Shown here: positions 1 to 53,607 of the stretch, piece by piece
Position numbering within the stretch: the first letter of the stretch is position 1
Layout of the letters: every line of letters starts with the position of its first letter
Origin: a virus
DNA: 53,607 bases
Virus record (IMG/VR): IMGVR_UViG_3300022748_000006
Direction: 5' to 3' (one strand)
Program-made: the position numbers and the translations under genes
Notes under the pieces: model-generated
What the model was told of the DNA's origin: nothing
The model's input: only the letters and a program-made list of their open reading frames with translations
Databases searched by the model: none

Positions 1-127
1 GCATCACTCTGGGTGCATTCAAGCCAGAGGACGGCGGCATGTGCGTCATGGTCATCGACTGCTGGCAGGAGAAGCTGCAGTACCCCGACCTGCGCCCCAA
101 AATCATCGACGAGTACGAGACTGTGTA
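1..127. repeat. Terminal direct repeat, copy 1 (identical to 53481..53607)
   Basis: The first 127 nt recur base-for-base as the last 127 nt. The repeat lies inside the terL reading frame, so it behaves as a circular-assembly overlap. Unique length is 53480 bp. Confidence 0.95.
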
Positions 128-569
128 CGGCGAGGGGAAGAACAAGAAGCGGGTCGACCTGCTGCTGGTGGAGGACAAGGCCGCTGGCATCTCCCTGATT
201 CAGGACTTGCAGCGTGCCCACCTCCCGGTGATCGGCTACAACCCGGGCAAGGCGGACAAGACCCAGCGCCTGTCCATCGTGGCCAACATCATCCGTGCTG
301 GACGTGTCTGGGTGCCTGAGAGCAGCCAGCGCAAGGGGTTTGTCAGGGACTGGGCCGAGGGCATGGTGAGCCAGATCTGCAGCTTCCCAGAGGGCACGGT
401 GCATGACGAGTTCGTGGACTGCATCTCTCAAGGCCTGCGCTACCTAAGGGACGGCGGCTGGATCAGCATCGACGCACCACCACGGGACGACATCGACGAG
501 GACGACATCTTCGACGCCGACGAGTACAACCAACGGGTGAGGTCAATGACCAACCCGTATTCGGCTTGA
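1..569 (+). CDS. terL: Terminase large subunit, C-terminal (nuclease) part; continues from 52610..53607 across the circular junction
   Basis: ORF-track frame 39..569 is in phase with the open frame starting at ATG 52610 (position p equals p+53480). The joined ORF is 479 aa and ends at TGA 567..569. Confidence 0.9.
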   Translation, partial: ITLGAFKPEDGGMCVMVIDCWQEKLQYPDLRPKIIDEYETVYGEGKNKKRVDLLLVEDKAAGISLIQDLQRAHLPVIGYNPGKADKTQRLSIVANIIRAGRVWVPESSQRKGFVRDWAEGMVSQICSFPEGTVHDEFVDCISQGLRYLRDGGWISIDAPPRDDIDEDDIFDADEYNQRVRSMTNPYSA

Positions 570-586
570 GTGGAGTCCGACTCCAC
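570..586. repeat. Palindrome GTGGAGTCCGACTCCAC (17/17)
   Basis: Perfect 17-bp inverted repeat starting 1 nt after the terL stop codon. Confidence 0.95.
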
Positions 587-603
587 TTTGCACCAACCTT
601 ACA

Positions 604-620
604 GTGGAGTCCGACTCCAC
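604..620. repeat. Palindrome GTGGAGTCCGACTCCAC (17/17)
   Basis: Second perfect copy, 34 bp (start to start) downstream of the first. Confidence 0.95.
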
Positions 621-637
621 CTGACTGGAACCTGACC

Positions 638-862
638 ATGAGACAGTTTGACCGTGAAGACCTGACAGCCGAGTACCTGAGAGGCTTGGCCGAGGGACGC
701 AAGCAAGGCCTGCAGTTGGCTGAGGACGCCTGCACAGCACTGGAGCGCCGCAAGTGGGAACTGATGCAAAAGACCCTGACGACGGGCGGCACAATGGCCA
801 CGGTCGGCCCATTGGAGTGCGTGCAGGCCATCCGTAGACTTGCGGCAGACCTGAAGGCATAA
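638..862 (+). CDS. Hypothetical protein (74 aa)
   Basis: ORF track 566..862 trimmed to the first ATG, because 566..637 is occupied by the two palindromes. No strong RBS. Confidence 0.5.
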   Translation: MRQFDREDLTAEYLRGLAEGRKQGLQLAEDACTALERRKWELMQKTLTTGGTMATVGPLECVQAIRRLAADLKA

Positions 863-889
863 TCGGGGCAACATCCCCCGAGGGCATCC

Positions 890-3800
890 ATGGCATCACC
901 CAAACAACCCAGCGTCGAGCAAATGCTCGAAGAACTGCGCCAGCAAGCAGTCGGCCCACGTCAGCCACTGACTCCGATTGACACAGCACGACGCAACCTG
1001 CAGGGCATGTACGAAAAGGTGAGCGGCATTCCCGGCAACGTCAAGCGCATGGTGCAAGACCCGGTGGCGTATGCCAAGAGCCTGCCAGCACCTACGGGTG
1101 AGCAGATCATGGGGGCACTTGGCCCCGGCAATGTGGGCATGGCTGGCATCATGATCGGCCCCAAGGCCAAGACGTGGAATGTCGAGAACGCCTACAAGGC
1201 AGTCCAGATGGAGCATGCCGGGGCCACTCCCCAAGAGATTTGGCAGGCCACTGGCACCTATCGTGGCCCAGAGGGTGCGTGGCGTCAGGAAATCAACGAC
1301 CGACCAGCGGTGTACAACTTTGCCGGAGACATCAAAGGCAAAGCAAAGGCCAACAAAGAGCAGCAGGCCGCCCTCAAGGAAGCCATCGCCGAATCACTTG
1401 GGCGTGGCAAAGAGGTGGTGTCTGATCTATTCCCAAAAGAAGCCATCGCCGCACGCAAGGCAATCAAAGGTCAGGTGGGTGAACTTGACCATGAGTTGCG
1501 TCGAGTCTTTGGCCTGAACTCCGACCCACAGTTCACGGGGAACTTCCTCCGCCACGCATACGAGCATCCCGAGTTGTACAAGGCCTATCCTGAGTTGCAA
1601 GAGCACATCTTGCGTCAGGGCGCAAATGGCGGCCCCGGTGCCCATGGGTCGCAGCATGGTGACAACATCAACATTTACAGCGCAGGTCTCAAGAACGACC
1701 CAAAAAGCGTGACCACACACGAAGTGCAGCACGCCATTCAGTCAATCGAGAACACACCTCGTGGCGGCAACCCTCAAGAGTTCTGGGAAGCAAAAAAACG
1801 AGCAGAGTCAATGGTAGAAAACCACAACAATCAAATGACTAGATTTTTGCAGGAGATGGATCAAACCAATGATCCAACTCAAAAGGCCGCACTTAAACAG
1901 CAATACGACAGCCGCATGGCTGACAAAATGCAACTGATTCCATACGTGAACATGGATCCATTCAAGCAGTACGAATTGCTGGCTGGAGAGGCCGAGGCAC
2001 GCGCAGTGCAAAAGCGACTGAACATGACGGACGAAGAGCGCCGCGCCAACTTCCCATTGGAGTCATACGACAAAAACCCAAATGCCTTGAACCGAGTTGG
2101 ACAAAATCAATCCATCATTGAGGGCACACCACTTGCAAAAGCCCAAGGAGGCAACGTGAAACCATTCGATTACGAGAACCCAGAGCACGTCGAGAACGTC
2201 GCAAGCATTGCCGCCAAGCACCGCGACTTCAACAAGATCCCCGACGTGGCCAAGCACTTGGCTGGCTCACTGGCTCAAGGCAGCTACAAGATCATCGAAG
2301 ACCCCCGCATTCAACAGGCCATCAAGCTGGCTGGCCACAGCGGATACTTCATTAACCACAAGAGCGGCAAAGAGCACATCGTCCACAAAGCGGCTGGCGG
2401 TACGGTGCCCTCGATTGACCAGATGCGAATGGAACTGGACAACAAGACCCGGTTCGCTGGCCTGAGCCAGTTGCAGTCCATTGGTGTGAACGAAGCCCCC
2501 AGCCTTGGCGTGAAGGCGTATGTGCCCCCACAAGGTCGTCCTGACAATGGCGAACCCCCAGTGGGCGGTGTCGACATGAGCGTGTTCCAGCCCGGCCAGC
2601 AATTGATGCCCCCTCAGCAAAGCCAGCAGCCGCAGCAACCGGGCCAAGCACCTCAAGGCATGCCCGGTGCTGATGGCCAGCCTCCCATGGGGCCAAAAGG
2701 CGGTGGCAACATCCTGCAAATGACTCCACAGGGTCAGGCGCTGGCTGCAATCGGTGGTGGAAAGCAGCCTCAGCAGCAGCCCCAGCAGTTGGCTGAAGGC
2801 GGCCAAGTGGATGGCAGCGACACTCTGATCATGACTCCACAAGGCCCGGCAATGGATGCCATGGGCGGGAGCGTGACACCTGAGACGCAAGGCCTCAAGG
2901 AAGGCGGCACAGCACACTTTGACAAAGGTGGCATGGCTAAAAATGTCGACGAAATGCGTTTGGCTTTGGCTAACAAATACAACCCCATGGCCGTCAAGGC
3001 ATCTGAGGCGCTGGGCAAGCATGAAGGCAAGACCCTGAAGGTCACCCAAGCCGACCGCACCAAGGTCGGCGGCGGCTTTCTCGGCGGCCCGGGCTTTTCG
3101 TCGCTGCAGCATGTTGACCCCCGCTACAAGAACGCAGCATGGGGCGTGAACACTGCAGCAGCCGCATCCAAGATTGCCAATGCAGCAGGTGACGATGTCT
3201 TGTGGTCTGCCCTGATTGGAGCGCCAACGCAGCACACATCGAATCAGATGGTATTTGACTTGCTGCTGGATCAGTTCAAGAAGGGCATCAAGTCCGGCAA
3301 AATGTCGCCCGAGTTGCGTGCAGCCATCAATGCCAGACTGGCAGCAGCCAAGACAAAGGAAGGCGCACCAATCTTTGAAAACGCCGACATCGCTGGCAAA
3401 AACTTCTTCAAAAACCTGAATACATTCGACAAACGCCGAGTCATGGCTGACCTGATGGGTGGCCAAACGGTGGGCGGCAAGAAGGGTCAGATCTTTGACT
3501 ACGACAAGATTGTGCGCGAGACGACTGAACCCGAATTGCTGGGTGCTCCGACTCACGCCATCGGCCCTCGCTTGTTTAAGACAACAGGTGAGCGCTCGTT
3601 CCGACCTGATCTGCACCCAGCCTTCCCGCACATTCTGCACGGCGAAGACCTTGGCGTGATGTACCACCCTGTGCCACGCGAGGTGATGCTGCCTGAATTC
3701 CATGAGCAGATTCGTCAGACCAAAGGCCGCCCCATCGGTTTCATGGATCTGACCCGCAACACTCCGGCACAGTTCCTGTCTGAAAAGTTCTTGACTGGCC

Positions 3801-3901
3801 TACAAAAGCAAGGCTACAAAAAGGGTGGCGGGGTTAAACTCCACACCGATCAAGACACCATGGCCCTTGAACTGAGCCGCAAATCCAAGAAAGCTAAGTG
3901 A
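890..3901 (+). CDS. Large multidomain virion-associated protein with zincin-type HExxH motif (polyvalent/MuF-like genomic position)
   Basis: 1003-aa ORF between terL and portal. HEVQH lies at 1718..1732, followed by LAGEAEARA. The centre is Gln/Pro-rich with duplicated xMTPQGxA units. Several xGG motifs and a basic C-terminus. Confidence 0.75.
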   Translation: MASPKQPSVEQMLEELRQQAVGPRQPLTPIDTARRNLQGMYEKVSGIPGNVKRMVQDPVAYAKSLPAPTGEQIMGALGPGNVGMAGIMIGPKAKTWNVENAYKAVQMEHAGATPQEIWQATGTYRGPEGAWRQEINDRPAVYNFAGDIKGKAKANKEQQAALKEAIAESLGRGKEVVSDLFPKEAIAARKAIKGQVGELDHELRRVFGLNSDPQFTGNFLRHAYEHPELYKAYPELQEHILRQGANGGPGAHGSQHGDNINIYSAGLKNDPKSVTTHEVQHAIQSIENTPRGGNPQEFWEAKKRAESMVENHNNQMTRFLQEMDQTNDPTQKAALKQQYDSRMADKMQLIPYVNMDPFKQYELLAGEAEARAVQKRLNMTDEERRANFPLESYDKNPNALNRVGQNQSIIEGTPLAKAQGGNVKPFDYENPEHVENVASIAAKHRDFNKIPDVAKHLAGSLAQGSYKIIEDPRIQQAIKLAGHSGYFINHKSGKEHIVHKAAGGTVPSIDQMRMELDNKTRFAGLSQLQSIGVNEAPSLGVKAYVPPQGRPDNGEPPVGGVDMSVFQPGQQLMPPQQSQQPQQPGQAPQGMPGADGQPPMGPKGGGNILQMTPQGQALAAIGGGKQPQQQPQQLAEGGQVDGSDTLIMTPQGPAMDAMGGSVTPETQGLKEGGTAHFDKGGMAKNVDEMRLALANKYNPMAVKASEALGKHEGKTLKVTQADRTKVGGGFLGGPGFSSLQHVDPRYKNAAWGVNTAAAASKIANAAGDDVLWSALIGAPTQHTSNQMVFDLLLDQFKKGIKSGKMSPELRAAINARLAAAKTKEGAPIFENADIAGKNFFKNLNTFDKRRVMADLMGGQTVGGKKGQIFDYDKIVRETTEPELLGAPTHAIGPRLFKTTGERSFRPDLHPAFPHILHGEDLGVMYHPVPREVMLPEFHEQIRQTKGRPIGFMDLTRNTPAQFLSEKFLTGLQKQGYKKGGGVKLHTDQDTMALELSRKSKKAK

Positions 3902-6420
3902 TGGAAGACCTCGACCCCAATCTGGAAATCACCGAGAACGATGACGGCAGCGCCCTTGTGGATCTGCCTGAAATCGAGACGGAAGAGCAGCCGGACGGCT
4001 CGGCCATTGTCACCATCGACGAGGGTGGCCCGGAAGAGAACCCCGACTTCTATGCCAACATGGCCGAAACGTATGACGAGTACGAACTTGGCAAGTTGGC
4101 CATGCGTTACATCGACCTGCTGAAGAAGGACAAGGACGCCCGAGAGCAGCGTGATAAGCAGTACGAGGAAGGCATCAAGCGCACGGGCATGGGCAACGAC
4201 GCCCCCGGTGGCGCTACGTTCATGGGCGCATCCAAGGTGGTTCACCCTGCTATGGCTGAAGGCTGCGTGGACTTTGCGGCCAAGGCCATCAAAGAGATGT
4301 TCCCACCAGACGGCCCTGTCCGCACCAAGGTGCTGGGCAAGATGGACGACATCAAGGCCGAGCGTGCAGAGCGCAAGCGTGACTACCTGAACTGGCAGAT
4401 CACCGAGCAAATTGAAGAGTTCCGCGATGAGCAAGAACAACTGCTGACCCAACTGCCACTGGGCGGCTCACAGTACTTCAAGATCTGGTTCGACGAACAA
4501 AAGAAACGCCCATGCGTGGAGTTCTTGCCAATCGACCGTGTGATCCTTCCCTTCGCGGCAACGAACTTCTACACAGCCCAGCGTGCTGCTGAAGTCCACG
4601 AAATCACCGAGTGGGAGTTCAAGCGCCGTGTGAGCAACGGCATGTACCGCGACATCAATCTGGTGTCGTCGACCATGGAGCCGGAGCAGACCAAAGCACA
4701 GAAAGCCAACGACAAGATCGAGGGCAAGAAGTGGGAAGACAACGAAGACGGCGTGCGCAAGGTGTACCACGTCTACGTCTATCTGGAGTTGGAGGAAGAC
4801 AAGTACAGCAAGGGCGAGATGGCCCCGTACATCCTCATGATCGACGAACTCGACAACGAAGTGGTGGGCCTGTACCGCAACTGGGAAGAGTCCGACGACA
4901 CCATGTCCAAGCTGGACTGGATCGTGGAGTTCAAGTTCATTCCATGGCGAGGTGCCTATGCGATTGGTCTTCCTCACCTTATTGGTGGTCTGTCTGCCGC
5001 TCTCACTGGTTCTTTGCGTGCATTGCTGGACTCGGCTCACATAAACAACGCCGCCACGATACTCAAGCTCAAGGGCGCGAAGATGTCTGGCCAGAGCCAG
5101 CAGGTGGACGTGACCCAGATCGTGGAGATTGAAGGCGCACCCGGCGTGCAGGACATTCGCCAGATCGCCATGCCCATGCCGTTCAATCCACCCTCACAGG
5201 TGCTGTTCCAGCTTCTGGGCTGGCTTGACACAGCAGCCAAGGGCGTAGTGTCCACCAGCGAGGAGAAGATCGCCGACGTGAACGCTCAGGCTCCAGTGGG
5301 AACCACACAGGCTTTGATTGAGCAGGGCGCTGCGGTGTTCTCGTCGATCCATGCACGCTTGCACGAGTCACAGGCCCGTGTGCTGAAGATTCTGTGCCGC
5401 CTGAACCGCTGGCACTTCGACGAGATGCGCAAGTCTGACGTGGTGGCCGACTTGGAAATCACCCGCGACGACTTCCAGAAGAACACCGACGTCATCCCGG
5501 TGTCTGACCCTCACATCTTCAGTGAGACGCAACGCATGGCCCAGATGCAGGCTGTGCTGGCGCTGGCCGACAAGCACCCCGACCAGTTCAACATGAACAA
5601 CGTGTTGGCCCGTTCGCTCAAGCAGATGAAGATCCCCAACATCAACGAACTGATGAAGGACGTCCCGGCTCCAGAGCAGCGCACATCGGCAGACGAGAAC
5701 GCTGCCATGCTCATTGGCCAGCCAGCCTATGCGTACATGCAGCAGGATCACATCGCGCACATTCAGGATCACCTGCAGTTTGGCATGAACCCATTCTTGG
5801 GCCAGTCGCCATTCGCAGACCCGAACTACCTGAACAACCTGATCGAGCACATCAAGCAGCACATGACCCTGTGGTATCTGAACCGCAGCAATGGCTACGT
5901 GGCTCAGTCTCGCGGCGGAAAACCTGTGGACAACTACGACGATCCGCTGCTGACAGGCACCATCGACCAGTTGTACACCACGGTGGGTGCTCATGTGTCT
6001 CTGGACACCAAGGAAGTGTTTGGCCAGTTTGCGCCAGCCTTCCAGCAACTCATTCAGATGGCTCAAAAGCGCCAGCAATCTCAGAAGCAGGCTTTGCCTC
6101 CCGACGCGCAAGTGGTTCACGACACCAGCATGGCCGAGACCCAGCGCAAGGCGCAGGACGACCAAGCCCGTCTGCAACTGGACAACCGCAGACTGCAGGC
6201 GGACATGGCCAAGCACTTGGACGACAACAAGACCAAGATTGCCATCGAGAACGCCAAGCTGACGCACCAGACCATCACGGACATCGCGACAGCAGAAGTA
6301 CCCCCTGCCCCTGCTACCATGGGCGCAGGTCAACCCGGTATGCCAGAAGGTATGCCACAACCTCAAGGTATGCCACAGGGCATGCCACAACCTCAAGGAG
6401 TGCCAAATGGCAACGTCTGA
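3901..6420 (+). CDS. Putative portal protein
   Basis: 839-aa ORF with a TGATG overlap on the upstream stop. Size, position near the terminase and an acidic N-terminus fit a portal. C-terminal GMPQPQ tandem repeats. The family was not verified by search. Confidence 0.6.
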   Translation: MEDLDPNLEITENDDGSALVDLPEIETEEQPDGSAIVTIDEGGPEENPDFYANMAETYDEYELGKLAMRYIDLLKKDKDAREQRDKQYEEGIKRTGMGNDAPGGATFMGASKVVHPAMAEGCVDFAAKAIKEMFPPDGPVRTKVLGKMDDIKAERAERKRDYLNWQITEQIEEFRDEQEQLLTQLPLGGSQYFKIWFDEQKKRPCVEFLPIDRVILPFAATNFYTAQRAAEVHEITEWEFKRRVSNGMYRDINLVSSTMEPEQTKAQKANDKIEGKKWEDNEDGVRKVYHVYVYLELEEDKYSKGEMAPYILMIDELDNEVVGLYRNWEESDDTMSKLDWIVEFKFIPWRGAYAIGLPHLIGGLSAALTGSLRALLDSAHINNAATILKLKGAKMSGQSQQVDVTQIVEIEGAPGVQDIRQIAMPMPFNPPSQVLFQLLGWLDTAAKGVVSTSEEKIADVNAQAPVGTTQALIEQGAAVFSSIHARLHESQARVLKILCRLNRWHFDEMRKSDVVADLEITRDDFQKNTDVIPVSDPHIFSETQRMAQMQAVLALADKHPDQFNMNNVLARSLKQMKIPNINELMKDVPAPEQRTSADENAAMLIGQPAYAYMQQDHIAHIQDHLQFGMNPFLGQSPFADPNYLNNLIEHIKQHMTLWYLNRSNGYVAQSRGGKPVDNYDDPLLTGTIDQLYTTVGAHVSLDTKEVFGQFAPAFQQLIQMAQKRQQSQKQALPPDAQVVHDTSMAETQRKAQDDQARLQLDNRRLQADMAKHLDDNKTKIAIENAKLTHQTITDIATAEVPPAPATMGAGQPGMPEGMPQPQGMPQGMPQPQGVPNGNV

Positions 6421-6550
6421 CAAAGAGCAACAGAGCATCAATGTGCCCCAGCATAAGCGTCTGGCACAAGGTGCTCCAATCAACGGCCAGAGCATGGGTG
6501 GCGGCAATGCCAAACCCCAAGGCGGTCTGGCCCAAGCCAAGAAAAAATGA
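6407..6550 (+). CDS. Small hypothetical protein (47 aa)
   Basis: Not in the track (<60 aa). ATG 6407 is preceded by AAGGAG (6395..6400). The stop forms an ATGA overlap with the next ORF. Confidence 0.4.
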   Translation: MATSDKEQQSINVPQHKRLAQGAPINGQSMGGGNAKPQGGLAQAKKK

Positions 6551-6726
6551 TCGCTTCGGTCATTCACATGATCAAGCTGCGACAGGCAGAGATTGCGCAG
6601 TCCCTTTTGCTGGGCAACGCATTCAACTGGGAGTCGTACCAGCGCATGGTCGGTGAGGGTCAGGGACTGCAATACGTCCTCGACTCCATCGACAAGCTGC
6701 TGGATGAAGAGAAGAACAAAGAATAA
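6547..6726 (+). CDS. Small hypothetical protein (59 aa)
   Basis: Not in the track (59 aa). ATGA-coupled to the upstream small ORF. It fills an otherwise empty gap before the GroES-like gene. Confidence 0.5.
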   Translation: MIASVIHMIKLRQAEIAQSLLLGNAFNWESYQRMVGEGQGLQYVLDSIDKLLDEEKNKE

Positions 6727-6804
6727 GTCCCACTCCGGGACTGAGGCCGCGCTGAAAAGCGCTTTAACGATGCACCTGAAATATGGTGTTTTAGGAGAGT
6801 GAGT

Positions 6805-7260
6805 ATGAGTGAGAAAAATCCGATCCCGACCATTGACGGAGCCGCAGGCGTGTCCGATCCAGTTGAACTGGCGTGGGCATTCCCTGACGTGAATCCGGGT
6901 CAGGCACCCTTTGGTGGACGAGTCATCGTCCAGTTGCGCCGCATCAAGAAAAAAGCGGGTCGCATCATCATCGTCGATGAAACCAAAGAAGCCGAAAAGT
7001 GGAACAACATGATTGGCAAGGTGGTTTCGATTGGCCCATTGGCCTTCAAAAACCGCGAGACCATGCAGTCATGGCCGGAAGGTAGCTGGGCGCAAGTTGG
7101 CGACTACGTGCGCGTCCCTCGTTGGGGCGGTGACCGTTGGGAGCGCAAGGCACCAGACACCGAAGACGGGGAAGATCCCGTGCTTTTCATGACCCTGAAC
7201 GACCACGAACTGATTGCGAAGGTCACCGATGACCCGCTGTCGTTCAAAGCCTACGTCTAA
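6805..7260 (+). CDS. GroES/Cpn10-like co-chaperonin domain protein
   Basis: ATG 6805 lies 6 nt after AGGAGA. The pattern GGRVIVQLRR..AGRIIIVDETKE..GKVVSIGP..VGDYVRVPRWGG..LIAKV parallels the GroES layout (mobile-loop region plus beta core). Confidence 0.7.
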   Translation: MSEKNPIPTIDGAAGVSDPVELAWAFPDVNPGQAPFGGRVIVQLRRIKKKAGRIIIVDETKEAEKWNNMIGKVVSIGPLAFKNRETMQSWPEGSWAQVGDYVRVPRWGGDRWERKAPDTEDGEDPVLFMTLNDHELIAKVTDDPLSFKAYV

Positions 7261-7272
7261 TTGGAGGATCAC

Positions 7273-8280
7273 ATGGCTACCGAAGACAAAAACAACCAAG
7301 AATTGAGCATTGAGGAGACGCAAGACGGCTCCGCAGTGGTTGATTTGCCCGAAGGCATTGACTTGCCCTTGGACGGCGACGAAAACGCCTCAAAACCCGC
7401 TGAAAAGGCCGAAAAAGCCGACGGTGGCGAGGTCTCTGGCGACGACGAAGACCACGACGACGACTCCGATGCCGTCCGTGCGGCCAAACGAGCACGTCGT
7501 CGGGCCAAAAAAGACCTGATTCGCAAGACCAACGAGGAAAAAGACCTTCGTCTGCAGCAGTTGGCACGCGAAAACGAGGAATTCAAGCGCCGTCTGGCCA
7601 ATGTGGAGCGTGAATCGCAAAACAGCCAGATCGCACGCCTCGACAAAGGTCTGGAAGACCAAAAAGTGCGTCTGGAATACGCCAAGATGAAGATGGCCGA
7701 GGCCGTCCGCGCTGGTGATGGTGACGCCATGGTCGAAGCGCAGACCATGTTCAACGAGGCTCAGGCCGCAGTTGGTGAGTTTGCCCGTGCCAAACAGCAG
7801 GCAGAACAATCCCTGCGCCAGCCGCAGCAACAACAACGTGAAGTCCCGGTGATTGACCCATCCGTGCAGCGCAATGCCGCTGACTGGATGAAGCGCAATA
7901 GCTGGTACAAGCCGGACACTTCAGATCGTGACAGCCAGATCGCCAAGAAGGTTGACGAACTGCTGGTCACGGAAGGCTGGAACCCATCCGACCCAGATTA
8001 TTGGGACGAATTGGATTCCCGCTTGCAAAGAGCACTGCCTCATCGCTACAATGAGGCATCAGGCAGCGATTCCGCTGTCAGGAAACCGAGGAACGTAGTG
8101 GGAAGTTCAGGTCGTGAGGCTTCTGCCGCATTTGGTGGTACCAACCGCACACAGTTCGTGCTTTCACCCGAACGGGTCAAGGCCATGAAAGAAGTGGGCG
8201 CGTGGGACAACCCTGCACGCAAGAAAGCAATGATCGACAACTTCATCAAATTCGACCGCGAAAACGCTGGTCGCCGCTAA
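7273..8280 (+). CDS. Putative scaffolding protein
   Basis: ATG after GGAGGA. Highly acidic N-terminus, then long charged coiled-coil-like segments. Located between the portal and capsid genes. Confidence 0.6.
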   Translation: MATEDKNNQELSIEETQDGSAVVDLPEGIDLPLDGDENASKPAEKAEKADGGEVSGDDEDHDDDSDAVRAAKRARRRAKKDLIRKTNEEKDLRLQQLARENEEFKRRLANVERESQNSQIARLDKGLEDQKVRLEYAKMKMAEAVRAGDGDAMVEAQTMFNEAQAAVGEFARAKQQAEQSLRQPQQQQREVPVIDPSVQRNAADWMKRNSWYKPDTSDRDSQIAKKVDELLVTEGWNPSDPDYWDELDSRLQRALPHRYNEASGSDSAVRKPRNVVGSSGREASAAFGGTNRTQFVLSPERVKAMKEVGAWDNPARKKAMIDNFIKFDRENAGRR

Positions 8281-8300
8281 TCAATACTTGGAGAATGACT

Positions 8301-8846
8301 ATGGAATCCCGTCTCAAAAAATCTCTCAATGCTGGTGGTCGCCATGATCGCGCAAGCGAGGACGCAAGCCGCGCAGCACCTGAGGATAAGTTCATTTCGA
8401 ATCAGGAACGTCGCAAGATGTGGAGTGAGGAATGGACGCAATCAGCCTTGCCAAAACTGCCCAACATGGATGGGTGGCACCTTTGCTGGCTTTCGACAAC
8501 CAACAGCTACGACTCCATCGACAAGCGGATTCGCCTTGGGTACGTTCCAGTTAAATCTGAAGAGTTACCGGGCTATGAAGACTATCGCGTGAAGGCGGGT
8601 GAGCATGTTGGATACATCTCCTGCAACGAGATGTTGCTGTTCAAACTCCCCATGGACGTCTACCAAGAGGTCATGCTCTATCAGCACCACGAGAAGCCTC
8701 GTGAGGAAGCTGACAAGATCCGTGTCCAAATTGAGAGCCTCCAAGGGCAGCGTGACAGCAACGGCAAGTCGCTGGTGAACGTCGAGGGTGAAGGTCTTGG
8801 TAATTTTGATCAGCATGCACCCAAACTGCCCGTATTTTCGGGCTAA
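8301..8846 (+). CDS. Hypothetical head-module protein
   Basis: ORF track 8202..8846 trimmed to the ATG after TTGGAGA. 181 aa. Confidence 0.65.
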   Translation: MESRLKKSLNAGGRHDRASEDASRAAPEDKFISNQERRKMWSEEWTQSALPKLPNMDGWHLCWLSTTNSYDSIDKRIRLGYVPVKSEELPGYEDYRVKAGEHVGYISCNEMLLFKLPMDVYQEVMLYQHHEKPREEADKIRVQIESLQGQRDSNGKSLVNVEGEGLGNFDQHAPKLPVFSG

Positions 8847-8861
8847 CCCAAGGAGTTTCAC

Positions 8862-9458
8862 ATGAGTTCTACCTCTGCTCCGTTTGGCCTGCGTCCTGCG
8901 TTCCATCCTTCTGGTCTGGATCGCGCTCAGGCGTTGGCAAACGGCATCACTTCTGGCTATGCCAGCAACATCTTGAAAGGTCAACCCGTTCAATACGGTA
9001 CGACTGCCAACAGCGGTACTCTCGGTACCATCATCGCTGCAGGCACCACTGGCGCTCTCGCTGGTGCGTTTGCTGGCGTTGAGTGGACTGACACCACTGG
9101 CCGTCGTCGCGTGTCGAACTACTGGCCTGCCAACACAGCGTACACCGCTGGTTCGTGCGTCGCTTATTTCTACAACGACCAAAACATCGTGTATGAAATC
9201 CAAGCCGACGGCTCGATGGCTCAAACCACCATCGGTAACGAATTCAACCTGAACAACCTGACTGCTGGCTCGACCACTACTGGTCTGTCGCAAGCAACCC
9301 TGAACTCTGCTTCTGCAGTGGGCAACGGTTCGCAAGGTCAAGTTCGCGTGGTTGACCTCGCTCCCTACGTTGACAATGCATGGGGTGACTCGTACACCAT
9401 CGTGCGTGTCGTGATCGCCAACTCGCAATTCTTTGGCGCTGCCACTGCAATCGCTTAA
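8862..9458 (+). CDS. Putative capsid decoration/cement protein
   Basis: 198-aa ORF with an AAGGAG RBS directly upstream of the major capsid gene. Gly/Thr/Ala-rich beta-type composition. The role is inferred from position only. Confidence 0.45.
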   Translation: MSSTSAPFGLRPAFHPSGLDRAQALANGITSGYASNILKGQPVQYGTTANSGTLGTIIAAGTTGALAGAFAGVEWTDTTGRRRVSNYWPANTAYTAGSCVAYFYNDQNIVYEIQADGSMAQTTIGNEFNLNNLTAGSTTTGLSQATLNSASAVGNGSQGQVRVVDLAPYVDNAWGDSYTIVRVVIANSQFFGAATAIA

Positions 9459-9474
9459 TTAGGAGTACCAGAAA

Positions 9475-10389
9475 ATGGCAGCCCCAATGCGCAGTACGGA
9501 CTTTCGTTCGATTGTTGAACCCATCCTGAATGAGTGCTTCGACGGAGTCTATGACCAACGTGCCGACGAATGGAGCCGTGTGTTCCGTGAAGAAGACGGC
9601 ATTCCTCGCAACTACCACGAAGAACCCGTCCTGTACGGTTTCGGCGCGGCTCCTCAGTTGCCCGACGGCACCCCAGTGACCTACCAACAAGGTGGCGTCC
9701 TGTTCCTGAAGCGCTATGTGTACAAGGTGTATGGCTTGGCCTTCGCCCTGACCAAAGTGCTGGTGGAAGACGGTGACCACATCCGTATCGGCCAAGTGTA
9801 TGCACGCCATCTGGCTCAGTCTCTGGTGGAAACCAAAGAACTGCTGGCCGCAAACGTGCTGAGCACCGCCTTCAACAGCGCCTACCCCGGTGGCGACGGC
9901 GTGTCCCTGATCAACACCGCTCACCCCATCGTGAACGGTACCTTCAGCAACCAGTTGGCCACCGCCGCTGTGCTGTCCCAGACTTCTCTGGAGCAGATGC
10001 TGATTCAGGTTCGCCAAGCTGTTGACAACAACGGCAAGAAGATCCGTCTGGTGCCCCGCCAACTGGTGGTCGCCCCCGGCAACATCTTCCAAGCCGAAGT
10101 TCTGCTGAAGAGCGTTCTTCGCACTGGCAACGCCAACAACGACATCAACCCCGTCAAGTCGATTGGCTTGCTGGACGAAGGTGCCGCTGTTCTGTCGCGT
10201 CTGACCTCGTCCACCGCATGGTGGGTGCAGACTGACGCCCCAGAGGGCTTCAAGCTGCTGATGCGCCGTCGTCTGGAAAAGACCATGGAAGGTGACTTCG
10301 AAACCGACTCCATGCGCTACAAAGCGACTGAGCGTTACGACGTGGGCTACACAGATCCACGTTGCGCTTACGGTACCCCCGGTATCTAA
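9475..10389 (+). CDS. Major capsid protein (HK97-fold type)
   Basis: 304-aa ORF with a strong RBS (TTAGGAG), followed by the strongest intrinsic terminator in the window. Sequence pattern and length are typical of small HK97-like coat proteins. Confidence 0.8.
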   Translation: MAAPMRSTDFRSIVEPILNECFDGVYDQRADEWSRVFREEDGIPRNYHEEPVLYGFGAAPQLPDGTPVTYQQGGVLFLKRYVYKVYGLAFALTKVLVEDGDHIRIGQVYARHLAQSLVETKELLAANVLSTAFNSAYPGGDGVSLINTAHPIVNGTFSNQLATAAVLSQTSLEQMLIQVRQAVDNNGKKIRLVPRQLVVAPGNIFQAEVLLKSVLRTGNANNDINPVKSIGLLDEGAAVLSRLTSSTAWWVQTDAPEGFKLLMRRRLEKTMEGDFETDSMRYKATERYDVGYTDPRCAYGTPGI

Positions 10390-10397
10390 GCAAAGCA

Positions 10398-10425
10398 GGG
10401 GTGGAGTCCGACTCCACCCCTTTTT
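10398..10425 (+). terminator. Intrinsic terminator after the capsid gene, built on the genome-wide palindrome
   Basis: GGGGTGGAGTCCGACTCCACCCC followed by TTTTT, 9 nt after the capsid stop. Confidence 0.85.
10401..10417. repeat. Palindrome GTGGAGTCCGACTCCAC (17/17)
   Basis: Forms the core of the terminator stem. Confidence 0.95.
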
Positions 10426-10458
10426 CAAATCTCGTCAAACTTTTCATGGAGAAAGACG

Positions 10459-11427
10459 ATGCCTCAATTTTCTGATGACCTTTTCCTTGGCCCAGCAGTT
10501 ACCTACATGGGTACTGGTCTGAACCAAACCGAAGCTGTCGTGACTGGTTCCGTAACTGGCACCGTGATGACGGTTACATCCATTCTTTCCGGTGAACCCC
10601 TGACTATTGGCCAATATGTTGGCGGCACGGGCATTACCGCAGGCTCATACATCACATCGTTTGGCACAGCCAGCGGTGGTTTGGGCACATACAACCTGAG
10701 CGCCTCTTCTTCGGCCACAGGTTCGATCACCATCACCGCTTCTGGTGACGGTACGCTGGGTGACCCATCCCCCATGGATCTGGGTGTTGGCCCTCTGGGT
10801 CGCGTGTATGTCTGGGATTGCGTGCCACAAACACTGCAGACCGCAAACATTGCCGCTTCGCAGACAGCCTCTGGCGCTGGCGCTTTGGTTCTGACTGCCG
10901 GAACATCGGCCAAGTCGATTGTTCGTGCAGACGGCACAACCGTGGTTCAATTGAACACACCCCGCGCTCTGCAAGTCAACACTTCGACCACAGCCCGTGC
11001 GGTGACCATCAGCGGCTACGATTATTTTGGTCAGGCAATGACCGAGACGATCACCGTGGCCACCGCTGGTACACCCGTCAACGGCAAAAAGGCTTTCTTC
11101 CAGATTTCCGGTGCAACAATCAGCGGTTCCGCAACTGCTGTGACCATCGGTACAACCGACATCCTTGGCCTGCCAGTGCGCTGCATTGACGCTGGTTATG
11201 TTGTGAAAGTCGGTTGGAACAACACGTTGGCTCAAGACGCAGGCACTTTTGTTGCTGCAGACATGACCAACCCTGCGACATCGACCACTGGCGATGTGCG
11301 TGGCACCTACACGCCCTCCAGCGCCTCCAACGGCGTCAAGCGTCTGGTGATGACGATTGCAATCCCTGCAATTGCGTGCGGCCCCAATGCAACTCGCACT
11401 GGTGCTCTTGGCGTAACTCAAGCCTAA
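10459..11427 (+). CDS. Virion structural protein, function unknown
   Basis: 322-aa Thr/Gly/Ser/Ala-rich ORF with a GGAGAA RBS in the structural module. Confidence 0.7.
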   Translation: MPQFSDDLFLGPAVTYMGTGLNQTEAVVTGSVTGTVMTVTSILSGEPLTIGQYVGGTGITAGSYITSFGTASGGLGTYNLSASSSATGSITITASGDGTLGDPSPMDLGVGPLGRVYVWDCVPQTLQTANIAASQTASGAGALVLTAGTSAKSIVRADGTTVVQLNTPRALQVNTSTTARAVTISGYDYFGQAMTETITVATAGTPVNGKKAFFQISGATISGSATAVTIGTTDILGLPVRCIDAGYVVKVGWNNTLAQDAGTFVAADMTNPATSTTGDVRGTYTPSSASNGVKRLVMTIAIPAIACGPNATRTGALGVTQA

Positions 11428-11439
11428 TAGGAGGCCGAT

Positions 11440-12720
11440 ATGGGTCAATTTAAGCCAATGGTCAAAATGATGACCGACGAGCCTTCAGTCATTCTGAAGC
11501 TCAAAAAAGGCGGTAAGGTGCATCACAAGGAGCACCACAAGCACCACGAGGAGCATGGCCACAAGTCCATGCACCACGCTCATGGTGGCTCCATGCACGG
11601 CGCTCATGAGGCTTTTGAAGCCGAGCACGGCCACGCCCCCAAGAAGCCTTCCATGGCTGAACGCCGCAAAGCCATGAACCCCAACTTGTACAAGAAGGGT
11701 GGCAAGGTTGAGGCTGAACTGCACAAGGTCGAGAAAGAACTCAAGCACCACGAGCATGAGAAGGCCAGCAAGGCTCATCATGGCCTGAAGAAGGGCGGCA
11801 AAGTCCATCACAAGGCTTCTGGTGGCGAAATCGACCGCGACGAGACCCGCACAACCATCAAAGGCGACGAGAAGAAATTCGAGCGCACCAAGGTGGTTGA
11901 TGGTTCCAAGCACGACAAGCACCATGGTACTGGCGCGATCAAGGAAGGCAAACCTGCTGGCTTCAAGCATGGCGGCCACGCCAAGCATCACAAAGCCACT
12001 GGCGGCGCTATTCCTGCCGACACCCATGAAAAGGTGAACAAGGGCAAGGTCAAGATGCACGGCACCATTGAAGGCAACGAGCACGATTACCTTGAGACAC
12101 AAATGCACCAAGCCAAGCGCGACAAAGCGCACGGCACTGGCGGCATCAAGGAGTCAAATGCTGGTGGCTTCAAGCATGGCGGCAAGATCCACCACAAAGC
12201 TCACGGCGGCAAAGTGCCCGGTATCGGTCGTGCAATTGAAAACGATGGCGACTGGGAAAACCGTCCTGCTGACACGTCAAAAGCTGGAAAAATGAATGGC
12301 ACCACTGGTGGCGTTCGTGAGTCCAATGCTGGCGGTTACAAGCGCGGTGGTTCCGCAAAAAAGCATTTTGCCACGGGGGGTAATGTTGTCGACGACGGCA
12401 AGGCAGTAAAAATGCCGAAGCACTTCGTCAGCCAACCCGTGGCAAACAGCTTGCAGTCTGGCACCTTCAAGCGTGGCGGCAAAGTTGCACGCAAAGCTGA
12501 GGGCGGTGATATGTCTGGCGGTGCTTATGACCGCTGGCGCAAAGGTGAGAGGGAAGAAAACGAAGCCATGCGCGAAAGCATCCTTGGTGCCCCCAAGCGT
12601 GCATTCAACGCTGTCAAGGACTTGTTCAGTTCCCCCAAGCCTCCAGAAGGTAGCGTGACGAAGACCAAAGAGTCGACGACGATTGCTCCTGTGGGTCGCA
12701 AGCGCGGCGGCAAGTGCTAA
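11440..12720 (+). CDS. His/Lys/Gly-rich repeat protein
   Basis: 426-aa ORF with an AGGAGG RBS. It carries repeated (L/Y/F)K(K/H/R)GG and KAxGG units and three units of about 60 aa (HGTGxIKE..GFKHGG..HHKAxGG). Hand count is about 41 His. Confidence 0.8.
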   Translation: MGQFKPMVKMMTDEPSVILKLKKGGKVHHKEHHKHHEEHGHKSMHHAHGGSMHGAHEAFEAEHGHAPKKPSMAERRKAMNPNLYKKGGKVEAELHKVEKELKHHEHEKASKAHHGLKKGGKVHHKASGGEIDRDETRTTIKGDEKKFERTKVVDGSKHDKHHGTGAIKEGKPAGFKHGGHAKHHKATGGAIPADTHEKVNKGKVKMHGTIEGNEHDYLETQMHQAKRDKAHGTGGIKESNAGGFKHGGKIHHKAHGGKVPGIGRAIENDGDWENRPADTSKAGKMNGTTGGVRESNAGGYKRGGSAKKHFATGGNVVDDGKAVKMPKHFVSQPVANSLQSGTFKRGGKVARKAEGGDMSGGAYDRWRKGEREENEAMRESILGAPKRAFNAVKDLFSSPKPPEGSVTKTKESTTIAPVGRKRGGKC

Positions 12721-12727
12721 GTAAGGT

Positions 12728-12750
12728 GGGGGCTTCGGCCCCCGCTTTTT
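12728..12750 (+). terminator. Intrinsic terminator
   Basis: GGGGGC-TTCG-GCCCCC followed by GCTTTTT, just after the 12720 stop. Confidence 0.85.
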
Positions 12751-12761
12751 AAGGAAACATC

Positions 12762-13511
12762 ATGACAGCAACAGTCTCTTCAATTACCCGTGCTGGCACG
12801 TTTGAGCCATTTGATCTTCAGATTCCTCGCTCTGAGATTTATGGTCACAGCACTGTGAACATTTACGGTTTTCAGTCTGCAGTCACCACGACTCAAATCC
12901 CCCTGTGGGAGAACGCAACAGCGTACACATTCCCCAGTTCGGCTGTGGTAATGACGCTGGCAAGCTCTTCGGCATCCGACACCGCCGTCACCATCACCAT
13001 CAACGGTTTGGACTCCGGCTACAACCAGATTTCCGAAGTGGTTGCGTTGAACGGCACGACAGGTGTGAACACCACCAAATCGTATTTGCGCATCAACAGC
13101 CTGATCACAACTTCCGGCAATGCCGTGGGCAACGTGACAGCCAAGAACGGCGGCACAACATATGCTCAGATCAATGCTGGCTTTGGTCGTTCGCTGATGT
13201 CAATCTACACCGTGCCCAACGGTTTTGACTTCTACCTCGCCCGAGTGGATGCCAACTCTTCGTTCAACGGCAACAACCTGAACTATCTGTTTTATCAAAA
13301 CAGCAGCGTCAACAGCGCTGGCGTGTCAATCGTGACCACCAAGGCACCATTCACCGCTGGCTATTCAGTGCGTCGCGTGATGCCTCGCAAGTATTCTGGC
13401 AAGACCGACCTGCAGTTCTTGTTCAACACCAGCGCCAGCACCGCTGCTGTGAACGTGGGCATCGAGGGTTACTTGATCCAGTCTGATGTGACAACAAACG
13501 TGACTCCGTGA
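12762..13511 (+). CDS. Virion structural protein, function unknown
   Basis: 249-aa ORF with an AAGGAA RBS and beta-rich Asn/Thr/Ser composition. Confidence 0.7.
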   Translation: MTATVSSITRAGTFEPFDLQIPRSEIYGHSTVNIYGFQSAVTTTQIPLWENATAYTFPSSAVVMTLASSSASDTAVTITINGLDSGYNQISEVVALNGTTGVNTTKSYLRINSLITTSGNAVGNVTAKNGGTTYAQINAGFGRSLMSIYTVPNGFDFYLARVDANSSFNGNNLNYLFYQNSSVNSAGVSIVTTKAPFTAGYSVRRVMPRKYSGKTDLQFLFNTSASTAAVNVGIEGYLIQSDVTTNVTP

Positions 13512-13518
13512 GGCCAAC

Positions 13519-14070
13519 ATGCCGTTGATCAAGTCAAAATCTGACAAAGCGTTCAAAAAGAACATCACCACTGAAGTGAAAGCTGGCAAGCCTGTTAAGC
13601 AGGCCGTGGCCATCGCGTACAGCACCAAGCGTGCTGCGAAGAAGGCCATGGGCGGCTCCATGGATGACGATGCACCTGCACGCACCCGGTACCGTCCTGC
13701 GCCGGATGCACGCCACTATGACAGCGACATCGACTACTACAACGCCAACCGTGGCAGCGATGACGACGGCGAAGAGATGGACAACACTCCAAACCGAGTG
13801 GTTAAAGCAGACCAGCGCCGTCTGAAGCAATACCACAAGGCTGTCGGAGACCTTTCCAAAAAGTTTTATGCAGCCAAAAAGTCTGGCGACGAAGAGGCTT
13901 TGAAGAAGGTAAAAGACCGATGGGGTCGTGTCCAACTCAGCAAGACGCTGCAAAGCTATGCCAAGATGCCACCCATGGCGGAGAAGGCTCGTAAAGACTG
14001 GTCTGAAAAGATTGGCGGCGGCAAACCTGCACCGTTTAAGTCTGGCGGCAAAGCCAAGTCAAGCTGGTGA
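13519..14070 (+). CDS. Basic Lys-rich protein (possible internal/DNA-associated protein)
   Basis: 183 aa. N-terminal KPVKQAVAIAYSTKR-type motif, an acidic middle and a C-terminal FKSGGKAK. Confidence 0.65.
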   Translation: MPLIKSKSDKAFKKNITTEVKAGKPVKQAVAIAYSTKRAAKKAMGGSMDDDAPARTRYRPAPDARHYDSDIDYYNANRGSDDDGEEMDNTPNRVVKADQRRLKQYHKAVGDLSKKFYAAKKSGDEEALKKVKDRWGRVQLSKTLQSYAKMPPMAEKARKDWSEKIGGGKPAPFKSGGKAKSSW

Positions 14071-14073
14071 GCC

Positions 14074-14595
14074 ATGAAAAAAGGTCTGTACGACATGACG
14101 AAAACCTGCTTCAAATGTAAAGAAAGCAAATCGCATGATTTGTTTTTTAAACACGCGCAGACTTCAGACGGGCTTCACAGTTGGTGTAAAGAGTGCTGCA
14201 CAGGCGGGAATAAACGATCACAGGAAAAACTAAATTCAACTATTGAAGGCCGCGCACGGGTATTTTTGCAAAACGCAAAAAAAAGCGCAGTCAAACGCCA
14301 GCAGGTTTTTGCATTGTCCGTTGAAGATGTTGTGAAGTGTTGGCGTCAACAAGGCAAAATTTGCGCGTATAGCGGTCGTGAAATGTCGTTAGAAGCTGGG
14401 CGCTTGAATACGGTATCAATTGAGAGAATAGACAGCAAAGTTGGCTACACACCAGAAAACACAGTTTTGGTTTGCCAAGCCATCAACCGAATGAAGTCTG
14501 ACTTTTCTTACGAAGATTTTTTTGAAATGTGTAAAGATGTGTCCATGTTTTTGGGCGACGAAAATCTTAACCTTGCCGTTGGGGGCTTCAAATGA
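14074..14595 (+). CDS. HNH-type homing endonuclease-like protein (free-standing)
   Basis: 173 aa. N-terminal CxxC..CxxCC zinc ribbon plus SIERIDSKVGYTPENTVLVCQAINRMK. The gene is conspicuously AT-rich (21 G+C in 14101..14160 by hand count) within a GC-richer module. Confidence 0.75.
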   Translation: MKKGLYDMTKTCFKCKESKSHDLFFKHAQTSDGLHSWCKECCTGGNKRSQEKLNSTIEGRARVFLQNAKKSAVKRQQVFALSVEDVVKCWRQQGKICAYSGREMSLEAGRLNTVSIERIDSKVGYTPENTVLVCQAINRMKSDFSYEDFFEMCKDVSMFLGDENLNLAVGGFK

Positions 14596-14987
14596 CCAAA
14601 CCTAAAGGCTTGTATGCTGCAATCCACGCCAAGCAGGAGCGAATTGCTGCGGGTTCTGGTGAGCGCATGCGCAAGCCGGGCAGCAAGGGTGCTCCCACGG
14701 CCAAAGCCTTCAAGGAAGCCGCCAAAACGGCCAAGATGAAAGATGGCGGCCCCAGTTTGGCCGTTGGCCGTGGCGAGAAGCTGCCAGCCTCAGAAGGTGC
14801 TGGTCTGACCGCCAAAGGCCGGGCAAAATACAACCGTGAGACTGGATCGCATTTGAAGGCTCCACAGCCTCAAGGCGGTGCCCGTCGTGACTCTTTTTGC
14901 GCCAGAATGGAGCCTGTGGCGGAAAAGAGCGAAAAAGGCAGTCGGGCGCGTGCATCCATGCAGCGCTGGTCATGTCCGGGTTGGTAG
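14592..14987 (+). CDS. Basic conserved-type phage protein, function unknown
   Basis: 131 aa with an ATGA overlap on the HNH gene. Motifs: GLYAAIHAKQERIAAGSGERMRKPGSKGAPT and GLTAKGRAKYNRETGSHLKAP. Confidence 0.65.
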   Translation: MTKPKGLYAAIHAKQERIAAGSGERMRKPGSKGAPTAKAFKEAAKTAKMKDGGPSLAVGRGEKLPASEGAGLTAKGRAKYNRETGSHLKAPQPQGGARRDSFCARMEPVAEKSEKGSRARASMQRWSCPGW

Positions 14988-15010
14988 TCGATCAAATGGA
15001 GAAATGGTAA

Positions 15011-16081
15011 ATGGCGTATTCAGGAACAGTCGGTCAGACCGTTGTCACGGTTCAAAACTTCATTGATCAGGGTGCTCGTCATTCGGGCAAGCTGGCCGAA
15101 GAGTTGACCGTGGAACAGGTGCAAGCGTCCAAGCAAGCCCTGTTCTTCATCCTGAGCAACTTGATCAACCAAGGCATCAACTACTGGGCCATCGAAAAGA
15201 AGGTCTATGGCCTCCAACCCGACCAGTACGAGTACTTGCTGCCCGTGGGCGGCAACGACGTTCTGAACGCCTTGTATCGCACCTTGACACGCCCAACGCC
15301 TGCTGCAGGCGGAAGCTATTTCTCATCGTCCGGCGTCACTGGTCTAGCCTTTGACAACAACGTCCTGACGTCCGATGCGCAGACAAGCCCCAACGGCTAC
15401 ATCGGCATCAACTATGGCCTGAACAACCCCATCTACGCTGGCTCGATTGGTATCTTGCCTGCCACGTCTGGCTCGTTCCACATTTTGCTGGAGTGGTCGA
15501 GCGATGGCGTGACATGGAATTTGCTGGAAGACACTGGCGTCACCACATGGGTGAGTGGACAGTGGCTTTGGTACGACATCGACCCGGGCGTCACCGCGCA
15601 GTACTACCGCATGCGTGAGATTGGTGGCGGCACGCTGAACGTGGCCGAGTTCTACGTTGGCAACAACTCCACTGAAGTCACCATGGCTCGTTTGAACCGT
15701 GACGACTACACGAACCTGCCCAACAAGAATTTCTTGGCCAACCAGCCATACCAATACTGGCTGAACCGCACGATCCCTCAGGCCAAGATCACGCTGTGGC
15801 CAGCGCCGTCAGATCCATTCGTTCAAATGACGATTTGGTACTCGCGCCAAGTGATGGACGTTGGTGACCTGAGTGGCCAACTGGAGATCCCCCAGTACGC
15901 CAACCAAGCCATTCAGATGATGCTGTCTCATCAGATGAGCCTTCTGCTGCCCGGCGTGGATTTGCAGCGCATCCAGTACCTTGAAGGCCAAGCCGAGAAG
16001 TATTTCATCATGATGGAGAACGAGAACCGGGACAAGTCTCCGATCTACTTCGCCCCGAACATTTCTGTATACACAAGGTAA
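15011..16081 (+). CDS. Putative adaptor/gatekeeper (T7 gp11-like) with an inserted beta-sandwich-like domain
   Basis: 356 aa. The N- and C-terminal segments resemble the tail tubular A layout. The central segment SSDGVTWNLL..YYRMR looks like a discoidin-type insert. Assigned by eye only. Confidence 0.45.
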   Translation: MAYSGTVGQTVVTVQNFIDQGARHSGKLAEELTVEQVQASKQALFFILSNLINQGINYWAIEKKVYGLQPDQYEYLLPVGGNDVLNALYRTLTRPTPAAGGSYFSSSGVTGLAFDNNVLTSDAQTSPNGYIGINYGLNNPIYAGSIGILPATSGSFHILLEWSSDGVTWNLLEDTGVTTWVSGQWLWYDIDPGVTAQYYRMREIGGGTLNVAEFYVGNNSTEVTMARLNRDDYTNLPNKNFLANQPYQYWLNRTIPQAKITLWPAPSDPFVQMTIWYSRQVMDVGDLSGQLEIPQYANQAIQMMLSHQMSLLLPGVDLQRIQYLEGQAEKYFIMMENENRDKSPIYFAPNISVYTR

Positions 16082-16084
16082 TAA

Positions 16085-16426
16085 ATGCCACGGTTCCTCA
16101 ACACCGAAGGCAATGCATCAATCGCAATTTTTATTTGCGACCGATGCCGCATGAAGCGGCCTATCATCGAGGCGATGCCTGACCCCAACTTTAGTGGCCT
16201 CAAAGTCTGCCAACAAGGTTGTGCAGATCAAAAAGACCCGTACCGACTGCCTGCACGCAAGACAGAACGGATCGCATTGCAGTATCCTCGTCCAGATGTC
16301 AGCGTTGCCGTAGATCCAAACCAGATTGTGACCACGCCATATGGTGGTGAGGTGCTCAGTACGGAGCAAAATACGGACAATCCAGAGAACGACGGCAACA
16401 ACAGCACCATCAAATTGCAGCCCTGA
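16085..16426 (+). CDS. Small Cys-containing virion-module protein
   Basis: 113-aa ORF with CDRC..CQQGC motifs, immediately upstream of the tail fibre. Confidence 0.6.
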   Translation: MPRFLNTEGNASIAIFICDRCRMKRPIIEAMPDPNFSGLKVCQQGCADQKDPYRLPARKTERIALQYPRPDVSVAVDPNQIVTTPYGGEVLSTEQNTDNPENDGNNSTIKLQP

Positions 16427-16427
16427 G

Positions 16428-18725
16428 ATGTCTTCACAAGTCACCATCACCCAACTTCCACAGGCTCTGCCCCTTTCCGGGCTGGAGTCTGTGCCGATTG
16501 TCCAAAATGGTGTCACTGTCCAGACCACCACGGGCCAAATTGCGGGTTCTCCGAACCTCCAGCAGACGTTTCTGACCGTCAACCGAGAGACATCGCTGCC
16601 AAACAGCCGATATTTCGGTGTTGGATCGGGTCTGAGTCTCGCCGACAACGGCGCTCAAAGCAATTTGGTGTTGAATTTGACCGGGGCGGTGCCGTCCTTG
16701 AACGCAAGTGGAGTCGGACTCCAAGTCAAGACGAACGCAAATACGCTTGTAGGACGCAATTTGGCCGTTGGGAGTGGTCTGGGTATCACCAACGCCGATG
16801 GAGTGCTTGGAAACCCCACCATATCCCTTGGGACGACCCTTGCCAACGTGGCGGCGCTATCAGGGACGGGCATGCTGGCCATCAATGGCACGAATTTCAC
16901 GCCATTGACGCTTGCCGGGGTCTCTGGACAGGTCGTTGTGACCAATGGAAATGGTGCTGCAGGCGCTCCGACGTTTGGGCTGGCCACCACAGCGGTCACC
17001 CCGGGCACGTATTCGTCCGCGACATTCACCGTTGACGCCTATGGGCGCTTGACGTCAGCCACAAGCGGTGTTGCCGGGGGCGTGACGTTCTTCAGCGGCG
17101 GCACAACTGGCCTGACTCCAGCCACGCCAACTGCTGGATCGATCACCTTGGGCGGTGTTTTGGTGGTGGCCAATGGCGGCACTGGTGCCTCGACCCTGAC
17201 TGGATACGTCAAGGGCAACGGCACATCGGCGATGACTGCCTCGACGACGGTTCCTACCACGGATCTGAGTGGAACCATCTCCAATACCCAATTGGCCAAC
17301 TCGTCTATCGTGATCAATGGTACGACAGTCAGTTTGGGCGGCTCAATCAGCGTGGGCACAGTGACTTCGGTTACGGCCACAGCGCCAGTGGTGTCATCCG
17401 GTGGATCGACACCCGTGATCAGCATGGCCGCAGCCAGTGCAACATCGAACGGATACCTGACGTCGACAGACTGGTCGATATTTAATGGCAAAGGGGCCGG
17501 ATCGGTGACCTCTGTGGGTGGCACGGGGACGGTCAGCGGCATCACTTTAACTGGCACCGTCACCACCACCGGAAACTTGACACTGGGCGGGACTTTGGCC
17601 GTGACGCCATCGAACTTCTCAACTCAGACGGCCAACTATGTGTTGGCAGGGCCAACAACTGGTGCGGCAGCCACTCCAACATTTCGGGCTTTGGTGGCCG
17701 CAGACATCCCCGCGCTTCCATATGGCACGGGCACAGTTACGAACGTGTCGGCGCTCACAATTGGAACGACTGGCACTGACCTGAGTTCGACTGTTGCCAA
17801 CAGCACGACAACACCAGTCATTACGCTGAACGTGCCCACAGCATCCGCAACGAACCGTGGAGCCTTGAGTGCTGCTGATTGGACGACGTTCAACAACAAG
17901 CAACCCGCTGGGTCTTATCTCACTGCAGTGTCTGTTGCATCTGCAAATGGGTTTGCAGGCACATCAAGCGGCGGATTGACTCCAGCCTTGACGCTGTCCA
18001 CGTCAATTTCTGGTTTGCTGTTTGGCAACGGTACCGCTCTGGCTGCCGCAACGATCAGTGCGCCCTTGGCGTACTCTGCTGGTACCTTGAGCATCACTCA
18101 GGCCACCACCAGCACAAACGGCTATCTGAGCAGCACAGACTGGAACACGTTCAACAACAAGCAGCCTGCAGGCGCATACTTGACTGCGGTGACAGCAGAT
18201 GCACCCCTGACAGGATCTGGCACGTCTGCAAGTCATTTGAGCATGCCTGCAGCCACTTCGCTGGTGAGCGGATATTTGACGTCGACAGACTGGAACACAT
18301 TCAACAGCAAGGGTTCTGGGTCTGTGACTTCTGTGGCGGCGACTGTGCCGTCCTTCTTGTCGATTTCCGGCAGTCCAATCACTACCAGTGGAACCTTGGC
18401 CATCACCTACTCGGGTACGGCGCTGCCTGTTGCAAACGGCGGAACTGGAGCAACAACACTGTCTGGTCTGGCCTATGGGAATGGCACGAGCGCATTCACG
18501 GCGGCAACTGCGGCTCAAGTCGTTTCGGTGATCGGAACAACTGCGGTCACGAATGCCACCAATGCCACCAACACGGCGATCACGGCAAACTCCACCAACG
18601 CAACCAACTACCTGACTTTTGTCAGTGCCACTACCGGAAATCTCCCTCCGTTGGTAAACTCTTCGATAACCTGCAACCCCTCTACAGGCCAGATCACTGG
18701 CGGCGTAGCAGGTGGCTCTTTCTAA
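16428..18725 (+). CDS. Tail fibre protein 1
   Basis: ORF track 16341..18725 trimmed to ATG 16428 (MSSQVTITQLPQA..). Repeated G(Y/A)LSxxDWxxFNxK and ANGGTGA motifs. Ends in GGSF. Confidence 0.8.
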   Translation: MSSQVTITQLPQALPLSGLESVPIVQNGVTVQTTTGQIAGSPNLQQTFLTVNRETSLPNSRYFGVGSGLSLADNGAQSNLVLNLTGAVPSLNASGVGLQVKTNANTLVGRNLAVGSGLGITNADGVLGNPTISLGTTLANVAALSGTGMLAINGTNFTPLTLAGVSGQVVVTNGNGAAGAPTFGLATTAVTPGTYSSATFTVDAYGRLTSATSGVAGGVTFFSGGTTGLTPATPTAGSITLGGVLVVANGGTGASTLTGYVKGNGTSAMTASTTVPTTDLSGTISNTQLANSSIVINGTTVSLGGSISVGTVTSVTATAPVVSSGGSTPVISMAAASATSNGYLTSTDWSIFNGKGAGSVTSVGGTGTVSGITLTGTVTTTGNLTLGGTLAVTPSNFSTQTANYVLAGPTTGAAATPTFRALVAADIPALPYGTGTVTNVSALTIGTTGTDLSSTVANSTTTPVITLNVPTASATNRGALSAADWTTFNNKQPAGSYLTAVSVASANGFAGTSSGGLTPALTLSTSISGLLFGNGTALAAATISAPLAYSAGTLSITQATTSTNGYLSSTDWNTFNNKQPAGAYLTAVTADAPLTGSGTSASHLSMPAATSLVSGYLTSTDWNTFNSKGSGSVTSVAATVPSFLSISGSPITTSGTLAITYSGTALPVANGGTGATTLSGLAYGNGTSAFTAATAAQVVSVIGTTAVTNATNATNTAITANSTNATNYLTFVSATTGNLPPLVNSSITCNPSTGQITGGVAGGSF
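16708..16724. repeat. Palindrome copy GTGGAGTCGGACTCCAa (16/17)
   Basis: Inside tail fibre 1, read as SGVGLQ. Confidence 0.9.
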
Positions 18726-18734
18726 GGAAAAATC

Positions 18735-20276
18735 ATGTCGGCAAGCGGCTACACACCCATCCTGATCTACGGCAGCACCACGGCCTCAAACGTGCCTTTG
18801 GCGGCGAACCTGACGACCAGTTCGTCCGGCGTGGAATTGGCCATCAACGCAGCCGACGGCAAACTTTTCTACAAGGACAGCGGCGGCACCGTGCAGGTGC
18901 TTGCCACAAAGGGTGCCGCTCAGAACTCAATCAGTTTTGGCACGACAGGACTGACTCCAAACACAGCCACTCAAGGTGCTGTGACAGTTGCCGGAACTTT
19001 GATCACATCCAACGGTGGCACTGGATTGTCCAGCTACACCTCAGGTGATTTGCCTTACTATGCCTCTGGCACAGCATTGTCCAAACTGGGAATCGGCACC
19101 AGTGGACAGATTTTGACTTCCTCAGGCACTGCCCCTCAGTGGAGCACGCTATCTGGTGTGGCCGTGACCACATTCAGCGCAGGCACGACAGGGTTTACAC
19201 CATCTTCTGCCACATCCGGCGCAATTACTTTGTCGGGCACGCTTGCCACCACAAACGGCGGTACAGGACTGACCAGCTTCACTGCCAACGGTGTTGTCTA
19301 CGCATCGTCTACAAGTGCGCTGACCACTGGTTCTGCGCTGACGTTTGATGGGACAACATTCCGCACACTGTCTGGCGCTGTTGCATCAGGTGGTTCAGTC
19401 AACGGTAAGTTCCGTCTTGATCGTTCTGATGGCACGACAAACCTTGGCTATATTGATTGGGTAACTGTAGCCGATGGAATGCGCTTTTACAACAACAATG
19501 GCGGTTACTTCTCTTGGGAACAAAGCTCTGCTGGCGAATTGATGCGCCTGACCAGCACAGGGCTGGGTATTGGGACTACTTCGCCAATCTCTCGCTTACA
19601 CGTAAACAGTTTTTCAACGAACACCACAACAATCACGGTTGGTAACAACAACGGCGGGACGCAAATCGGATTCGATTCAACCAATGCGTCATTTGTTTCG
19701 GCCTATGCAAACAATGCGTTGCGCTTTGGCTATAACAGTGGCTCTACGTTTGTTGAAACCGCCCGTATCGATTCCAGCGGTAACCTTTTGTTTGGTGGAG
19801 CATATGGAACAAGTGTAGCCAGTGGTATGGCAATCACGAATCCAACATCAGCAACCATCATGTATATCGGGCATGCGGTAGGAACTGCATCGGGATCGGT
19901 GTACTCAGAATTTAGATACAACACAACAACGATTGGCACAATTACTCAAAACGGCACAACAGGTGTTCTGTACAACATCACTTCCGACTATCGCCTGAAA
20001 AACGTCCTCGGTGCGGTGTCTGGTCAAGGTGCTCGAATTGATGCTCTGGAGCCAATCGAATACGAATGGAAAGCTGATGGTTCCCGTACTCGTGGTTTCT
20101 TGGCGCACAAGTTCCAAGAGGTTTATCCCGGTAGCGTTAACGGCGAAAAAGACGCTGTTGATGCTGAAGGCAAGCCCGTCTACCAAACCATGCAAGCAAG
20201 CACATCCGAGGTCATTGCTGACTTGGTGGCTGAAATCAAATCCCTCCGTCAACGCCTTGCAGCCGCAGGCCTCTAA
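18735..20276 (+). CDS. Tail fibre protein 2 with C-terminal intramolecular chaperone (peptidase S74-type) domain
   Basis: 513 aa. N-terminus YTPILIYGST. C-terminus SDYRLKN..LEPIEYEWK..GFLAHKFQEV..AEIKSLRQRL is typical of auto-cleaving fibre chaperone domains. Confidence 0.8.
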   Translation: MSASGYTPILIYGSTTASNVPLAANLTTSSSGVELAINAADGKLFYKDSGGTVQVLATKGAAQNSISFGTTGLTPNTATQGAVTVAGTLITSNGGTGLSSYTSGDLPYYASGTALSKLGIGTSGQILTSSGTAPQWSTLSGVAVTTFSAGTTGFTPSSATSGAITLSGTLATTNGGTGLTSFTANGVVYASSTSALTTGSALTFDGTTFRTLSGAVASGGSVNGKFRLDRSDGTTNLGYIDWVTVADGMRFYNNNGGYFSWEQSSAGELMRLTSTGLGIGTTSPISRLHVNSFSTNTTTITVGNNNGGTQIGFDSTNASFVSAYANNALRFGYNSGSTFVETARIDSSGNLLFGGAYGTSVASGMAITNPTSATIMYIGHAVGTASGSVYSEFRYNTTTIGTITQNGTTGVLYNITSDYRLKNVLGAVSGQGARIDALEPIEYEWKADGSRTRGFLAHKFQEVYPGSVNGEKDAVDAEGKPVYQTMQASTSEVIADLVAEIKSLRQRLAAAGL

Positions 20277-20294
20277 TTCCAGAAAGGAAAAACC

Positions 20295-20597
20295 ATGACA
20301 ACTCAATTTAACTGGCAGATCACAAATTGCGACAGCCTGATTTCTGATGGCTTCATCACTACCGCCCACTGGACGGCATCCGCTGTTGATGGTGATTACA
20401 CCGCCAGCATTTATTCCACTTGCTCTTGGCAACCCGGCACTCCAACGATTCCTTACAGCCAAGTGACTCAGCAACAAGTGCTTGACTGGTGCTGGACTTC
20501 TGGAGCTGATAAAGACGCTACTGAAGCTGCTTTGGCTCAAAACATTGAGCTTCAAAAGAACCCTGTGGTGACTGCTGGTTTGCCTTGGGCTAATTAA
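20295..20597 (+). CDS. Hypothetical protein downstream of the fibres
   Basis: 100-aa ORF, Trp/Thr-rich. Confidence 0.65.
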   Translation: MTTQFNWQITNCDSLISDGFITTAHWTASAVDGDYTASIYSTCSWQPGTPTIPYSQVTQQQVLDWCWTSGADKDATEAALAQNIELQKNPVVTAGLPWAN

Positions 20598-20642
20598 CGG
20601 GAAGCCGCCACCCGACCTTGGCGGCACATCAAAGGAAATGAA

Positions 20643-20876
20643 ATGGGCAACAACACAAAACCCCAACTCATCATTGACGGCGTCGAATACGACGTGGAAA
20701 AACTAAACGAACAACAGCGTGCTCTTCTTGATCACGTCGTTGATCTGGAGCGCAAAGTAGGCTCTGCACGATTCAATCTGGATCAGTTGCAAGTTGGCCG
20801 CGATGCGTTCTTCAACATGCTCAAGCAGGCATTGGTTGATCAGCCTGCAGAGGCTGAAGTCAAGCCAGCGGAGTAA
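20643..20876 (+). CDS. Hypothetical protein
   Basis: 77-aa ORF with a coiled-coil-like sequence. Confidence 0.6.
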   Translation: MGNNTKPQLIIDGVEYDVEKLNEQQRALLDHVVDLERKVGSARFNLDQLQVGRDAFFNMLKQALVDQPAEAEVKPAE

Positions 20877-20879
20877 AAA

Positions 20880-21101
20880 ATGGACAACCAGCAACTCTTC
20901 AACATGGTGGTATCGGTTGCCGGGTTTCTGGCTGTCTGGGTCTTCAACAACCAGACCCAAAAAATCCAAAAGCTGGAAGATCGGTTGTCCAATCTCCCAA
21001 GGGAGTATGTCAACCGTGACGACTATCGCGCAGACATCAGAGAAATCAAGGACATCCTTCATCAAATCTTTGACAAATTGGACGGGAAGGCCGACAAGTA
21101 A
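20880..21101 (+). CDS. Small membrane protein (holin/antiholin candidate)
   Basis: 73 aa. One N-terminal hydrophobic helix (LFNMVVSVAGFLAVWVF), then a charged helix. Confidence 0.5.
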   Translation: MDNQQLFNMVVSVAGFLAVWVFNNQTQKIQKLEDRLSNLPREYVNRDDYRADIREIKDILHQIFDKLDGKADK

Positions 21102-21601
21102 TGGAGCCAATTAGCACCGCTCTTGCCGCATTTGCAGCCGTTCAGAAGGCTGTTTCCCTCATCAAGACGGCGTCAAAAACCGCTCAGGATGTGGCAAGCC
21201 TTGGCCCATTGATCGGCAACTATTTCGATGCCAAGCACACCGCTCTCAAGGCGGTCAAAGAAACAAAACGCGAAGGCGGCTCCAATCTTGGAAAGGCCGT
21301 CGAAATTGAGTTGGCCCTGAAGGCTCAGGCCGACTTTGAAGAGCAACTCAAGGGTCTGTTCTTCCCAAACAACATGGACATCTGGGAATCCATCCAAGAG
21401 CGGGTGCGCCAGATGGATCAGGAGGACAAGCACGCCGAACGCGCCGCCGTGGAGCGTGCCAAGAAAGCCAAGGAAGAGGCCCGGCAGAGGCTGGAGATAG
21501 CCATTGTGATCTTGTCGGTTGTCTTTCTGTTTGGATTGGTTGGAGCGGGTGTTTACATGATCCGTGATCACTGCAAGACAGCACAATGCGGGTACAAGTG
21601 A
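21101..21601 (+). CDS. Membrane-anchored coiled-coil protein
   Basis: 166 aa with a TAATG overlap. C-terminal TM helix (IAIVILSVVFLFGLVGAGVYMI). Confidence 0.6.
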   Translation: MEPISTALAAFAAVQKAVSLIKTASKTAQDVASLGPLIGNYFDAKHTALKAVKETKREGGSNLGKAVEIELALKAQADFEEQLKGLFFPNNMDIWESIQERVRQMDQEDKHAERAAVERAKKAKEEARQRLEIAIVILSVVFLFGLVGAGVYMIRDHCKTAQCGYK

Positions 21602-21822
21602 TGAAACACATTCTTGGGATCGTTCTGCTGGTTTTGGTCGGGTGCCAAGACCACTATAGGTACCCATGCCAGAACCCTGACAACTTCTACGCCAAAGAGT
21701 GCCAGAAGCCAAAATGTCTGTTTACGCAGATGTGCCCCGAGTACCTCGTCGCCCCTATTTTGGAGAAACAGGCAAATGTTCAAGCTCAACAACCAGCATC
21801 CGAAGCCTCGACTAACCGCTGA
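21601..21822 (+). CDS. Cys-rich lipoprotein
   Basis: ORF track 21586..21822 trimmed to ATG 21601 (TGATG junction). Signal peptide plus lipobox LVGC, then four further Cys. Confidence 0.6.
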   Translation: MKHILGIVLLVLVGCQDHYRYPCQNPDNFYAKECQKPKCLFTQMCPEYLVAPILEKQANVQAQQPASEASTNR

Positions 21823-22291
21823 GGAATACGAAGTCCGCATCTGGGGCTTTGTCGTGATTGTGGTGATGCTGGTGTTTGCTGGCATCACAGGGGCCATGCT
21901 GTACTCCGTGATCTTTGTTGTGCAGCCCATCAAGACGATGGCTCCGATTGATCAGGCCTTTACCAAGATGCTCAACGACATCGTCCTACTGATCGTGGGT
22001 GGTATTGGCGGCATCATGGCCAAAAAGGGTGTGGGAGCCATGTCGGAAAAGCTGGCTGGGCCACCCCCTGCACCGCAGGCCACAATGCCTTCCGGGGCAA
22101 CCATGCCTCCAGTACCTCAGCCAGTACCAGTTACCGCTCCTTCCACGCCCAACTGGAACTGGATGGGCTACCAAAACCCCACTTTGGATGAAAGCTGGAC
22201 GCCCGGCCCACCACCCACAACTCCACCAGATCATCAAGAGCCTGACGAAGACCGTCTGTCCCTTGCAATTGCCCGTCAAGAGGTGAATTGA
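21776..22291 (+). CDS. Two-TM membrane protein with Pro-rich tail (holin candidate)
   Basis: ORF track 21614..22291 trimmed to ATG 21776 after TGGAGA. Two hydrophobic helices. Overlaps the lipoprotein gene by 47 nt in another frame. Confidence 0.5.
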   Translation: MFKLNNQHPKPRLTAEEYEVRIWGFVVIVVMLVFAGITGAMLYSVIFVVQPIKTMAPIDQAFTKMLNDIVLLIVGGIGGIMAKKGVGAMSEKLAGPPPAPQATMPSGATMPPVPQPVPVTAPSTPNWNWMGYQNPTLDESWTPGPPPTTPPDHQEPDEDRLSLAIARQEVN

Positions 22292-22761
22292 TGTTCGGGG
22301 TACCTCTGCCCTACGCAGCCCTTGGAGGCCTCTTGCTGGCCCTTCTGGCCTATTTCACGGGCCATCACAAGGGCTGGGCCGAACGTGACGCTGAAATGCA
22401 GGTGGAAATCGCCAAAAAGAACGAAGAAGCCCGGAACACGGAAATCAAACTAAATGCACAGGTTAATGCAAGTGCAGTTCAACTACAGGAGGCCAATAAT
22501 GTCATTGACCAAAAATCAATTGCTCTTACTGCTGCCATTCGCGCTGGCCGGGTGCGGCTCCCAGCCCCAAGTTGTGTACAAACCACCCCAAGTGCCCCCG
22601 CTGCCGCCCCAAATCCAGAAGATGGAGCCGAATCTGACCGACAGACTCTCCTCCTTATTGCTCAACTCGCCGCAGACGGGGACAAAGCCATCACTCAACT
22701 CAACGCCTGCATTGACGCCTACACAGCCGTCCGGGAGCAAATAAATGGCAGTAACCGCTGA
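22288..22761 (+). CDS. Rz: i-spanin (Rz-like)
   Basis: 157 aa with an N-terminal TM and a coiled-coil periplasmic part. It contains the embedded lipoprotein ORF. Confidence 0.8.
   Translation: MMFGVPLPYAALGGLLLALLAYFTGHHKGWAERDAEMQVEIAKKNEEARNTEIKLNAQVNASAVQLQEANNVIDQKSIALTAAIRAGRVRLPAPSCVQTTPSAPAAAPNPEDGAESDRQTLLLIAQLAADGDKAITQLNACIDAYTAVREQINGSNR
22499..22744 (+). CDS. Rz1: o-spanin (Rz1-like) embedded in Rz, +1 frame
   Basis: ORF track 22454..22744 trimmed to ATG 22499, 6 nt after CAGGAGG. Lipobox LAGC, with a Pro-rich mature part. Confidence 0.8.
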   Translation: MSLTKNQLLLLLPFALAGCGSQPQVVYKPPQVPPLPPQIQKMEPNLTDRLSSLLLNSPQTGTKPSLNSTPALTPTQPSGSK

Positions 22762-23347
22762 ACAACTTGCCAAAATTGGAGTCGGACTCCAGTGGGTCGA
22801 CCCGCTGAACGAGACTTTCCAGCGTTTTAGCATAGTGACTCCACGTGAGCAGGCCATGTTTATTGGTCAGTGTGCCCACGAATGCGGCAACTTCAGTGTT
22901 CTGGAGGAGAATCTGAATTACCGTGCGGCCACCCTGATGCGGGTCTGGCCAAAGCGCTTTCCTACGCTGGAAGTCGCCAACGCCTATGCCGGGAACCCCA
23001 AAAAGATCGCCAATTTGGTCTACGCGAACCGCATGGGCAACCGCGACGAGGCTTCCGGGGACGGCTACCGATTCCGAGGCCGTGGCTGCATCCAGTTGAC
23101 TGGCTCGGCCAACTATTACCACGCTGGTAAGGCTTTGGGGGTGGATCTCATCATGAATCCCGATCTGGTGGCCACACCCAAGTACGCAGCCCTGACAGCC
23201 GGGTTTTTCTGGTCAACCCATGGGCTGAACGCTTTGGCTGAAGCCGGGGACGATTTGGGCTGCTGCAAGCGGATCAACGGTGGTACCCTTGGACTCGATG
23301 ACCGGAAACACCGCACCCAGCAGGCACTTGCCGTCCTGACGGCCTAA
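22745..23347 (+). CDS. Endolysin, glycoside hydrolase family 19 (chitinase-like)
   Basis: Motifs FIGQCAHECGNF and YRFRGRGCIQLTGSANY are typical of GH19 phage lysins. No signal sequence. Confidence 0.9.
   Translation: MAVTAEQLAKIGVGLQWVDPLNETFQRFSIVTPREQAMFIGQCAHECGNFSVLEENLNYRAATLMRVWPKRFPTLEVANAYAGNPKKIANLVYANRMGNRDEASGDGYRFRGRGCIQLTGSANYYHAGKALGVDLIMNPDLVATPKYAALTAGFFWSTHGLNALAEAGDDLGCCKRINGGTLGLDDRKHRTQQALAVLTA
22776..22792. repeat. Palindrome copy tTGGAGTCGGACTCCAg (15-bp core perfect)
   Basis: Inside the endolysin N-terminus, read as IGVGLQ. Confidence 0.9.
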
Positions 23348-23378
23348 TGGGACAATCGGAACAACCGAAAAGACTGAC

Positions 23379-24017
23379 ATGACCACTACGCCAAGTTTTG
23401 TTCTTACTTACGATAGCCTGAGCAGTACAGTCCTCCAATACTTGGAGCGCTCTGACCCCGCCGTCGTCGCCGCCATCCCAACTTTTATCACCCTGTGCGA
23501 GTATGAAATCGCTCAGGAAATCAAGACTTTGGGCCAACTGGCGGTGGCCACGGCCACAATGACTCCAAACAACCCCGTGTTGGCCAAGCCAGCCCGGTGG
23601 CGCAAGACCGTCTCCATGACGTTGACCAATGGCACGAGCACCCAGCCCGTGCTGCTGCGCAAGTTTGAATATCTGAAGTCGTACTGGCCAAATGCATCGC
23701 AGACCGATGTGCCCCAGTTCTATGCCGACAACGACTATGAGCACTGGTATCTGGCACCGACTCCAGATCAGGCCTACACGTTTGAAGTCCTGTTCTACGA
23801 GCGCATCGCCCCACTGAGTTCGACAAACCAAACCAACTGGCTGACTCAGTACGCCCCCAACGCCATGCTGTATGGCACCTTGCTGCAGGCCATGCCGTTC
23901 CTCAAGAACGACCAACGGCAGATTTTCCAGCAGAAGTACACTGAAGCCATTCAGGCTCTCAAAACCGAAGATGTCGCCCGTGTTGGTGACCGTCAGGCTA
24001 TTGCCGTGGATTCCTAA
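23379..24017 (+). CDS. Putative virion (neck/adaptor-type) protein
   Basis: 212-aa ORF following the lysis cassette, at the start of a second structural block. No diagnostic motif. Confidence 0.6.
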   Translation: MTTTPSFVLTYDSLSSTVLQYLERSDPAVVAAIPTFITLCEYEIAQEIKTLGQLAVATATMTPNNPVLAKPARWRKTVSMTLTNGTSTQPVLLRKFEYLKSYWPNASQTDVPQFYADNDYEHWYLAPTPDQAYTFEVLFYERIAPLSSTNQTNWLTQYAPNAMLYGTLLQAMPFLKNDQRQIFQQKYTEAIQALKTEDVARVGDRQAIAVDS

Positions 24018-24019
24018 TC

Positions 24020-25234
24020 ATGACAACATATACCTCGCCCTTCACTGGCCAAACGCTGAACCCCACGGACGTTGGCTATGAATCGCTGACCATCAGCAAC
24101 GACACGTTCCTTCAGTGGCCCGTGAACGGCAACAACGGCAACGTGGTGTCAAGCATCATTGATGTGACGGCAACCACAACCGGGTTGCATTTGGCGCTTC
24201 CTCCGGCAACTCAGGTGTCCACAGGTCAAAGCCTTATTGTCCGCAACATTGGCTCAAACGCCTTTACAGTGACAAACGTCATTGGTGGGACAATCACCTC
24301 GGTTCCTTCTGGAATTGCGGAATACATCTACCTGACGGACAACACGACTCAAAACGGCACATGGGCCGTGGTGACGTTTGGTGCAGGCACTTCAGCGGCC
24401 AATGCAGCCACCTTGGCTGGCTATGGCTTGATGGCCATCAACACCACGTTGAATCAGGCCTACAACGTCACTCAGGTCTACTCAAACTACACGTTCCTTG
24501 CCGCAGACCGTGCAGGGTTTTTTGTGTGGGACAGTGGTGCTGGCACATTCACCATGCCGACGGCATCCTCAGTTGGAAACAACTGGTTCGTGATGATCCG
24601 AAACAACGGTACGGGCATTTTGAACATCGTCCCATCCGGCACTGACACCATCGACGGCAATGCCAATGCCCAATTGCAGATTGGCGAATCGTTCGTCATT
24701 TGCAGCAACGGCTCCAGCTACAACACGTTCGCCTATGGACGCTCTGCGCAGTTTTTCTTCACGCAACTGACAAAGGTCGTGACTGGCGGCACGGTGACGT
24801 TGAGTTCTGCCGAAGCGGCCAACTTGATCCAAGAGTACACCGGGACTCTGACGTCGAACTGCACGGTGATTCTGCCTCCAACGGTGCAGTTGTACTCCCT
24901 GCAAAATAAGACCACTGGCTCGTACAGCTTGACGTTCAAGACGGCGTCTGTCGGGGCGTCCACAGTGGTTCTTCCGCAAAACCAAACCATCATCGCCATC
25001 TGTGACGGAACGAACGTCTATAACTCGCAGACGGCCATTGGCTCGATCACTTCGATCACGTTGGCCAACGGATCTGCAGCAGCGCCATCTTTGAACTTCA
25101 TCGGCGACACAACCACTGGTTTGTACCTGATCGGTAGCGGCCAGATGGGTGTGGCCGTCAGTGGCTCCAATGCAGCAACATTCACGACCACTGGCCTGTT
25201 GGTTCCAGTTGGCATCCCCGGTGGGTCGTTCTGA
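24020..25234 (+). CDS. Tail-associated structural protein (ends in GGSF)
   Basis: 404-aa Thr/Asn/Gly-rich ORF. The C-terminal TTGLYLIG..GIPGGSF shares the terminal GGSF with tail fibre 1. Confidence 0.65.
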   Translation: MTTYTSPFTGQTLNPTDVGYESLTISNDTFLQWPVNGNNGNVVSSIIDVTATTTGLHLALPPATQVSTGQSLIVRNIGSNAFTVTNVIGGTITSVPSGIAEYIYLTDNTTQNGTWAVVTFGAGTSAANAATLAGYGLMAINTTLNQAYNVTQVYSNYTFLAADRAGFFVWDSGAGTFTMPTASSVGNNWFVMIRNNGTGILNIVPSGTDTIDGNANAQLQIGESFVICSNGSSYNTFAYGRSAQFFFTQLTKVVTGGTVTLSSAEAANLIQEYTGTLTSNCTVILPPTVQLYSLQNKTTGSYSLTFKTASVGASTVVLPQNQTIIAICDGTNVYNSQTAIGSITSITLANGSAAAPSLNFIGDTTTGLYLIGSGQMGVAVSGSNAATFTTTGLLVPVGIPGGSF

Positions 25235-27204
25235 TGACAGCGAAAGTCGCGGTTTTACAAGTCAGGCCGGGCATTCAGCGGGACGGCACGCAGTTTGCCG
25301 CGCCCTGTTTTGTCGACGGCAAGTGGGTGCGCTTCCAGAATGGCCTGCCACGCAAAATGGGGGGCTACAACGGCATCTTCCTGAACGTGACAGACGTCTC
25401 TCGTGGCATGACGATGACGTCCACCAACGGCCTGAACTATGTCATCTCTGGCTACAGTTCTGGTCTTGAGCAGTGGTCAACAGACAATGACGATGGTATT
25501 GGCTTCGGCCCAACTGGATACACTTTGAGCGGTTTCACCGCCAATCCTGACAATCTGTGGCAGTTTGACATTGGGTACGACTCCACTGGCGGCAATCAAA
25601 ACCAACTGATCGCTCACCCCGGGCAAAACCTCAGCGCCATAGACAGCACGGTAAATACCCGTCCGCTGTATGGTTCATTCCCGGGCACCGTTTTGTCCCC
25701 TGTGGGCGTTTTTACGGCATCTGGAACAACCACGAACGGTTCACCCAACGTAACCTTCGCAACGACGAACGTCGCCATTGGCGCTGGTTTATCGGTCTCC
25801 GGTACAGGCATTCCAGTAGGCACTACCGTGGTCAGTGCATCTGTAGTGGCTGGTGTGTTCACCGTGGTGTTGTCGGCCAACGCCACGGCATCCGGCACCG
25901 TGACCCTGACGTTCGACGCCAACATCTCCGTGTCTGGTGGTGTGGTGATGTTGCATCCGTACCTGTTTGTGTACGGCAACAACGGCCTGATCCAGAACTG
26001 CGCTGCAGGCAACTTCAACGACTGGGTCTCTGCTGACGCCAACGCCAACAACGTGTCCACGGGAAAGATCGTCAAGGGTCTGCCCCTGCGCGGTGGCACA
26101 ACGTCACCCGCTGGTTTGTTCTGGTCTTTGGACTCCGTCATCCGTGTGACGTACTCACCATCGACGGTGAACAACATCAACTACTACTGGAAGTACGACC
26201 TGCTGACCAGCCAGACATCCATCATGTCCAGCCAGTGCGTCATCGAGTACGACGGCATCTTCTATTGGTGCGCAGTGGATCGCTTCCTGATGTACAACGG
26301 TGTTGTTCAAGAGATCCCCAACAGCCAAAACCAAAACTGGTTCTTTGACAACCTGAACTATGCGCAGCGTCAAAAGGTCTGGTGTACAAAGGTGCCTCGC
26401 TGGGGTGAAATCTGGTGGTTCTACCCTCGTGGTGATGCAACAGAATGCACCGATGCGATCATCTACAACGTGCGTGAAAAGACTTGGTACGACGCAGGCT
26501 CCGCTCAAGGTGCGCGTCGTACTGCCGGGACGTTCTCCGAGGTGTTCCGCAAGCCAATCTGGGCAGGATATGACCCTGTGATAGTCCCATTCAAGGACGT
26601 GGTGTCCTTCAGCAGCGGTGCGACCACATTGACACTATCGAGCGCAGACATCCGTGTCAAGGCTGGCCAGACAGTGGCAGGCACTGGCATTGCTTTGGGC
26701 ACAAAGGTCACCAACGTGGTGGGCACAGCAATAACGATTGACACTGCCACCACCTCGGCTCAGTCTGGTGTGAGTGTGTCGTTCACTGGCCCCAGCTACA
26801 TCTTGTGGCAGCACGAGACCGGAACGAATGCCGTCTACACAAACAACGTGGATGCCATCCAGTCCTACTACGAGACAAACACCTTGGGTGGAAACGTCGG
26901 CTTGGTGGGTTCTATGCAGCAGCCCGGACAAAACGTCTGGACTCGCTTGGAGCGCTTCGAACCCGACTATGTGCAGTCTGGCACCATGAACTTGTACGTC
27001 TTGGGTAAAGGCTATGCTGACGACACTGACGTCATCACTGGGCCTTATACGTTTGAGCCAGATACACTGAAGATTGATCTTCGTGAGCAGCGCCGAGAGA
27101 TGCGTCTGCGGATCGAGTCGAACACTCAAAACGGTGACTACTATCAAGGCCTTGTGGTCTTGAGCATAGACACTGGCGACGTGCGCGGCACTGGGAATCC
27201 GTAA
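25234..27204 (+). CDS. Putative nozzle / tail tubular protein B-like
   Basis: 656 aa with a TGATG overlap. Size and N-terminal pattern (VRPGIQRDGTQ..NGLPRKMGGY) are reminiscent of podovirus gp12-type proteins. By eye only. Confidence 0.5.
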   Translation: MTAKVAVLQVRPGIQRDGTQFAAPCFVDGKWVRFQNGLPRKMGGYNGIFLNVTDVSRGMTMTSTNGLNYVISGYSSGLEQWSTDNDDGIGFGPTGYTLSGFTANPDNLWQFDIGYDSTGGNQNQLIAHPGQNLSAIDSTVNTRPLYGSFPGTVLSPVGVFTASGTTTNGSPNVTFATTNVAIGAGLSVSGTGIPVGTTVVSASVVAGVFTVVLSANATASGTVTLTFDANISVSGGVVMLHPYLFVYGNNGLIQNCAAGNFNDWVSADANANNVSTGKIVKGLPLRGGTTSPAGLFWSLDSVIRVTYSPSTVNNINYYWKYDLLTSQTSIMSSQCVIEYDGIFYWCAVDRFLMYNGVVQEIPNSQNQNWFFDNLNYAQRQKVWCTKVPRWGEIWWFYPRGDATECTDAIIYNVREKTWYDAGSAQGARRTAGTFSEVFRKPIWAGYDPVIVPFKDVVSFSSGATTLTLSSADIRVKAGQTVAGTGIALGTKVTNVVGTAITIDTATTSAQSGVSVSFTGPSYILWQHETGTNAVYTNNVDAIQSYYETNTLGGNVGLVGSMQQPGQNVWTRLERFEPDYVQSGTMNLYVLGKGYADDTDVITGPYTFEPDTLKIDLREQRREMRLRIESNTQNGDYYQGLVVLSIDTGDVRGTGNP

Positions 27205-27437
27205 TGATTTCATACGACCCTCGCGGCATGGATTGGCCACAGTACAACAAGCTGATGGCCGAACTGTTTGCGCCAAACGAGTTGGGCTATGTACCGGAAG
27301 AACGCTGGCGCGAGTGGGTCGATGGCATGAACGGCATCGGGTATTTTGGACAGTCTGCAATTCCTGACCAGCGCATGTGCGCAACATGGCAGGAGTGGGC
27401 AGAACAAATGGTCGGCATCATGAGTATCGGTGCTTGA
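27204..27437 (+). CDS. Hypothetical protein
   Basis: 77-aa ORF with a TAATG overlap. Confidence 0.6.
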   Translation: MISYDPRGMDWPQYNKLMAELFAPNELGYVPEERWREWVDGMNGIGYFGQSAIPDQRMCATWQEWAEQMVGIMSIGA

Positions 27438-27447
27438 GGAAAAGAAT

Positions 27448-29943
27448 ATGATGATCAGCAATTTTCCCAACTTGATTGCGGCTGAGGACGACGGAACAGA
27501 CGCGCCCGTAACAAAAGCTGGCTCTCTTGCGGCAGCACAAGCAGCAGCCAAAAGAGAGGCGGCTGCTCAGGCTCAAGCGGCAGCACAAAAAGCTGCTCAA
27601 GACAAATTAGCTCAACAGATTCTTGGTTCAAGCGACACATCAAAGTGGAGCGGTGAAGGCTTTGGTTCGGCTCAGGCCAACGCTGCCGACATGGCCAAGA
27701 TCCTGAATAGTATCGGCATCACGGACATCAATCAGTTTGGTCAGATTACAAAGCAAGTTCCAACGTATGATGAAGACGGGAATCAGTCTGGTACTCAAAC
27801 GGTAACAACCTATGGCAACAAAGTAACTGGACAAGAAGTTCCCAACACATACAGCGAACGCCAGACAGGCAACGCTTGGGGTGGAACATTTGCGGGTTCT
27901 GGCAACACTGGCTACCGTGTGCAGTTCGATGCACAGGGCAATCCGATGTTCTATACAACCGGGGCGTCCAGCAGTGACTTGGGTGCAATTGCTCCCTTGC
28001 TTGCGATTGCCTCGATCATTCCATCTCCAATTCAGCCTTTTGCCGCTGCAGCCAATGCTGCTGTGGCCGCAAGCAATGGCAACGTCTTAGGTGCTCTGGC
28101 GTCTGTGGCAGGCATTCCCGGAGCCAGTGAGGCACTGAGCAGCATTCCGGGCGTGAGCGATGCCATGAGTGCCGTCAAAACAGCCAACCAAGTACAAAAC
28201 ACGGTTAAGGCAATAGAGTCTGGTAACGCTCTTGGCGCACTGTCTGGTGCCGCTGGCTTGACTGGAACTGGTGGGACTGAAATTGGTGACACTGGAGTCA
28301 CAGTCTCTGGTGCGCTCAAGGCCGCAAACTTGGCAAATGCAATATCCTCCTCCAATCCAAACGCAATCATCTCTGCCGCCTCAGGCATGATTGGCGGATT
28401 GCCAAAAACAGACAGCAATGCTCCTATGGATGCGGAGGGATTGTCCCAACTTGATCCAGAAGAGCGTGCGGCATACGACAAAGGCGGAATGCAGGGCCTC
28501 AGAGACTACGTTGCCTCGAAAAAAGCTGAGGCAAACGATACGTTAACCCCAGAAACAACACCCACTTCAGTTTCTGGAACAGAATCTGCTGCGCCACCTC
28601 TTTCGTCTGAGACTCAAGTCGCTTCAACTCAGTCACCGCTAGAAAATACGACTTCCACTGCACCTCAAGAGCCACAGCCCAGTGTGGAAATTACAGCACC
28701 TTTGTCCAGTGCGCCAGAGGTCATTTACGAGCCAGTGGTGAGCAAGTTTGTTCCATCAGAAGATACCGAAAAAAATCTTCTTCCAGAACTGAACAATGTG
28801 GTGGTCACGGCACCAAAACAAACCGACAACACGAATGTGGAGCCTTCCGCCCCATTAAATAATCCTGTCGAGAACCCTTTAACGGACAATGTTCCAAACA
28901 TTGAAATCACAGCGCCTCGCATCAGTACGCCTGAAATAACCTATGAGCCAAAGGTTGATACCTTCACGCCTACTGAGACGATTGATACGACAACACCACC
29001 CTCTTCAACCCCTTCAACCCCAAAAACTCCGTCGACTCCATCGACCACAAAGACCACAACAACAGGCGGATTGCCAAGCACCACGCCATCAAAGCTGACT
29101 GCGACTCCATTGGATTCTTCGCCTCAGATGCTCAAGGCGGCACCCATTCAACAGCAAAACCCAGCACGTATGGCAGAACTCCATCAGCTTTATCAATCAT
29201 TGACTCCTGAAATCAAGGCTGCTTTGGCCACACACGGCATTGAAGAGCCTCAAGTCAACAAAGTGGAGTCCGACTCCGCTCCGACTTTCATGGCTGATGG
29301 TGGCTCGGCCTACCAGACCGCTGTTGATGCCATGTCACCAAGGTGGGCACCTGCCGCCAAAATTTTCCTTGAGGCAGCACCTGTGGTTGAACAAAAGCCT
29401 CGACTTGGTGCCCTGACGCACCTGTCTCAGGGCGTCCTGAAGGGCGCGAGACAGCTTGGAGGACTTGCCCATGGGGGTCTGCCCAACAAGTACGAAGAAG
29501 CGGCTCCAAAGGGCCATAAACCCGAATTCATCACGGGTCTGACCGGGTACTATGCCCATGGCGATGGCACGGGTCAGTCCGATGACATTCCGGCCATGCT
29601 ACATGAAGGCGATTTTGTTGTGGACGCAGAGGCTGTTTCTGCCCTTGGTGACGGCTCCAGCAAGGCTGGCGCTGAAGTTCTGTCCAAGTTCCAGCACCAG
29701 ATCCCCCACCGTGATGGTGGCCCGGCACACGGCAAGCCCGTGGCGGCCAAGATCGCTGATGGTGAGTACGTTTTCCCAGAAGCATTTGTCACAGCCCTTG
29801 GAGGCGGCGATAATAAGGCCGGATCTAAGTTGCTGGACGGGATGCGCAAAGAACTGCGAGAGCACAAGCGCTCCGCATCCATCAACAAAATTCCACCCAA
29901 AGCGAAAAGCCCACTTGATTACCTCAAGATGGCGAAAGGTTAA
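27448..29943 (+). CDS. Internal virion/ejection-type protein 1
   Basis: ORF track 27430..29943 trimmed to ATG 27448 after GAGGA. 831 aa. Ala/Gln-rich N-terminus, a Thr/Pro/Ser mucin-like linker and duplicated GDFVVDAEAVSALGDG / GEYVFPEAFVTALGGG units. Confidence 0.7.
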   Translation: MMISNFPNLIAAEDDGTDAPVTKAGSLAAAQAAAKREAAAQAQAAAQKAAQDKLAQQILGSSDTSKWSGEGFGSAQANAADMAKILNSIGITDINQFGQITKQVPTYDEDGNQSGTQTVTTYGNKVTGQEVPNTYSERQTGNAWGGTFAGSGNTGYRVQFDAQGNPMFYTTGASSSDLGAIAPLLAIASIIPSPIQPFAAAANAAVAASNGNVLGALASVAGIPGASEALSSIPGVSDAMSAVKTANQVQNTVKAIESGNALGALSGAAGLTGTGGTEIGDTGVTVSGALKAANLANAISSSNPNAIISAASGMIGGLPKTDSNAPMDAEGLSQLDPEERAAYDKGGMQGLRDYVASKKAEANDTLTPETTPTSVSGTESAAPPLSSETQVASTQSPLENTTSTAPQEPQPSVEITAPLSSAPEVIYEPVVSKFVPSEDTEKNLLPELNNVVVTAPKQTDNTNVEPSAPLNNPVENPLTDNVPNIEITAPRISTPEITYEPKVDTFTPTETIDTTTPPSSTPSTPKTPSTPSTTKTTTTGGLPSTTPSKLTATPLDSSPQMLKAAPIQQQNPARMAELHQLYQSLTPEIKAALATHGIEEPQVNKVESDSAPTFMADGGSAYQTAVDAMSPRWAPAAKIFLEAAPVVEQKPRLGALTHLSQGVLKGARQLGGLAHGGLPNKYEEAAPKGHKPEFITGLTGYYAHGDGTGQSDDIPAMLHEGDFVVDAEAVSALGDGSSKAGAEVLSKFQHQIPHRDGGPAHGKPVAAKIADGEYVFPEAFVTALGGGDNKAGSKLLDGMRKELREHKRSASINKIPPKAKSPLDYLKMAKG
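29263..29279. repeat. Palindrome copy GTGGAGTCCGACTCCgC (16/17)
   Basis: Inside internal protein 1, read as KVESDS. Confidence 0.9.
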
Positions 29944-29945
29944 AA

Positions 29946-31004
29946 ATGGCGAACTTGCTCCAATCATCTCAGACGCAAGCCACACAGGCTCCATCGTTTT
30001 ATACCGACTACCTGAGCAATCTTGCGACGGCTGGCAAAGAAGCCGCCACTGGCGCTCAATACGTCGGTGCTCAGCCTTTGCAGGAGCAGGCGTTCCAGAA
30101 TGTCGGTGAAGCAGCCTCCGCCTTCCAGCCTACCCTTGAGGCTGCTGGGAACACCCTTGGTGCCGCAACCAGTGCAACAAGTCCCCTGTCTGCTGCATCG
30201 CCCTACCTGACTTCGGCCAGCGGTGATGTAGGTGCTGCAGCCAGCGGCCTCATGAGTCCGTACATCCAGAACGTGGTGAACTCCATCGGTGATGTAGGCC
30301 AGCGCAACATTACGCAAAACTTGGCTCCTCAGGCCACGGCTGCTGCGGTGGGTTCGGGTCAGTTTGGATCGAAGCGTGGCGCTGAGGTGCTGGGTCAGAC
30401 TATTCAAAACGCTGATCGTGACATCCTGAACCAGCAATACAACGCCCTGAATACGGGCTACAACACCGCCTTGCAGACCGCCTTGGCTCAGAAACAACTG
30501 GAAGGCACTCTTGGCAGCACCGCAGGCAATTTGGCGTCTGCAGGTCAGCAGAACCTGATCAACGCAGGCGCACAGCAAGGTCAGTTGGCATCGACCAACC
30601 AGAATTTGAACTTGGCCAACATCAACGCCTTGGCCACACTGGGCGGTCAGCAGCAGACGATTGCCCAAAACAAAGAACTGTTCCCATTGACCAATCTGTC
30701 GACCTTGTCCGGCATTCTGCGCGGCTACAACGTGCCAACAAGTACGACGACGACTGCAAATATGTCGCCGCTGTCTGCACTGGCTGGAGTTGGTACCGGA
30801 GCCGTCGGCTTGTTCACGCCAAACGCAAGTGGTCAGACTCCATATGACAGCATCAAAGCTGCTTGGGACAAAATGACCAGCGGATCATCAAGCGGCGGGT
30901 CAAGTAGTGGAACAGACATTTATGGAAACCCAAATGGAACAGGTGGATCAACCGGGTACATTGACCCAAATACTGGCGAATGGGTTGACGCACCCGCACC
31001 ATAA
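29946..31004 (+). CDS. Internal virion/ejection-type protein 2
   Basis: 352-aa Ala/Gln/Gly/Ser-rich ORF. Confidence 0.65.
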   Translation: MANLLQSSQTQATQAPSFYTDYLSNLATAGKEAATGAQYVGAQPLQEQAFQNVGEAASAFQPTLEAAGNTLGAATSATSPLSAASPYLTSASGDVGAAASGLMSPYIQNVVNSIGDVGQRNITQNLAPQATAAAVGSGQFGSKRGAEVLGQTIQNADRDILNQQYNALNTGYNTALQTALAQKQLEGTLGSTAGNLASAGQQNLINAGAQQGQLASTNQNLNLANINALATLGGQQQTIAQNKELFPLTNLSTLSGILRGYNVPTSTTTTANMSPLSALAGVGTGAVGLFTPNASGQTPYDSIKAAWDKMTSGSSSGGSSSGTDIYGNPNGTGGSTGYIDPNTGEWVDAPAP

Positions 31005-31019
31005 TTAAAGGAACAAATC

Positions 31020-32534
31020 ATGGCAGGCGAAACAAAAACACCAACCCTTGGCGCACTGTCTGGGTCTTTTGATCCAAACAAGTTCCCAGTGTATGACCGA
31101 GCCGAGGGCGCTCAGGAAGAATACAACCAAGGCATTGAAAAAATGATCAAGTCGCTGGAGCAGCGTTATGCCCAGCCAAACTGGTTCAAGGTGGCATCAG
31201 GTTTTCTGAAACCCCAACTTGGGGGCTTTGCTGCATCTTTGGGTTCCGCTTCTGAGGCTCTTGGTGAAAACGTAGAACAGCAACGTGCTATGGAATTGCC
31301 GATTGCAGAGTTGCGTGCCAAGTTGGCTCAGTCCAAAGCTGTCATGGGACAAAACGTCGCTGTTGCCGATGAAATCAAGCAATGGCACAAGGACAACCCA
31401 AATCAAGTACCGCCTCCCGGCTTGGTTTCTCATTGGCTTGCCAAAGCACCAGATCTTCCTGCGGCAAAATCATTGGGAGCACAGCAAGAGCTTTCAATGA
31501 AACAGCAGCAACTCCTTTCAACTCAGCAGGCCACAGAACTTAAATTGCTGTCGGAACTGCGTACAGAGGGAAAAATTACACCGCAAGAATATCAATCTCG
31601 ACTTTTGGAATTGCGTTCTCGCTTGAGCGGCATTCCCAGCTTCCCGAATGCGCCTTCCACGCCGGGAAGCGCAACATCGAGCACCACAAGCACTACACCA
31701 ACGCCAGTGGAAACAGGCGCACCCGCAGAAGCGACAAATACTGCTCAACCACCAGCGGCTTCCGCGCCTGCAGCGCCTGCAACAAAACCACCAACGCCTC
31801 AGCAAGATTTTGAAAATTTCCAGATCAAGCCAACGTACACCTCAAGCATGTTGCATGATCGCCCCGTGACGGCCAAAGAGCAGGCGGACAATGCGCAAGT
31901 CTTGAAGAATGCCGCATTGCTTGAAGATGAAAAAGCAGCCCAATGGAAAGGTTTGCAACGGGTGATGAACCCAACAAATTATGCAACCGCAAACAAGGCC
32001 AATGAGGCAGGCCTGAAGATGATGAAAAATGAGCCTGATACCGTAGCGGAAATAAGCGAATTGCTGCGCCAAAAGGGGCCAATTGCCAACTTGTTGGCTG
32101 GTGGTGTTGGCGTTCACGTCGGGCCTTATGGAGCAAGTTTCAGCCTTCAAGGCCTTGCTCCAGCATTGGTTTCAGGGCTTAAACAAGAGAAGCGTAATGC
32201 ATATGACAAACTTCTCAACGCATTGGCAAAAAGCACGTACTACGACTTGTTGAGTCGAGGTATTGATCCCGAAAAAGAGGGTGCAGAAAAGTTTGGTCAG
32301 CGTATGCTTCAAGAGGCAAACATTGGACAAGGCTCCGAAGCAATCCACCGTGCTTTTGCGGAAAACGATGTTCGTTTGCGTCACAACAAGAATGTCTATA
32401 AAGCGTTGACAAAGTTGTATCCCAAAGCCACAGCAACAGGCTCTCTTACACCCTTGCATGATCTGTATTCGCAGCATCCCGAGATGCGCGTCTTGGACAA
32501 AATGCTTGAGATGAAGTTGGGCGAAATCCAGTAA
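31020..32534 (+). CDS. Internal virion/ejection-type protein 3
   Basis: 504-aa ORF with a Pro/Thr/Ala-rich linker. Confidence 0.65.
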   Translation: MAGETKTPTLGALSGSFDPNKFPVYDRAEGAQEEYNQGIEKMIKSLEQRYAQPNWFKVASGFLKPQLGGFAASLGSASEALGENVEQQRAMELPIAELRAKLAQSKAVMGQNVAVADEIKQWHKDNPNQVPPPGLVSHWLAKAPDLPAAKSLGAQQELSMKQQQLLSTQQATELKLLSELRTEGKITPQEYQSRLLELRSRLSGIPSFPNAPSTPGSATSSTTSTTPTPVETGAPAEATNTAQPPAASAPAAPATKPPTPQQDFENFQIKPTYTSSMLHDRPVTAKEQADNAQVLKNAALLEDEKAAQWKGLQRVMNPTNYATANKANEAGLKMMKNEPDTVAEISELLRQKGPIANLLAGGVGVHVGPYGASFSLQGLAPALVSGLKQEKRNAYDKLLNALAKSTYYDLLSRGIDPEKEGAEKFGQRMLQEANIGQGSEAIHRAFAENDVRLRHNKNVYKALTKLYPKATATGSLTPLHDLYSQHPEMRVLDKMLEMKLGEIQ

Positions 32535-32543
32535 AGGCACGTT

Positions 32544-34079
32544 ATGGACGAAGAAGAAATCGCAAGGATTGCAGCGCAACGGATCAAAGAGGAAAAGGCT
32601 AACGAGAAATCGTCAACGCCAACAGATTCTCATGTTCATCGTGAGGCGCAACGCAGAATTGAATCCGAGAGGGCTGCACCAGCACCCGCGCCACGACCAA
32701 CTCGTGAACAATGGATGTCGTACAACCCGGGCGGTGATTACGGTGCGGCCATGAGGGAGCGTGACGCAAATCCAATGAACGTGGTGACGGAAGATTCAAG
32801 CGCATCGAACTTTGCCGAAACTCAAGCAAGGCTTGCAGAGGCGGCAAAAAGGCTGGAAGAAAAAAAGAGCAAGGAAGGTTCTGGCAGTAACATTGCTGGA
32901 ACCTTGGGCGCTGCATACTCCGAAATTCCAGATGACTTGAAGCCATTGGTTTTGGGTGGTGCTGGTGTAGCCGCAGGAAAAGTTCTCAGAAGCACACTGC
33001 CTCAAGAGCACGTCATTGGCACGCCTGAATATCTGGACAAGCAGCAACAATACAAAACTCTGGTGAGAAGCGAAGACCCGGCATATCGTGCAGCCACACA
33101 GGCCTACAACACGATGGTTGGATCTGAGCAACAGCATTTTGATCAACAAAAAATGCTGGAGCAGCAGCGCCTTGCGGCTCAGTTGCAGCATGAGGCTCAT
33201 CTCGATGAGTTGCGACGTGCTCAAGCTGCTCATGCCCACGCGCAGACACTGACATTCGAAGATGAAATGGCTCGTCGATCAGGTGCTCCGACAACGACAA
33301 GTGCTCCTCAATTGACCTTCCAGCCTCGCGGTGGTGAAGGAAGCCAAAACTACGCTCTGAAGTTTGGTGCTGGTGAAGAAGAGGCTCGTCGAGTTCCCAG
33401 CATGTCTGTGATGCAGCAGCAAAACATCCCAGCACAGCAGCAGGCTTGGCAGAAAATTTCAAACATTGCACCCACCTTTGACGTTGTCAAGGAAAGCCCA
33501 TTGATCCTTGGCACGGAGGGTCAGCAGGCTGTGCGTGAGCGCGTTGGTCAACAGCAACAACAAAAAACTCATGTCGAGACCGAGCAAGAGCGACTCCGTC
33601 GTGAAATTGCACGTCGTAAGGCCGAGGCACAGATTCGTTTGGAAAATGCTCAAGAGACAGCAAGGTTAAGTGCAAGGGCTGCAGAGGCTGCAAACAAGGC
33701 TCATGCCGCCCATGTGGTTAAGCCACCAATTACGGCAGCCCATCAATCCGCTTATGAATCCACAAGGGATGCCTTGGCGGACATTCAGGAAAAAATTATT
33801 GAAGGCAAGCAGCACCCGTTGGCTCGTTTTGGCGCTAAGGTTGCTGGACGTTTCGTTCCGACTGCTGGCGCTGCTTTTGCTCCTCTTGAGGCTGAAGCTG
33901 CAAAGCGTGAGTGGGAAAACAAAAACTATGGCCGGGCAGCCATCCATGGCCTCGGAACTGTGGGTGCGTTGGCCCAAGCAACTGGCGTCCCCCTTTTGAT
34001 GGGGGCTGGCGATATTGCACAGATTCCAGCCGCTGGATTGGCGGCATACGATCTTTTCAGCCGACCAACAAAAGACTGA
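32544..34079 (+). CDS. Internal virion/ejection-type protein 4 (C-terminal hydrophobic segment)
   Basis: 511-aa ORF with charged coiled-coil stretches. C-terminus: GTVGALAQATGVPLLMGAGDIAQIPAAGLAAY. Confidence 0.65.
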   Translation: MDEEEIARIAAQRIKEEKANEKSSTPTDSHVHREAQRRIESERAAPAPAPRPTREQWMSYNPGGDYGAAMRERDANPMNVVTEDSSASNFAETQARLAEAAKRLEEKKSKEGSGSNIAGTLGAAYSEIPDDLKPLVLGGAGVAAGKVLRSTLPQEHVIGTPEYLDKQQQYKTLVRSEDPAYRAATQAYNTMVGSEQQHFDQQKMLEQQRLAAQLQHEAHLDELRRAQAAHAHAQTLTFEDEMARRSGAPTTTSAPQLTFQPRGGEGSQNYALKFGAGEEEARRVPSMSVMQQQNIPAQQQAWQKISNIAPTFDVVKESPLILGTEGQQAVRERVGQQQQQKTHVETEQERLRREIARRKAEAQIRLENAQETARLSARAAEAANKAHAAHVVKPPITAAHQSAYESTRDALADIQEKIIEGKQHPLARFGAKVAGRFVPTAGAAFAPLEAEAAKREWENKNYGRAAIHGLGTVGALAQATGVPLLMGAGDIAQIPAAGLAAYDLFSRPTKD

Positions 34080-34134
34080 AAACGCATGCACCAACAAACC
34101 AAACCAAAATGCAAATTGCAAAATAACGCAACAT
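34057..34134 (-). CDS. Candidate 25-aa hydrophobic peptide
   Basis: MLRYFAICILVWFVGACVFSLLLVG. ATG is preceded by CAGGAGAAC. Last ORF of the leftward operon, overlapping the 3' end of 32544..34079 convergently. Below the track threshold. Confidence 0.3.
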   Translation of the reverse strand: MLRYFAICILVWFVGACVFSLLLVG

Positions 34135-34194
34135 GATGTTCTCCTGATCACGACGGCTGTCTCCCCGCCGTGAACCCTGTAGGGGGTTGGTTCG

Positions 34195-34228
34195 CCCCCC
34201 CCACTCAAAAGGTGGGGGGTCTTTTTTC
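34195..34228 (+). terminator. Intrinsic terminator closing the rightward structural operon
   Basis: CCCCCCAC-TCAAAAG-GTGGGGGG followed by TCTTTTTT. Confidence 0.8.
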
Positions 34229-34294
34229 ATGAGGCCAGAATCATCCAGACCATCATTACAATGAAGATGATCGGGAAGATGTTGAGAAGGCCCC

Positions 34295-34528
34295 TCACGC
34301 CTTGCCCCTGACCTGCTCGATTCGCTCGGCCACCAGATAGTTGACTGAGCGTGCCACGTCGACGCACTTGGCGCGTTCCTCCTTCTGGATGGCTGGTGTT
34401 GCAGCGGCCACAAATGCGTTGGCCAAGAGCACCAGATCGTCCTCAAGGAAGTTGTAGTTCTCTTCCAGCTTCACAGAGCGGAAGGCCTCACCCACTTGTT
34501 CGGGCGTCAGTTCAATTTTTTCGGTCAT
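34295..34528 (-). CDS. Hypothetical protein (ERxxC..RG-type small protein family)
   Basis: 77 aa. The C-terminal KEERAKCVDVA..IEQVRGKA resembles the ERExC..IRARG paralogues elsewhere in the genome. Confidence 0.65.
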   Translation of the reverse strand: MTEKIELTPEQVGEAFRSVKLEENYNFLEDDLVLLANAFVAAATPAIQKEERAKCVDVARSVNYLVAERIEQVRGKA

Positions 34529-34995
34529 ACGATTCCCCAGTCTTCACAAAGCATGTCGGATTGCGATGCAACCCAAGGCATGAACTGATCATCCACAGTT
34601 TTGATTCCCACCCATGGACGGCCATCTAGCAATTCCAGACCTCGCGTGGTCTCCCAGTGCGAGGCCGGGATCAAGTGCAGCCACATCCCCTTGCCATTCC
34701 AGCCCTTCCGAGCCACCTTGTGGCCCATTTTGAGCGCTTCCAAGGCCATGCTGAAGGTCAGGCAGTCTGCAGGCCTGTAGGCCTTCTCAAACACTTCCTT
34801 GGGCGACCACGAAATGTAGCCCTTGAAGTTGGGGTGATTGGCTTGGCCACCGTCAACGTACTCGACGAGGTACCCGGCGTCATCACCATTCTCGTCAGCA
34901 GGGAGTTCCCAGCCTCGGAGGATGTTGTACGCCGCACGGGTCATGTCGATGGCGTTGATCAGCTTGGTGCCGATATACGGCTTCATGTCGCTCAT
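34525..34995 (-). CDS. DUF2829-type (Tad2-like) protein with N-terminal extension
   Basis: The C-terminal half LEALKMGHKVARKGWNGKGMWL..PWVASQSDMLCEDWGIV matches the DUF2829 signature (ALxxGxxVARxGWNGKGM..PW..SQxDxLAEDWxI). Confidence 0.7.
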   Translation of the reverse strand: MSDMKPYIGTKLINAIDMTRAAYNILRGWELPADENGDDAGYLVEYVDGGQANHPNFKGYISWSPKEVFEKAYRPADCLTFSMALEALKMGHKVARKGWNGKGMWLHLIPASHWETTRGLELLDGRPWVGIKTVDDQFMPWVASQSDMLCEDWGIV

Positions 34996-35002
34996 GGTTT
35001 CC

Positions 35003-35926
35003 TCACTTCAGGTTAATAAATGGGGTGGATGATCCAGCCATAGTCTCTGGCAGCTTGCCATTCCATTTTTCAATGGCTTTGAGTTGCACGTAGGATGCGC
35101 CGCCTTGGCTATTGATCGCCTGAGTCTCGATCTGGATGGCTTTGGCACGGCCTTCAGCCTTGGCAATCTCTTGCTTGGCCTCGACCTCGATACGGGCCAG
35201 ATCTTGCTCGGCCTTTAGCTTGGACTGAGTGGCCGTCACCTTTGCTTCGATGGCCTTTTGATACTCAGCACTGAAGCCAAAGTTGACCAAAGAAATGTCG
35301 CCAACAGTGATGCTGTATTTCATCAACTTGCTGTTCAATTCCTCGCGGATCTGCTGAGAGACTTGATCGCGTTTTGTGATTAGCTCTTCGCTGGTGTAGT
35401 GCGCCGTCACAGCCTTGAACGATTCGTTCAGGATCGGCAATATCACACGGTCTTGCAGGTCAAGACCAAACTCTTTGTAGATGTGCGCAGCCTTCGTGCC
35501 GTCCAGTCGGTAGTTCACCACAATGTTGGTGTGAACTTGTTGGAGGTCACGAGTACCAGCACTGGCATTTTCCAGCTTTGTGGAGACCAGCCTCACTTCG
35601 ACATTTTTGATCCCGGAAAACGGGTTCACGAAATGAAGGCCTTCAGTCAACGTCGTTTGATTGACCGTGCCAAACGTCACTTGCACTCCGATGTGGCCAG
35701 CAGGAACGATGACGTAGGACTCTGTGAGGATGTACAGCGCCACAACAATGACGGAAACAATGCTTGCCATCTTTGTATGGAACTTTGGAGCGGAAGGTGG
35801 CGTGGTACCACGCATTCTGGCTTTGCGTTCTGCATATCCGTAATTGTTTGCCTCATGGGCGTAGATTGCAGACGCAACCCCAAATGGAATTGCGGCAAGA
35901 AAAATTGACAGAAAAATGATGATCAT
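35003..35926 (-). CDS. SPFH/Band-7 (prohibitin/HflKC-like) membrane protein
   Basis: 307 aa. VIVPAGHIGVQVTFGTVN..GLHFVNPF and a long coiled-coil C-terminus. RBS GAGGTG lies before ATG 35926. Two N-terminal hydrophobic segments. Confidence 0.85.
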   Translation of the reverse strand: MIIIFLSIFLAAIPFGVASAIYAHEANNYGYAERKARMRGTTPPSAPKFHTKMASIVSVIVVALYILTESYVIVPAGHIGVQVTFGTVNQTTLTEGLHFVNPFSGIKNVEVRLVSTKLENASAGTRDLQQVHTNIVVNYRLDGTKAAHIYKEFGLDLQDRVILPILNESFKAVTAHYTSEELITKRDQVSQQIREELNSKLMKYSITVGDISLVNFGFSAEYQKAIEAKVTATQSKLKAEQDLARIEVEAKQEIAKAEGRAKAIQIETQAINSQGGASYVQLKAIEKWNGKLPETMAGSSTPFINLK

Positions 35927-35935
35927 ATTGACACC

Positions 35936-36103
35936 TCAAAACATTCCAAACCAAACGCAAGTTCCGTGGATGCAGCCAACGGGGAACACGATGGTCCCAA
36001 TGAGCAACAGAATCCACTTGGCGCTGCTGATGCAGGTGACCACATGGGTGAGCCATGCAAGGCCCACCCACGCGACCACGCTCAAACTGAGTAGGTCGCC
36101 CAT
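35936..36103 (-). CDS. Small two-TM membrane protein (55 aa)
   Basis: Not in the track. ATG lies 6 nt after GGAG. MGDLLSLSVVAWVGLAWL..ILLLIGTIVFPVGCI. Stops 10 nt before the SPFH start. Confidence 0.5.
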   Translation of the reverse strand: MGDLLSLSVVAWVGLAWLTHVVTCISSAKWILLLIGTIVFPVGCIHGTCVWFGMF

Positions 36104-36106
36104 GGA

Positions 36107-36313
36107 TTACTCCACGCCGGGCAGTTCTTGCTGCTCGGGGTTCTTGTAGTTCTCCACAGTCACACCTGCGGTCATCAACTCCACCAGATCAGTCTGGGAC
36201 GCCACATGGGCGTGGATGGTGTTGTGTGCCACATGGGCAATTGCTTGGGACTTGGTGTTTGCGTTCACCAGACGGATGCCGCTAGGGCCACCAACTACAT
36301 AAATACGTGCCAT
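36107..36313 (-). CDS. Hypothetical protein (68 aa)
   Basis: ORF track 36107..36457 trimmed to MARIYVVGG (TAATCATG junction with the upstream gene). Confidence 0.6.
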   Translation of the reverse strand: MARIYVVGGPSGIRLVNANTKSQAIAHVAHNTIHAHVASQTDLVELMTAGVTVENYKNPEQQELPGVE

Positions 36314-36315
36314 GA

Positions 36316-37122
36316 TTAGACTCCAAAACGATTTTTCAATTTCCAAAAGGACAGCAAAGACTGGAACATGCTCCAGCCGCGCTGCAGGTCGTCTTCGCTC
36401 CATTCCTTGATCTTTACAAGACCGGGATGCGAAACGGAAGCAAAGACGTTTGCACACCGTGCATTGGGCATACCTACACCCACTCGGTAGGAACTCAACT
36501 GCATGAGGTGTTCGTCATACGCCGGGACTTCATCGTCGGGGCCAAACTCTTTGGTTTTGGCGTCCAACATGATGCCCACGGGCGCAGATTCATCAGGTCG
36601 GGTGAAGAGGTCAGTCTTCCCGCCAAAGCCCAGAGGATGGGCAAAAGACACTTCCGTCTCCCATTTCTGGAAGGGGTGCGTTTTGAAGTGATTGAAGATG
36701 GCCTCCTCGACTGCCTGAGCAATCTCGACGTGCTCCACATCACGTTTGCCCCCGTACCATGATTCGATGGATTCATGGACTCGGGTGCCACGCTCTGCAG
36801 CGGCCTTGGCGGTGGCTTTGGAGTCCATCACCACACGGGCGATGAATTCCTTCTCCGACTCGCCATCGACGCGAGGAAGGGTGAGTGCTGCCAGCAGCAG
36901 TTGCTCATTCTTCCAGACGTCCAGACCGGGCTTTGCAGCCACTTTCATCACGGTGGTGACCGAGGGCACCAGATTCAGCTTTCGTGCGTCCCTGAGGGTC
37001 GTAGGACGGTCTGAGCCATCCTTGGCCTTCACGGTGTACTGAGGCTGGCCGTCGTCACCGCGATACCAGTGGACAGATTCGGCTGCGCGAACAATGATGG
37101 TCATTTGTTCTCCTTGAGTCAA
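36316..37122 (-). CDS. PD-(D/E)XK exonuclease (YqaJ/Cas4-like recombination nuclease)
   Basis: 268 aa. GGKTDLF .. IMLDAKTK is a D..(D/E)xK-type core. Adjacent to the SSB gene. Confidence 0.7.
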   Translation of the reverse strand: MTQGEQMTIIVRAAESVHWYRGDDGQPQYTVKAKDGSDRPTTLRDARKLNLVPSVTTVMKVAAKPGLDVWKNEQLLLAALTLPRVDGESEKEFIARVVMDSKATAKAAAERGTRVHESIESWYGGKRDVEHVEIAQAVEEAIFNHFKTHPFQKWETEVSFAHPLGFGGKTDLFTRPDESAPVGIMLDAKTKEFGPDDEVPAYDEHLMQLSSYRVGVGMPNARCANVFASVSHPGLVKIKEWSEDDLQRGWSMFQSLLSFWKLKNRFGV

Positions 37123-37124
37123 GC

Positions 37125-37775
37125 CTAAAACGGAATGTCCGAGTCATCTTCATCCATCGCGGGGGCGGCTGGTGCTGCACTTGCTTGCGCTGGTGCTTTG
37201 CCGTTCAGCTTTTCCCACTCGGGCGTGGCCATGATCTTTTTCTTCAGGTTGTCGCTGAAGGTGTTGAACATTTCCATGTCCGGTGTGTCCAACATGAACA
37301 CCTCGTTCTTGTTCACAGCAGTGGGCAGGCCAGCTTGCTTGATCATGGACGGGACAGGGGTGATGCCGTTGACGTTGACATAGGTCTTGCCGTCGTTGCC
37401 TTGCTTCTCGATCACGTTGAGCATGCACCATGCACCCAAGACGGTCTTGAGGTCAAAGCGGCGCATTTCCTCCTGCGAGAAGGGCTTGCCACGCCACGAC
37501 TGAAGGTCAGCACGCAGGTTGGCTTTTTCGGCCCACGACAGGGTGTAGTTCTTGAACATGGCGAACGGGCGACCGTCCTTCATCTTCAGTGCGGCGCCGG
37601 AGTCATCAGAGCCATGGATTTCCCAGCCCAGCATGACTTTGCGCAGGTATTTGACTTGGCCAAGGTACTCAGACTTTTGCGTGCCCAGATCAATGATCCG
37701 GTAGCAGCGTGCCAAGTGCAGGCCCGGGGGTGTGGATTCGAAGGAACCACCTTTGTCTTCAACGTAAAAACTCAT
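37125..37775 (-). CDS. ssb: Single-stranded DNA-binding protein (DUF669-like) with SSB-type acidic tip
   Basis: ORF track 37125..38186 trimmed to MSFYVEDK after GGAG. The C-terminus MDEDDSDIPF mirrors the bacterial SSB DDDIPF tail. Confidence 0.75.
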   Translation of the reverse strand: MSFYVEDKGGSFESTPPGLHLARCYRIIDLGTQKSEYLGQVKYLRKVMLGWEIHGSDDSGAALKMKDGRPFAMFKNYTLSWAEKANLRADLQSWRGKPFSQEEMRRFDLKTVLGAWCMLNVIEKQGNDGKTYVNVNGITPVPSMIKQAGLPTAVNKNEVFMLDTPDMEMFNTFSDNLKKKIMATPEWEKLNGKAPAQASAAPAAPAMDEDDSDIPF

Positions 37776-37867
37776 CAGAATCTCCAGATAAAAATGTCCA
37801 TCAGGACAACAACAAGGCCAACGGCGCAAACGGTCAAAAGCACTTTGTCGTGCAAGTCGTAATCCAT
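37775..37867 (-). CDS. Candidate 30-aa membrane peptide, first ORF of the leftward operon
   Basis: MDYDLHDKVLLTVCAVGLVVVLMDIFIWRF. GGAG lies 6 nt upstream. TGATG coupling to ssb. Below the track threshold. Confidence 0.35.
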   Translation of the reverse strand: MDYDLHDKVLLTVCAVGLVVVLMDIFIWRF

Positions 37868-37879
37868 AACAGACTCCTA

Positions 37880-37925
37880 ACAACGGCAACATCGCCGTGC
37901 CCGAACTATAACATGAAATTAGATT
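37880..37925 (-). promoter_or_regulatory. Leftward early promoter/operator/leader (fourth copy of the conserved module)
   Basis: The minus strand reads ATCTAATTTCATGTTATAGTTCGGGCACGGCGATGTTGCCG. This gives a TCTAA-N7-TTATA dyad, a TGT-TATAGT extended -10 and a leader hairpin ACGGC/GCCGT. Confidence 0.55.
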
Positions 37926-37935
37926 GCCAAGCAAG

Positions 37936-37963
37936 TTGCTCAAACAAAAAGTTTTGGTACACT
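37936..37963 (+). promoter_or_regulatory. Candidate rightward promoter for the cro-like gene
   Basis: TTGCTC-N16-TACACT. The predicted start is within a few nt of ATG 37972, and no SD is present, so the mRNA may be leaderless. Confidence 0.35.
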
Positions 37964-37971
37964 GCAGGCTC

Positions 37972-38175
37972 ATGACATTGACCGAATACTTCAGCACTGA
38001 ACCCCGGGGGGGCAAATCAGAGATGGCCGAGTACCTGCGCATCACGCCCACATGGCTGGGCCTGATCATGCGTGGCGCTCGGAAGGCCTCGCCGGAGTTG
38101 TGCGTCCGCATCGAACGCGCCACCGGGGGACTGGTGACGCGAGAAGAGTTGCGCCCTGACATTTTCATGGTGTAA
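37972..38175 (+). CDS. cro: Cro/YdaS-type helix-turn-helix regulator
   Basis: ORF track 37924..38175 trimmed to MTLTEYF. GGKSEMAEYLRITPTWLGLIMRG..RIERATGGLVTREELRPD matches the YdaS/Cro HTH pattern. Divergent from the leftward operon. Confidence 0.75.
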   Translation: MTLTEYFSTEPRGGKSEMAEYLRITPTWLGLIMRGARKASPELCVRIERATGGLVTREELRPDIFMV

Positions 38176-38210
38176 GATTTCAACATCGCTTGGCGGCGAT
38201 TTAAGAGTAA

Positions 38211-38290
38211 GCCCTTGGGGCACGTCTGCAGGTTACTCGCCTGTCCGCCAATTCAGCGAAAGCTGAAAGACGTGCGCCAAGGGCTTTTTT
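38211..38290 (+). terminator. Long structured terminator/attenuator between cro and the ParB-like gene
   Basis: GCCCTTGGGGCACGTC (38211..38226) pairs with GACGTGCGCCAAGGGC (38269..38284) with one mismatch, followed by T6. It encloses TTCAGC-GAAA-GCTGAA (38252..38267). Confidence 0.5.
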
Positions 38291-38306
38291 CATTTGGAGA
38301 ACGACG

Positions 38307-39119
38307 ATGACAAGAATGGTGAGACTGGATCAGATCCGCCTTGATGGCGGCACTCAGTTCCGAGACCAGATTGACCAGAACACGGTCAAGCACTACACAG
38401 ACTGCATGCGCGACGGCGCAGAGTTCCCGGCAGTCAAATGCACCTTCGATGGTGTGAACTACTGGCTCTGGGATGGATTTCACCGTTACTTTGCAAGCCA
38501 AGCTGTGGGGTTCAAAGAGATTCTGGTGGACTACAAGCCCGGCACCATGGAGGACGCGCAGGACTTGGCTCTGAGCGCCAACGGCAAGCACGGCCTGCCA
38601 CGCAACACGGCCACCAAGCGCAAGCAAGTGGAGACCGCCCTGTCGATGGAGCGCCACAAAGACAAGTCCGACCGTGAGATTGCCAAGCTGTGCGATGTGT
38701 CTCACACCTTCGTGGCCAGCGTGCGAAACCCCGAGGTCAAGGATCGCCAGAACAAAAACCGTGACGCCTCTGCGGCCAAGAAAGTGGAGTCGGACTCCAC
38801 CCTGAAGGCTGGTGATGTTGTTCCAAACCAACAAGTGGAGTCGGACTCCACCGACCCCAAGGTGTCCCTGACTCAGGACTACGGCCCAGACGCCGACGAA
38901 CTCAAGGCGATGGAACTGGCCGAGCAGGCTGACCGTGACGCCATGTACAAGATGCTGGAGTCTGACGATGCTCTGGCCACTGCGGTCAAAGAAATCGAGC
39001 GCCTGAACTTCCTGAATGCTCAAATGGAGATTCGGATCACCGCCCTGATGAACGAAAAAAATGCCGCCGTCAAGATGGTGAAAGACCTTGAGAAGCAACT
39101 GAAGAAAGCCAAAAAATGA
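38307..39119 (+). CDS. ParB/Srx-superfamily N-terminal domain protein (orphan ParB-like)
   Basis: 270 aa. VRLDQIRLDGGTQFR and WLWDGFHRYFAS are ParB-N box-like. An HTH-like segment (DREIAKLCDVSHTFV), a linker holding two palindromes and a C-terminal coiled coil. Confidence 0.75.
   Translation: MTRMVRLDQIRLDGGTQFRDQIDQNTVKHYTDCMRDGAEFPAVKCTFDGVNYWLWDGFHRYFASQAVGFKEILVDYKPGTMEDAQDLALSANGKHGLPRNTATKRKQVETALSMERHKDKSDREIAKLCDVSHTFVASVRNPEVKDRQNKNRDASAAKKVESDSTLKAGDVVPNQQVESDSTDPKVSLTQDYGPDADELKAMELAEQADRDAMYKMLESDDALATAVKEIERLNFLNAQMEIRITALMNEKNAAVKMVKDLEKQLKKAKK
38784..38800. repeat. Palindrome GTGGAGTCGGACTCCAC (17/17)
   Basis: Inside the ParB-like linker, read as KVESDST. Confidence 0.95.
38835..38851. 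repeat. Palindrome GTGGAGTCGGACTCCAC (17/17)
   Basis: Second copy 51 bp downstream, read as QVESDST. Confidence 0.95.
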
Positions 39120-40645
39120 CTGAAGTCCTAGCACAGCGAGTGTGTGATGATGGATCGACCTTCCCTCCTCCACGCCCCTTCCAACTCGATGCCCACCAAC
39201 AACTCCGTCAGGGGTTTAAGGCTGGCCACAAGAATCAAATTATTTGCGCCCCCACTGGGGCTGGGAAGACCTACCTTGGCCTGCGGATCTGCAACGAGGC
39301 CATGCAAAAGGGCAAACGTGCCGTGTTCCTGTGTGATCGCACCACGCTGATCAACCAGACCTCTGCTGCAGCCGACGGGTATGGCCTGCGTGAGCATGGC
39401 GTGATCCAAGCAAATCACTGGCGTCGCCAGCCCGAGCAGTTGCTGCAGATCGCATCCGCTCAGACAATTGCCAAGCGTGAATACTGGCCACAGCTTGACG
39501 TTCTGGTGGTCGACGAGGCGCACACCCAGATGAAGGTCTGGACTGAGTTCGCCCAGAACACTCAGGCGGCTGTGATCGGACTGTCTGCGACTCCGTTCTC
39601 GGTGGGTCTCGGAAAGATCTTCACGAACCTGATCAACGCCACCACGATGCACGACCTGACCGAGTCCGGTGTGCTGGTGCCCATGCGTATCTTCTCTTGC
39701 ACGAAGCCCGACATGACAGGCGCTGCCACCGCTGGCGGTGAGTGGACGGACAAGGCTGCAGAAGAGCGCGGCATGGACATCGTGGGGGACGTGGTCACTG
39801 AGTGGCTGAAGTTCGCCGAGAACCGCAAGACCATCGTGTTTGGCTCCACGATCAAGCACTGCGAGGAGTTGGCCCAGCAGTTCATCAACCAAGGCGTCAT
39901 GGCCGCTGTGTTCACGTCTGAGACCACCGCCAAGGAGCGTGAAGCCCTGCTGGAGGACTACCGTCGCCCCGACAGCTACATCCGTGTCCTGATCAGCGTG
40001 GAGGCTCTTGCAAAGGGTTTTGACGTACCTGACGTGGGCTGTGTGTGCGATGCACGTCCCCTTCGTAAGTCGCTGTCCACCGCCATCCAGATGTGGGGCC
40101 GTGGTTTGCGCTCGTCGCCCTCCACCGGGAAGAAGGACTGTTACCTGCTCGACTTCAGCGGCAACATCATCCGCTTCGCTGAGGACTTCACCGACGTGTT
40201 TTTCAACGGTCTGGAAAAGCTGGACGACGGCGAGAAGCTGGACAAGAAGATCCGCAAGGACGAAGAGGTCGAGGTGCGTGGGTGCCCCAAGTGCGGCTAC
40301 ACCCCGTTCCACAAGCGCTGCATGGCATGCGGCTACGAAAAGGTGAGCCAGAGTGTGTCTGAGGCGCTACCCGGCCACATGCAGGAAATCACCATCGGCG
40401 AGGGCAAGAACAAAAAGGTGCTGGCCAGCAACGCCGAGAACCTGTGGCACCAGCTTGTGGCCTACGCAAAGATCCACAGCGCCCCTGAAAAGCAGCAGGG
40501 CAGGGCTTACCACCTGTTCAAGAAAATTACTGGCCAAGACCCCATGTGGCGCTTCTCAACGGCACCCGCAGTTGAGATTTCCCGTCACACGTACAACAAG
40601 ATCACGCAACTGAACATGGCGTGGAAGAAGGGGATGCAGAAATGA
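39116..40645 (+). CDS. SF2 DEAD/DEAH-box type DNA helicase with C-terminal zinc ribbon
   Basis: 509 aa. Walker A APTGAGKT, DEAH box VVDEAH and CPKCGY..CMACGY. Confidence 0.85.
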   Translation: MTEVLAQRVCDDGSTFPPPRPFQLDAHQQLRQGFKAGHKNQIICAPTGAGKTYLGLRICNEAMQKGKRAVFLCDRTTLINQTSAAADGYGLREHGVIQANHWRRQPEQLLQIASAQTIAKREYWPQLDVLVVDEAHTQMKVWTEFAQNTQAAVIGLSATPFSVGLGKIFTNLINATTMHDLTESGVLVPMRIFSCTKPDMTGAATAGGEWTDKAAEERGMDIVGDVVTEWLKFAENRKTIVFGSTIKHCEELAQQFINQGVMAAVFTSETTAKEREALLEDYRRPDSYIRVLISVEALAKGFDVPDVGCVCDARPLRKSLSTAIQMWGRGLRSSPSTGKKDCYLLDFSGNIIRFAEDFTDVFFNGLEKLDDGEKLDKKIRKDEEVEVRGCPKCGYTPFHKRCMACGYEKVSQSVSEALPGHMQEITIGEGKNKKVLASNAENLWHQLVAYAKIHSAPEKQQGRAYHLFKKITGQDPMWRFSTAPAVEISRHTYNKITQLNMAWKKGMQK

Positions 40646-40866
40646 CTTGCACACGCATTGGAAACGGCATTGTCTGCACCAGCCCATGGAAGAGATTCCA
40701 TGTTGGCAACCGCTACATCATGATGGAGTTCCATCCATACTGCGGCCCCACGTTCTTCACCGACCGTGCATGCACGCAGATCTATGAGCCAGTCGAGGGT
40801 GACCCCGTCTGGCCAGTGTTCACGAAGTGGTACGACCAGTACAAAGCAGCAAGGGGTGAGGCATGA
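40642..40866 (+). CDS. Hypothetical protein (74 aa)
   Basis: ORF track 40621..40866 trimmed to the ATGA-coupled ATG 40642. Confidence 0.6.
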   Translation: MTCTRIGNGIVCTSPWKRFHVGNRYIMMEFHPYCGPTFFTDRACTQIYEPVEGDPVWPVFTKWYDQYKAARGEA

Positions 40867-41120
40867 GCCGCGAAGACATCATCCGCAGTGCGCGGGAGGC
40901 ATTCGGCGTCGAGATAATCTATGACAATGACATTCCAAGGATTGAGCGCTTCGCTGCCCTTGTCGCTGCAGCAGAGCGTGAGGCATGTCTTGCGTTGCAC
41001 GATCACGAAGATGTATTGGCCCCCGTTGGAGCCAGTTCATGGGGGGAAGCCTATCAAGAGGGCTGGGCTAAAGGCACAGCGGCTTACCACGCCGCCATCC
41101 GAGCAAGGGGTGAGGCATGA
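40863..41120 (+). CDS. Small protein of the ERExC..IRARG family
   Basis: 85 aa. AAAEREACLAL .. AAIRARGEA. ATGA overlaps at both ends. Confidence 0.65.
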   Translation: MSREDIIRSAREAFGVEIIYDNDIPRIERFAALVAAAEREACLALHDHEDVLAPVGASSWGEAYQEGWAKGTAAYHAAIRARGEA

Positions 41121-41278
41121 CTCCACTCAAACTCGCACAAGGCCTCACGGACGAGATTCTTGACGTGATCTACAAGTACCACGAGACGATGCCTGTGGTG
41201 ACCGTTCTGGGCGTTCTGGAGGTCATCAAAATGCAGTTGATCAACGAGCACACCGAAGCGGAGGACGACGATGAATAA
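41117..41278 (+). CDS. Small acidic-tailed hypothetical protein (53 aa)
   Basis: Not in the track. ATGA-coupled start. Fills the gap to 41271. Confidence 0.5.
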   Translation: MTPLKLAQGLTDEILDVIYKYHETMPVVTVLGVLEVIKMQLINEHTEAEDDDE

Positions 41279-41528
41279 TCGAGCATGGTTTACCATTGAA
41301 GAGATCAACAAGTGGGCAGACAACTATCACCTCAATGCGATCACAAGAGCGTTGGAGTCGGTTCGCCGATCAGGTCAGCCAGCCGAGATCTCGGGAGCGT
41401 ACATCGAGAACCTTGAGTACGGGTTGGCAACCTTCGAGCAGTTAATCGATGAATTTGACCTGACCTGCAAGTGGGACAAAACCACTGGTCGCTACATCGT
41501 CGAAAAGCCGGGGAGGGCATACAAATGA
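41271..41528 (+). CDS. Hypothetical protein
   Basis: 85-aa ORF. Confidence 0.6.
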   Translation: MNNRAWFTIEEINKWADNYHLNAITRALESVRRSGQPAEISGAYIENLEYGLATFEQLIDEFDLTCKWDKTTGRYIVEKPGRAYK

Positions 41529-42397
41529 CCACTTTCATCGACTTTGCACGCTCACACGGTGTCGACATCGACCCCAGCAAGCTGTACGCCTCCGACAAGA
41601 TCCGTCGCACTGGCACCGTGGAGAAGCCACGCTCTGACAACGGCGCATTCTTTTGGGATGGCCAGCGCGGCTGGGTGTTCAATTGGTCTGGCGAGGCTCG
41701 GACAATCTGGTACGAAGATCCCAATGCCAAGCCATGGACTGAGCAGGAAAAGCAGGAATGGATGCTCAAGCGCCAGACAGCCGCTGCAGCGAAGAATCGT
41801 TCCTACGACATCGCTGCACAGAAGGCTGACATCACCTTGCGCTCGGCCAAGATGGCCACGCACGACTACCTGCACCTCAAAGGCTTTCCTGACCTTCAGG
41901 CGCTGGTGTTGGACGGCAAGCTGCTGGTGCCCATGCGCAACGTCGTGACCAACAAGCTGCAGGGCTACCAGCAGATTTTTTGGGACATGGACGAACGCAA
42001 GTGGGAGAAAAAGATGCTGCCCGGCATGCGTGCCAAGAATGCTGTGCTGTTCATGGGCGACAGAAGGGCCGAGGAGGCGTGGTTGGTCGAAGGGTATGCC
42101 ACGGGCCTGTCCGTGCAGGCAGCGCTGCGTGCAAGCGGTTCTGGTGCGTCTGTGGTGGTTTGCTTCAGTGCTTCGAACCTGATCCAAGTGGCCGACCAGA
42201 TCCCCGGGCGCAAGTTCTGCTTCGCCGACAACGACGCCAGCGAGACGGGCGAGAAGGCTGCAAAGTCTGCCGGATTGCCTTATGCTATGGCCGACACCAT
42301 GGGCTGGGATGCCAATGACCTCCACAAGGCCAAGGGACTGTTTGCGGTGACGGCGAAGATCATGCAGTGCAAGCAGAAAGCTGCTGTACACTCCTGA
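41525..42397 (+). CDS. Toprim-domain DNA primase-like protein
   Basis: ORF track 41471..42397 trimmed to the ATGA-coupled MTTFIDFARSHG. WLVEGYATGLS .. CFADNDASETGEKAA fits the Toprim E..DxD layout. Confidence 0.7.
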   Translation: MTTFIDFARSHGVDIDPSKLYASDKIRRTGTVEKPRSDNGAFFWDGQRGWVFNWSGEARTIWYEDPNAKPWTEQEKQEWMLKRQTAAAAKNRSYDIAAQKADITLRSAKMATHDYLHLKGFPDLQALVLDGKLLVPMRNVVTNKLQGYQQIFWDMDERKWEKKMLPGMRAKNAVLFMGDRRAEEAWLVEGYATGLSVQAALRASGSGASVVVCFSASNLIQVADQIPGRKFCFADNDASETGEKAAKSAGLPYAMADTMGWDANDLHKAKGLFAVTAKIMQCKQKAAVHS

Positions 42398-42749
42398 CCC
42401 TTCATGAAGGTCGTGCTGGTGGACTGAAAACACCAGCGCCAAAAAGGATGCGTCCTGCCTCTGGGGATTCCCGGGGGGCCGGACAGGGCGCATCCTTGTT
42501 GGTGAGGCTGGTAGCTAATCGGTATCCCTTAAACGCCCATCCAAGCGTGGGGTCGCCAACAACATGCAGGCCGTGTCGCGTAGCAGAGTCCAAGGGCAAA
42601 AGCTGTCTTGGTGGCTCACGGTGAAGAAAATCGCGAACCTACACGCATGGGAGCCGCTGGGCGACGGCCAGCGCGAAGGTGAGTCCAAAGGGCTGTGACA
42701 CGGCCAGCCACACCATCGCGTAAAAAAGGCGGCTCCCGCCAAAAAATTG

Positions 42750-42780
42750 TTGACACACCCAGACCAGTTGTGCTTATAAT
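42750..42780 (+). promoter_or_regulatory. Consensus sigma70-type promoter in the ORF-free region
   Basis: TTGACA (42750..42755) and TATAAT (42775..42780) are both perfect hexamers, with a 19-nt spacer by my count. An A-tract lies upstream. Confidence 0.55.
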
Positions 42781-42787
42781 GCGCCCA

Positions 42788-42914
42788 GCTAGGTGTGAGA
42801 ACCCAAGCAAGTGAAAGCCGTTAAGTCAGATCCCGACCCCGAATGGGGTAGCGCGTCAGCCCAAAAAGCTGGGGTGTTTTCTCACCGGGGTCTGTCTTAA
42901 CGGCTTTTTCTTTT
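42788..42914 (+). ncRNA. Candidate ~127-nt structured RNA with intrinsic terminator
   Basis: AAAGCCGTTAAG (42814..42825) pairs with CTTAACGGCTTT (42896..42907) and is followed by a T-run. Inside are a second 9-bp helix and three hairpins (ACCCC-GAAT-GGGGT, CAGC..GCTG, GGTG..CACC). Confidence 0.45.
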
Positions 42915-43560
42915 GTGTCTTTGAAGATGGTGAATGCGCAGGCTGATGCGTTCCGTCAGGCAGGCCGTGGCCACGGCAGCAGACCTGATCCGGTTCGAGA
43001 GTCGAGGCACCGATAAGCCGGAGATCAGCACCGGCCACCATCTTCAAGGACACACATCTCACACCCAGCCGTCAGGGCGCGTTAGCTGATGGCCGCAAGT
43101 GGGGCTGAACCCGAGAAACCGCGACACGGTATGCAACCGTGGACTTGATGATGATGCGGCGTGGAAGGACACGCTAGGTACGGTGCAGAAACATTCAATG
43201 CGGCGAGGGAGTGACCCGGCGGTCGCACTGCGAAGGTACTGATAGGAAAATGGAGTTGGCTCTGGGGACGCCCATCCAACCGCAGGCGACTGGTAGTGTG
43301 TCGCTGAACCGGAATCAAGCCCGGTCATCATCATCAAGTCCATGGGCTAGGGGGCAGTTCCCGAACAATCCGTGCGGCTGGTCGAATCATCAAGCCGGGG
43401 GCATACGGTATCCAATCCGTAGCATGATGATCCCGTTCATCGGGGGTGAAGCACCTTTCTCCTTCCTTACTCCACCGCCGTGGGGTAGGGGGGGTCTTTG
43501 GGTGAAAGGATTGAGAGGGGGGGGCAGGGCCGACCACGGGATCGACTCGACCCCAAAAAA
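42915..43560 (+). ncRNA. Candidate large structured RNA and/or replication-origin region
   Basis: No credible ORF. An 18-bp helix 42915..42932 / 43036..43053 (one G-U) and a perfect 16-bp helix 43141..43156 / 43326..43341 each enclose further hairpins. G4/G7/G8 tracts at 43482..43529. Confidence 0.3.
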
Positions 43561-43572
43561 ATTTCACCTGAA

Positions 43573-43620
43573 CTCTAATTCCATGTTAGAATTCAAGCAC
43601 CACGACGTTGTGGGTATTAC
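43573..43620 (+). promoter_or_regulatory. Conserved promoter/operator/leader module, copy P1
   Basis: CTCTAATTCCATGTTAGAATTCAAGCAC. Dyad TCTAA (43574..78)-N7-TTAGA (43586..90). Extended -10 TGTTAGAAT. Leader hairpin 43600..43613. Confidence 0.55.
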
Positions 43621-50090: not shown

Positions 50091-50297
50091 ATGCGCGTCA
50101 CCCACCTCAATAAAGGCCCATCCGGCATGGCTGCAAAAACAGCATGCGGTCGTAGCCTCATTCGCACACCGTTTTCGGTCAACTGGAATGAGTTCAAGAC
50201 TGAGCCATCGCAATACCGCTGCATCAAGTGCTGCGCAAGCAAGCAGTTTGAAGTCAACACCAAAATGGACGCACGCAAGGCAATGGTGGAAGCATGA
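50091..50297 (+). CDS. Hypothetical protein
   Basis: 68-aa ORF, first gene after P3. Confidence 0.65.
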   Translation: MRVTHLNKGPSGMAAKTACGRSLIRTPFSVNWNEFKTEPSQYRCIKCCASKQFEVNTKMDARKAMVEA

Positions 50298-50641
50298 AAA
50301 TCAAAACATCTGAACTGACAGGAGCCGCACTTGATTGGGCGGTGGCGAAAGCCAATGGCGAAGAGGATATTTTCTGGGTCGATTGGGCCAAGGAAGCCGG
50401 GGCCTGCTACTCACCTTCAGGGTTCTGGGCACAAGGCGGGCCGATCATTGAGCGGGAAGAAATCAGCACAAATCGGGAATTTGCATCGAGTCGTGTTGAG
50501 TGGGCCGCATGGACGCCTGCTCCGATCCGCGACGAGGCCGAGGCTTTTGGTTACGGCTCAACACCCCTAATCGCAGCCATGCGATGCTACGTTGAGTCTA
50601 AGCTGGGCGAAGAGATAGAAATCCCGGAGGAACTGCTGTGA
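50294..50641 (+). CDS. DUF2591-type phage protein
   Basis: LTGAALDWAVAKANG .. GGPIIERE .. STPLIAAMRCYVESKLG matches the DUF2591 pattern. Confidence 0.7.
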   Translation: MKIKTSELTGAALDWAVAKANGEEDIFWVDWAKEAGACYSPSGFWAQGGPIIEREEISTNREFASSRVEWAAWTPAPIRDEAEAFGYGSTPLIAAMRCYVESKLGEEIEIPEELL

Positions 50642-50766
50642 CCGGGTACACCAAGATCATTAAAGCTGAGTTCTACCTGTCGGGGGGGCTCAGCAACCCT
50701 CGGCTGGCCAGAACCACCCGCCCCGGCACAGGGGTGTTCATCTACTGGAGGAGGGACAAGGCATGA
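50638..50766 (+). CDS. Small hypothetical protein (42 aa, GTG start)
   Basis: Not in the track. GTGA overlap, with GGAGG 7 nt upstream. Confidence 0.35.
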   Translation: MTGYTKIIKAEFYLSGGLSNPRLARTTRPGTGVFIYWRRDKA

Positions 50767-50870
50767 ACTGGCCCTTCCCACCACCCGGAGGCCCAGTCCC
50801 ATGGACTCCAGCCCAAGAACGCGCCTATCAGCAAAAACGTCTCAGCGAAGCACCGGAGTCACCACTATGA
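50763..50870 (+). CDS. Small Pro-rich hypothetical protein (35 aa)
   Basis: Not in the track. ATGA-coupled at both ends, with GGAGGAGG upstream. Confidence 0.35.
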   Translation: MNWPFPPPGGPVPWTPAQERAYQQKRLSEAPESPL

Positions 50871-51070
50871 ACGCACCAGCATTTACCGTCCACTGGACAA
50901 GCCCAATGAGCGGCAACCGTCTCAGCAGCGCCTGCGCCACCAAAAAGGCTGGCATGGCTGAGTGCAAAGCCCTCTACATGGAAGGCGCACGGAACATCAG
51001 CCTGTCAGAGTACAAAAAAGGCATCGGAGCACGCGACATTGACTGGCGTGTGGCTCTTCGAAATCGTTAA
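50867..51070 (+). CDS. Hypothetical protein (67 aa)
   Basis: ORF track 50801..51070 trimmed to the ATGA-coupled MNAPAFTVHW. Confidence 0.55.
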   Translation: MNAPAFTVHWTSPMSGNRLSSACATKKAGMAECKALYMEGARNISLSEYKKGIGARDIDWRVALRNR

Positions 51071-51086
51071 CCAACCGGAGAATCCT

Positions 51087-51356
51087 ATGGCAACCGCCAA
51101 AAAAGCGCCAGCAAAGGCCGTAAAAGCATCAACCAAGGCCAAGGCACCAACCCCCACCAAAAAGGCCTCCACGGCCCCAAAAAAGCAGGAGGAAACCTTC
51201 GCCATGCCCACAGAGGTCAAAGAGTGGATTGATCAGGCCATGAGCCGCATGAAGAACATGCAGAGCAAGATCGACCGACTGGAGACCGAGAACAAGGAAC
51301 TCAAGTCGTGGCGCAAATGGGCCGAGCACCGCATTCTGGGGAGCAGCCACGAATGA
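51087..51356 (+). CDS. Lys/Ala/Pro-rich (histone H1-like N-terminus) coiled-coil protein
   Basis: ORF track 51039..51356 trimmed to MATAKKAPAKAVKAS after GGAGAA. Confidence 0.6.
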   Translation: MATAKKAPAKAVKASTKAKAPTPTKKASTAPKKQEETFAMPTEVKEWIDQAMSRMKNMQSKIDRLETENKELKSWRKWAEHRILGSSHE

Positions 51357-51559
51357 CTCCAATACCAACCCTGCACCTGAGGTTCGTCGAGCGCCAAGAA
51401 TTTGACCCTGAGAACAGCACGCACGAATACGCCGCCCACCGCACTGTGCGCGTGCTGCAGCAATTCTGGGAAGATCCAAGTGGTGGAGATGCGGTCGGCG
51501 ATATGTTCAAAATGGTGATTGGCCTCTGGCGAGACATCCCACTGGAGAGAAATGAATGA
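51353..51559 (+). CDS. Hypothetical protein (68 aa)
   Basis: ORF track 51308..51559 trimmed to the ATGA-coupled MTPIPTLHL. Confidence 0.55.
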   Translation: MTPIPTLHLRFVERQEFDPENSTHEYAAHRTVRVLQQFWEDPSGGDAVGDMFKMVIGLWRDIPLERNE

Positions 51560-51759
51560 CTGAACGCAAGATCGAGATGTACCACGTCAGCAAGACCTAC
51601 CTTGAAGGCTGGTTCACGCTGCAAGACCTGAAGCGGATCTTGGAGGCCGCCCAAAGAATCGAAGACGTGAACCAAAGGCTGGCCATCGAAGTTCATGTGA
51701 CCATGGACGAGACAATCCCAGTGCCGGAGGTCGGATGGCTGACACTGCCCAGCGCGTGA
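51556..51759 (+). CDS. Hypothetical protein
   Basis: 67-aa ORF, ATGA-coupled. Confidence 0.6.
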   Translation: MTERKIEMYHVSKTYLEGWFTLQDLKRILEAAQRIEDVNQRLAIEVHVTMDETIPVPEVGWLTLPSA

Positions 51760-51983
51760 GGTTCCGAATCCTCGCCGGAAACTACGATCAGGCCAAAGCA
51801 CTGGCCAACAAGGTAGGGATTCACCCATTGATGTGGGTGCCAGTCATCGACCCTTCCGCCTTGCTTGGGCTGGATGGTGGAGTCCTGATCGTCACCGGAA
51901 CATGGCGCGACCGAAAGGACGGGCACGAGTGCCTGCAACTGGCCAAGCAGCGCCGCATGAGAATCCTGCACGACGAAGGCTGA
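51735..51983 (+). CDS. Hypothetical protein
   Basis: 82-aa ORF, with GGAGG 5 nt upstream. Confidence 0.6.
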   Translation: MADTAQRVRFRILAGNYDQAKALANKVGIHPLMWVPVIDPSALLGLDGGVLIVTGTWRDRKDGHECLQLAKQRRMRILHDEG

Positions 51984-52073
51984 TCCGCGCACCAAAAACC
52001 CCGGCATGACGGAAACACAACTCCGAGTTACACTTCAATCCAATGCGCTGAAATATCGCGTGGAAGGAAGACC

Positions 52074-52613
52074 GTGACAGACAAGACAGACAAACCCACA
52101 AAGCAGGCCGCGCCCAAAAACAAGGGTGGCAGACAGTCCACATACGACCCAGACATCGCAAAGCAGATGTGTGAGCAACTCAGTGAGGGAATACCACTGA
52201 GGGAAATATGCAGACAGGATGGGTTCCCAGCGTGGCGGACGGTGTACGACTGGATGAAGAAAGATCCCGACCTTGCCACAGCCATCGCGTATGCGCGTGA
52301 CGTGGGATACGACGCCATGGCCGAGGATTGCTTGGTGATCGCCGACACCCCGATGATGGGGGAAGAGGTGAGCGAGAGCGAGGATGACGAGGGCGTCAAG
52401 CGTGTGACCATCAAGAAGGTGGACATGCTGGGGCACCGCAAGCTGCAGATCGAGACCCGCCTGAAGCTGCTGGCCAAGTTCAACCCCAAGCGTTACGGTG
52501 ACAAGCTGGTGCATGCCGGTGACGACGTCAACCCGGTGGTGGTGGAGAACAACCACAATGTCTTTGGGGAACTCCTCAAGAACCTGAAGATGCAGCGCCA
52601 AGCCGAGCAATGA
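52074..52613 (+). CDS. terS: Terminase small subunit
   Basis: 179 aa with a GTG start after GGAAGGAAG. GGRQSTYDPDIAKQMCEQLSEGIPLREICRQDGFPAWRTVYDWM is a typical HTH N-terminus of this terS class. ATGA-coupled to terL. Confidence 0.8.
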   Translation: MTDKTDKPTKQAAPKNKGGRQSTYDPDIAKQMCEQLSEGIPLREICRQDGFPAWRTVYDWMKKDPDLATAIAYARDVGYDAMAEDCLVIADTPMMGEEVSESEDDEGVKRVTIKKVDMLGHRKLQIETRLKLLAKFNPKRYGDKLVHAGDDVNPVVVENNHNVFGELLKNLKMQRQAEQ

Positions 52614-53607
52614 GTCTTGCCCTCGAAATCCTCGAAGACGAGAAAACTCAGCAGGAGTACAGCGCACTGTCGCCGTACCAGCAGGCGGCATTTAACTGGC
52701 AGTTCAAGTGGCTCAATGAGCAAGCCCTGAAGCACCAGATCGAGCCTGCAGGGGACTGGTGGAACATCTGGCTCATGCTGGCTGGCCGTGGAGCCGGAAA
52801 GACCCGGGCGGCTGCTGAGACGCTGGCTTCATGGGCATGGGAGACGCCAAACACTCGCTGGCTGGTGTCGGCTCCAACGTCCGGCGACTTGAAGAGCACT
52901 TGCTTTGAGGGCGAATCCGGCCTGCTGAAGGTGATCCCCACCATTTTGGTGGCCAAGTACAACTCCAGCCTGCACGAGATCACGCTGGTGAACGGCAGCC
53001 TGATCAAGGGAATCCCGGCGTCCGAGCCTGAGCGCTTTCGGGGGCCGCAGTTCCATGGGGGCTGGCTGGACGAGTTGGCCGCATGGGAGTACCTGCGCGA
53101 GGCGTGGGACATGATCATGTTCGGCATCCGTCTTGGCACCCGCACCAAGCTGATCGCGTCCACCACGCCAAAGCCCAAGGAGGTGGTGATGGAGTTGATC
53201 GACCGTGAGGGCGACGACGTGGTGATCACCCGCGCCAGCACGTACAGCAACATCAAGAACCTTGCGCCATCCTTCCAGAAGCAGATCCTGCAGTACGAGG
53301 GCACCAACCTCGGGCGGCAGGAGATTCACGCCGAGATCATCGACCCCGAAGAGGGTGGCATCGTCAAGCGTGACTGGTTCCGCCTCTGGCCAAACCATAA
53401 GCCCTTCCCTCGCTTCGAGTACATCATTCAGTCCTACGACTGCGGCTATAAGGACGGCGCAGCCAACGACCCGACGGGCTGCATCACTCTGGGTGCATTC
53501 AAGCCAGAGGACGGCGGCATGTGCGTCATGGTCATCGACTGCTGGCAGGAGAAGCTGCAGTACCCCGACCTGCGCCCCAAAATCATCGACGAGTACGAGA
53601 CTGTGTA
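52610..53607 (+). CDS. terL: Terminase large subunit, N-terminal (ATPase) part; open to the window end and continues at 128..569
   Basis: ATG 52610 overlaps the terS stop. Walker A GRGAGKT lies at 52784..52804. No stop before the window end. Absent from the track only because it lacks an in-window stop. Confidence 0.9.
   Translation, partial: MSLALEILEDEKTQQEYSALSPYQQAAFNWQFKWLNEQALKHQIEPAGDWWNIWLMLAGRGAGKTRAAAETLASWAWETPNTRWLVSAPTSGDLKSTCFEGESGLLKVIPTILVAKYNSSLHEITLVNGSLIKGIPASEPERFRGPQFHGGWLDELAAWEYLREAWDMIMFGIRLGTRTKLIASTTPKPKEVVMELIDREGDDVVITRASTYSNIKNLAPSFQKQILQYEGTNLGRQEIHAEIIDPEEGGIVKRDWFRLWPNHKPFPRFEYIIQSYDCGYKDGAANDPTGCITLGAFKPEDGGMCVMVIDCWQEKLQYPDLRPKIIDEYETV
53481..53607. repeat. 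Terminal direct repeat, copy 2 (identical to 1..127)
   Basis: See copy 1. Confidence 0.95.

Follow-up and report, generated by a model that had tools for sequence, protein, structure and literature searches.

The window (the whole stretch of DNA that was analysed, 53,607 nt) is a circular assembly whose ends overlap by 127 nt; the real genome therefore measures 53,480 bp. It contains a gene for a ParB-like protein whose stop codon is overlapped by the start of a helicase gene (ATGA), with a primase gene further downstream. The coding features of this locus are:

38307..39119, plus strand: gene for the ParB-like protein, 270 aa, ATG start (ORF call)
38664..38735, plus strand: segment of this gene coding for the helix-turn-helix (HTH), KSDREIAKLCDVSHTFVASVRNPE, with the co-varying residues R123, H133, T134 and A137
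39116..40645, plus strand: SF2 (ResIII/DEAD) helicase; PHROG 16, E = 5e-79; Pfam ResIII and Helicase_C
41525..42397, plus strand: primase (Toprim), third member of the cassette; PHROGs 2249 and 510; Pfam Toprim_3

The product of 38307..39119 consists of a ParB/Srx domain (aa 1-118), an HTH (aa 120-143), a disordered linker (aa 158-192) and a coiled-coil domain (aa 193-270); its N-terminus, MTRMVRLDQIRLDGG, belongs to the ParB N-terminal domain from the first residues. It matches PHROG 1033, "ParB-like partition protein" (E = 6e-18), and a profile search of the PDB retrieved sulfiredoxin (1.4e-5) and Myxococcus ParB (7e-5). The AlphaFold model has a mean pLDDT of 75.5, with the N-terminal domain mostly at 83-92 and a single low-confidence stretch, aa 158-192 (pLDDT < 50). 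The model predicts long C-terminal helices at aa 196-269, with only a weak match to a Pfam coiled-coil family, and the C-terminal domain differs from the canonical one of ParB. The best PDB structures found by Foldseek are ParB, Noc, KorB, pNOB8 ParB-N and sulfiredoxin, all with probability 1.0, and the alignments to the first four (~140-177 positions) span the N-terminal domain and the HTH. PHROG 1033, AlphaFold and Foldseek therefore agree with the preliminary description, which had read this ORF as a ParB/Srx-type protein with an HTH and a coiled coil: the product is predicted to be a ParB-fold protein of that architecture. The KLRAQ and Terminase_4 matches returned by Pfam and NCBIfam were set aside as coiled-coil noise. 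We retrieved 1539 homologues; across the aligned family the N-terminal pocket residues D13, G14, T16, Q17, R19, G57-F62 (scored over 28 homologues) and N92 are invariant.

The preliminary description had also cast the protein as a ParB-type clamp, to be checked for CTP-binding residues and a Pfam match. Box I is retained, Q17 and R19 corresponding to Q52 and R54 of Myxococcus ParB. In the alignment, D56-G57-F58-H59-R60 falls opposite Myxococcus ParB GERR and sulfiredoxin GCHR, and a GxxR phosphate-binding box is present. Boxes II and III, however, are incomplete: box II (GERR) reads GFHR, with E93 and R94 replaced by F58 and H59 and R95 kept as R60, and box III (ENxxR) reads SANGKH, with Glu replaced by A91, Arg by H95, and N92 kept. 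The replaced residues act in CTP hydrolysis in ParB. With two of the ParB hydrolysis residues replaced, clamp-like sliding of the phage protein is doubtful, and the CTP-switch part of the earlier idea is left unsupported. PF02195 (ParB_N) gave no match at E <= 1 for the 270-aa sequence itself; it is recorded, from precomputed annotation, for many homologues at 57-64% identity to the protein, and is matched at E <= 1e-3 by two of the 86 sequences in one of the homologue alignments. The available portion of a recent survey describes orphan ParB-fold proteins as frequent among phages and mobile elements, with CTP, ATP or GTP as possible ligands (PMC12704722, PNAS 2025).

No ParA was found: the six frames yielded Walker-A motifs only for the helicase and the large terminase, and neither a ParA nor an integrase emerged from PHROG scans covering the early and middle genes. 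The earlier statement that no ParA is encoded is thus borne out. The N-terminal ParA-interaction motif, defined in the available text of the same survey as [LFI]G[KR]G[LFI] (PMC12704722), is not found in the 270-aa sequence. Homologues are abundant in viromes, and a search of 185,579 species genomes gave three matches, all in Burkholderiales metagenome-assembled genomes; one of these homologues, at position 7.1 kb of a 129-kb contig, is not accompanied by the helicase.

The genome contains exactly ten sites with the exact 13-bp core GGAGTC[C/G]GACTCC, two of them within the ParB-like gene itself. These palindromes (listed without strand), and the promoter-like repeats that adjoin two of them, are:

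570..586: palindrome, first of a pair 34 bp apart, directly 3' of the large-terminase stop codon
604..620: palindrome, second of this pair, downstream of the large terminase
10401..10417: palindrome after the major capsid gene, with a GGGG/CCCC extension, then TTTTT
16708..16724: palindrome with 1 mismatch, in the tail-fibre-like gene 16341..18725, translated GVGL
22776..22792: palindrome with 2 mismatches (outer positions), at the spanin/endolysin gene boundary
29263..29279: palindrome with 1 mismatch (best-matching strand), in the structural gene 27430..29943, translated VESDS
38784-38800: in-gene palindrome 1, GTGGAGTCGGACTCCAC, perfect, translated VESDST (aa 160-165)
38835-38851: in-gene palindrome 2, GTGGAGTCGGACTCCAC, perfect, translated VESDST (aa 177-182)
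46888..46904: palindrome at the phrog_1588 gene 3' end; a promoter-like -10 element follows ~75 nt downstream
46964..46978, plus strand: promoter-like repeat TTCGTGTTAGAATTC, with the extended -10 TGnTAGAAT (repeat scan)
49979..49995: palindrome at the ORF 49459..49998 stop codon, with the second promoter-like copy ~58 nt downstream; syntenic in a 56.8-kb relative (rel56)
50038..50052, plus strand: promoter-like repeat, second exact copy (repeat scan)

The ten sites amount to 20 matches to the 17-mer (<=3 mismatches, both strands) against 0.16 expected, with none of 100 shuffles giving as many as 20, and they fall into eight clusters that are spaced more evenly on the circle than random points (P = 0.004 for the maximum gap, 0.003 for the standard deviation). 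Gene boundaries account for five or six of the eight loci. The two in-gene copies are 51 bp apart, in frame and within the disordered linker, and the earlier observation of two perfect palindromes in the inter-domain linker is confirmed, both lying in the region of pLDDT < 50. The 570/604 pair occupies a 320-nt intergenic gap after the large terminase gene, and a terminase-side pair is also present in rel56, with the same motif, and in the phage MW202545, with a motif of its own; MW202545 has its motif in the corresponding tail-fibre-like gene as well, at a non-orthologous residue. At 10401, the GGGG/CCCC extension and TTTTT indicate that the site is also a terminator-like hairpin (RNA fold -20.5 kcal/mol, z = -4.8). 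The promoter-like repeat has four matches against 0.59 expected; TTAGGG precedes each of the two exact copies near the 46888 and 49979 sites, and no palindrome adjoins the remaining copies (43580 and 37903). The sites have no orientation relative to transcription, their central base flips between G and C at orthologous positions, and the outer mismatches form non-wobble pairs. Two reading frames are used where sites are translated (ESDS and GVGL), indicating that the constraint acts on the DNA. GAGTC is the site of PleI/MlyI and GANTC that of CcrM/HinfI; restriction avoidance or a restriction-modification target was considered and rejected, since GAGTC, GACTC and the other GANTC words occur at expected frequency, so that GAGTC is not depleted.

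The palindrome differs among relatives, and its changes extend to the dispersed copies. In close relatives the in-gene palindromes are kept, and in others lineage-specific palindromes replace them. The closest GenBank relative, MW202545, with a ParB-like protein 50% identical to that of the window, is without GGAGTCNGACTCC. It is literally a related homologue without the motif, which the preliminary description had named as evidence against its proposal; however, its own variant, TACTAGTCWGACTAGTA, is present eight times, twice in the corresponding linker, which strengthens the idea of a cognate pair. At the 3' end of the phrog_1588 gene, the orthologous position has GGAGTC in the window and in the related locus L178, GGAATC in L003, GTAATC in L014 and GCGATT in L201/L013, in each case the in-gene palindrome of the same genome. 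Over 61 loci, a genome's own palindrome is 5.7 times commoner outside the gene than the palindromes of other genomes (P = 1e-4). Among 121 distinct family genes, palindrome arms of at least 7 bp occur at nt 400-700 in 47%, compared with 1.7% at nt 0-300 of the same genes and 4.3% in control windows; about half of the family is without a long in-gene palindrome. The sampled family contains ~30 distinct palindrome cores, many of them among phages with helicases 76-93% identical. A viral-contig scan for TGGAATCNGATTCCA, aimed at the genome-wide sites of L003, gave mostly chance occurrences among the matches listed.

These differences are tracked by the HTH. We measured covariation by adjusted mutual information (AMI) and by parsimony co-switching on a tree built without the HTH and the linker. 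All columns best associated with bases 3 to 7 belong to the HTH (T134, D122, H133 and R123). Their AMI is 0.5-0.83, whereas at the same loci the Cro-like protein, helicase and primase reach maxima of 0.40-0.45. Each of three HTH positions follows one half-site position: R123 follows the outer GTG, H133 follows base 5, and the choice of T/S or P at 134 follows base 3. The amino-acid and base changes fall on shared branches in 5/5, 7/9-10 and 5/7-8 cases (P = 1e-7 to 1e-4). The same rules are obeyed out of sample by L369 and the distant GGNAACGTTNCC group; the exceptions are L137 (P-P helix, GGAGTC), L030 (E-S, GGAATC) and L216 (H-T, GGAAAC). The HTH is only ~60-150 bp from the in-gene palindromes, a proximity at which a module swap by recombination could cause some of the co-switching; the dispersed sites would still have to follow.

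Because the palindrome and the DNA-reading helix change together in related phages, the 17-bp palindrome is very probably the binding site of the ParB-like protein. Of the earlier proposal of a cognate clamp and site without ParA, the site assignment therefore stands at the level of sequence, through HTH-motif covariation and dispersed copies that follow the in-gene copies, and the clamp part does not. The protein would bind the palindrome, GTGGAGTC-S-GACTCCAC, as a dimer via its HTH. R123, at the start of the first HTH helix, would read the outer G-T-G, and H133, at the start of the recognition helix, would read base 5 from the centre; T134 or S134 would read G at base 3, Pro134 being associated with A there, and the central C/G pair would be symmetric and free to flip. 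The corresponding palindrome variants are named G3-to-A (GGAATC) and G5-to-T (GTGTAGTC).

The ParB-like gene, the SF2 helicase and the primase form a conserved, translationally coupled cassette, which the preliminary description did not include; it also passed over the promoter-like elements beside two of the sites and the hairpin behind the capsid gene. At 100 of 120 related loci a helicase homologue starts -50 to +400 nt from the ParB-like stop, even at 33-40% helicase identity, and in most related loci the primase is ~2.3 kb downstream of the start of the ParB-like gene. The C-terminal domain, represented by 156 cluster representatives, is also fused to other N-terminal modules (the phage AP1 ParB type, DUF3102, FtsK-gamma and a winged HTH). 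Phage AP1 and L229-L231 carry a different N-terminal module with the C-terminal domain and cassette retained; the helicase of L229-L231 is 83% identical to that of the window. Phage AP1, whose ParB-like gene is of another subfamily, lacks an in-gene palindrome, and the 50 kb of it that were examined contain no repeated one, so the palindrome system is not universal to the cassette. A YdaS/Cro-like gene neighbours the ParB-like gene, and the genome also encodes an exonuclease, RuvC and an endonuclease VII-like protein. Inside the ParB-like gene no 40-nt window has a GC content <= 35%, and no AT-rich unwinding element adjoins the in-gene sites; the nearest AT-rich DNA is the divergent promoter region 37760-37920, and the cumulative GC-skew has a weak minimum near 36-41 kb. 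Pfam, PHROG and NCBIfam gave no homology of the ParB-like protein to the lambda O N-terminal domain or to a replisome organiser.

On balance, we consider the protein somewhat likely to be a multi-site DNA-binding adaptor like KorB or Noc, tied to replication and perhaps to regulation; that it serves specifically as a replication adaptor is put forward tentatively, at rather less than an even chance. It would be bound at about eight loci with roughly even spacing, two of which are doublets, and the whole 53-kb chromosome would thus carry binding sites. The C-terminal coiled-coil domain would be a portable effector module, and since this module travels with the SF2 helicase and the primase, we propose that the protein may tether or load the phage replication machinery, or organise replication, at its sites. 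The in-gene doublet could be a cis-linked loading, origin or autoregulatory site, and a secondary effect on nearby promoters and terminators is likely. Counting against a replication role, the SF2 helicase is atypical as a replicative helicase, there is no AT-rich unwinding element, and the GC-skew minimum is weak.

The distribution of the sites bears on whether the protein acts on transcription instead. A global regulator or silencer of the KorB, VirB or L5 stoperator-like type could repress, insulate or time the long rightward transcription unit, with the helicase linked to it by operon position only. The 46888 and 49979 sites, 58-75 nt upstream of the two exact promoter-like copies with an extended -10, would suit such a protein, as would the terminator-like hairpin stem after the capsid gene, the pair in the gap after the large terminase gene and the prevalence of gene-boundary loci. 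The 60-kb plasmid RK2 carries 12 palindromic KorB operators, again with a central G/C, and VirB and BisD are ParB-like regulators that act without ParA. However, the 16708, 29263, 38784 and 38835 sites are deep inside genes, a generic scan of 37-53.6 kb for sigma-70 promoters and terminators stayed at background level, and the promoter-like copies at 43580 and 37903 have no neighbouring palindrome. Regulation also leaves the tight conservation of the helicase-primase cassette and the portable C-terminal domain unexplained, and we regard it as unlikely. The ParB fold and the palindromic, dispersed sites could also point to a centromere system for a plasmid-like or carrier state, N15-like, with segregation through a host ParA or nucleoid attachment; prophage N15 has four dispersed SopB-binding palindromes, and no integrase was found among the scanned genes. 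This reading is very improbable given that neither a ParA nor the ParA-interaction motif is present, that no repressor or lysogeny module was identified beyond the YdaS/Cro-like gene, that homologues are nearly absent from species genomes and abundant in viromes, and that the gene is embedded in a replication cassette.

The protein can also be read as an enzyme: its N-terminal pocket is invariant, and the DGxHR-type ParB/Srx domain was historically annotated as a nuclease domain. It would then be a site-specific nuclease or nickase whose cuts or nicks at the palindromes might, for instance, prime recombination-dependent replication or persist as T5-like nicks in packaged DNA; the even spacing recalls nick maps, and the exonuclease, RuvC and endonuclease VII-like protein are encoded in the same genome. 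We identified no catalytic metal-binding motif, the structures closest to the protein are those of DNA-binding ParB proteins and sulfiredoxin with no nucleases among them, and cutting palindromes in the phage's own essential genes would demand tight control, all of which makes this activity highly unlikely. Finally, the palindromes might have nothing to do with the ParB-like protein and be RNA hairpins or terminators, selfish repeats, or targets of the Cro-like protein, the small terminase or a host protein. One copy is terminator-like, paired copies can form long hairpins, and one pair adjoins the terminase genes. However, one sequence is common to all copies in a genome and is replaced together by whole lineages, the centre flips at orthologous sites in palindromes that have no orientation, and the outer mismatches are not wobble pairs. 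A hairpin or terminator as the general explanation was rejected on the last two grounds, with a U-tract only at 10401. As for other binders, the Cro-like, helicase and primase columns co-vary far less with the palindrome than the ParB-like HTH, and the Cro/YdaS-like neighbour was rejected as the binder, with a maximum AMI of 0.45 against 0.73-0.83; it also went undetected beside several distant relatives that retain in-gene palindromes (L025, L027 and L121+L146). We therefore consider an unrelated origin of the palindromes extremely unlikely.

The multi-site adaptor reading, extended to the family as a whole, leads to a broader and rather doubtful proposal. A large phage family may use a ParA-less ParB fold, possibly without CTP hydrolysis, as a programmable address reader, in which a few HTH residues would set a private 15-23-bp palindrome for each lineage, kept at roughly even spacing and in the protein's own gene, and the C-terminal module would couple these addresses to the helicase-primase; the outcome would be genome-wide self-recognition, not partition. 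If this is true, fast changes of specificity would set up "incompatibility groups" for replication or organisation, keeping apart co-infecting relatives, satellites or decoy defences.

The family offers a recognition code that can be tested directly (the outer GTG goes with R123, a G at base 5 with H133, and residue 134 is T/S where base 3 is G and P where it is A), abundant specificity variants in its ~30 natural palindrome cores, evenly spaced sites on a small chromosome, and a fixed link to a helicase and primase. It could show the ParB fold working without ParA and perhaps without CTP hydrolysis, how freshwater Burkholderiales phages start or organise replication, and why binding sites so often fall inside the gene of their own binder. 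ParB/parS pairs are already in use as DNA-labelling and tethering tools, for which orthogonal protein-site pairs would be useful.

Literature searches returned no description of this system, and no cognate sites, target-site set or function for orphan phage ParB-fold proteins. The closest survey covers orphan phage proteins with the ParB-CTPase fold, and its available text does not describe cognate DNA sites, a genome-wide motif or a helicase-primase cassette for such a family (PMC12704722). Among characterised systems, the SopB centromere sites of N15 are similar in that a phage genome carries several dispersed palindromes for a ParB-family protein. N15 encodes SopA, a ParA, and is a stably maintained linear plasmid prophage, whereas the window phage has no ParA and no evident lysogeny module. 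The L5 stoperators and the conserved inverted repeats of phiC31 are likewise short motifs present ~10-30 times per phage genome and bound by one phage HTH protein. The binders of the L5/phiC31 type are immunity repressors of temperate phages without a ParB fold, and stoperators are asymmetric and oriented with transcription, unlike the symmetric, orientation-independent palindromes described here.

The replication initiators lambda O (ori-lambda), P22 gp18 and SPP1 G38P (oriL) have an origin within their own gene. As in the phage protein, the sites of lambda O-type initiators are in the translated linker between a DNA-binding domain and a C-terminal partner-recruiting domain, the gene is directly upstream of helicase/primase functions, and specificity types are swapped between related phages. 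Unlike these initiators, the phage protein has a ParB N-terminal domain and HTH and no O N-terminal domain, and its gene contains one or two palindromes, not four or more tandem iterons, with no adjoining AT-rich element. There are also eight further genome-wide sites, and half of the family has no in-gene site.

The nearest parallels within the ParB fold are Noc of Bacillus subtilis and KorB of RK2. Noc, among the best Foldseek matches, is an orphan ParB paralogue without its own ParA; it binds numerous dispersed palindromes and thereby marks the entire chromosome. Noc has an N-terminal membrane-targeting helix, binds membranes in a CTP-dependent manner and has a role in the control of cell division; unlike Noc, the phage protein begins with the ParB N-terminal domain and is part of a replication cassette. 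KorB combines a ParB fold and HTH with about a dozen copies of an odd-length palindrome with a central G/C over a ~60-kb replicon; its OB operator is TTTAGC-S-GCTAAA, and copies lie both beside promoters and far away from them. KorB works with a ParA, IncC, and a co-repressor, KorA; its C-terminal dimerisation domain is of another kind, and its CTPase pocket, GERR/ENxxR, is intact. The phage protein, in contrast, has no ParA and is distinguished by its GFHR and SANGKH boxes, its coiled-coil C-terminus, two sites in its own gene, and a gene position fixed upstream of a helicase and a primase.

The ParB-like gene (38307..39119, + strand) is real, encodes 270 aa, and contains both of the palindromes that the preliminary description had placed in it: perfect copies of GTGGAGTCGGACTCCAC at 38784 and 38835, spaced 51 bp apart and each translated V-E-S-D-S-T. 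Exactly ten sites with the exact 13-bp core GGAGTC[C/G]GACTCC are found in the whole window; 0.16 would be expected for the 17-mer with up to three mismatches allowed, and all 100 shuffles fell well short of the observed number. The last 127 nt of the window repeat its first 127 (1-127 = 53481-53607), so the assembly is circularly closed, its true length is 53,480 bp, and the junction falls within the large terminase gene.

Terminase genes of the window
52074..52613, small terminase gene
52610 to 569, large terminase gene, across the circular junction

With each of the two doublets merged into one locus, the sites form eight loci on the circle, placed more evenly than random (P(max gap <= 9.8 kb) = 0.004, P(sd) = 0.003). 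They are located in intergenic DNA, at gene ends, and in gene interiors, where two reading frames are used (ESDS and GVGL). At the centre there is always a C or G, on either strand; between the window and a close relative this base flips at orthologous sites. Given the two reading frames and the centre base on either strand, the constraint is symmetric and acts on double-stranded DNA. Amid the structural genes lie the genes for an Rz-like spanin (22288..22761) and an endolysin (22745..23347), with palindrome 22776 at their junction.

The ParB-like protein matches PHROG 1033, 'ParB-like partition protein' (E = 6e-18); Pfam ParB_N is recorded for many homologues, the window's own sequence being below its reach. 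The AlphaFold model (mean pLDDT 75.5) has a well-folded N-terminal alpha-beta domain, HTH helices (122-129 and 133-140), a disordered segment (158-192) that includes both in-gene palindromes, and long C-terminal helices (196-269). Foldseek matches in the PDB include ParB of Caulobacter, Myxococcus, and Bacillus, Noc, KorB, pNOB8 ParB-N, PadC, and sulfiredoxin. A profile search of PDB sequences paired two segments with Myxococcus ParB: DGFHRYFA with its GERRWRA box and TQFR with its box I. Q52 and R95 of the Myxococcus protein are kept (Q17 and R60), while E93 and R94 are substituted (F58 and H59) and the ENLQR box becomes SANGKH; thus the phosphate-binding core, invariant throughout the aligned family, is retained and residues needed for CTP hydrolysis in ParB are absent. 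Membership in the CTP-clamp class, as the earlier proposal of a clamp would have it, is doubtful and, judging by the motif substitutions, in part contradicted. As previously noted, no ParA was found in the window genome, nor does the protein sequence contain the ParA-interaction motif. A ParABS partition system was rejected because its defining features were tested for and not found.

The ParB-like family is large (1539 matches at E <= 1e-3). A 28-sequence alignment shows conservation of the N-terminal domain, HTH, and C-terminal domain and a hypervariable linker, which encodes short, lineage-specific repeated peptides that are palindromes at the DNA level. Of 121 distinct ParB-like genes (viral and metagenome contigs), 47% contain, within nt 400-700, a palindrome whose arms reach 7 bp or more; nt 0-300 of these genes give 1.7%, and control windows 4.3%. 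The cores are diverse (GGAGTC, GGAATC, GGAGTT, GGAATT, GTAATC, GTAGTC, GTAGTT, GCAGTT, GCGATT, TCGGTT, CTGGTT, GGTAAC, and CTAGTC), and distant family members have palindromes of 21-23 bp. In four loci (L199, L200, L202, L222) a 17-bp palindrome, AAGGTGTCNGACACCTT, coincides with the recognition-helix codons (K-V-S-D-T-F, aa ~129-139); no dispersed copies were seen in their flanks. Five loci of a distant subfamily (L029, L043, L053, L049, L034) have no in-gene palindrome; their flanks contain identical 12-bp palindromes several kb apart (GGCAACGTTGCC, GGAAACGTTTCC, GGTAATATTACC, GCAAACGTTTGC).

Dispersed copies follow the in-gene copy. Outside the gene, in 10-kb flanks of ParB-like loci, copies of a genome's own palindrome are 5.7x more frequent than copies of palindromes from other genomes (0.13 vs 0.023 per locus; Poisson P = 1e-4). 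At one orthologous position, the 3' end of phrog_1588, the site reads GGAGTC in the window and L178, GGAATC in L003, GTAATC in L014, and GCGATT in L201/L013, in every case listed the same as that genome's in-gene palindrome. A 56.8-kb relative with the window's motif (IMGVR_UViG_3300002307_000005) has eight sites, seven of them syntenic with the window. The preliminary description had held that homologues in relatives lacking the motif would refute the idea. MW202545, the closest GenBank phage (ParB-like protein 50% identical), does lack GGAGTCNGACTCC, yet the same linker encodes two copies of TACTAGTC-W-GACTAGTA, and its genome has eight copies of this palindrome in all, including one in the tail-fibre gene. 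As in the window, a doublet lies directly past the large terminase stop codon. The tail-fibre sites of the two phages are at non-orthologous residues; the sites therefore turn over, with rough placement retained.

The HTH tracks these differences. In 33 non-redundant protein/palindrome pairs, with half-site bases numbered from the centre outward, the columns most associated with bases 3 to 7, out of all 270, are all within the HTH.

Best-associated protein column for each half-site base
Base 3: T134
Base 4: D122
Base 5: H133, then A137
Bases 6-7: R123

His133 goes with G at base 5 (contingency 15/0/2/16, Fisher P = 1.5e-7) and T/S134 with G at base 3 (20/2/1/10, P = 7e-6); Pro134 pairs with A, R123 with outer GTG, Tyr123 with TAC, and Gly137 with T at base 5. 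Adjusted mutual information is 0.5-0.83 for the HTH columns vs 0.40-0.45 for the best Cro-like protein, helicase, or primase columns of the same loci. Fitch parsimony on a neighbour-joining tree built from the N- and C-terminal domains only (64 branches) places many of the changes on the same branches (P = 1e-7 to 1e-4 over the pairs tested).

Co-switching of residues and bases
R123 and GT at bases 6-7: 5 amino-acid changes, 5 base changes, 5 on the same branch
T/S134 and G at base 3: 10 amino-acid changes, 9 base changes, 7 on the same branch
H133 and G at base 5: 8 amino-acid changes, 7 base changes, 5 on the same branch
G137 and T at base 5: 5 amino-acid changes, 7 base changes, 4 on the same branch

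Outside the training set, a Burkholderiales homologue (L369: R123, D133, K134, with GTGCGATC) fits, and the His133-GG link holds in a distant subfamily whose dispersed sites are GGNAACGTTNCC; L137, L030, and L216 are exceptions. The HTH and in-gene site are physically near each other and may be exchanged jointly by recombination, which would still require the dispersed sites to follow; this module has no coding part other than the HTH. On covariation grounds the HTH is the best candidate for the reader of the palindrome, and the proposal that protein and palindrome are a cognate pair has strong computational support. Two phages with no nucleotide-level relatedness to the window, L121+L146 (IMGVR_UViG_3300011710_000003) and L137 (IMGVR_UViG_3300031088_000785), have ParB-like proteins with near-identical N- and C-terminal parts and a swapped HTH and linker module. 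One linker contains two palindrome types (GGAGTC twice, and GGTGTAATCCGATTACACC); the other phage has a P-P recognition helix yet GGAGTC sites, two of them dispersed, an exception to the code.

The stop codon of the ParB-like gene and the start codon of the SF2 helicase overlap as ATGA; next in order comes a Toprim primase. A helicase homologue starts -50 to +400 nt from the ParB-like stop in 100 of 120 loci, with a primase match ~2.3 kb past the start of the ParB-like gene, and this order is kept even with helicases just 33-40% identical. The C-terminal domain (RI..LMNEKN; 156 cluster representatives) is nearly always C-terminal, in proteins of 250-330 aa, joined to the window's ParB type, the ParB type of phage AP1 (IDGWHRY), DUF3102, FtsK-gamma, or a winged HTH. 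In phage AP1, which has an integrase, and in L229-L231 (helicase 83% identical to the window's), the N-terminal module is swapped and the C-terminal domain and cassette stay. This pattern points to an adaptor architecture, in which a variable DNA-address reader would be coupled to a constant partner-binding module. The proteins listed below carry the LMNEKN coiled-coil domain on non-ParB modules (DUF3102, FtsK-gamma, winged HTH, 'AYARQAKD' type).

Proteins with LMNEKN fusions
P0173, P0211-P0213, P0216, P0221, P0223, P0224, P0234, P0235, and others

Upstream, in the stretch from a YdaS/Cro-like gene (37924..38175) to the ParB-like ribosome-binding site, a strong branched hairpin (38205-38290; -50.7 kcal/mol, z = -5.6) precedes a six-U run; it may gate the cassette of ParB-like gene, helicase, and primase as a terminator or attenuator. 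A small leftward module in the otherwise unidirectional genome probably serves recombination, and its synteny holds in most close relatives.

Leftward module
34525-38186, - strand: phrog_862 (unknown function), PD-(D/E)XK-type exonuclease, lipoprotein, phrog_872

We tentatively favor a function as a replication or organisation adaptor, with the ParB-like protein acting at the palindrome sites. A simple origin at the in-gene sites accords poorly with the absence of an AT-rich element beside them, with the roughly half of the family that has no in-gene site, with the eight further sites, and with the weakness of the GC-skew minimum at 36-41 kb. A KorB-like regulator ranks next; though rather improbable as the main function, it is compatible with the adaptor role, and a regulatory role is suggested by the surroundings of some sites. 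Two exact copies of TTCGTGTTAGAATTC, a promoter-like element with an extended -10, each have TTAGGG ahead of them and, 58-75 nt upstream, a palindrome (sites 46888 and 49979); site 10401, after the capsid gene, forms an 11-bp stem followed by U5. A minus-strand variant of the element lies in the divergent early region.

Promoter-like elements (TTCGTGTTAGAATTC) with extended -10
43580-43594, + strand
46964-46978, + strand, exact copy
50038-50052, + strand, exact copy
37903-37917, - strand, variant

All three species-genome matches to the ParB-like protein are Burkholderiales, which suggests the host clade. One homologue, L369, with a 23-bp linker palindrome, is in a Burkholderiales metagenome-assembled genome (NCJK01000006.1, 129-kb contig, 7144-7950). 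In the 18 kb of this contig that were compared, only the ParB-like gene is similar to the window, so a window-like helicase is absent there; L369 may belong to some other mobile element or result from faulty binning.

In the portions of the literature consulted, including those of a survey from 2025 on phage orphan ParB folds (PMC12704722), neither the family nor its sites nor the cassette was found described. The ParB-like protein, a probable orphan ParB-fold binder with dispersed palindromic sites, works most like KorB or Noc, but differs from them in its nucleotide pocket, C-terminal domain, in-gene sites, and fixed association with a helicase and primase. Lambda O and SPP1 G38P are phage initiators with binding sites in their own linkers, and the adaptor architecture of the ParB-like protein is reminiscent of theirs.

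Follow-up and report, generated by a model that had tools for sequence, protein, structure and literature searches.

A predicted pseudoknotted small RNA, bracketed by a promoter and a putative terminator, next to replication genes in uncultured freshwater phages

The locus

The DNA analysed here, called the window throughout, is the whole 53,607-nt stretch of the IMG/VR virus record IMGVR_UViG_3300022748_000006. Positions 42398-43631 form a non-coding stretch, with the next ATG at 43632. The gene block that begins there has its own conserved promoter at 43563-43592 (TTCACC-N18-TAGAAT, with a TG-extended -10), and the small terminase gene lies further on, at 52074-52613. An earlier note on this DNA, made from its letters and open reading frames, had singled out 42750-42914 as a perfect promoter driving a cloverleaf-like RNA of about 127 nt with its own terminator. 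The features of the interval are given below in order of position.

42728-42740 and 42741-42746, + strand: upstream hairpin GGCGGCTCCCGCC and A-tract, just 5' of the -35 (sequence reading)
42750-42755 and 42775-42780, + strand: sigma-70-type promoter TTGACA-N19-TATAAT (sequence reading and conservation in homologues)
42788-42808, + strand: P1, 5' hairpin, GCTAGG (42788-42793) with CCAAGC (42803-42808), one A.A mismatch, loop 42794-42802
42795-42801, + strand: 5' strand of the pseudoknot, GTGAGAA, in the P1 loop, pairing with 42879-42885
42814-42825, + strand: 5' strand of P2, AAAGCCGTTAAG, the outer stem that closes the terminator, a perfect complement of 42896-42907 (12 bp)
42827-42835, + strand: 5' strand of P3, CAGATCCCG, 9 bp with 42886-42894, one U.G
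42836-42849, + strand: P4, hairpin ACCCC-GAAT-GGGGT, stem nearly invariant
42851-42877, + strand: P5, hairpin of variable sequence with an A-rich loop, CAGC..GCTG inside, in 36 of 36 homologues
42879-42885, + strand: 3' strand of the pseudoknot, TTCTCAC, pairing with 42795-42801 (covariation, duplex energy)
42886-42894, + strand: 3' strand of P3, CGGGGTCTG, pairing with 42827-42835
42896-42914, + strand: 3' strand of P2, CTTAACGGCTTT, pairing with 42814-42825 and continuing into the T-run
42905-42914, + strand: T-run TTTTTCTTTT, directly after P2
42915-43055, + strand: optional long hairpin of 141 nt, helix 42915-42932 with 43036-43053 (18 bp, one G.U)
43056-43069, + strand: a' site ATCTCACACCCAGC, pairing with the 5' strand and loop of P1 (42788-42800)
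43070-43515, + strand: large non-coding RNA, 'class A', with a conserved core, indels that are not in triplets and an optional insert at 43139-43340

A conserved promoter and a predicted intrinsic terminator bracket the small RNA

Both promoter hexamers of the window are perfect, and they stand 19 nt apart, against 16-18 nt in the sigma-70 definition. The earlier note had read TTGACA at 42750 and TATAAT at 42775 as the sole perfect pair, with this same spacer, and the count agrees: TTGACA-N15-20-TATAAT occurs once in the 53.6-kb window, where 0.01 matches are expected. Of 38 homologues, 37 have TTGACA, and agreement with the consensus reaches 11 or 12 of 12 positions in 36. Spacers of 19 nt occur in 18 of these loci and spacers of 18 nt in 16. 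Such conservation of a promoter argues for function. A spacer of 18-19 nt exceeds the E. coli optimum, and the strength of the promoter is uncertain for that reason; high expression of an RNA of about 125 nt is suggested by the promoter only. P1 begins 6-12 nt past the -10 across the 38 homologues, and transcription probably starts near 42787, about 7 nt past the promoter. When the promoter pattern alone was used as a query against viral contigs, it returned two unrelated chance matches and nothing else.

Several loci add elements on the 5' side. A-rich tracts precede the -35 in several homologues, and the A-tract at 42741-42746 of the window sits at the position of a proximal UP element, a role it may play. 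Directly upstream of the -35, many loci carry a terminator. The hairpin GGCGGCTCCCGCC of the window has A6 on either side, and the terminator scan reports it on the - strand only; it would terminate transcription of that strand alone. No leftward genes lie near this hairpin (42728-42746).

At the 3' end, the GCC/GGC base of P2 runs into TTTTTCTTTT, placed as in the earlier note, and this stem followed by a U-run matches the definition of an intrinsic (Rho-independent) terminator. A run of at least five T follows the P2 stem in every aligned homologue. A simple terminator scanner missed it because the 'loop' here is a folded domain of 80 nt. Termination at this site would give the 3' end of an RNA of about 120-128 nt. 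The small RNA holds no conserved ORF. It is not a tRNA either: ARAGORN finds no tRNA gene in the window and Rfam no tRNA at gathering score or at E <= 10, while the two recover six tRNAs in a related locus (L001). On both points the earlier reading is borne out. Its view of a self-contained transcription unit stands in part, since the near-consensus promoter and the T-run are conserved, but in most loci a large non-coding RNA follows about 10-20 nt beyond, with no promoter between.

Covariation defines a three-way junction and a pseudoknot

The 130-nt RNA folds at -65.9 kcal/mol, compared with -37.1 +/- 3.8 for shuffled sequences (z = -7.7), and the fold of the reverse strand is weaker (z = -5.5). 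A covariance model finds a single copy in the window, at 117.6 bits on the + strand and 37.3 bits on the - strand. The main alignment comprises 38 homologues, sampled by protein and thus unbiased by pattern. MAFFT misplaces P1 and the pseudoknot in the class with a GUGGCA loop, so an alignment to the model (A5) was used. In it, standard pairs fill 95.1% of pair cells, and compensatory changes are seen at 25 of 39 pairs, a level that 0 of 500 shuffles reach; the kinship of the sequences inflates this and the permutation statistics below. When partner columns are slid by one to three positions, pairing falls to 32-52%. Failure of homologous regions to keep the helices through compensatory changes had been named in the earlier note as grounds for discarding the RNA, and kept they are.

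P2 and P3 are jointly 99.9% paired, with compensatory changes in 13 of 20 pairs. They correspond to the 12-bp and 9-bp helices first read from the letters; the former is perfect (42814-42825 with 42896-42907), and the latter, at 42827-42835 with 42886-42894, includes one U.G. P3 alternates between U.G and C.G at two positions and therefore points to RNA of the + strand only. The two hairpins already recognised inside the outer helices also stand. One is P4, whose stem (CCCC/GGGG) is 96% paired with 1 compensatory pair and whose loop is not conserved under unbiased sampling. The other, CAGC..GCTG, lies within P5, where a hairpin of at least 4 bp is found in 36 of 36 distinct homologues with unrelated stems (mean z against shuffles, -3.4). 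For P1, compensatory changes occur in 6 of 6 pairs and 83% of cells are paired, in an alignment fitted to the model. A third hairpin had been proposed between GGTG (42873-42876) and CACC (42883-42886); this pairing would use C42886 of the 9-bp helix a second time, and the homologues do not preserve it. The four-way junction of the earlier note thus had one arm wrong, and P1 (42788-42808) and the pseudoknot had been overlooked.

The pseudoknot joins the P1 loop to the strand just before the 3' side of P3. It lies outside the model, and 91% of its cells are paired, with compensatory changes in 5 of 8 pairs. The cognate duplex has an energy of -9.5, compared with -6.5 +/- 0.3 for permuted partners, and 0 of 5000 permutations are as low. 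Covarying strand pairs include GUGGAA/UUCCAC, GUGAGAA/UUCUCAC, GUGGCA/UGCCAC and UUGGAA/UUCCAA, and the helix is 7-10 bp long. The sequence of the P1 loop varies freely among relatives (GUGGAA, GUGAGAA, GUGGCA, UUGGAA, GUAGUGG and others). Conserved positions lie almost all in helices, and no conserved single-stranded segment was found among the aligned homologues. The predicted core is a three-way junction with an H-type pseudoknot, in which all long strands are base-paired. The loop complementarity fits an intramolecular H-type pseudoknot, and it may also serve pairing between molecules.

The family is common in one group of phages and shares its slot with unrelated modules

The search of Rfam that the earlier note had suggested returned no family, either in the whole window at gathering score or in 42350-43640 at E <= 10 (Rfam 15). 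On 30 related loci Rfam recognised only tRNAs, Betaproteobacteria-1 and int-alpA, and the small RNA went unmatched. Two exact-pattern scans of 185,579 representative bacterial genomes gave 0 matches, and so the host is not readable from prophages; the sole host lead is similarity to Acidovorax phage AP1, which is without the small RNA. The family is thus new to the libraries searched, namely Rfam 15 and the representative bacterial genomes. A 2023 survey of structured RNAs in IMG/VR (PMC10690425) gives 8,495 predicted, unnamed candidates, and this set may already include the motif.

Among GenBank phages the element is shared by MW202545 only, a 57-kb phage from a freshwater spring. It has the same TTGACA-N19-TATAAT, and its copy lies beyond the primase gene, where it immediately follows an array of six tRNA genes. 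An exact core pattern matches 43 IMG/VR contigs. In the pattern-found loci the element follows ParB, helicase and primase genes in 13 and lies beside Sak and exonuclease genes in 8. Because that set is biased by the pattern, a second sample was taken by protein only: 80 contigs with a primase 61-79% identical to that of the window, which with L047 make 81 loci. The covariance model was built from the pattern-found set and then run on the protein-sampled loci. It matched the + strand just past the primase gene in 66 of the 81, with 46 matches scoring 72-125 bits and 20 weaker variants. That these elements form a structured RNA family is near certain, and we take the one in the window to be a genuine RNA gene.

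The 15 loci left without a model match were also informative. Wherever the available sequence was long enough, the slot turned out to hold another module built to the same layout, as listed here.

L051, L054, L056, L076, L117: type 2 modules, unrelated sequence, same slot
L062, L067, L070, L088, L100, L126: type 3 modules, unrelated sequence, same slot
L096 and L098/L108: other modules in the slot, unrelated sequence

These alternative modules measure 90-165 nt. In each, the promoter is followed by a 5' hairpin, with a loop that pairs to an internal strand, and the module is completed by a closing stem and a T-run. The cores of types 2 and 3 differ from that of type 1, the family of the window, and none of the modules is in Rfam. 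TTGACA-N19-TATAAT is present in most type 2 and type 3 modules, and the modules lead on to the large RNA. The type 2 module of L054 went undetected by the covariance model and was found on reading; in L087 a protein gene comes immediately after a similar module. At least three sequence-unrelated modules of one layout point to a selected mechanism rather than shared ancestry alone. What is conserved is a design and not a seed sequence, which argues against both a base-pairing sRNA with a fixed target and a metabolite aptamer.

A large conserved RNA follows, and the P1 loop has a second potential partner

In most loci a long conserved non-coding stretch begins about 10-20 nt past the T-run. It is of two kinds, class A or Betaproteobacteria-1 (RF02932), and the latter comes directly after the small RNA in seven loci (L001, L011, L036, L062, L067, L076, L098). 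The 3' core of class A, 43345-43520 in the window, is 82-98% identical in nucleotides in 53 loci, compared with 61-79% identity in protein for the primases, and its indels are not multiples of three. Class A contains hairpins with some compensatory pairs, and its insert at 43139-43340 is closed by ACTTGATGATGATG/CATCATCATCAAGT. Rfam gave no match for it. Between the T-run and the large RNA (42914-43070), neither a scan nor sequence reading revealed a promoter, and class A is presumed to be a second product of the transcription unit of the small RNA. The closest cultured relative, AP1 (helicase 66% identical, host Paracidovorax oryzae), has the downstream large RNA and no small module; the module is therefore dispensable for the large RNA.

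Just ahead of the large RNA lies the a' site, which can pair with the 5' part of P1, strand and loop together. When 42786-43070 is folded as one RNA, the structure of minimum energy has this a:a' helix as the closure of the entire region (z = -9.7). In about 19 of 31 distinct type 1 homologues, the best pairing for this part of P1 is found in the stretch that adjoins the T-run on its 3' side, and the site, for example UUUUCCAC-NCC-NAGC, covaries with P1. The cognate a:a' energy is -13.6; permuting the partners gives -11.4 +/- 0.4, and 0 of 5000 permutations are as low. When partners were sought over 330 nt, the duplex energy was not better than in shuffled controls. As that comparison did not discriminate, tests of position and permutation were adopted, and the a:a' helix is supported by these two tests only. 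The site is missing or unconvincing in about 40% of type 1 homologues, and a sub-clade whose loop reads UUGGAA has it only weakly or not at all. In modules of the other types it stands out only slightly from permuted partners, of which 100 in 3000 are as low. RNAfold is unable to weigh the pseudoknot against a:a'.

In the window the optional hairpin 42915-43055 separates the T-run from the a' site, which is thereby displaced to 43056-43069. The hairpin is common to L017 and L040, partly present in L055, L064 and L009, and absent in most homologues. It would fall inside the a:a' closure, as an expansion segment would.

A proposed model of the unit

Taking these results together, we propose that the locus is an RNA-only unit, in which a strong promoter leads to a pseudoknot-locked, leaky terminator and yields an abundant RNA of about 125 nt plus a rarer long RNA that shares its 5' domain. 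We give this reading a probability of about one half. Host sigma-70 polymerase would start about 7 nt past the near-consensus promoter with its A-tract. The nascent RNA would fold P1, then P4 and P5, and the strand just before the 3' side of the stem would pair with the P1 loop, forming the H-type pseudoknot. P3 and P2 would then zip into a stem of about 21 bp that ends in the U-run, where most polymerases would terminate. The expected product is a compact RNA of about 125 nt with both ends in helices, shaped as a rod of P1, pseudoknot, P3 and P2 with P4 and P5 as side arms.

Read-through would carry the other polymerases on through the a' site and into the large conserved RNA. P1 could then open in the resulting long transcript: its 5' strand and loop would re-pair with a', the pseudoknot strand would be freed, and the small RNA would become the closed 5' domain of the long RNA. 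Such a cassette would give the large RNA a strong promoter, protected ends and a fixed ratio of short to long product. What the sequences show is the promoter, the helices, the pseudoknot, the T-run, synteny, the alternative pairing and the lack of a further promoter; termination efficiency, read-through, the conformational switch and any biological role we infer.

A wider proposal is more tentative, and we judge the odds to lie somewhat against it. In it, large ornate phage RNAs of a class not yet described (about 0.45-0.75 kb) would have several exchangeable 5' cassettes, the 125-nt RNA among them, each with a strong promoter, a leaky terminator locked by a pseudoknot, and a closing helix. 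Cassette and large RNA would form an RNA-only operon beside the replication genes of Comamonadaceae-type siphoviruses, with the pseudoknot/a:a' switch setting isoform ratio and conformation. By analogy with GOLLD, ROOL or pRNA assemblies, the same switch could also involve intermolecular pairing.

Several other readings were weighed against the proposed unit. In the one closest to the earlier note, the RNA of about 125 nt acts independently in trans, either pairing with host or phage targets or serving as a decoy of a host RNA-binding protein (Hfq, ProQ, an RNase, a defence sensor), and the large RNA is unrelated. Its own conserved promoter and terminator would suit this, as would the terminator that many loci have upstream as well, the compact fold with A-rich P5 loops and a U-tail, and the one sub-clade without a'; the near-invariant G/C-rich core of P3-P4 could bind a protein. 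No seed is conserved as a single strand, however: the sole long loop is taken up by the pseudoknot, and its sequence is freely variable, which leaves the role suggested in the earlier note without support. The three or more unrelated modules in the slot argue for an architecture and not for recognition of a fixed target, and a large RNA follows with no promoter between. We regard a trans-acting RNA as unlikely, though not far-fetched. It is improbable that the transcript instead activates or primes replication at an origin, as at the lambda origin, the T4 R-loop origins or with ColE1 RNA II. The element always lies in a replication or recombination module, and in the clade of L008 there are 7.9 copies of a 9-nt repeat at the -35. 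Tandem repeats occur in only 3 of 66 distinct upstream regions, with none in the window, and no AT-rich unwinding element is nearby. A role at the level of DNA or of an R-loop would also leave selection for the pseudoknot, P1 and P5 unexplained.

Two regulatory schemes have lower odds still. In antitermination of the lambda PR'-tR' or put type, the short RNA would be made until a phage factor, or the RNA itself, allowed read-through into later genes. A strong promoter followed by a terminated transcript of about 125 nt is what such a scheme would have, the unit lies between the replication genes and the region leading to the small terminase gene, and AP1 encodes an Xre-family regulator. Yet PHROGs, run on 30 flanking ORFs (8 also with Pfam), revealed no antiterminator family and no RNA-binding partner, a weak negative given that most small ORFs are unannotated. 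The genes downstream have their own conserved extended -10 promoter, the terminator leads to conserved non-coding RNA of about 450-600 nt and not to late protein genes, and in L008 the unit meets convergent genes; we consider antitermination very improbable. Least probable of all is a ligand-sensing riboswitch or attenuator controlling the downstream RNA. The combination of a pseudoknot with a terminator is suggestive of one, and on reading, the near-invariant CCGACCCC, GGGGU and CGGGGUC permit alternative pairings. A binding pocket would require conserved unpaired nucleotides, of which there are almost none. Modules of types 2 and 3 differ in their cores, an antiterminator alternative is not apparent, Rfam has no match, and in most loci no coding gene lies directly downstream.

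Comparison with known phage RNAs

The CI RNA of P4 and the C4 RNAs of P1 and P7 are likewise small cloverleaf-like phage RNAs with a loop complementary to sites in the same transcript. In P4, seqB is complementary to seqA and seqC, and a constitutive promoter gives mostly short terminated transcripts. The P1 loop described here matches both an internal strand and a', much as seqB matches seqA and seqC. C4 and CI RNAs are cut from a leader by RNase P, and their targets are ribosome-binding sites or terminators of protein operons. The small RNA is instead bracketed by its own promoter and predicted terminator, and its downstream partner precedes a non-coding RNA. The C4 antisense family of Rfam has no match in 42350-43640 at E <= 10.

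The unit of PR', 6S RNA and tR' in lambda shares with the locus a strong constitutive promoter, a short terminated transcript and the early/late layout of a siphovirus. It differs in having no conserved RNA fold, Q directly upstream and promoterless late genes, none of which was seen here. The pRNA of phi29 is similar in size (about 120-170 nt), in having its own promoter and a three-way junction, and in covarying loop complementarity. It belongs to phi29-like podoviruses that package by the protein-primed route, whereas the phage of the window has a terminase and no Rfam match.

GOLLD, ROOL and Betaproteobacteria-1 (RF02932) occupy the same niche, non-coding islands of phages that often lie beside tRNA arrays (as in L001 and L054). 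They are long, intricately folded RNAs. The small RNA stands apart as a 5' cassette, equipped with a promoter and a terminator of its own; we know of no description of such a cassette for any of the three. Where Betaproteobacteria-1 occurs, in other loci, it adjoins the small RNA and is distinct from it. None of these three families, nor pRNA, matched the window at gathering score or 42350-43640 at E <= 10.

Few structured non-coding RNAs of phages have been characterised, and this one has unusually strong comparative support and is found across nearly all of a group of uncultured freshwater phages. That the P1 loop is able to pair either inside the terminator domain or just past the terminator is an unusual layout, and to our knowledge no known regulatory RNA matches this opposition of pseudoknot and closing helix. 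In conservation, the large RNA surpasses the proteins encoded beside it. A new function of RNA in the replication of phages or in takeover of the host could come to light at this locus.

Sequences flanking the unit

In L008 the unit ends at a terminator that faces convergent genes, and its only products are therefore RNAs. At 4547-4617 of the same locus, 7.9 tandem copies of the 9-nt TTTGCCCCG abut the -35, with GGGCAA just downstream; this clade-specific array could represent iterons or operators.

The interval between the primase gene and the small-RNA promoter holds further elements. Six-tRNA arrays lie in it in L001 (4380-4955), L054 (5065-5583) and at the 3' end of L073; with such arrays inserted before the promoter, the slot is a non-coding RNA island. 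A repeated element, CCAACACGCATGGGGA ... TCCCCAGCCGTGTTGG, occurs there in 1-3 copies and forms a long-range inverted repeat around a variable insert. It is present in L047, L073, L077 and L121, and its 3' half in L016, L032, L044 and L123; the window has only a degenerate form, within 42398-42740.

On the other side, an inverted repeat TCTAA..TTAGA overlaps the promoter of the next gene block (43563-43600). L001, L006 and L044 have the same TGTTAGACT -10 within different inverted repeats, which suggests a covarying operator.

What the first reader, a model, noticed from the sequence alone, without database searches (positions are those of the whole stretch)
42915..43341. Nested long-range helices (18 bp and 16 bp) enclosing multi-hairpin domains
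GTGTCTTTGAAGATGGTG (42915..42932) pairs with CACCATCTTCAAGGACAC (43036..43053), with a single G-U. GGACTTGATGATGATG (43141..43156) pairs perfectly with CATCATCATCAAGTCC (43326..43341). Each helix closes a domain of 100-170 nt containing further hairpins, for example CTGATCCGG/CCGGAGATCAG, GCGAC-N9-GTCGC, GACC-CGGC-GGTC and ACGGT-ATGCA-ACGGT-type stems. Downstream, ATCATCA/TGATGAT (43386..43430) closes another hairpin. Domain-closing helices of this length are typical of large structured RNAs and are not expected in random or coding sequence. Partial direct repeats (ATCAAGCCCGG at 43312 and ATCAAGCCGGG at 43390) could alternatively be iterons.
Basis: seen in the sequence. Interest (0 to 1): 0.7.

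Follow-up and report, generated by a model that had tools for sequence, protein, structure and literature searches.

The report
Large structured phage RNA, uncatalogued family
The two long helices are real: they close two optional side-domains of a roughly 0.7-kb, intricately folded non-coding RNA that occurs once per genome in at least 187 uncultivated phage contigs, next to the DNA-replication genes, and matches no catalogued RNA family.

Summary
Both helices exist as described and extend to 19 and 20 bp. They lie in a 1.2-kb non-coding gap of a complete ~53.5-kb tailed-phage genome, downstream of the helicase and Toprim primase genes. A 25-nt stretch beside helix 2 led to at least 187 viral contigs that each carry one copy of the same RNA. 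Its core has a three-way junction, a P5/P6 pseudoknot and hairpins P7-P10. Covariation is strong: 97% of cells pair, against 36-48% in slid controls. Helix 2 closes a domain that replaces a GNRA/UUCG-capped hairpin (P4). The closest relative, 98% identical in the 3' core, has only GAC-UUCG-GUC there. Helix 1 closes a second copy of the same kind of domain, set between a 5' hairpin/U-run module and the core. Across 14 such domains the closing helix pairs in 98.9% of cells, and 10 of 20 pairs change on both sides. G-U pairs point to the + strand. There is no match in Rfam 15 or in GenBank phages, and only one among bacterial genomes, in a Burkholderiales MAG contig. The iteron alternative is not supported. 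Function is unknown. The position at the head of the early replication operon suggests a cis-acting role; GOLLD and ROOL are the nearest analogues in kind.

The parts
42750..42780 (+). Sigma-70-like promoter: TTGACA (42750-42755), 19-nt spacer, TATAAT (42775-42780), preceded by an A-tract. The inferred start of the RNA is near 42788.
   Evidence: Sequence. It aligns with TTGACA...TACAAT in L002. 52 of 147 members have a strict TTGAC[AT]-N16-19-TAnnnT in the same place. The scan tool did not call it because the spacer exceeds 18. Function as a promoter is inferred.
42788..42914 (+). 5' module: a branched long hairpin (arms 42809-42835 / 42886-42912) ending in a U-run (42905-42914). The 5' leader GGUGUGAGAA can pair with UUUUCUCACC inside the hairpin.
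   Evidence: I1. The same module is in 80 loci (67 distinct); its stem is 99% paired with GC/AU exchanges. A T-run lies 11-17 nt before the core in 122 of 147 members. It also occurs, without the core, in MW202545.
42914..43054 (+). Closing helix 42914-42932 / 43036-43054. Hairpin Ma 42936-42951 with loop GGCUGA. Hairpin Mb 43018-43034 with loop AGAUCAGCA. Loop-loop complementarity GCUGAU (42942-42947) / AUCAGC (43024-43029).
   Evidence: The motifs are shared with the domains other members carry at P4. Closing-helix covariation. The loop-loop pair covaries: GCUGAU/AUCAGC, ACUGAU/AUCAGU, GCCGAU/AUCGGU, GUUGA/UCAAC. The domain is absent from L002. About 20 other members carry other helix-closed domains at this same linker site.
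43055..43136 (+). 5' quarter of the core, atypical in this genome. It lacks the near-invariant ACUCC and GGAAG motifs, keeps GGCCGCAAGUGGGGCUG, and ends with the P3 5' strand CACGG (43125-43129).
   Evidence: Alignment with L002. nhmmer matches only 43115-43134 of this part. The window is one of 3 among about 150 members without the 5' motif. There is a 13-nt complementarity between 42788-42800 and 43057-43069 (I7).
43137..43345 (+). Closing helix 43137-43156 / 43326-43345. It sits on the P4 stem, where most members have a tetraloop hairpin. Its interior is diverged and unique to this genome.
   Evidence: L002 has GAC-UUCG-GUC here. 25 of 147 members have a long insert at this site. Helix covariation. 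The same helix sequence, with a canonical interior, is in L243. No locus matches the interior.
43347..43374 (+). Junction CUAGGGGGCAGUUCCCGAACAAUCC (43347-43371; invariant in the 64-sequence alignment, 18 of the 25 nt being the search pattern itself, with point variants elsewhere in the family). It contains the small hairpin GGG-GCAGUU-CCC and is followed by the P3 3' strand CCGUG (43370-43374).
   Evidence: Invariant columns in A2 (18 of the 25 positions are fixed by the search pattern used, the flanks are not). P3 covaries: CG/GU/AU, AU/CG/GC/UA, CG/UA. Divergent members change GGG/CCC to CGG/CCG.
43375..43431 (+). Pseudoknot: P5 43375-43379 / 43393-43397 and P6 43386-43392 / 43425-43431. 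Hairpin P7 (43401-43423) lies inside P6.
   Evidence: P5 and P6 are 100% and 98% paired, with 3 and 5 pairs changed on both sides. P6 and P7 are supported on the model-fitted alignment. P7 is a hairpin in 65 of 69 distinct sequences despite very different sequences.
43432..43510 (+). 3' part of the core. Hairpins P8 (43432-43444) and P10 (43445-43455). Pyrimidine tract paired with the G-tract (P9: 43465-43475 / 43480-43490). Near-invariant GGGGUAGGGGGGUCUUUGGG. Co-varying direct repeat GGGUGAA at 43444-43450 and 43500-43506. The inferred 3' limit is about 43510.
   Evidence: nhmmer hit 43338-43507, E = 6e-41. CM hit 43369-43456, 115 bits.
43550..43592 (+). A-tract plus a second promoter-like site (TTCACC-N18-TAGAAT) ahead of the first downstream ORF (ATG at 43633). 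It may make the downstream genes independent of read-through in this genome.
   Evidence: The upstream A-tract resembles that of the first promoter (D16). Function is inferred.

Best explanation
SHOWN. The flagged helices are the 19-20-bp closing stems of two copies of an optional accessory domain. These domains decorate one large structured RNA on the + strand, about 42788-43510. The RNA belongs to a family found once per contig in at least 187 viral contigs.

The family architecture runs in this order: an early sigma-70-type promoter; a branched hairpin ending in a U-run; a fixed 11-17-nt linker; and a core of about 270 nt. The core comprises P1-P3, a three-way junction with a conserved 25-nt strand, a P5/P6 pseudoknot, hairpins P7, P8 and P10, and a pyrimidine-tract/G-tract helix P9.

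Two sites tolerate large insertions closed by long helices: the linker (window domain 1) and the tip of P4 (window domain 2). The inserted domains have a tRNA-like layout: a long 'acceptor' helix, a 5' hairpin and a 3' hairpin whose loops pair. In some members they carry true D-arm and T-arm sequences. They are dispensable for the family.

INFERRED. The RNA is made early by host RNA polymerase as the first part of the rightward transcript, which runs into or beside the replication genes (initiator-like protein, primase/helicase; in this genome helicase and primase lie just upstream). The conserved core, not the flagged domains, is the working part. It most likely acts as RNA at the head of that operon. 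It would couple early transcription to expression or start-up of the replication module, for example by controlling read-through past the U-run hairpin and the weak downstream hairpins, using the alternative pairings suggested by the duplicated GGUGAA and UACUCC elements.

My probabilities: real structured RNA family, about 0.95; the helices are peripheral domain closures, about 0.9; a cis-acting early-operon role, about 0.35.
For: Family and structure:
- 113 viral contigs match an 18-mer and more than 120 match the G-tract motif. 187 loci carry one copy each.
- Core covariation on the MAFFT alignment A2: 97.1% paired, against 36-48% for slid controls; 17 pairs and 280 cells changed on both sides; 0 of 500 shuffles reach this.
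- Model-fitted alignment A5: 95.7% paired, 19 of 22 pairs changed on both sides.
- The covariance model gives one full-length hit in each of 95 distinct loci.

Accessory domains:
- Closing helix: 98.9% paired, 10 of 20 pairs changed on both sides.
- The domains are present or absent between relatives that are 98% identical in the 3' core.
- GNRA/UUCG loops cap P4 in short forms.
- The loop-loop pair covaries.

Strand and RNA nature:
- Numerous G-U pairs fall on the + strand, and + strand folding has z = -7.3.

Not coding.

Context:
- Neighbours are a Sak-like annealing protein, an exonuclease, RusA, an initiator-like protein and a primase/helicase. Helicase and Toprim primase lie upstream in the window.
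- The downstream ORF is co-directional in 98 of 125 loci.
- Only 7 of 145 members have a canonical terminator after the RNA, and 74 of 145 have an RBS and start codon within 110 nt.
- A consensus promoter is present in 52 of 147.
- The U-run-to-core spacing is fixed, and domains are inserted exactly in that linker.
- The duplicated elements are described.
Against: - There are no expression data; the 5' and 3' ends and the promoter are inferred.
- A strong terminator-like hairpin (long stem plus U6) lies upstream of the core, so any transcription of the core needs read-through, which is unproven.
- In this window and in L002 a second promoter-like site separates the RNA from the downstream ORFs. 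That weakens a cis role here.
- The genes downstream are not one conserved family.
- The size, the conserved strand and the adjacency to tRNA genes in 7 of 187 loci fit a free-standing RNA equally well.
- The direct repeat also co-varies in loop positions. A pure alternative-pairing model does not explain that.
- The window's own copy lacks two near-invariant 5' motifs, so it may be a variant or partly decayed.
- Covariation counts are not corrected for phylogeny, and A5 is fitted to the model.
Confidence: 0.55

Rival explanations
1. A free-standing, trans-acting 'ornate' RNA of the GOLLD/ROOL kind. It would be cut out of, or terminated from, the early transcript and would act through its conserved loops on a conserved cellular or phage partner, or by self-assembly. 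The tRNA-like side domains would be cargo or processing handles.
For: It is large, pseudoknotted and phage-only, with a conserved 3' region and a variable 5' region. tRNA-like domains are embedded. tRNA genes lie directly adjacent on the same strand in 7 of 187 loci. The 25-nt strand is invariant in the alignment. A second promoter lies after the RNA in the window. The downstream genes vary. GOLLD and ROOL are described as phage/prophage RNAs near tRNA islands; GOLLD has a conserved 3' and a variable 5' region and tRNAs in its linker (PMC12286853).
Against: The RNA always sits at the head of an operon, just after a promoter, never among structural genes or inside tRNA islands. More than 90% of members have no terminator of their own, and an ORF start follows within 110 nt in half of them. 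tRNA adjacency is rare (4%).
Confidence: 0.3
2. Part of the replication origin. The transcript would be a structured pre-primer or origin-activating RNA in the manner of ColE1 RNA II, whose G-rich 3' end forms a persistent hybrid with the C-rich template. The two co-varying direct repeats would be phage-specific binding sites for the initiator. In a DNA-only version, the region would be a single-strand initiation signal for the primase.
For: The RNA is constantly embedded in the replication/recombination module. The G-tract GGGGUAGGGGGGUCUUUGGG is near-invariant. Exactly two direct repeats about 50 nt apart change together from phage to phage, loop positions included, as expected for sites read by a co-evolving protein. 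Most members have no terminator, so transcription runs on. The resemblance to the ColE1 RNA II alternative pairings and to the mitochondrial CSBII G-run is from my own knowledge, not tested here.
Against: There are only two repeats and no further copies within +-1.2 kb, so no iteron array. An AT-rich stretch follows in only 27 of 145 members. There is no GC-skew extremum at the site. In the window the primase is upstream and in most members downstream, so the position relative to the replication genes is not fixed. GNRA/UUCG loops and abundant G-U pairs argue against a DNA-only structure.
Confidence: 0.2
3. The two domains are mobile insertions (MITE-like or tRNA-derived elements) that landed in an intergenic region, and the long helices are their terminal inverted repeats rather than RNA stems.
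For: Presence or absence differs between close relatives. Two related copies occur in one locus. The domains have a tRNA-like layout.
Against: The arm sequences occur nowhere else in the 53.6-kb genome. The domain motif occurs only inside this RNA in every locus that carries it. No flanking target duplication is visible. The insertions sit only at two structurally permissive sites, where they prolong an existing stem. The arms keep pairing through compensatory changes and G-U pairs on one strand.
Confidence: 0.04
4. An ordinary intergenic region with chance inverted repeats, DNA cruciforms or iterons, or an unannotated protein-coding gene (ORF 43211-43630, 139 aa).
For: ORFs of 70-140 aa overlap the region in many loci. 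Helix 2 alone is not rare at up to 3 mismatches.
Against: The covariation is far above controls. No reading frame stays open across the core (median at most 71 codons, minimum 5), and gap lengths are not multiples of three. The ORFs have no Pfam hit. The quoted 'iteron' words are parts of helices.
Confidence: 0.01

Closest known systems
GOLLD RNA (Rfam RF01998)
   Same: A large phage-borne RNA with pseudoknots, a conserved 3' region and a variable 5' region. It has tRNAs or tRNA-like units embedded in or next to it, is known mostly from metagenomes, and has no known function (PMC12286853).
   Different: No detectable homology. There is no Rfam hit at gathering or at E <= 10, and this family's conserved words are absent from the published GOLLD alignment. 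This RNA is smaller (core about 270 nt). It sits at the head of the early/replication operon rather than in tRNA islands. It is preceded by a U-run hairpin module.
ROOL RNA (Rfam RF03087)
   Same: A phage/prophage 'ornate' RNA with multiple pseudoknots and no known protein partner, often near tRNAs.
   Different: No Rfam hit and no shared motifs. The genomic position is different. Oligomerisation was not tested here.
ColE1 RNA II pre-primer (own knowledge)
   Same: A long structured transcript from a constitutive promoter upstream of a replication start. It has alternative pairings of three segments and a G-rich segment, lacks a terminator of its own, and lies in a replication region.
   Different: No sequence relation. 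No antisense RNA I-like unit was found. Origin function is untested. The element's position relative to the replication genes varies.
Cis-acting antitermination RNAs of lambdoid phages (HK022 put, lambda nut) and leader-embedded immunity RNAs (P4 CI, P1 c4) (own knowledge)
   Same: They are the first element transcribed in an early operon, on the same strand as the genes. They act on the transcript or the polymerase that makes them. P4 uses a directly repeated pair of target sequences.
   Different: Those RNAs are 30-80 nt, whereas this one is 330-750 nt. A terminator-like hairpin lies upstream of the core, not downstream. No complement of the direct repeat was found. The Rfam C4 family was not hit.
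tRNA and viral tRNA-like structures
   Same: The accessory domains have a stem / 5' hairpin / variable centre / 3' hairpin layout with interacting loops. Some carry GUAGCUCA (D-arm) and GGUUCGAWUCC (T-arm) words.
   Different: ARAGORN calls no tRNA in them or anywhere in the window. The 'acceptor' helix is 20 bp, not 7. The window's domain 2 has lost even the loop complementarity.

Membership tests
This uncatalogued phage RNA family (defined here) | Conserved 3' core: junction strand CUAGGGGGCAGUUCCCGAAYAAUCC, P5/P6 pseudoknot, P7, P8, P10, G-tract GGGGUAGGGGGGUCUUUGGG | tested here: met
   nhmmer hit 43338-43507, E = 6e-41. CM hit 43369-43456, 115 bits (the window is one of the seed sequences). 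The region is 98% identical to L002.
This uncatalogued phage RNA family (defined here) | Conserved 5' core motifs CCGUACUCC and GGAAGnAAAG | tested here: not met
   The window has CCGUCAGGG and CCGAGAAACC instead. It is one of 3 exceptions among about 150 members. The window is therefore an atypical member in its 5' quarter.
This uncatalogued phage RNA family (defined here) | Upstream promoter and hairpin/U-run module on the same strand | tested here: met
   42750-42780 and 42788-42914. The module is up to 90% identical to those of other members.
GOLLD / ROOL / any Rfam 15 family | Score at or above the family's gathering threshold with its covariance model | tested here: not met
   0 hits in the whole window and in 10 other members. 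Only chance-level hits at E <= 10. The motifs are absent from the published GOLLD and ROOL alignments.
GOLLD / ROOL | Self-assembly into multimeric cages | not testable with these tools
   Needs native gels, mass photometry or cryo-EM.
tRNA | Cloverleaf with a 7-bp acceptor stem, an anticodon loop and conserved D/T loops | tested here: not met
   ARAGORN finds 0 genes in the window and none inside the domains of 24 loci.
Iteron-type origin | Array of three or more directly repeated initiator sites, usually beside an AT-rich region | tested here: not met
Exactly two copies of the co-varying repeat, with none further within +-1.2 kb. An AT-rich flank occurs in 27 of 145 members.
Replication origin (any type) | Supports initiation of DNA synthesis | not testable with these tools
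   Only context and GC skew (uninformative) are available.
MITE / small transposable element | Multiple dispersed copies, terminal inverted repeats and target-site duplication | tested here: not met
   There are no other copies in the window or in the loci outside this RNA. No duplication flanks either domain.
Intrinsic terminator (for the 5' module) | GC-rich stem followed by a U-run | tested here: inconclusive
   A long covarying stem plus a run of T's is present. The scan tool called only a short inner hairpin at 42856-42872. Termination efficiency is unknown, and the fixed spacing to the core suggests a structural link.

The most novel reading that the evidence does not exclude
This is a previously undescribed class of large, pseudoknotted phage RNA. 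It has swappable tRNA-like side domains and is wired into the start of the replication module. Its conserved core would bind or act on a universal machine (RNA polymerase, ribosome or replisome), or would be catalytic. Its two-state 3' end (duplicated GGUGAA and UACUCC elements) would make it an RNA switch that times phage DNA replication.
Probability: 0.3. Interest if true: 0.9.

Novelty: new variant of a known kind. Interest (0 to 1): 0.74.

Why it matters
Large natural RNAs with elaborate conserved folds are rare. Each earlier class (RNase P, group I/II introns, OLE, GOLLD, ROOL, raiA) proved biochemically unusual. This family has several features that make it tractable:
- It has hundreds of members and unusually clear covariation, including a pseudoknot.
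- It has two defined expansion sites that accept tRNA-like domains.
- It has a fixed genomic address next to phage replication and recombination genes, which gives a concrete place to look for function.
- Short forms (about 330 nt including the 5' module) are small enough for chemical probing and cryo-EM.
- The duplicated elements make a testable switch hypothesis.

It also shows that 1.2 kb of 'empty' intergenic DNA in these phages, sometimes annotated as hypothetical proteins (MW202545), is an RNA gene.

Tried and rejected
- Rfam 15 at gathering threshold on the window and on 10 members, and at E <= 10 on the window region and a canonical member: only chance hits.
- tRNA/tmRNA scan: none in the window and none inside the domains.
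- GenBank phages: only the 5' module matches one metagenomic siphovirus, MW202545. The core has no match even at E <= 1.
- 185,579 bacterial/archaeal genomes: no match to the 21-mer. One match to the G-tract, a 1.8-kb contig binned with a Burkholderiales MAG.
- Orthologues of the interiors of domains 1 and 2: none among about 245 loci. No viral contig has the domain-2 hairpin word. A metagenome scan with the helix-2 word gave 40 hits, of which only L243 is a family member; the rest appear to be chance GATGATGATG stretches.
- Antisense targets of the conserved strands elsewhere in the genome: none.
- Iteron arrays or a complement of the direct repeat: none.
- MITE reading: rejected.
- Coding reading: rejected.
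- GC skew as an origin marker: uninformative.
- Literature: no paper contains the conserved words. Topic searches found only general catalogues. The supplements of Fremin et al. 2023 (8,495 unnamed IMG/VR candidates, PMC10690425) are not held, so an anonymous prior listing cannot be excluded.
- RNAalifold on the MAFFT alignment recovered only part of the structure, because the variable hairpins were misaligned. A covariance model solved that.
Full report
**Observation.** The window is a complete tailed-phage genome of about 53.48 kb. It has a 127-nt assembly overlap and portal, tail and virion proteins. After a helicase gene (39116-40645) and a Toprim primase gene (41471-42397) comes 1.2 kb without a credible gene (42400-43630).

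Both long inverted repeats are there. The first has arms 42914-42932 / 43036-43054 (19 nt, one G-T). The second has arms 43137-43156 / 43326-43345 (20 nt, one G-T). The partner of helix 1 is not expected by chance. Helix 2 is less exceptional on statistics alone. As RNA, the + strand folds 7.3 sd better than shuffles and the - strand 4.8 sd. There is no Rfam family and no tRNA.

**Relatives.** The primase led to L002, an IMG/VR contig whose primase is 80% identical. In L002 the 179 nt downstream of helix 2 are 98% identical to the window, but both helix-closed domains are missing. Where the window has the 209-nt domain 2, L002 has GAC-UUCG-GUC.

An 18-mer from the conserved stretch hit 113 viral contigs exactly. 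With a slightly degenerate anchor, 187 loci carry exactly one copy each, and 155 of these are distinct.

The core has no match in 50,697 GenBank phage records, even at E <= 1. Among 185,579 bacterial and archaeal genomes it matches only one 1.8-kb contig, binned with an uncultured Burkholderiales MAG. No paper in the library contains its conserved words.

**Structure of the family.** The common order is: TTGACA...TATAAT promoter; a branched hairpin of about 100-125 nt ending in a U-run; a linker of 11-17 nt; then a core of about 270 nt.

On a plain MAFFT alignment of 64 distinct short forms (A2) I named seven helices and counted pairs. 97.1% of cells are standard pairs, against 36-48% when the 3' partners are slid by 1-3 columns. 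17 pairs and 280 cells are changed on both sides, and 0 of 500 shuffles reach this. The strongest signals are:
- P3 (ACACGG/CCGUGC, with GCCGG/CCGGU, CGUGG/CCACG and ACUGG/CCAGU variants).
- P5 (CGGCU/AGCCG).
- P6 (AUCAUCA/UGAUGAU, with AUCGUCA, AUCUGCA and AUAUGCA variants).

The 5' strand of P6 lies in the loop of P5, so P5 and P6 form a pseudoknot.

Hairpin P7 is kept with quite different sequences: 65 of 69 fold as a single hairpin. A small covariance model (P6, P7, P8, P10) gave one full-length hit in each of 95 distinct loci. Its alignment shows 95.7% pairing, with 19 of 22 pairs changed on both sides. That alignment is fitted to the model, and neither count is corrected for phylogeny.

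P9 pairs a pyrimidine tract with the near-invariant GGGGUAGGGGGG, mostly through C/U exchanges opposite G. Between P4 and P3 lies CUAGGGGGCAGUUCCCGAACAAUCC, which is invariant in A2 (18 of its 25 nt were the search pattern) and shows only point variants in members found with a different pattern. It contains a small hairpin whose stem changes from GGG/CCC to CGG/CCG in divergent members.

G-U pairs are frequent and lie on the + strand. P4 is capped by GCAA, GUAA, GAAA or UUCG. No reading frame stays open and indels are not in threes. This is an RNA, read from the + strand.

**What the two helices are.** In 120 of 147 members P4 is a short tetraloop hairpin. In 25 it is prolonged by a 20-bp helix (consensus CCGUGUGAUUGAUGAUGGUG / CACCAUCAUCAAUCACAUGG) that encloses 70-190 nt. 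Window domain 2 is one of these.

Window domain 1 has the canonical interior of such domains: hairpin UGCGCA-GGCUGA-UGCGU and hairpin CCGG-AGAUCAGCA-CCGG next to the closing helix. It sits elsewhere, however, in the linker between the U-run and the core. About 20 other members carry other helix-closed domains at that same site.

Across 14 distinct domains, including both window copies, the closing helix pairs in 98.9% of cells. 10 of 20 pairs change on both sides, and slid controls give 24-59%. The two hairpin loops are complementary and covary: GCUGAU/AUCAGC, ACUGAU/AUCAGU, GCCGAU/AUCGGU in L055 against its near-twin L088, and GUUGA/UCAAC in L243.

Some domains instead carry D-arm-like and T-arm-like words (GUAGCUCA..., GGUUCGAWUCC; L022, L024, L118, L125). 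The domain therefore has a tRNA-like layout with a much longer 'acceptor' stem. ARAGORN does not call any of them.

The domain motif occurs only inside this RNA. The arm sequences occur nowhere else in the genome. No target duplication flanks either domain. These are expansion segments of an RNA, not transposons. The interiors of both window domains have no match among the roughly 245 loci held.

**Peculiarities of the window's copy.** The 3' three-quarters are canonical (nhmmer E = 6e-41). The 5' quarter lacks the near-invariant ACUCC and GGAAG motifs, making the window one of three such cases. Instead, 43057-43069 is complementary to the very 5' leader at 42788-42800 (I7). A second promoter-like site (43563-43592) lies between the RNA and the first ORF.

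**Context and function.** Recurrent neighbours are as follows:
- Upstream and mostly divergent: a Sak-like single-strand annealing protein (57 of 115 loci) and an exonuclease (40).
- Upstream on the same strand: RusA (36).
- Downstream on the same strand: an initiator-like 127-aa protein (27), an 80-aa protein (35) and a T7 gp4-like primase/helicase (31).

The longest downstream ORF is co-directional in 98 of 125 loci. Only 7 of 145 members have a canonical terminator after the RNA, and 74 of 145 have an RBS and start codon within 110 nt. tRNA genes lie directly beside the RNA on the same strand in 7 of 187 loci.

Two features suggest alternative states:
- A direct repeat of 6-10 nt is always present as exactly two copies about 50 nt apart. 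It changes together from phage to phage (GGGUGAA, GGAGGAA, GGACGAUCC, GAUGGCAUA, GGUGCAAC...). Copy 1 is the 5' half of hairpin P10. When P10 changes from GGUG/CACC to GGUA/UACC, copy 2 changes too.
- UACUCC occurs twice, against a single GGGGUA.

My leading reading is that the RNA works at the head of the early rightward operon, coupling early transcription to the replication module (about 0.35). A free-standing GOLLD/ROOL-like RNA (about 0.3) and an origin or pre-primer role (about 0.2) remain open. The evidence for and against each is listed in the fields above.

The unsolved point for every model is the strong U-run hairpin just upstream of the core, at a fixed distance. It must be read through, or it must be part of the fold.

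**Comparison with known RNAs and novelty.** The closest known things in kind are GOLLD and ROOL. Both are large phage/prophage RNAs of unknown function found near tRNAs. GOLLD has a conserved 3' region, a variable 5' region and tRNAs in its linker (PMC12286853).

Membership is excluded. There is no covariance-model hit, and this family's words are absent from their published alignments. A 2023 catalogue of 8,495 unnamed candidate RNAs from IMG/VR (PMC10690425) may contain pieces of this family; its tables are not held.

I therefore rate it a new family of a known kind (large ornate phage RNAs), real and well supported, with its function open.

Noticed in passing
window 42788-42914; L001 (MW202545) 4001-4137: The 5' hairpin/U-run module is a conserved structured unit in its own right (80 loci, covarying stem). 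In MW202545 it occurs without the large core, directly ahead of ORFs, and is annotated there as a 'hypothetical protein' CDS, which is probably a mis-annotation.
   Followed up: partly
window 43444-43450 and 43500-43506 (all family members): A direct repeat of 6-10 nt, always exactly two copies about 50 nt apart, flanks the pyrimidine-tract/G-tract helix and changes together between phages, loop positions included. Possible explanations are alternative pairing or two sites for a phage-specific factor. It remains unexplained.
   Followed up: partly
window 42788-42800 and 43057-43069: A 13-nt, 92% complementarity links the extreme 5' leader to the segment just after domain 1. It could close the whole 5' module plus domain 1 in this genome, which lacks the usual ACUCC and GGAAG motifs.
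   Followed up: no
window 42439-42502: A 19-nt inverted repeat (89%) lies right after the primase stop codon. Its 5' arm is conserved in L002 (91%) and MW202545 (97%). It is probably the primase gene's terminator or a regulatory hairpin.
   Followed up: no
L002 7222-8142: The closest relative carries an extra 306-aa ORF, with no Pfam hit, between the primase and the RNA promoter. The window lacks it.
   Followed up: partly
window 43550-43599: An A7-T3 tract is followed by a second promoter-like site on the + strand. On the - strand a terminator-like hairpin overlaps it (43599-43565). The A-tract resembles the one before the first promoter (42736-42748).
   Followed up: no
window 44200-44950: A low-GC island (0.39-0.46, against about 0.57 for the genome) covers ORF 44316-44867 (183 aa, no Pfam hit). 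It may be a recently acquired gene.
   Followed up: no
L065 2343-2864; L121 8315-8469; L026, L082, L095, L136, L160: tRNA genes (an array of six in L065) lie directly next to the RNA on the same strand in 7 of 187 loci. This is reminiscent of GOLLD and ROOL neighbourhoods.
   Followed up: partly
L116, L120, L149, L180, L184: The G-tract word GGGGUAGGGGGGUCUUUGG, preceded by a pyrimidine tract, also occurs in contigs that lack the rest of the core. Four of them share a different upstream architecture containing GGGGCAGUUCC. They may be a distant sister family, or the G-tract may be an independent functional unit.
   Followed up: no
L205 (CAIKVH010000005.1): This is the only hit among 185,579 genomes. 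It is a 1.8-kb contig in an uncultured Burkholderiales MAG that carries a complete short-form RNA after an initiator-like gene. It gives a weak host clue (Burkholderiales).
   Followed up: partly
window 1-127 and 53480-53607: The start of the window is repeated at its end. The window is therefore a circularly assembled, complete genome of about 53.48 kb.
   Followed up: yes
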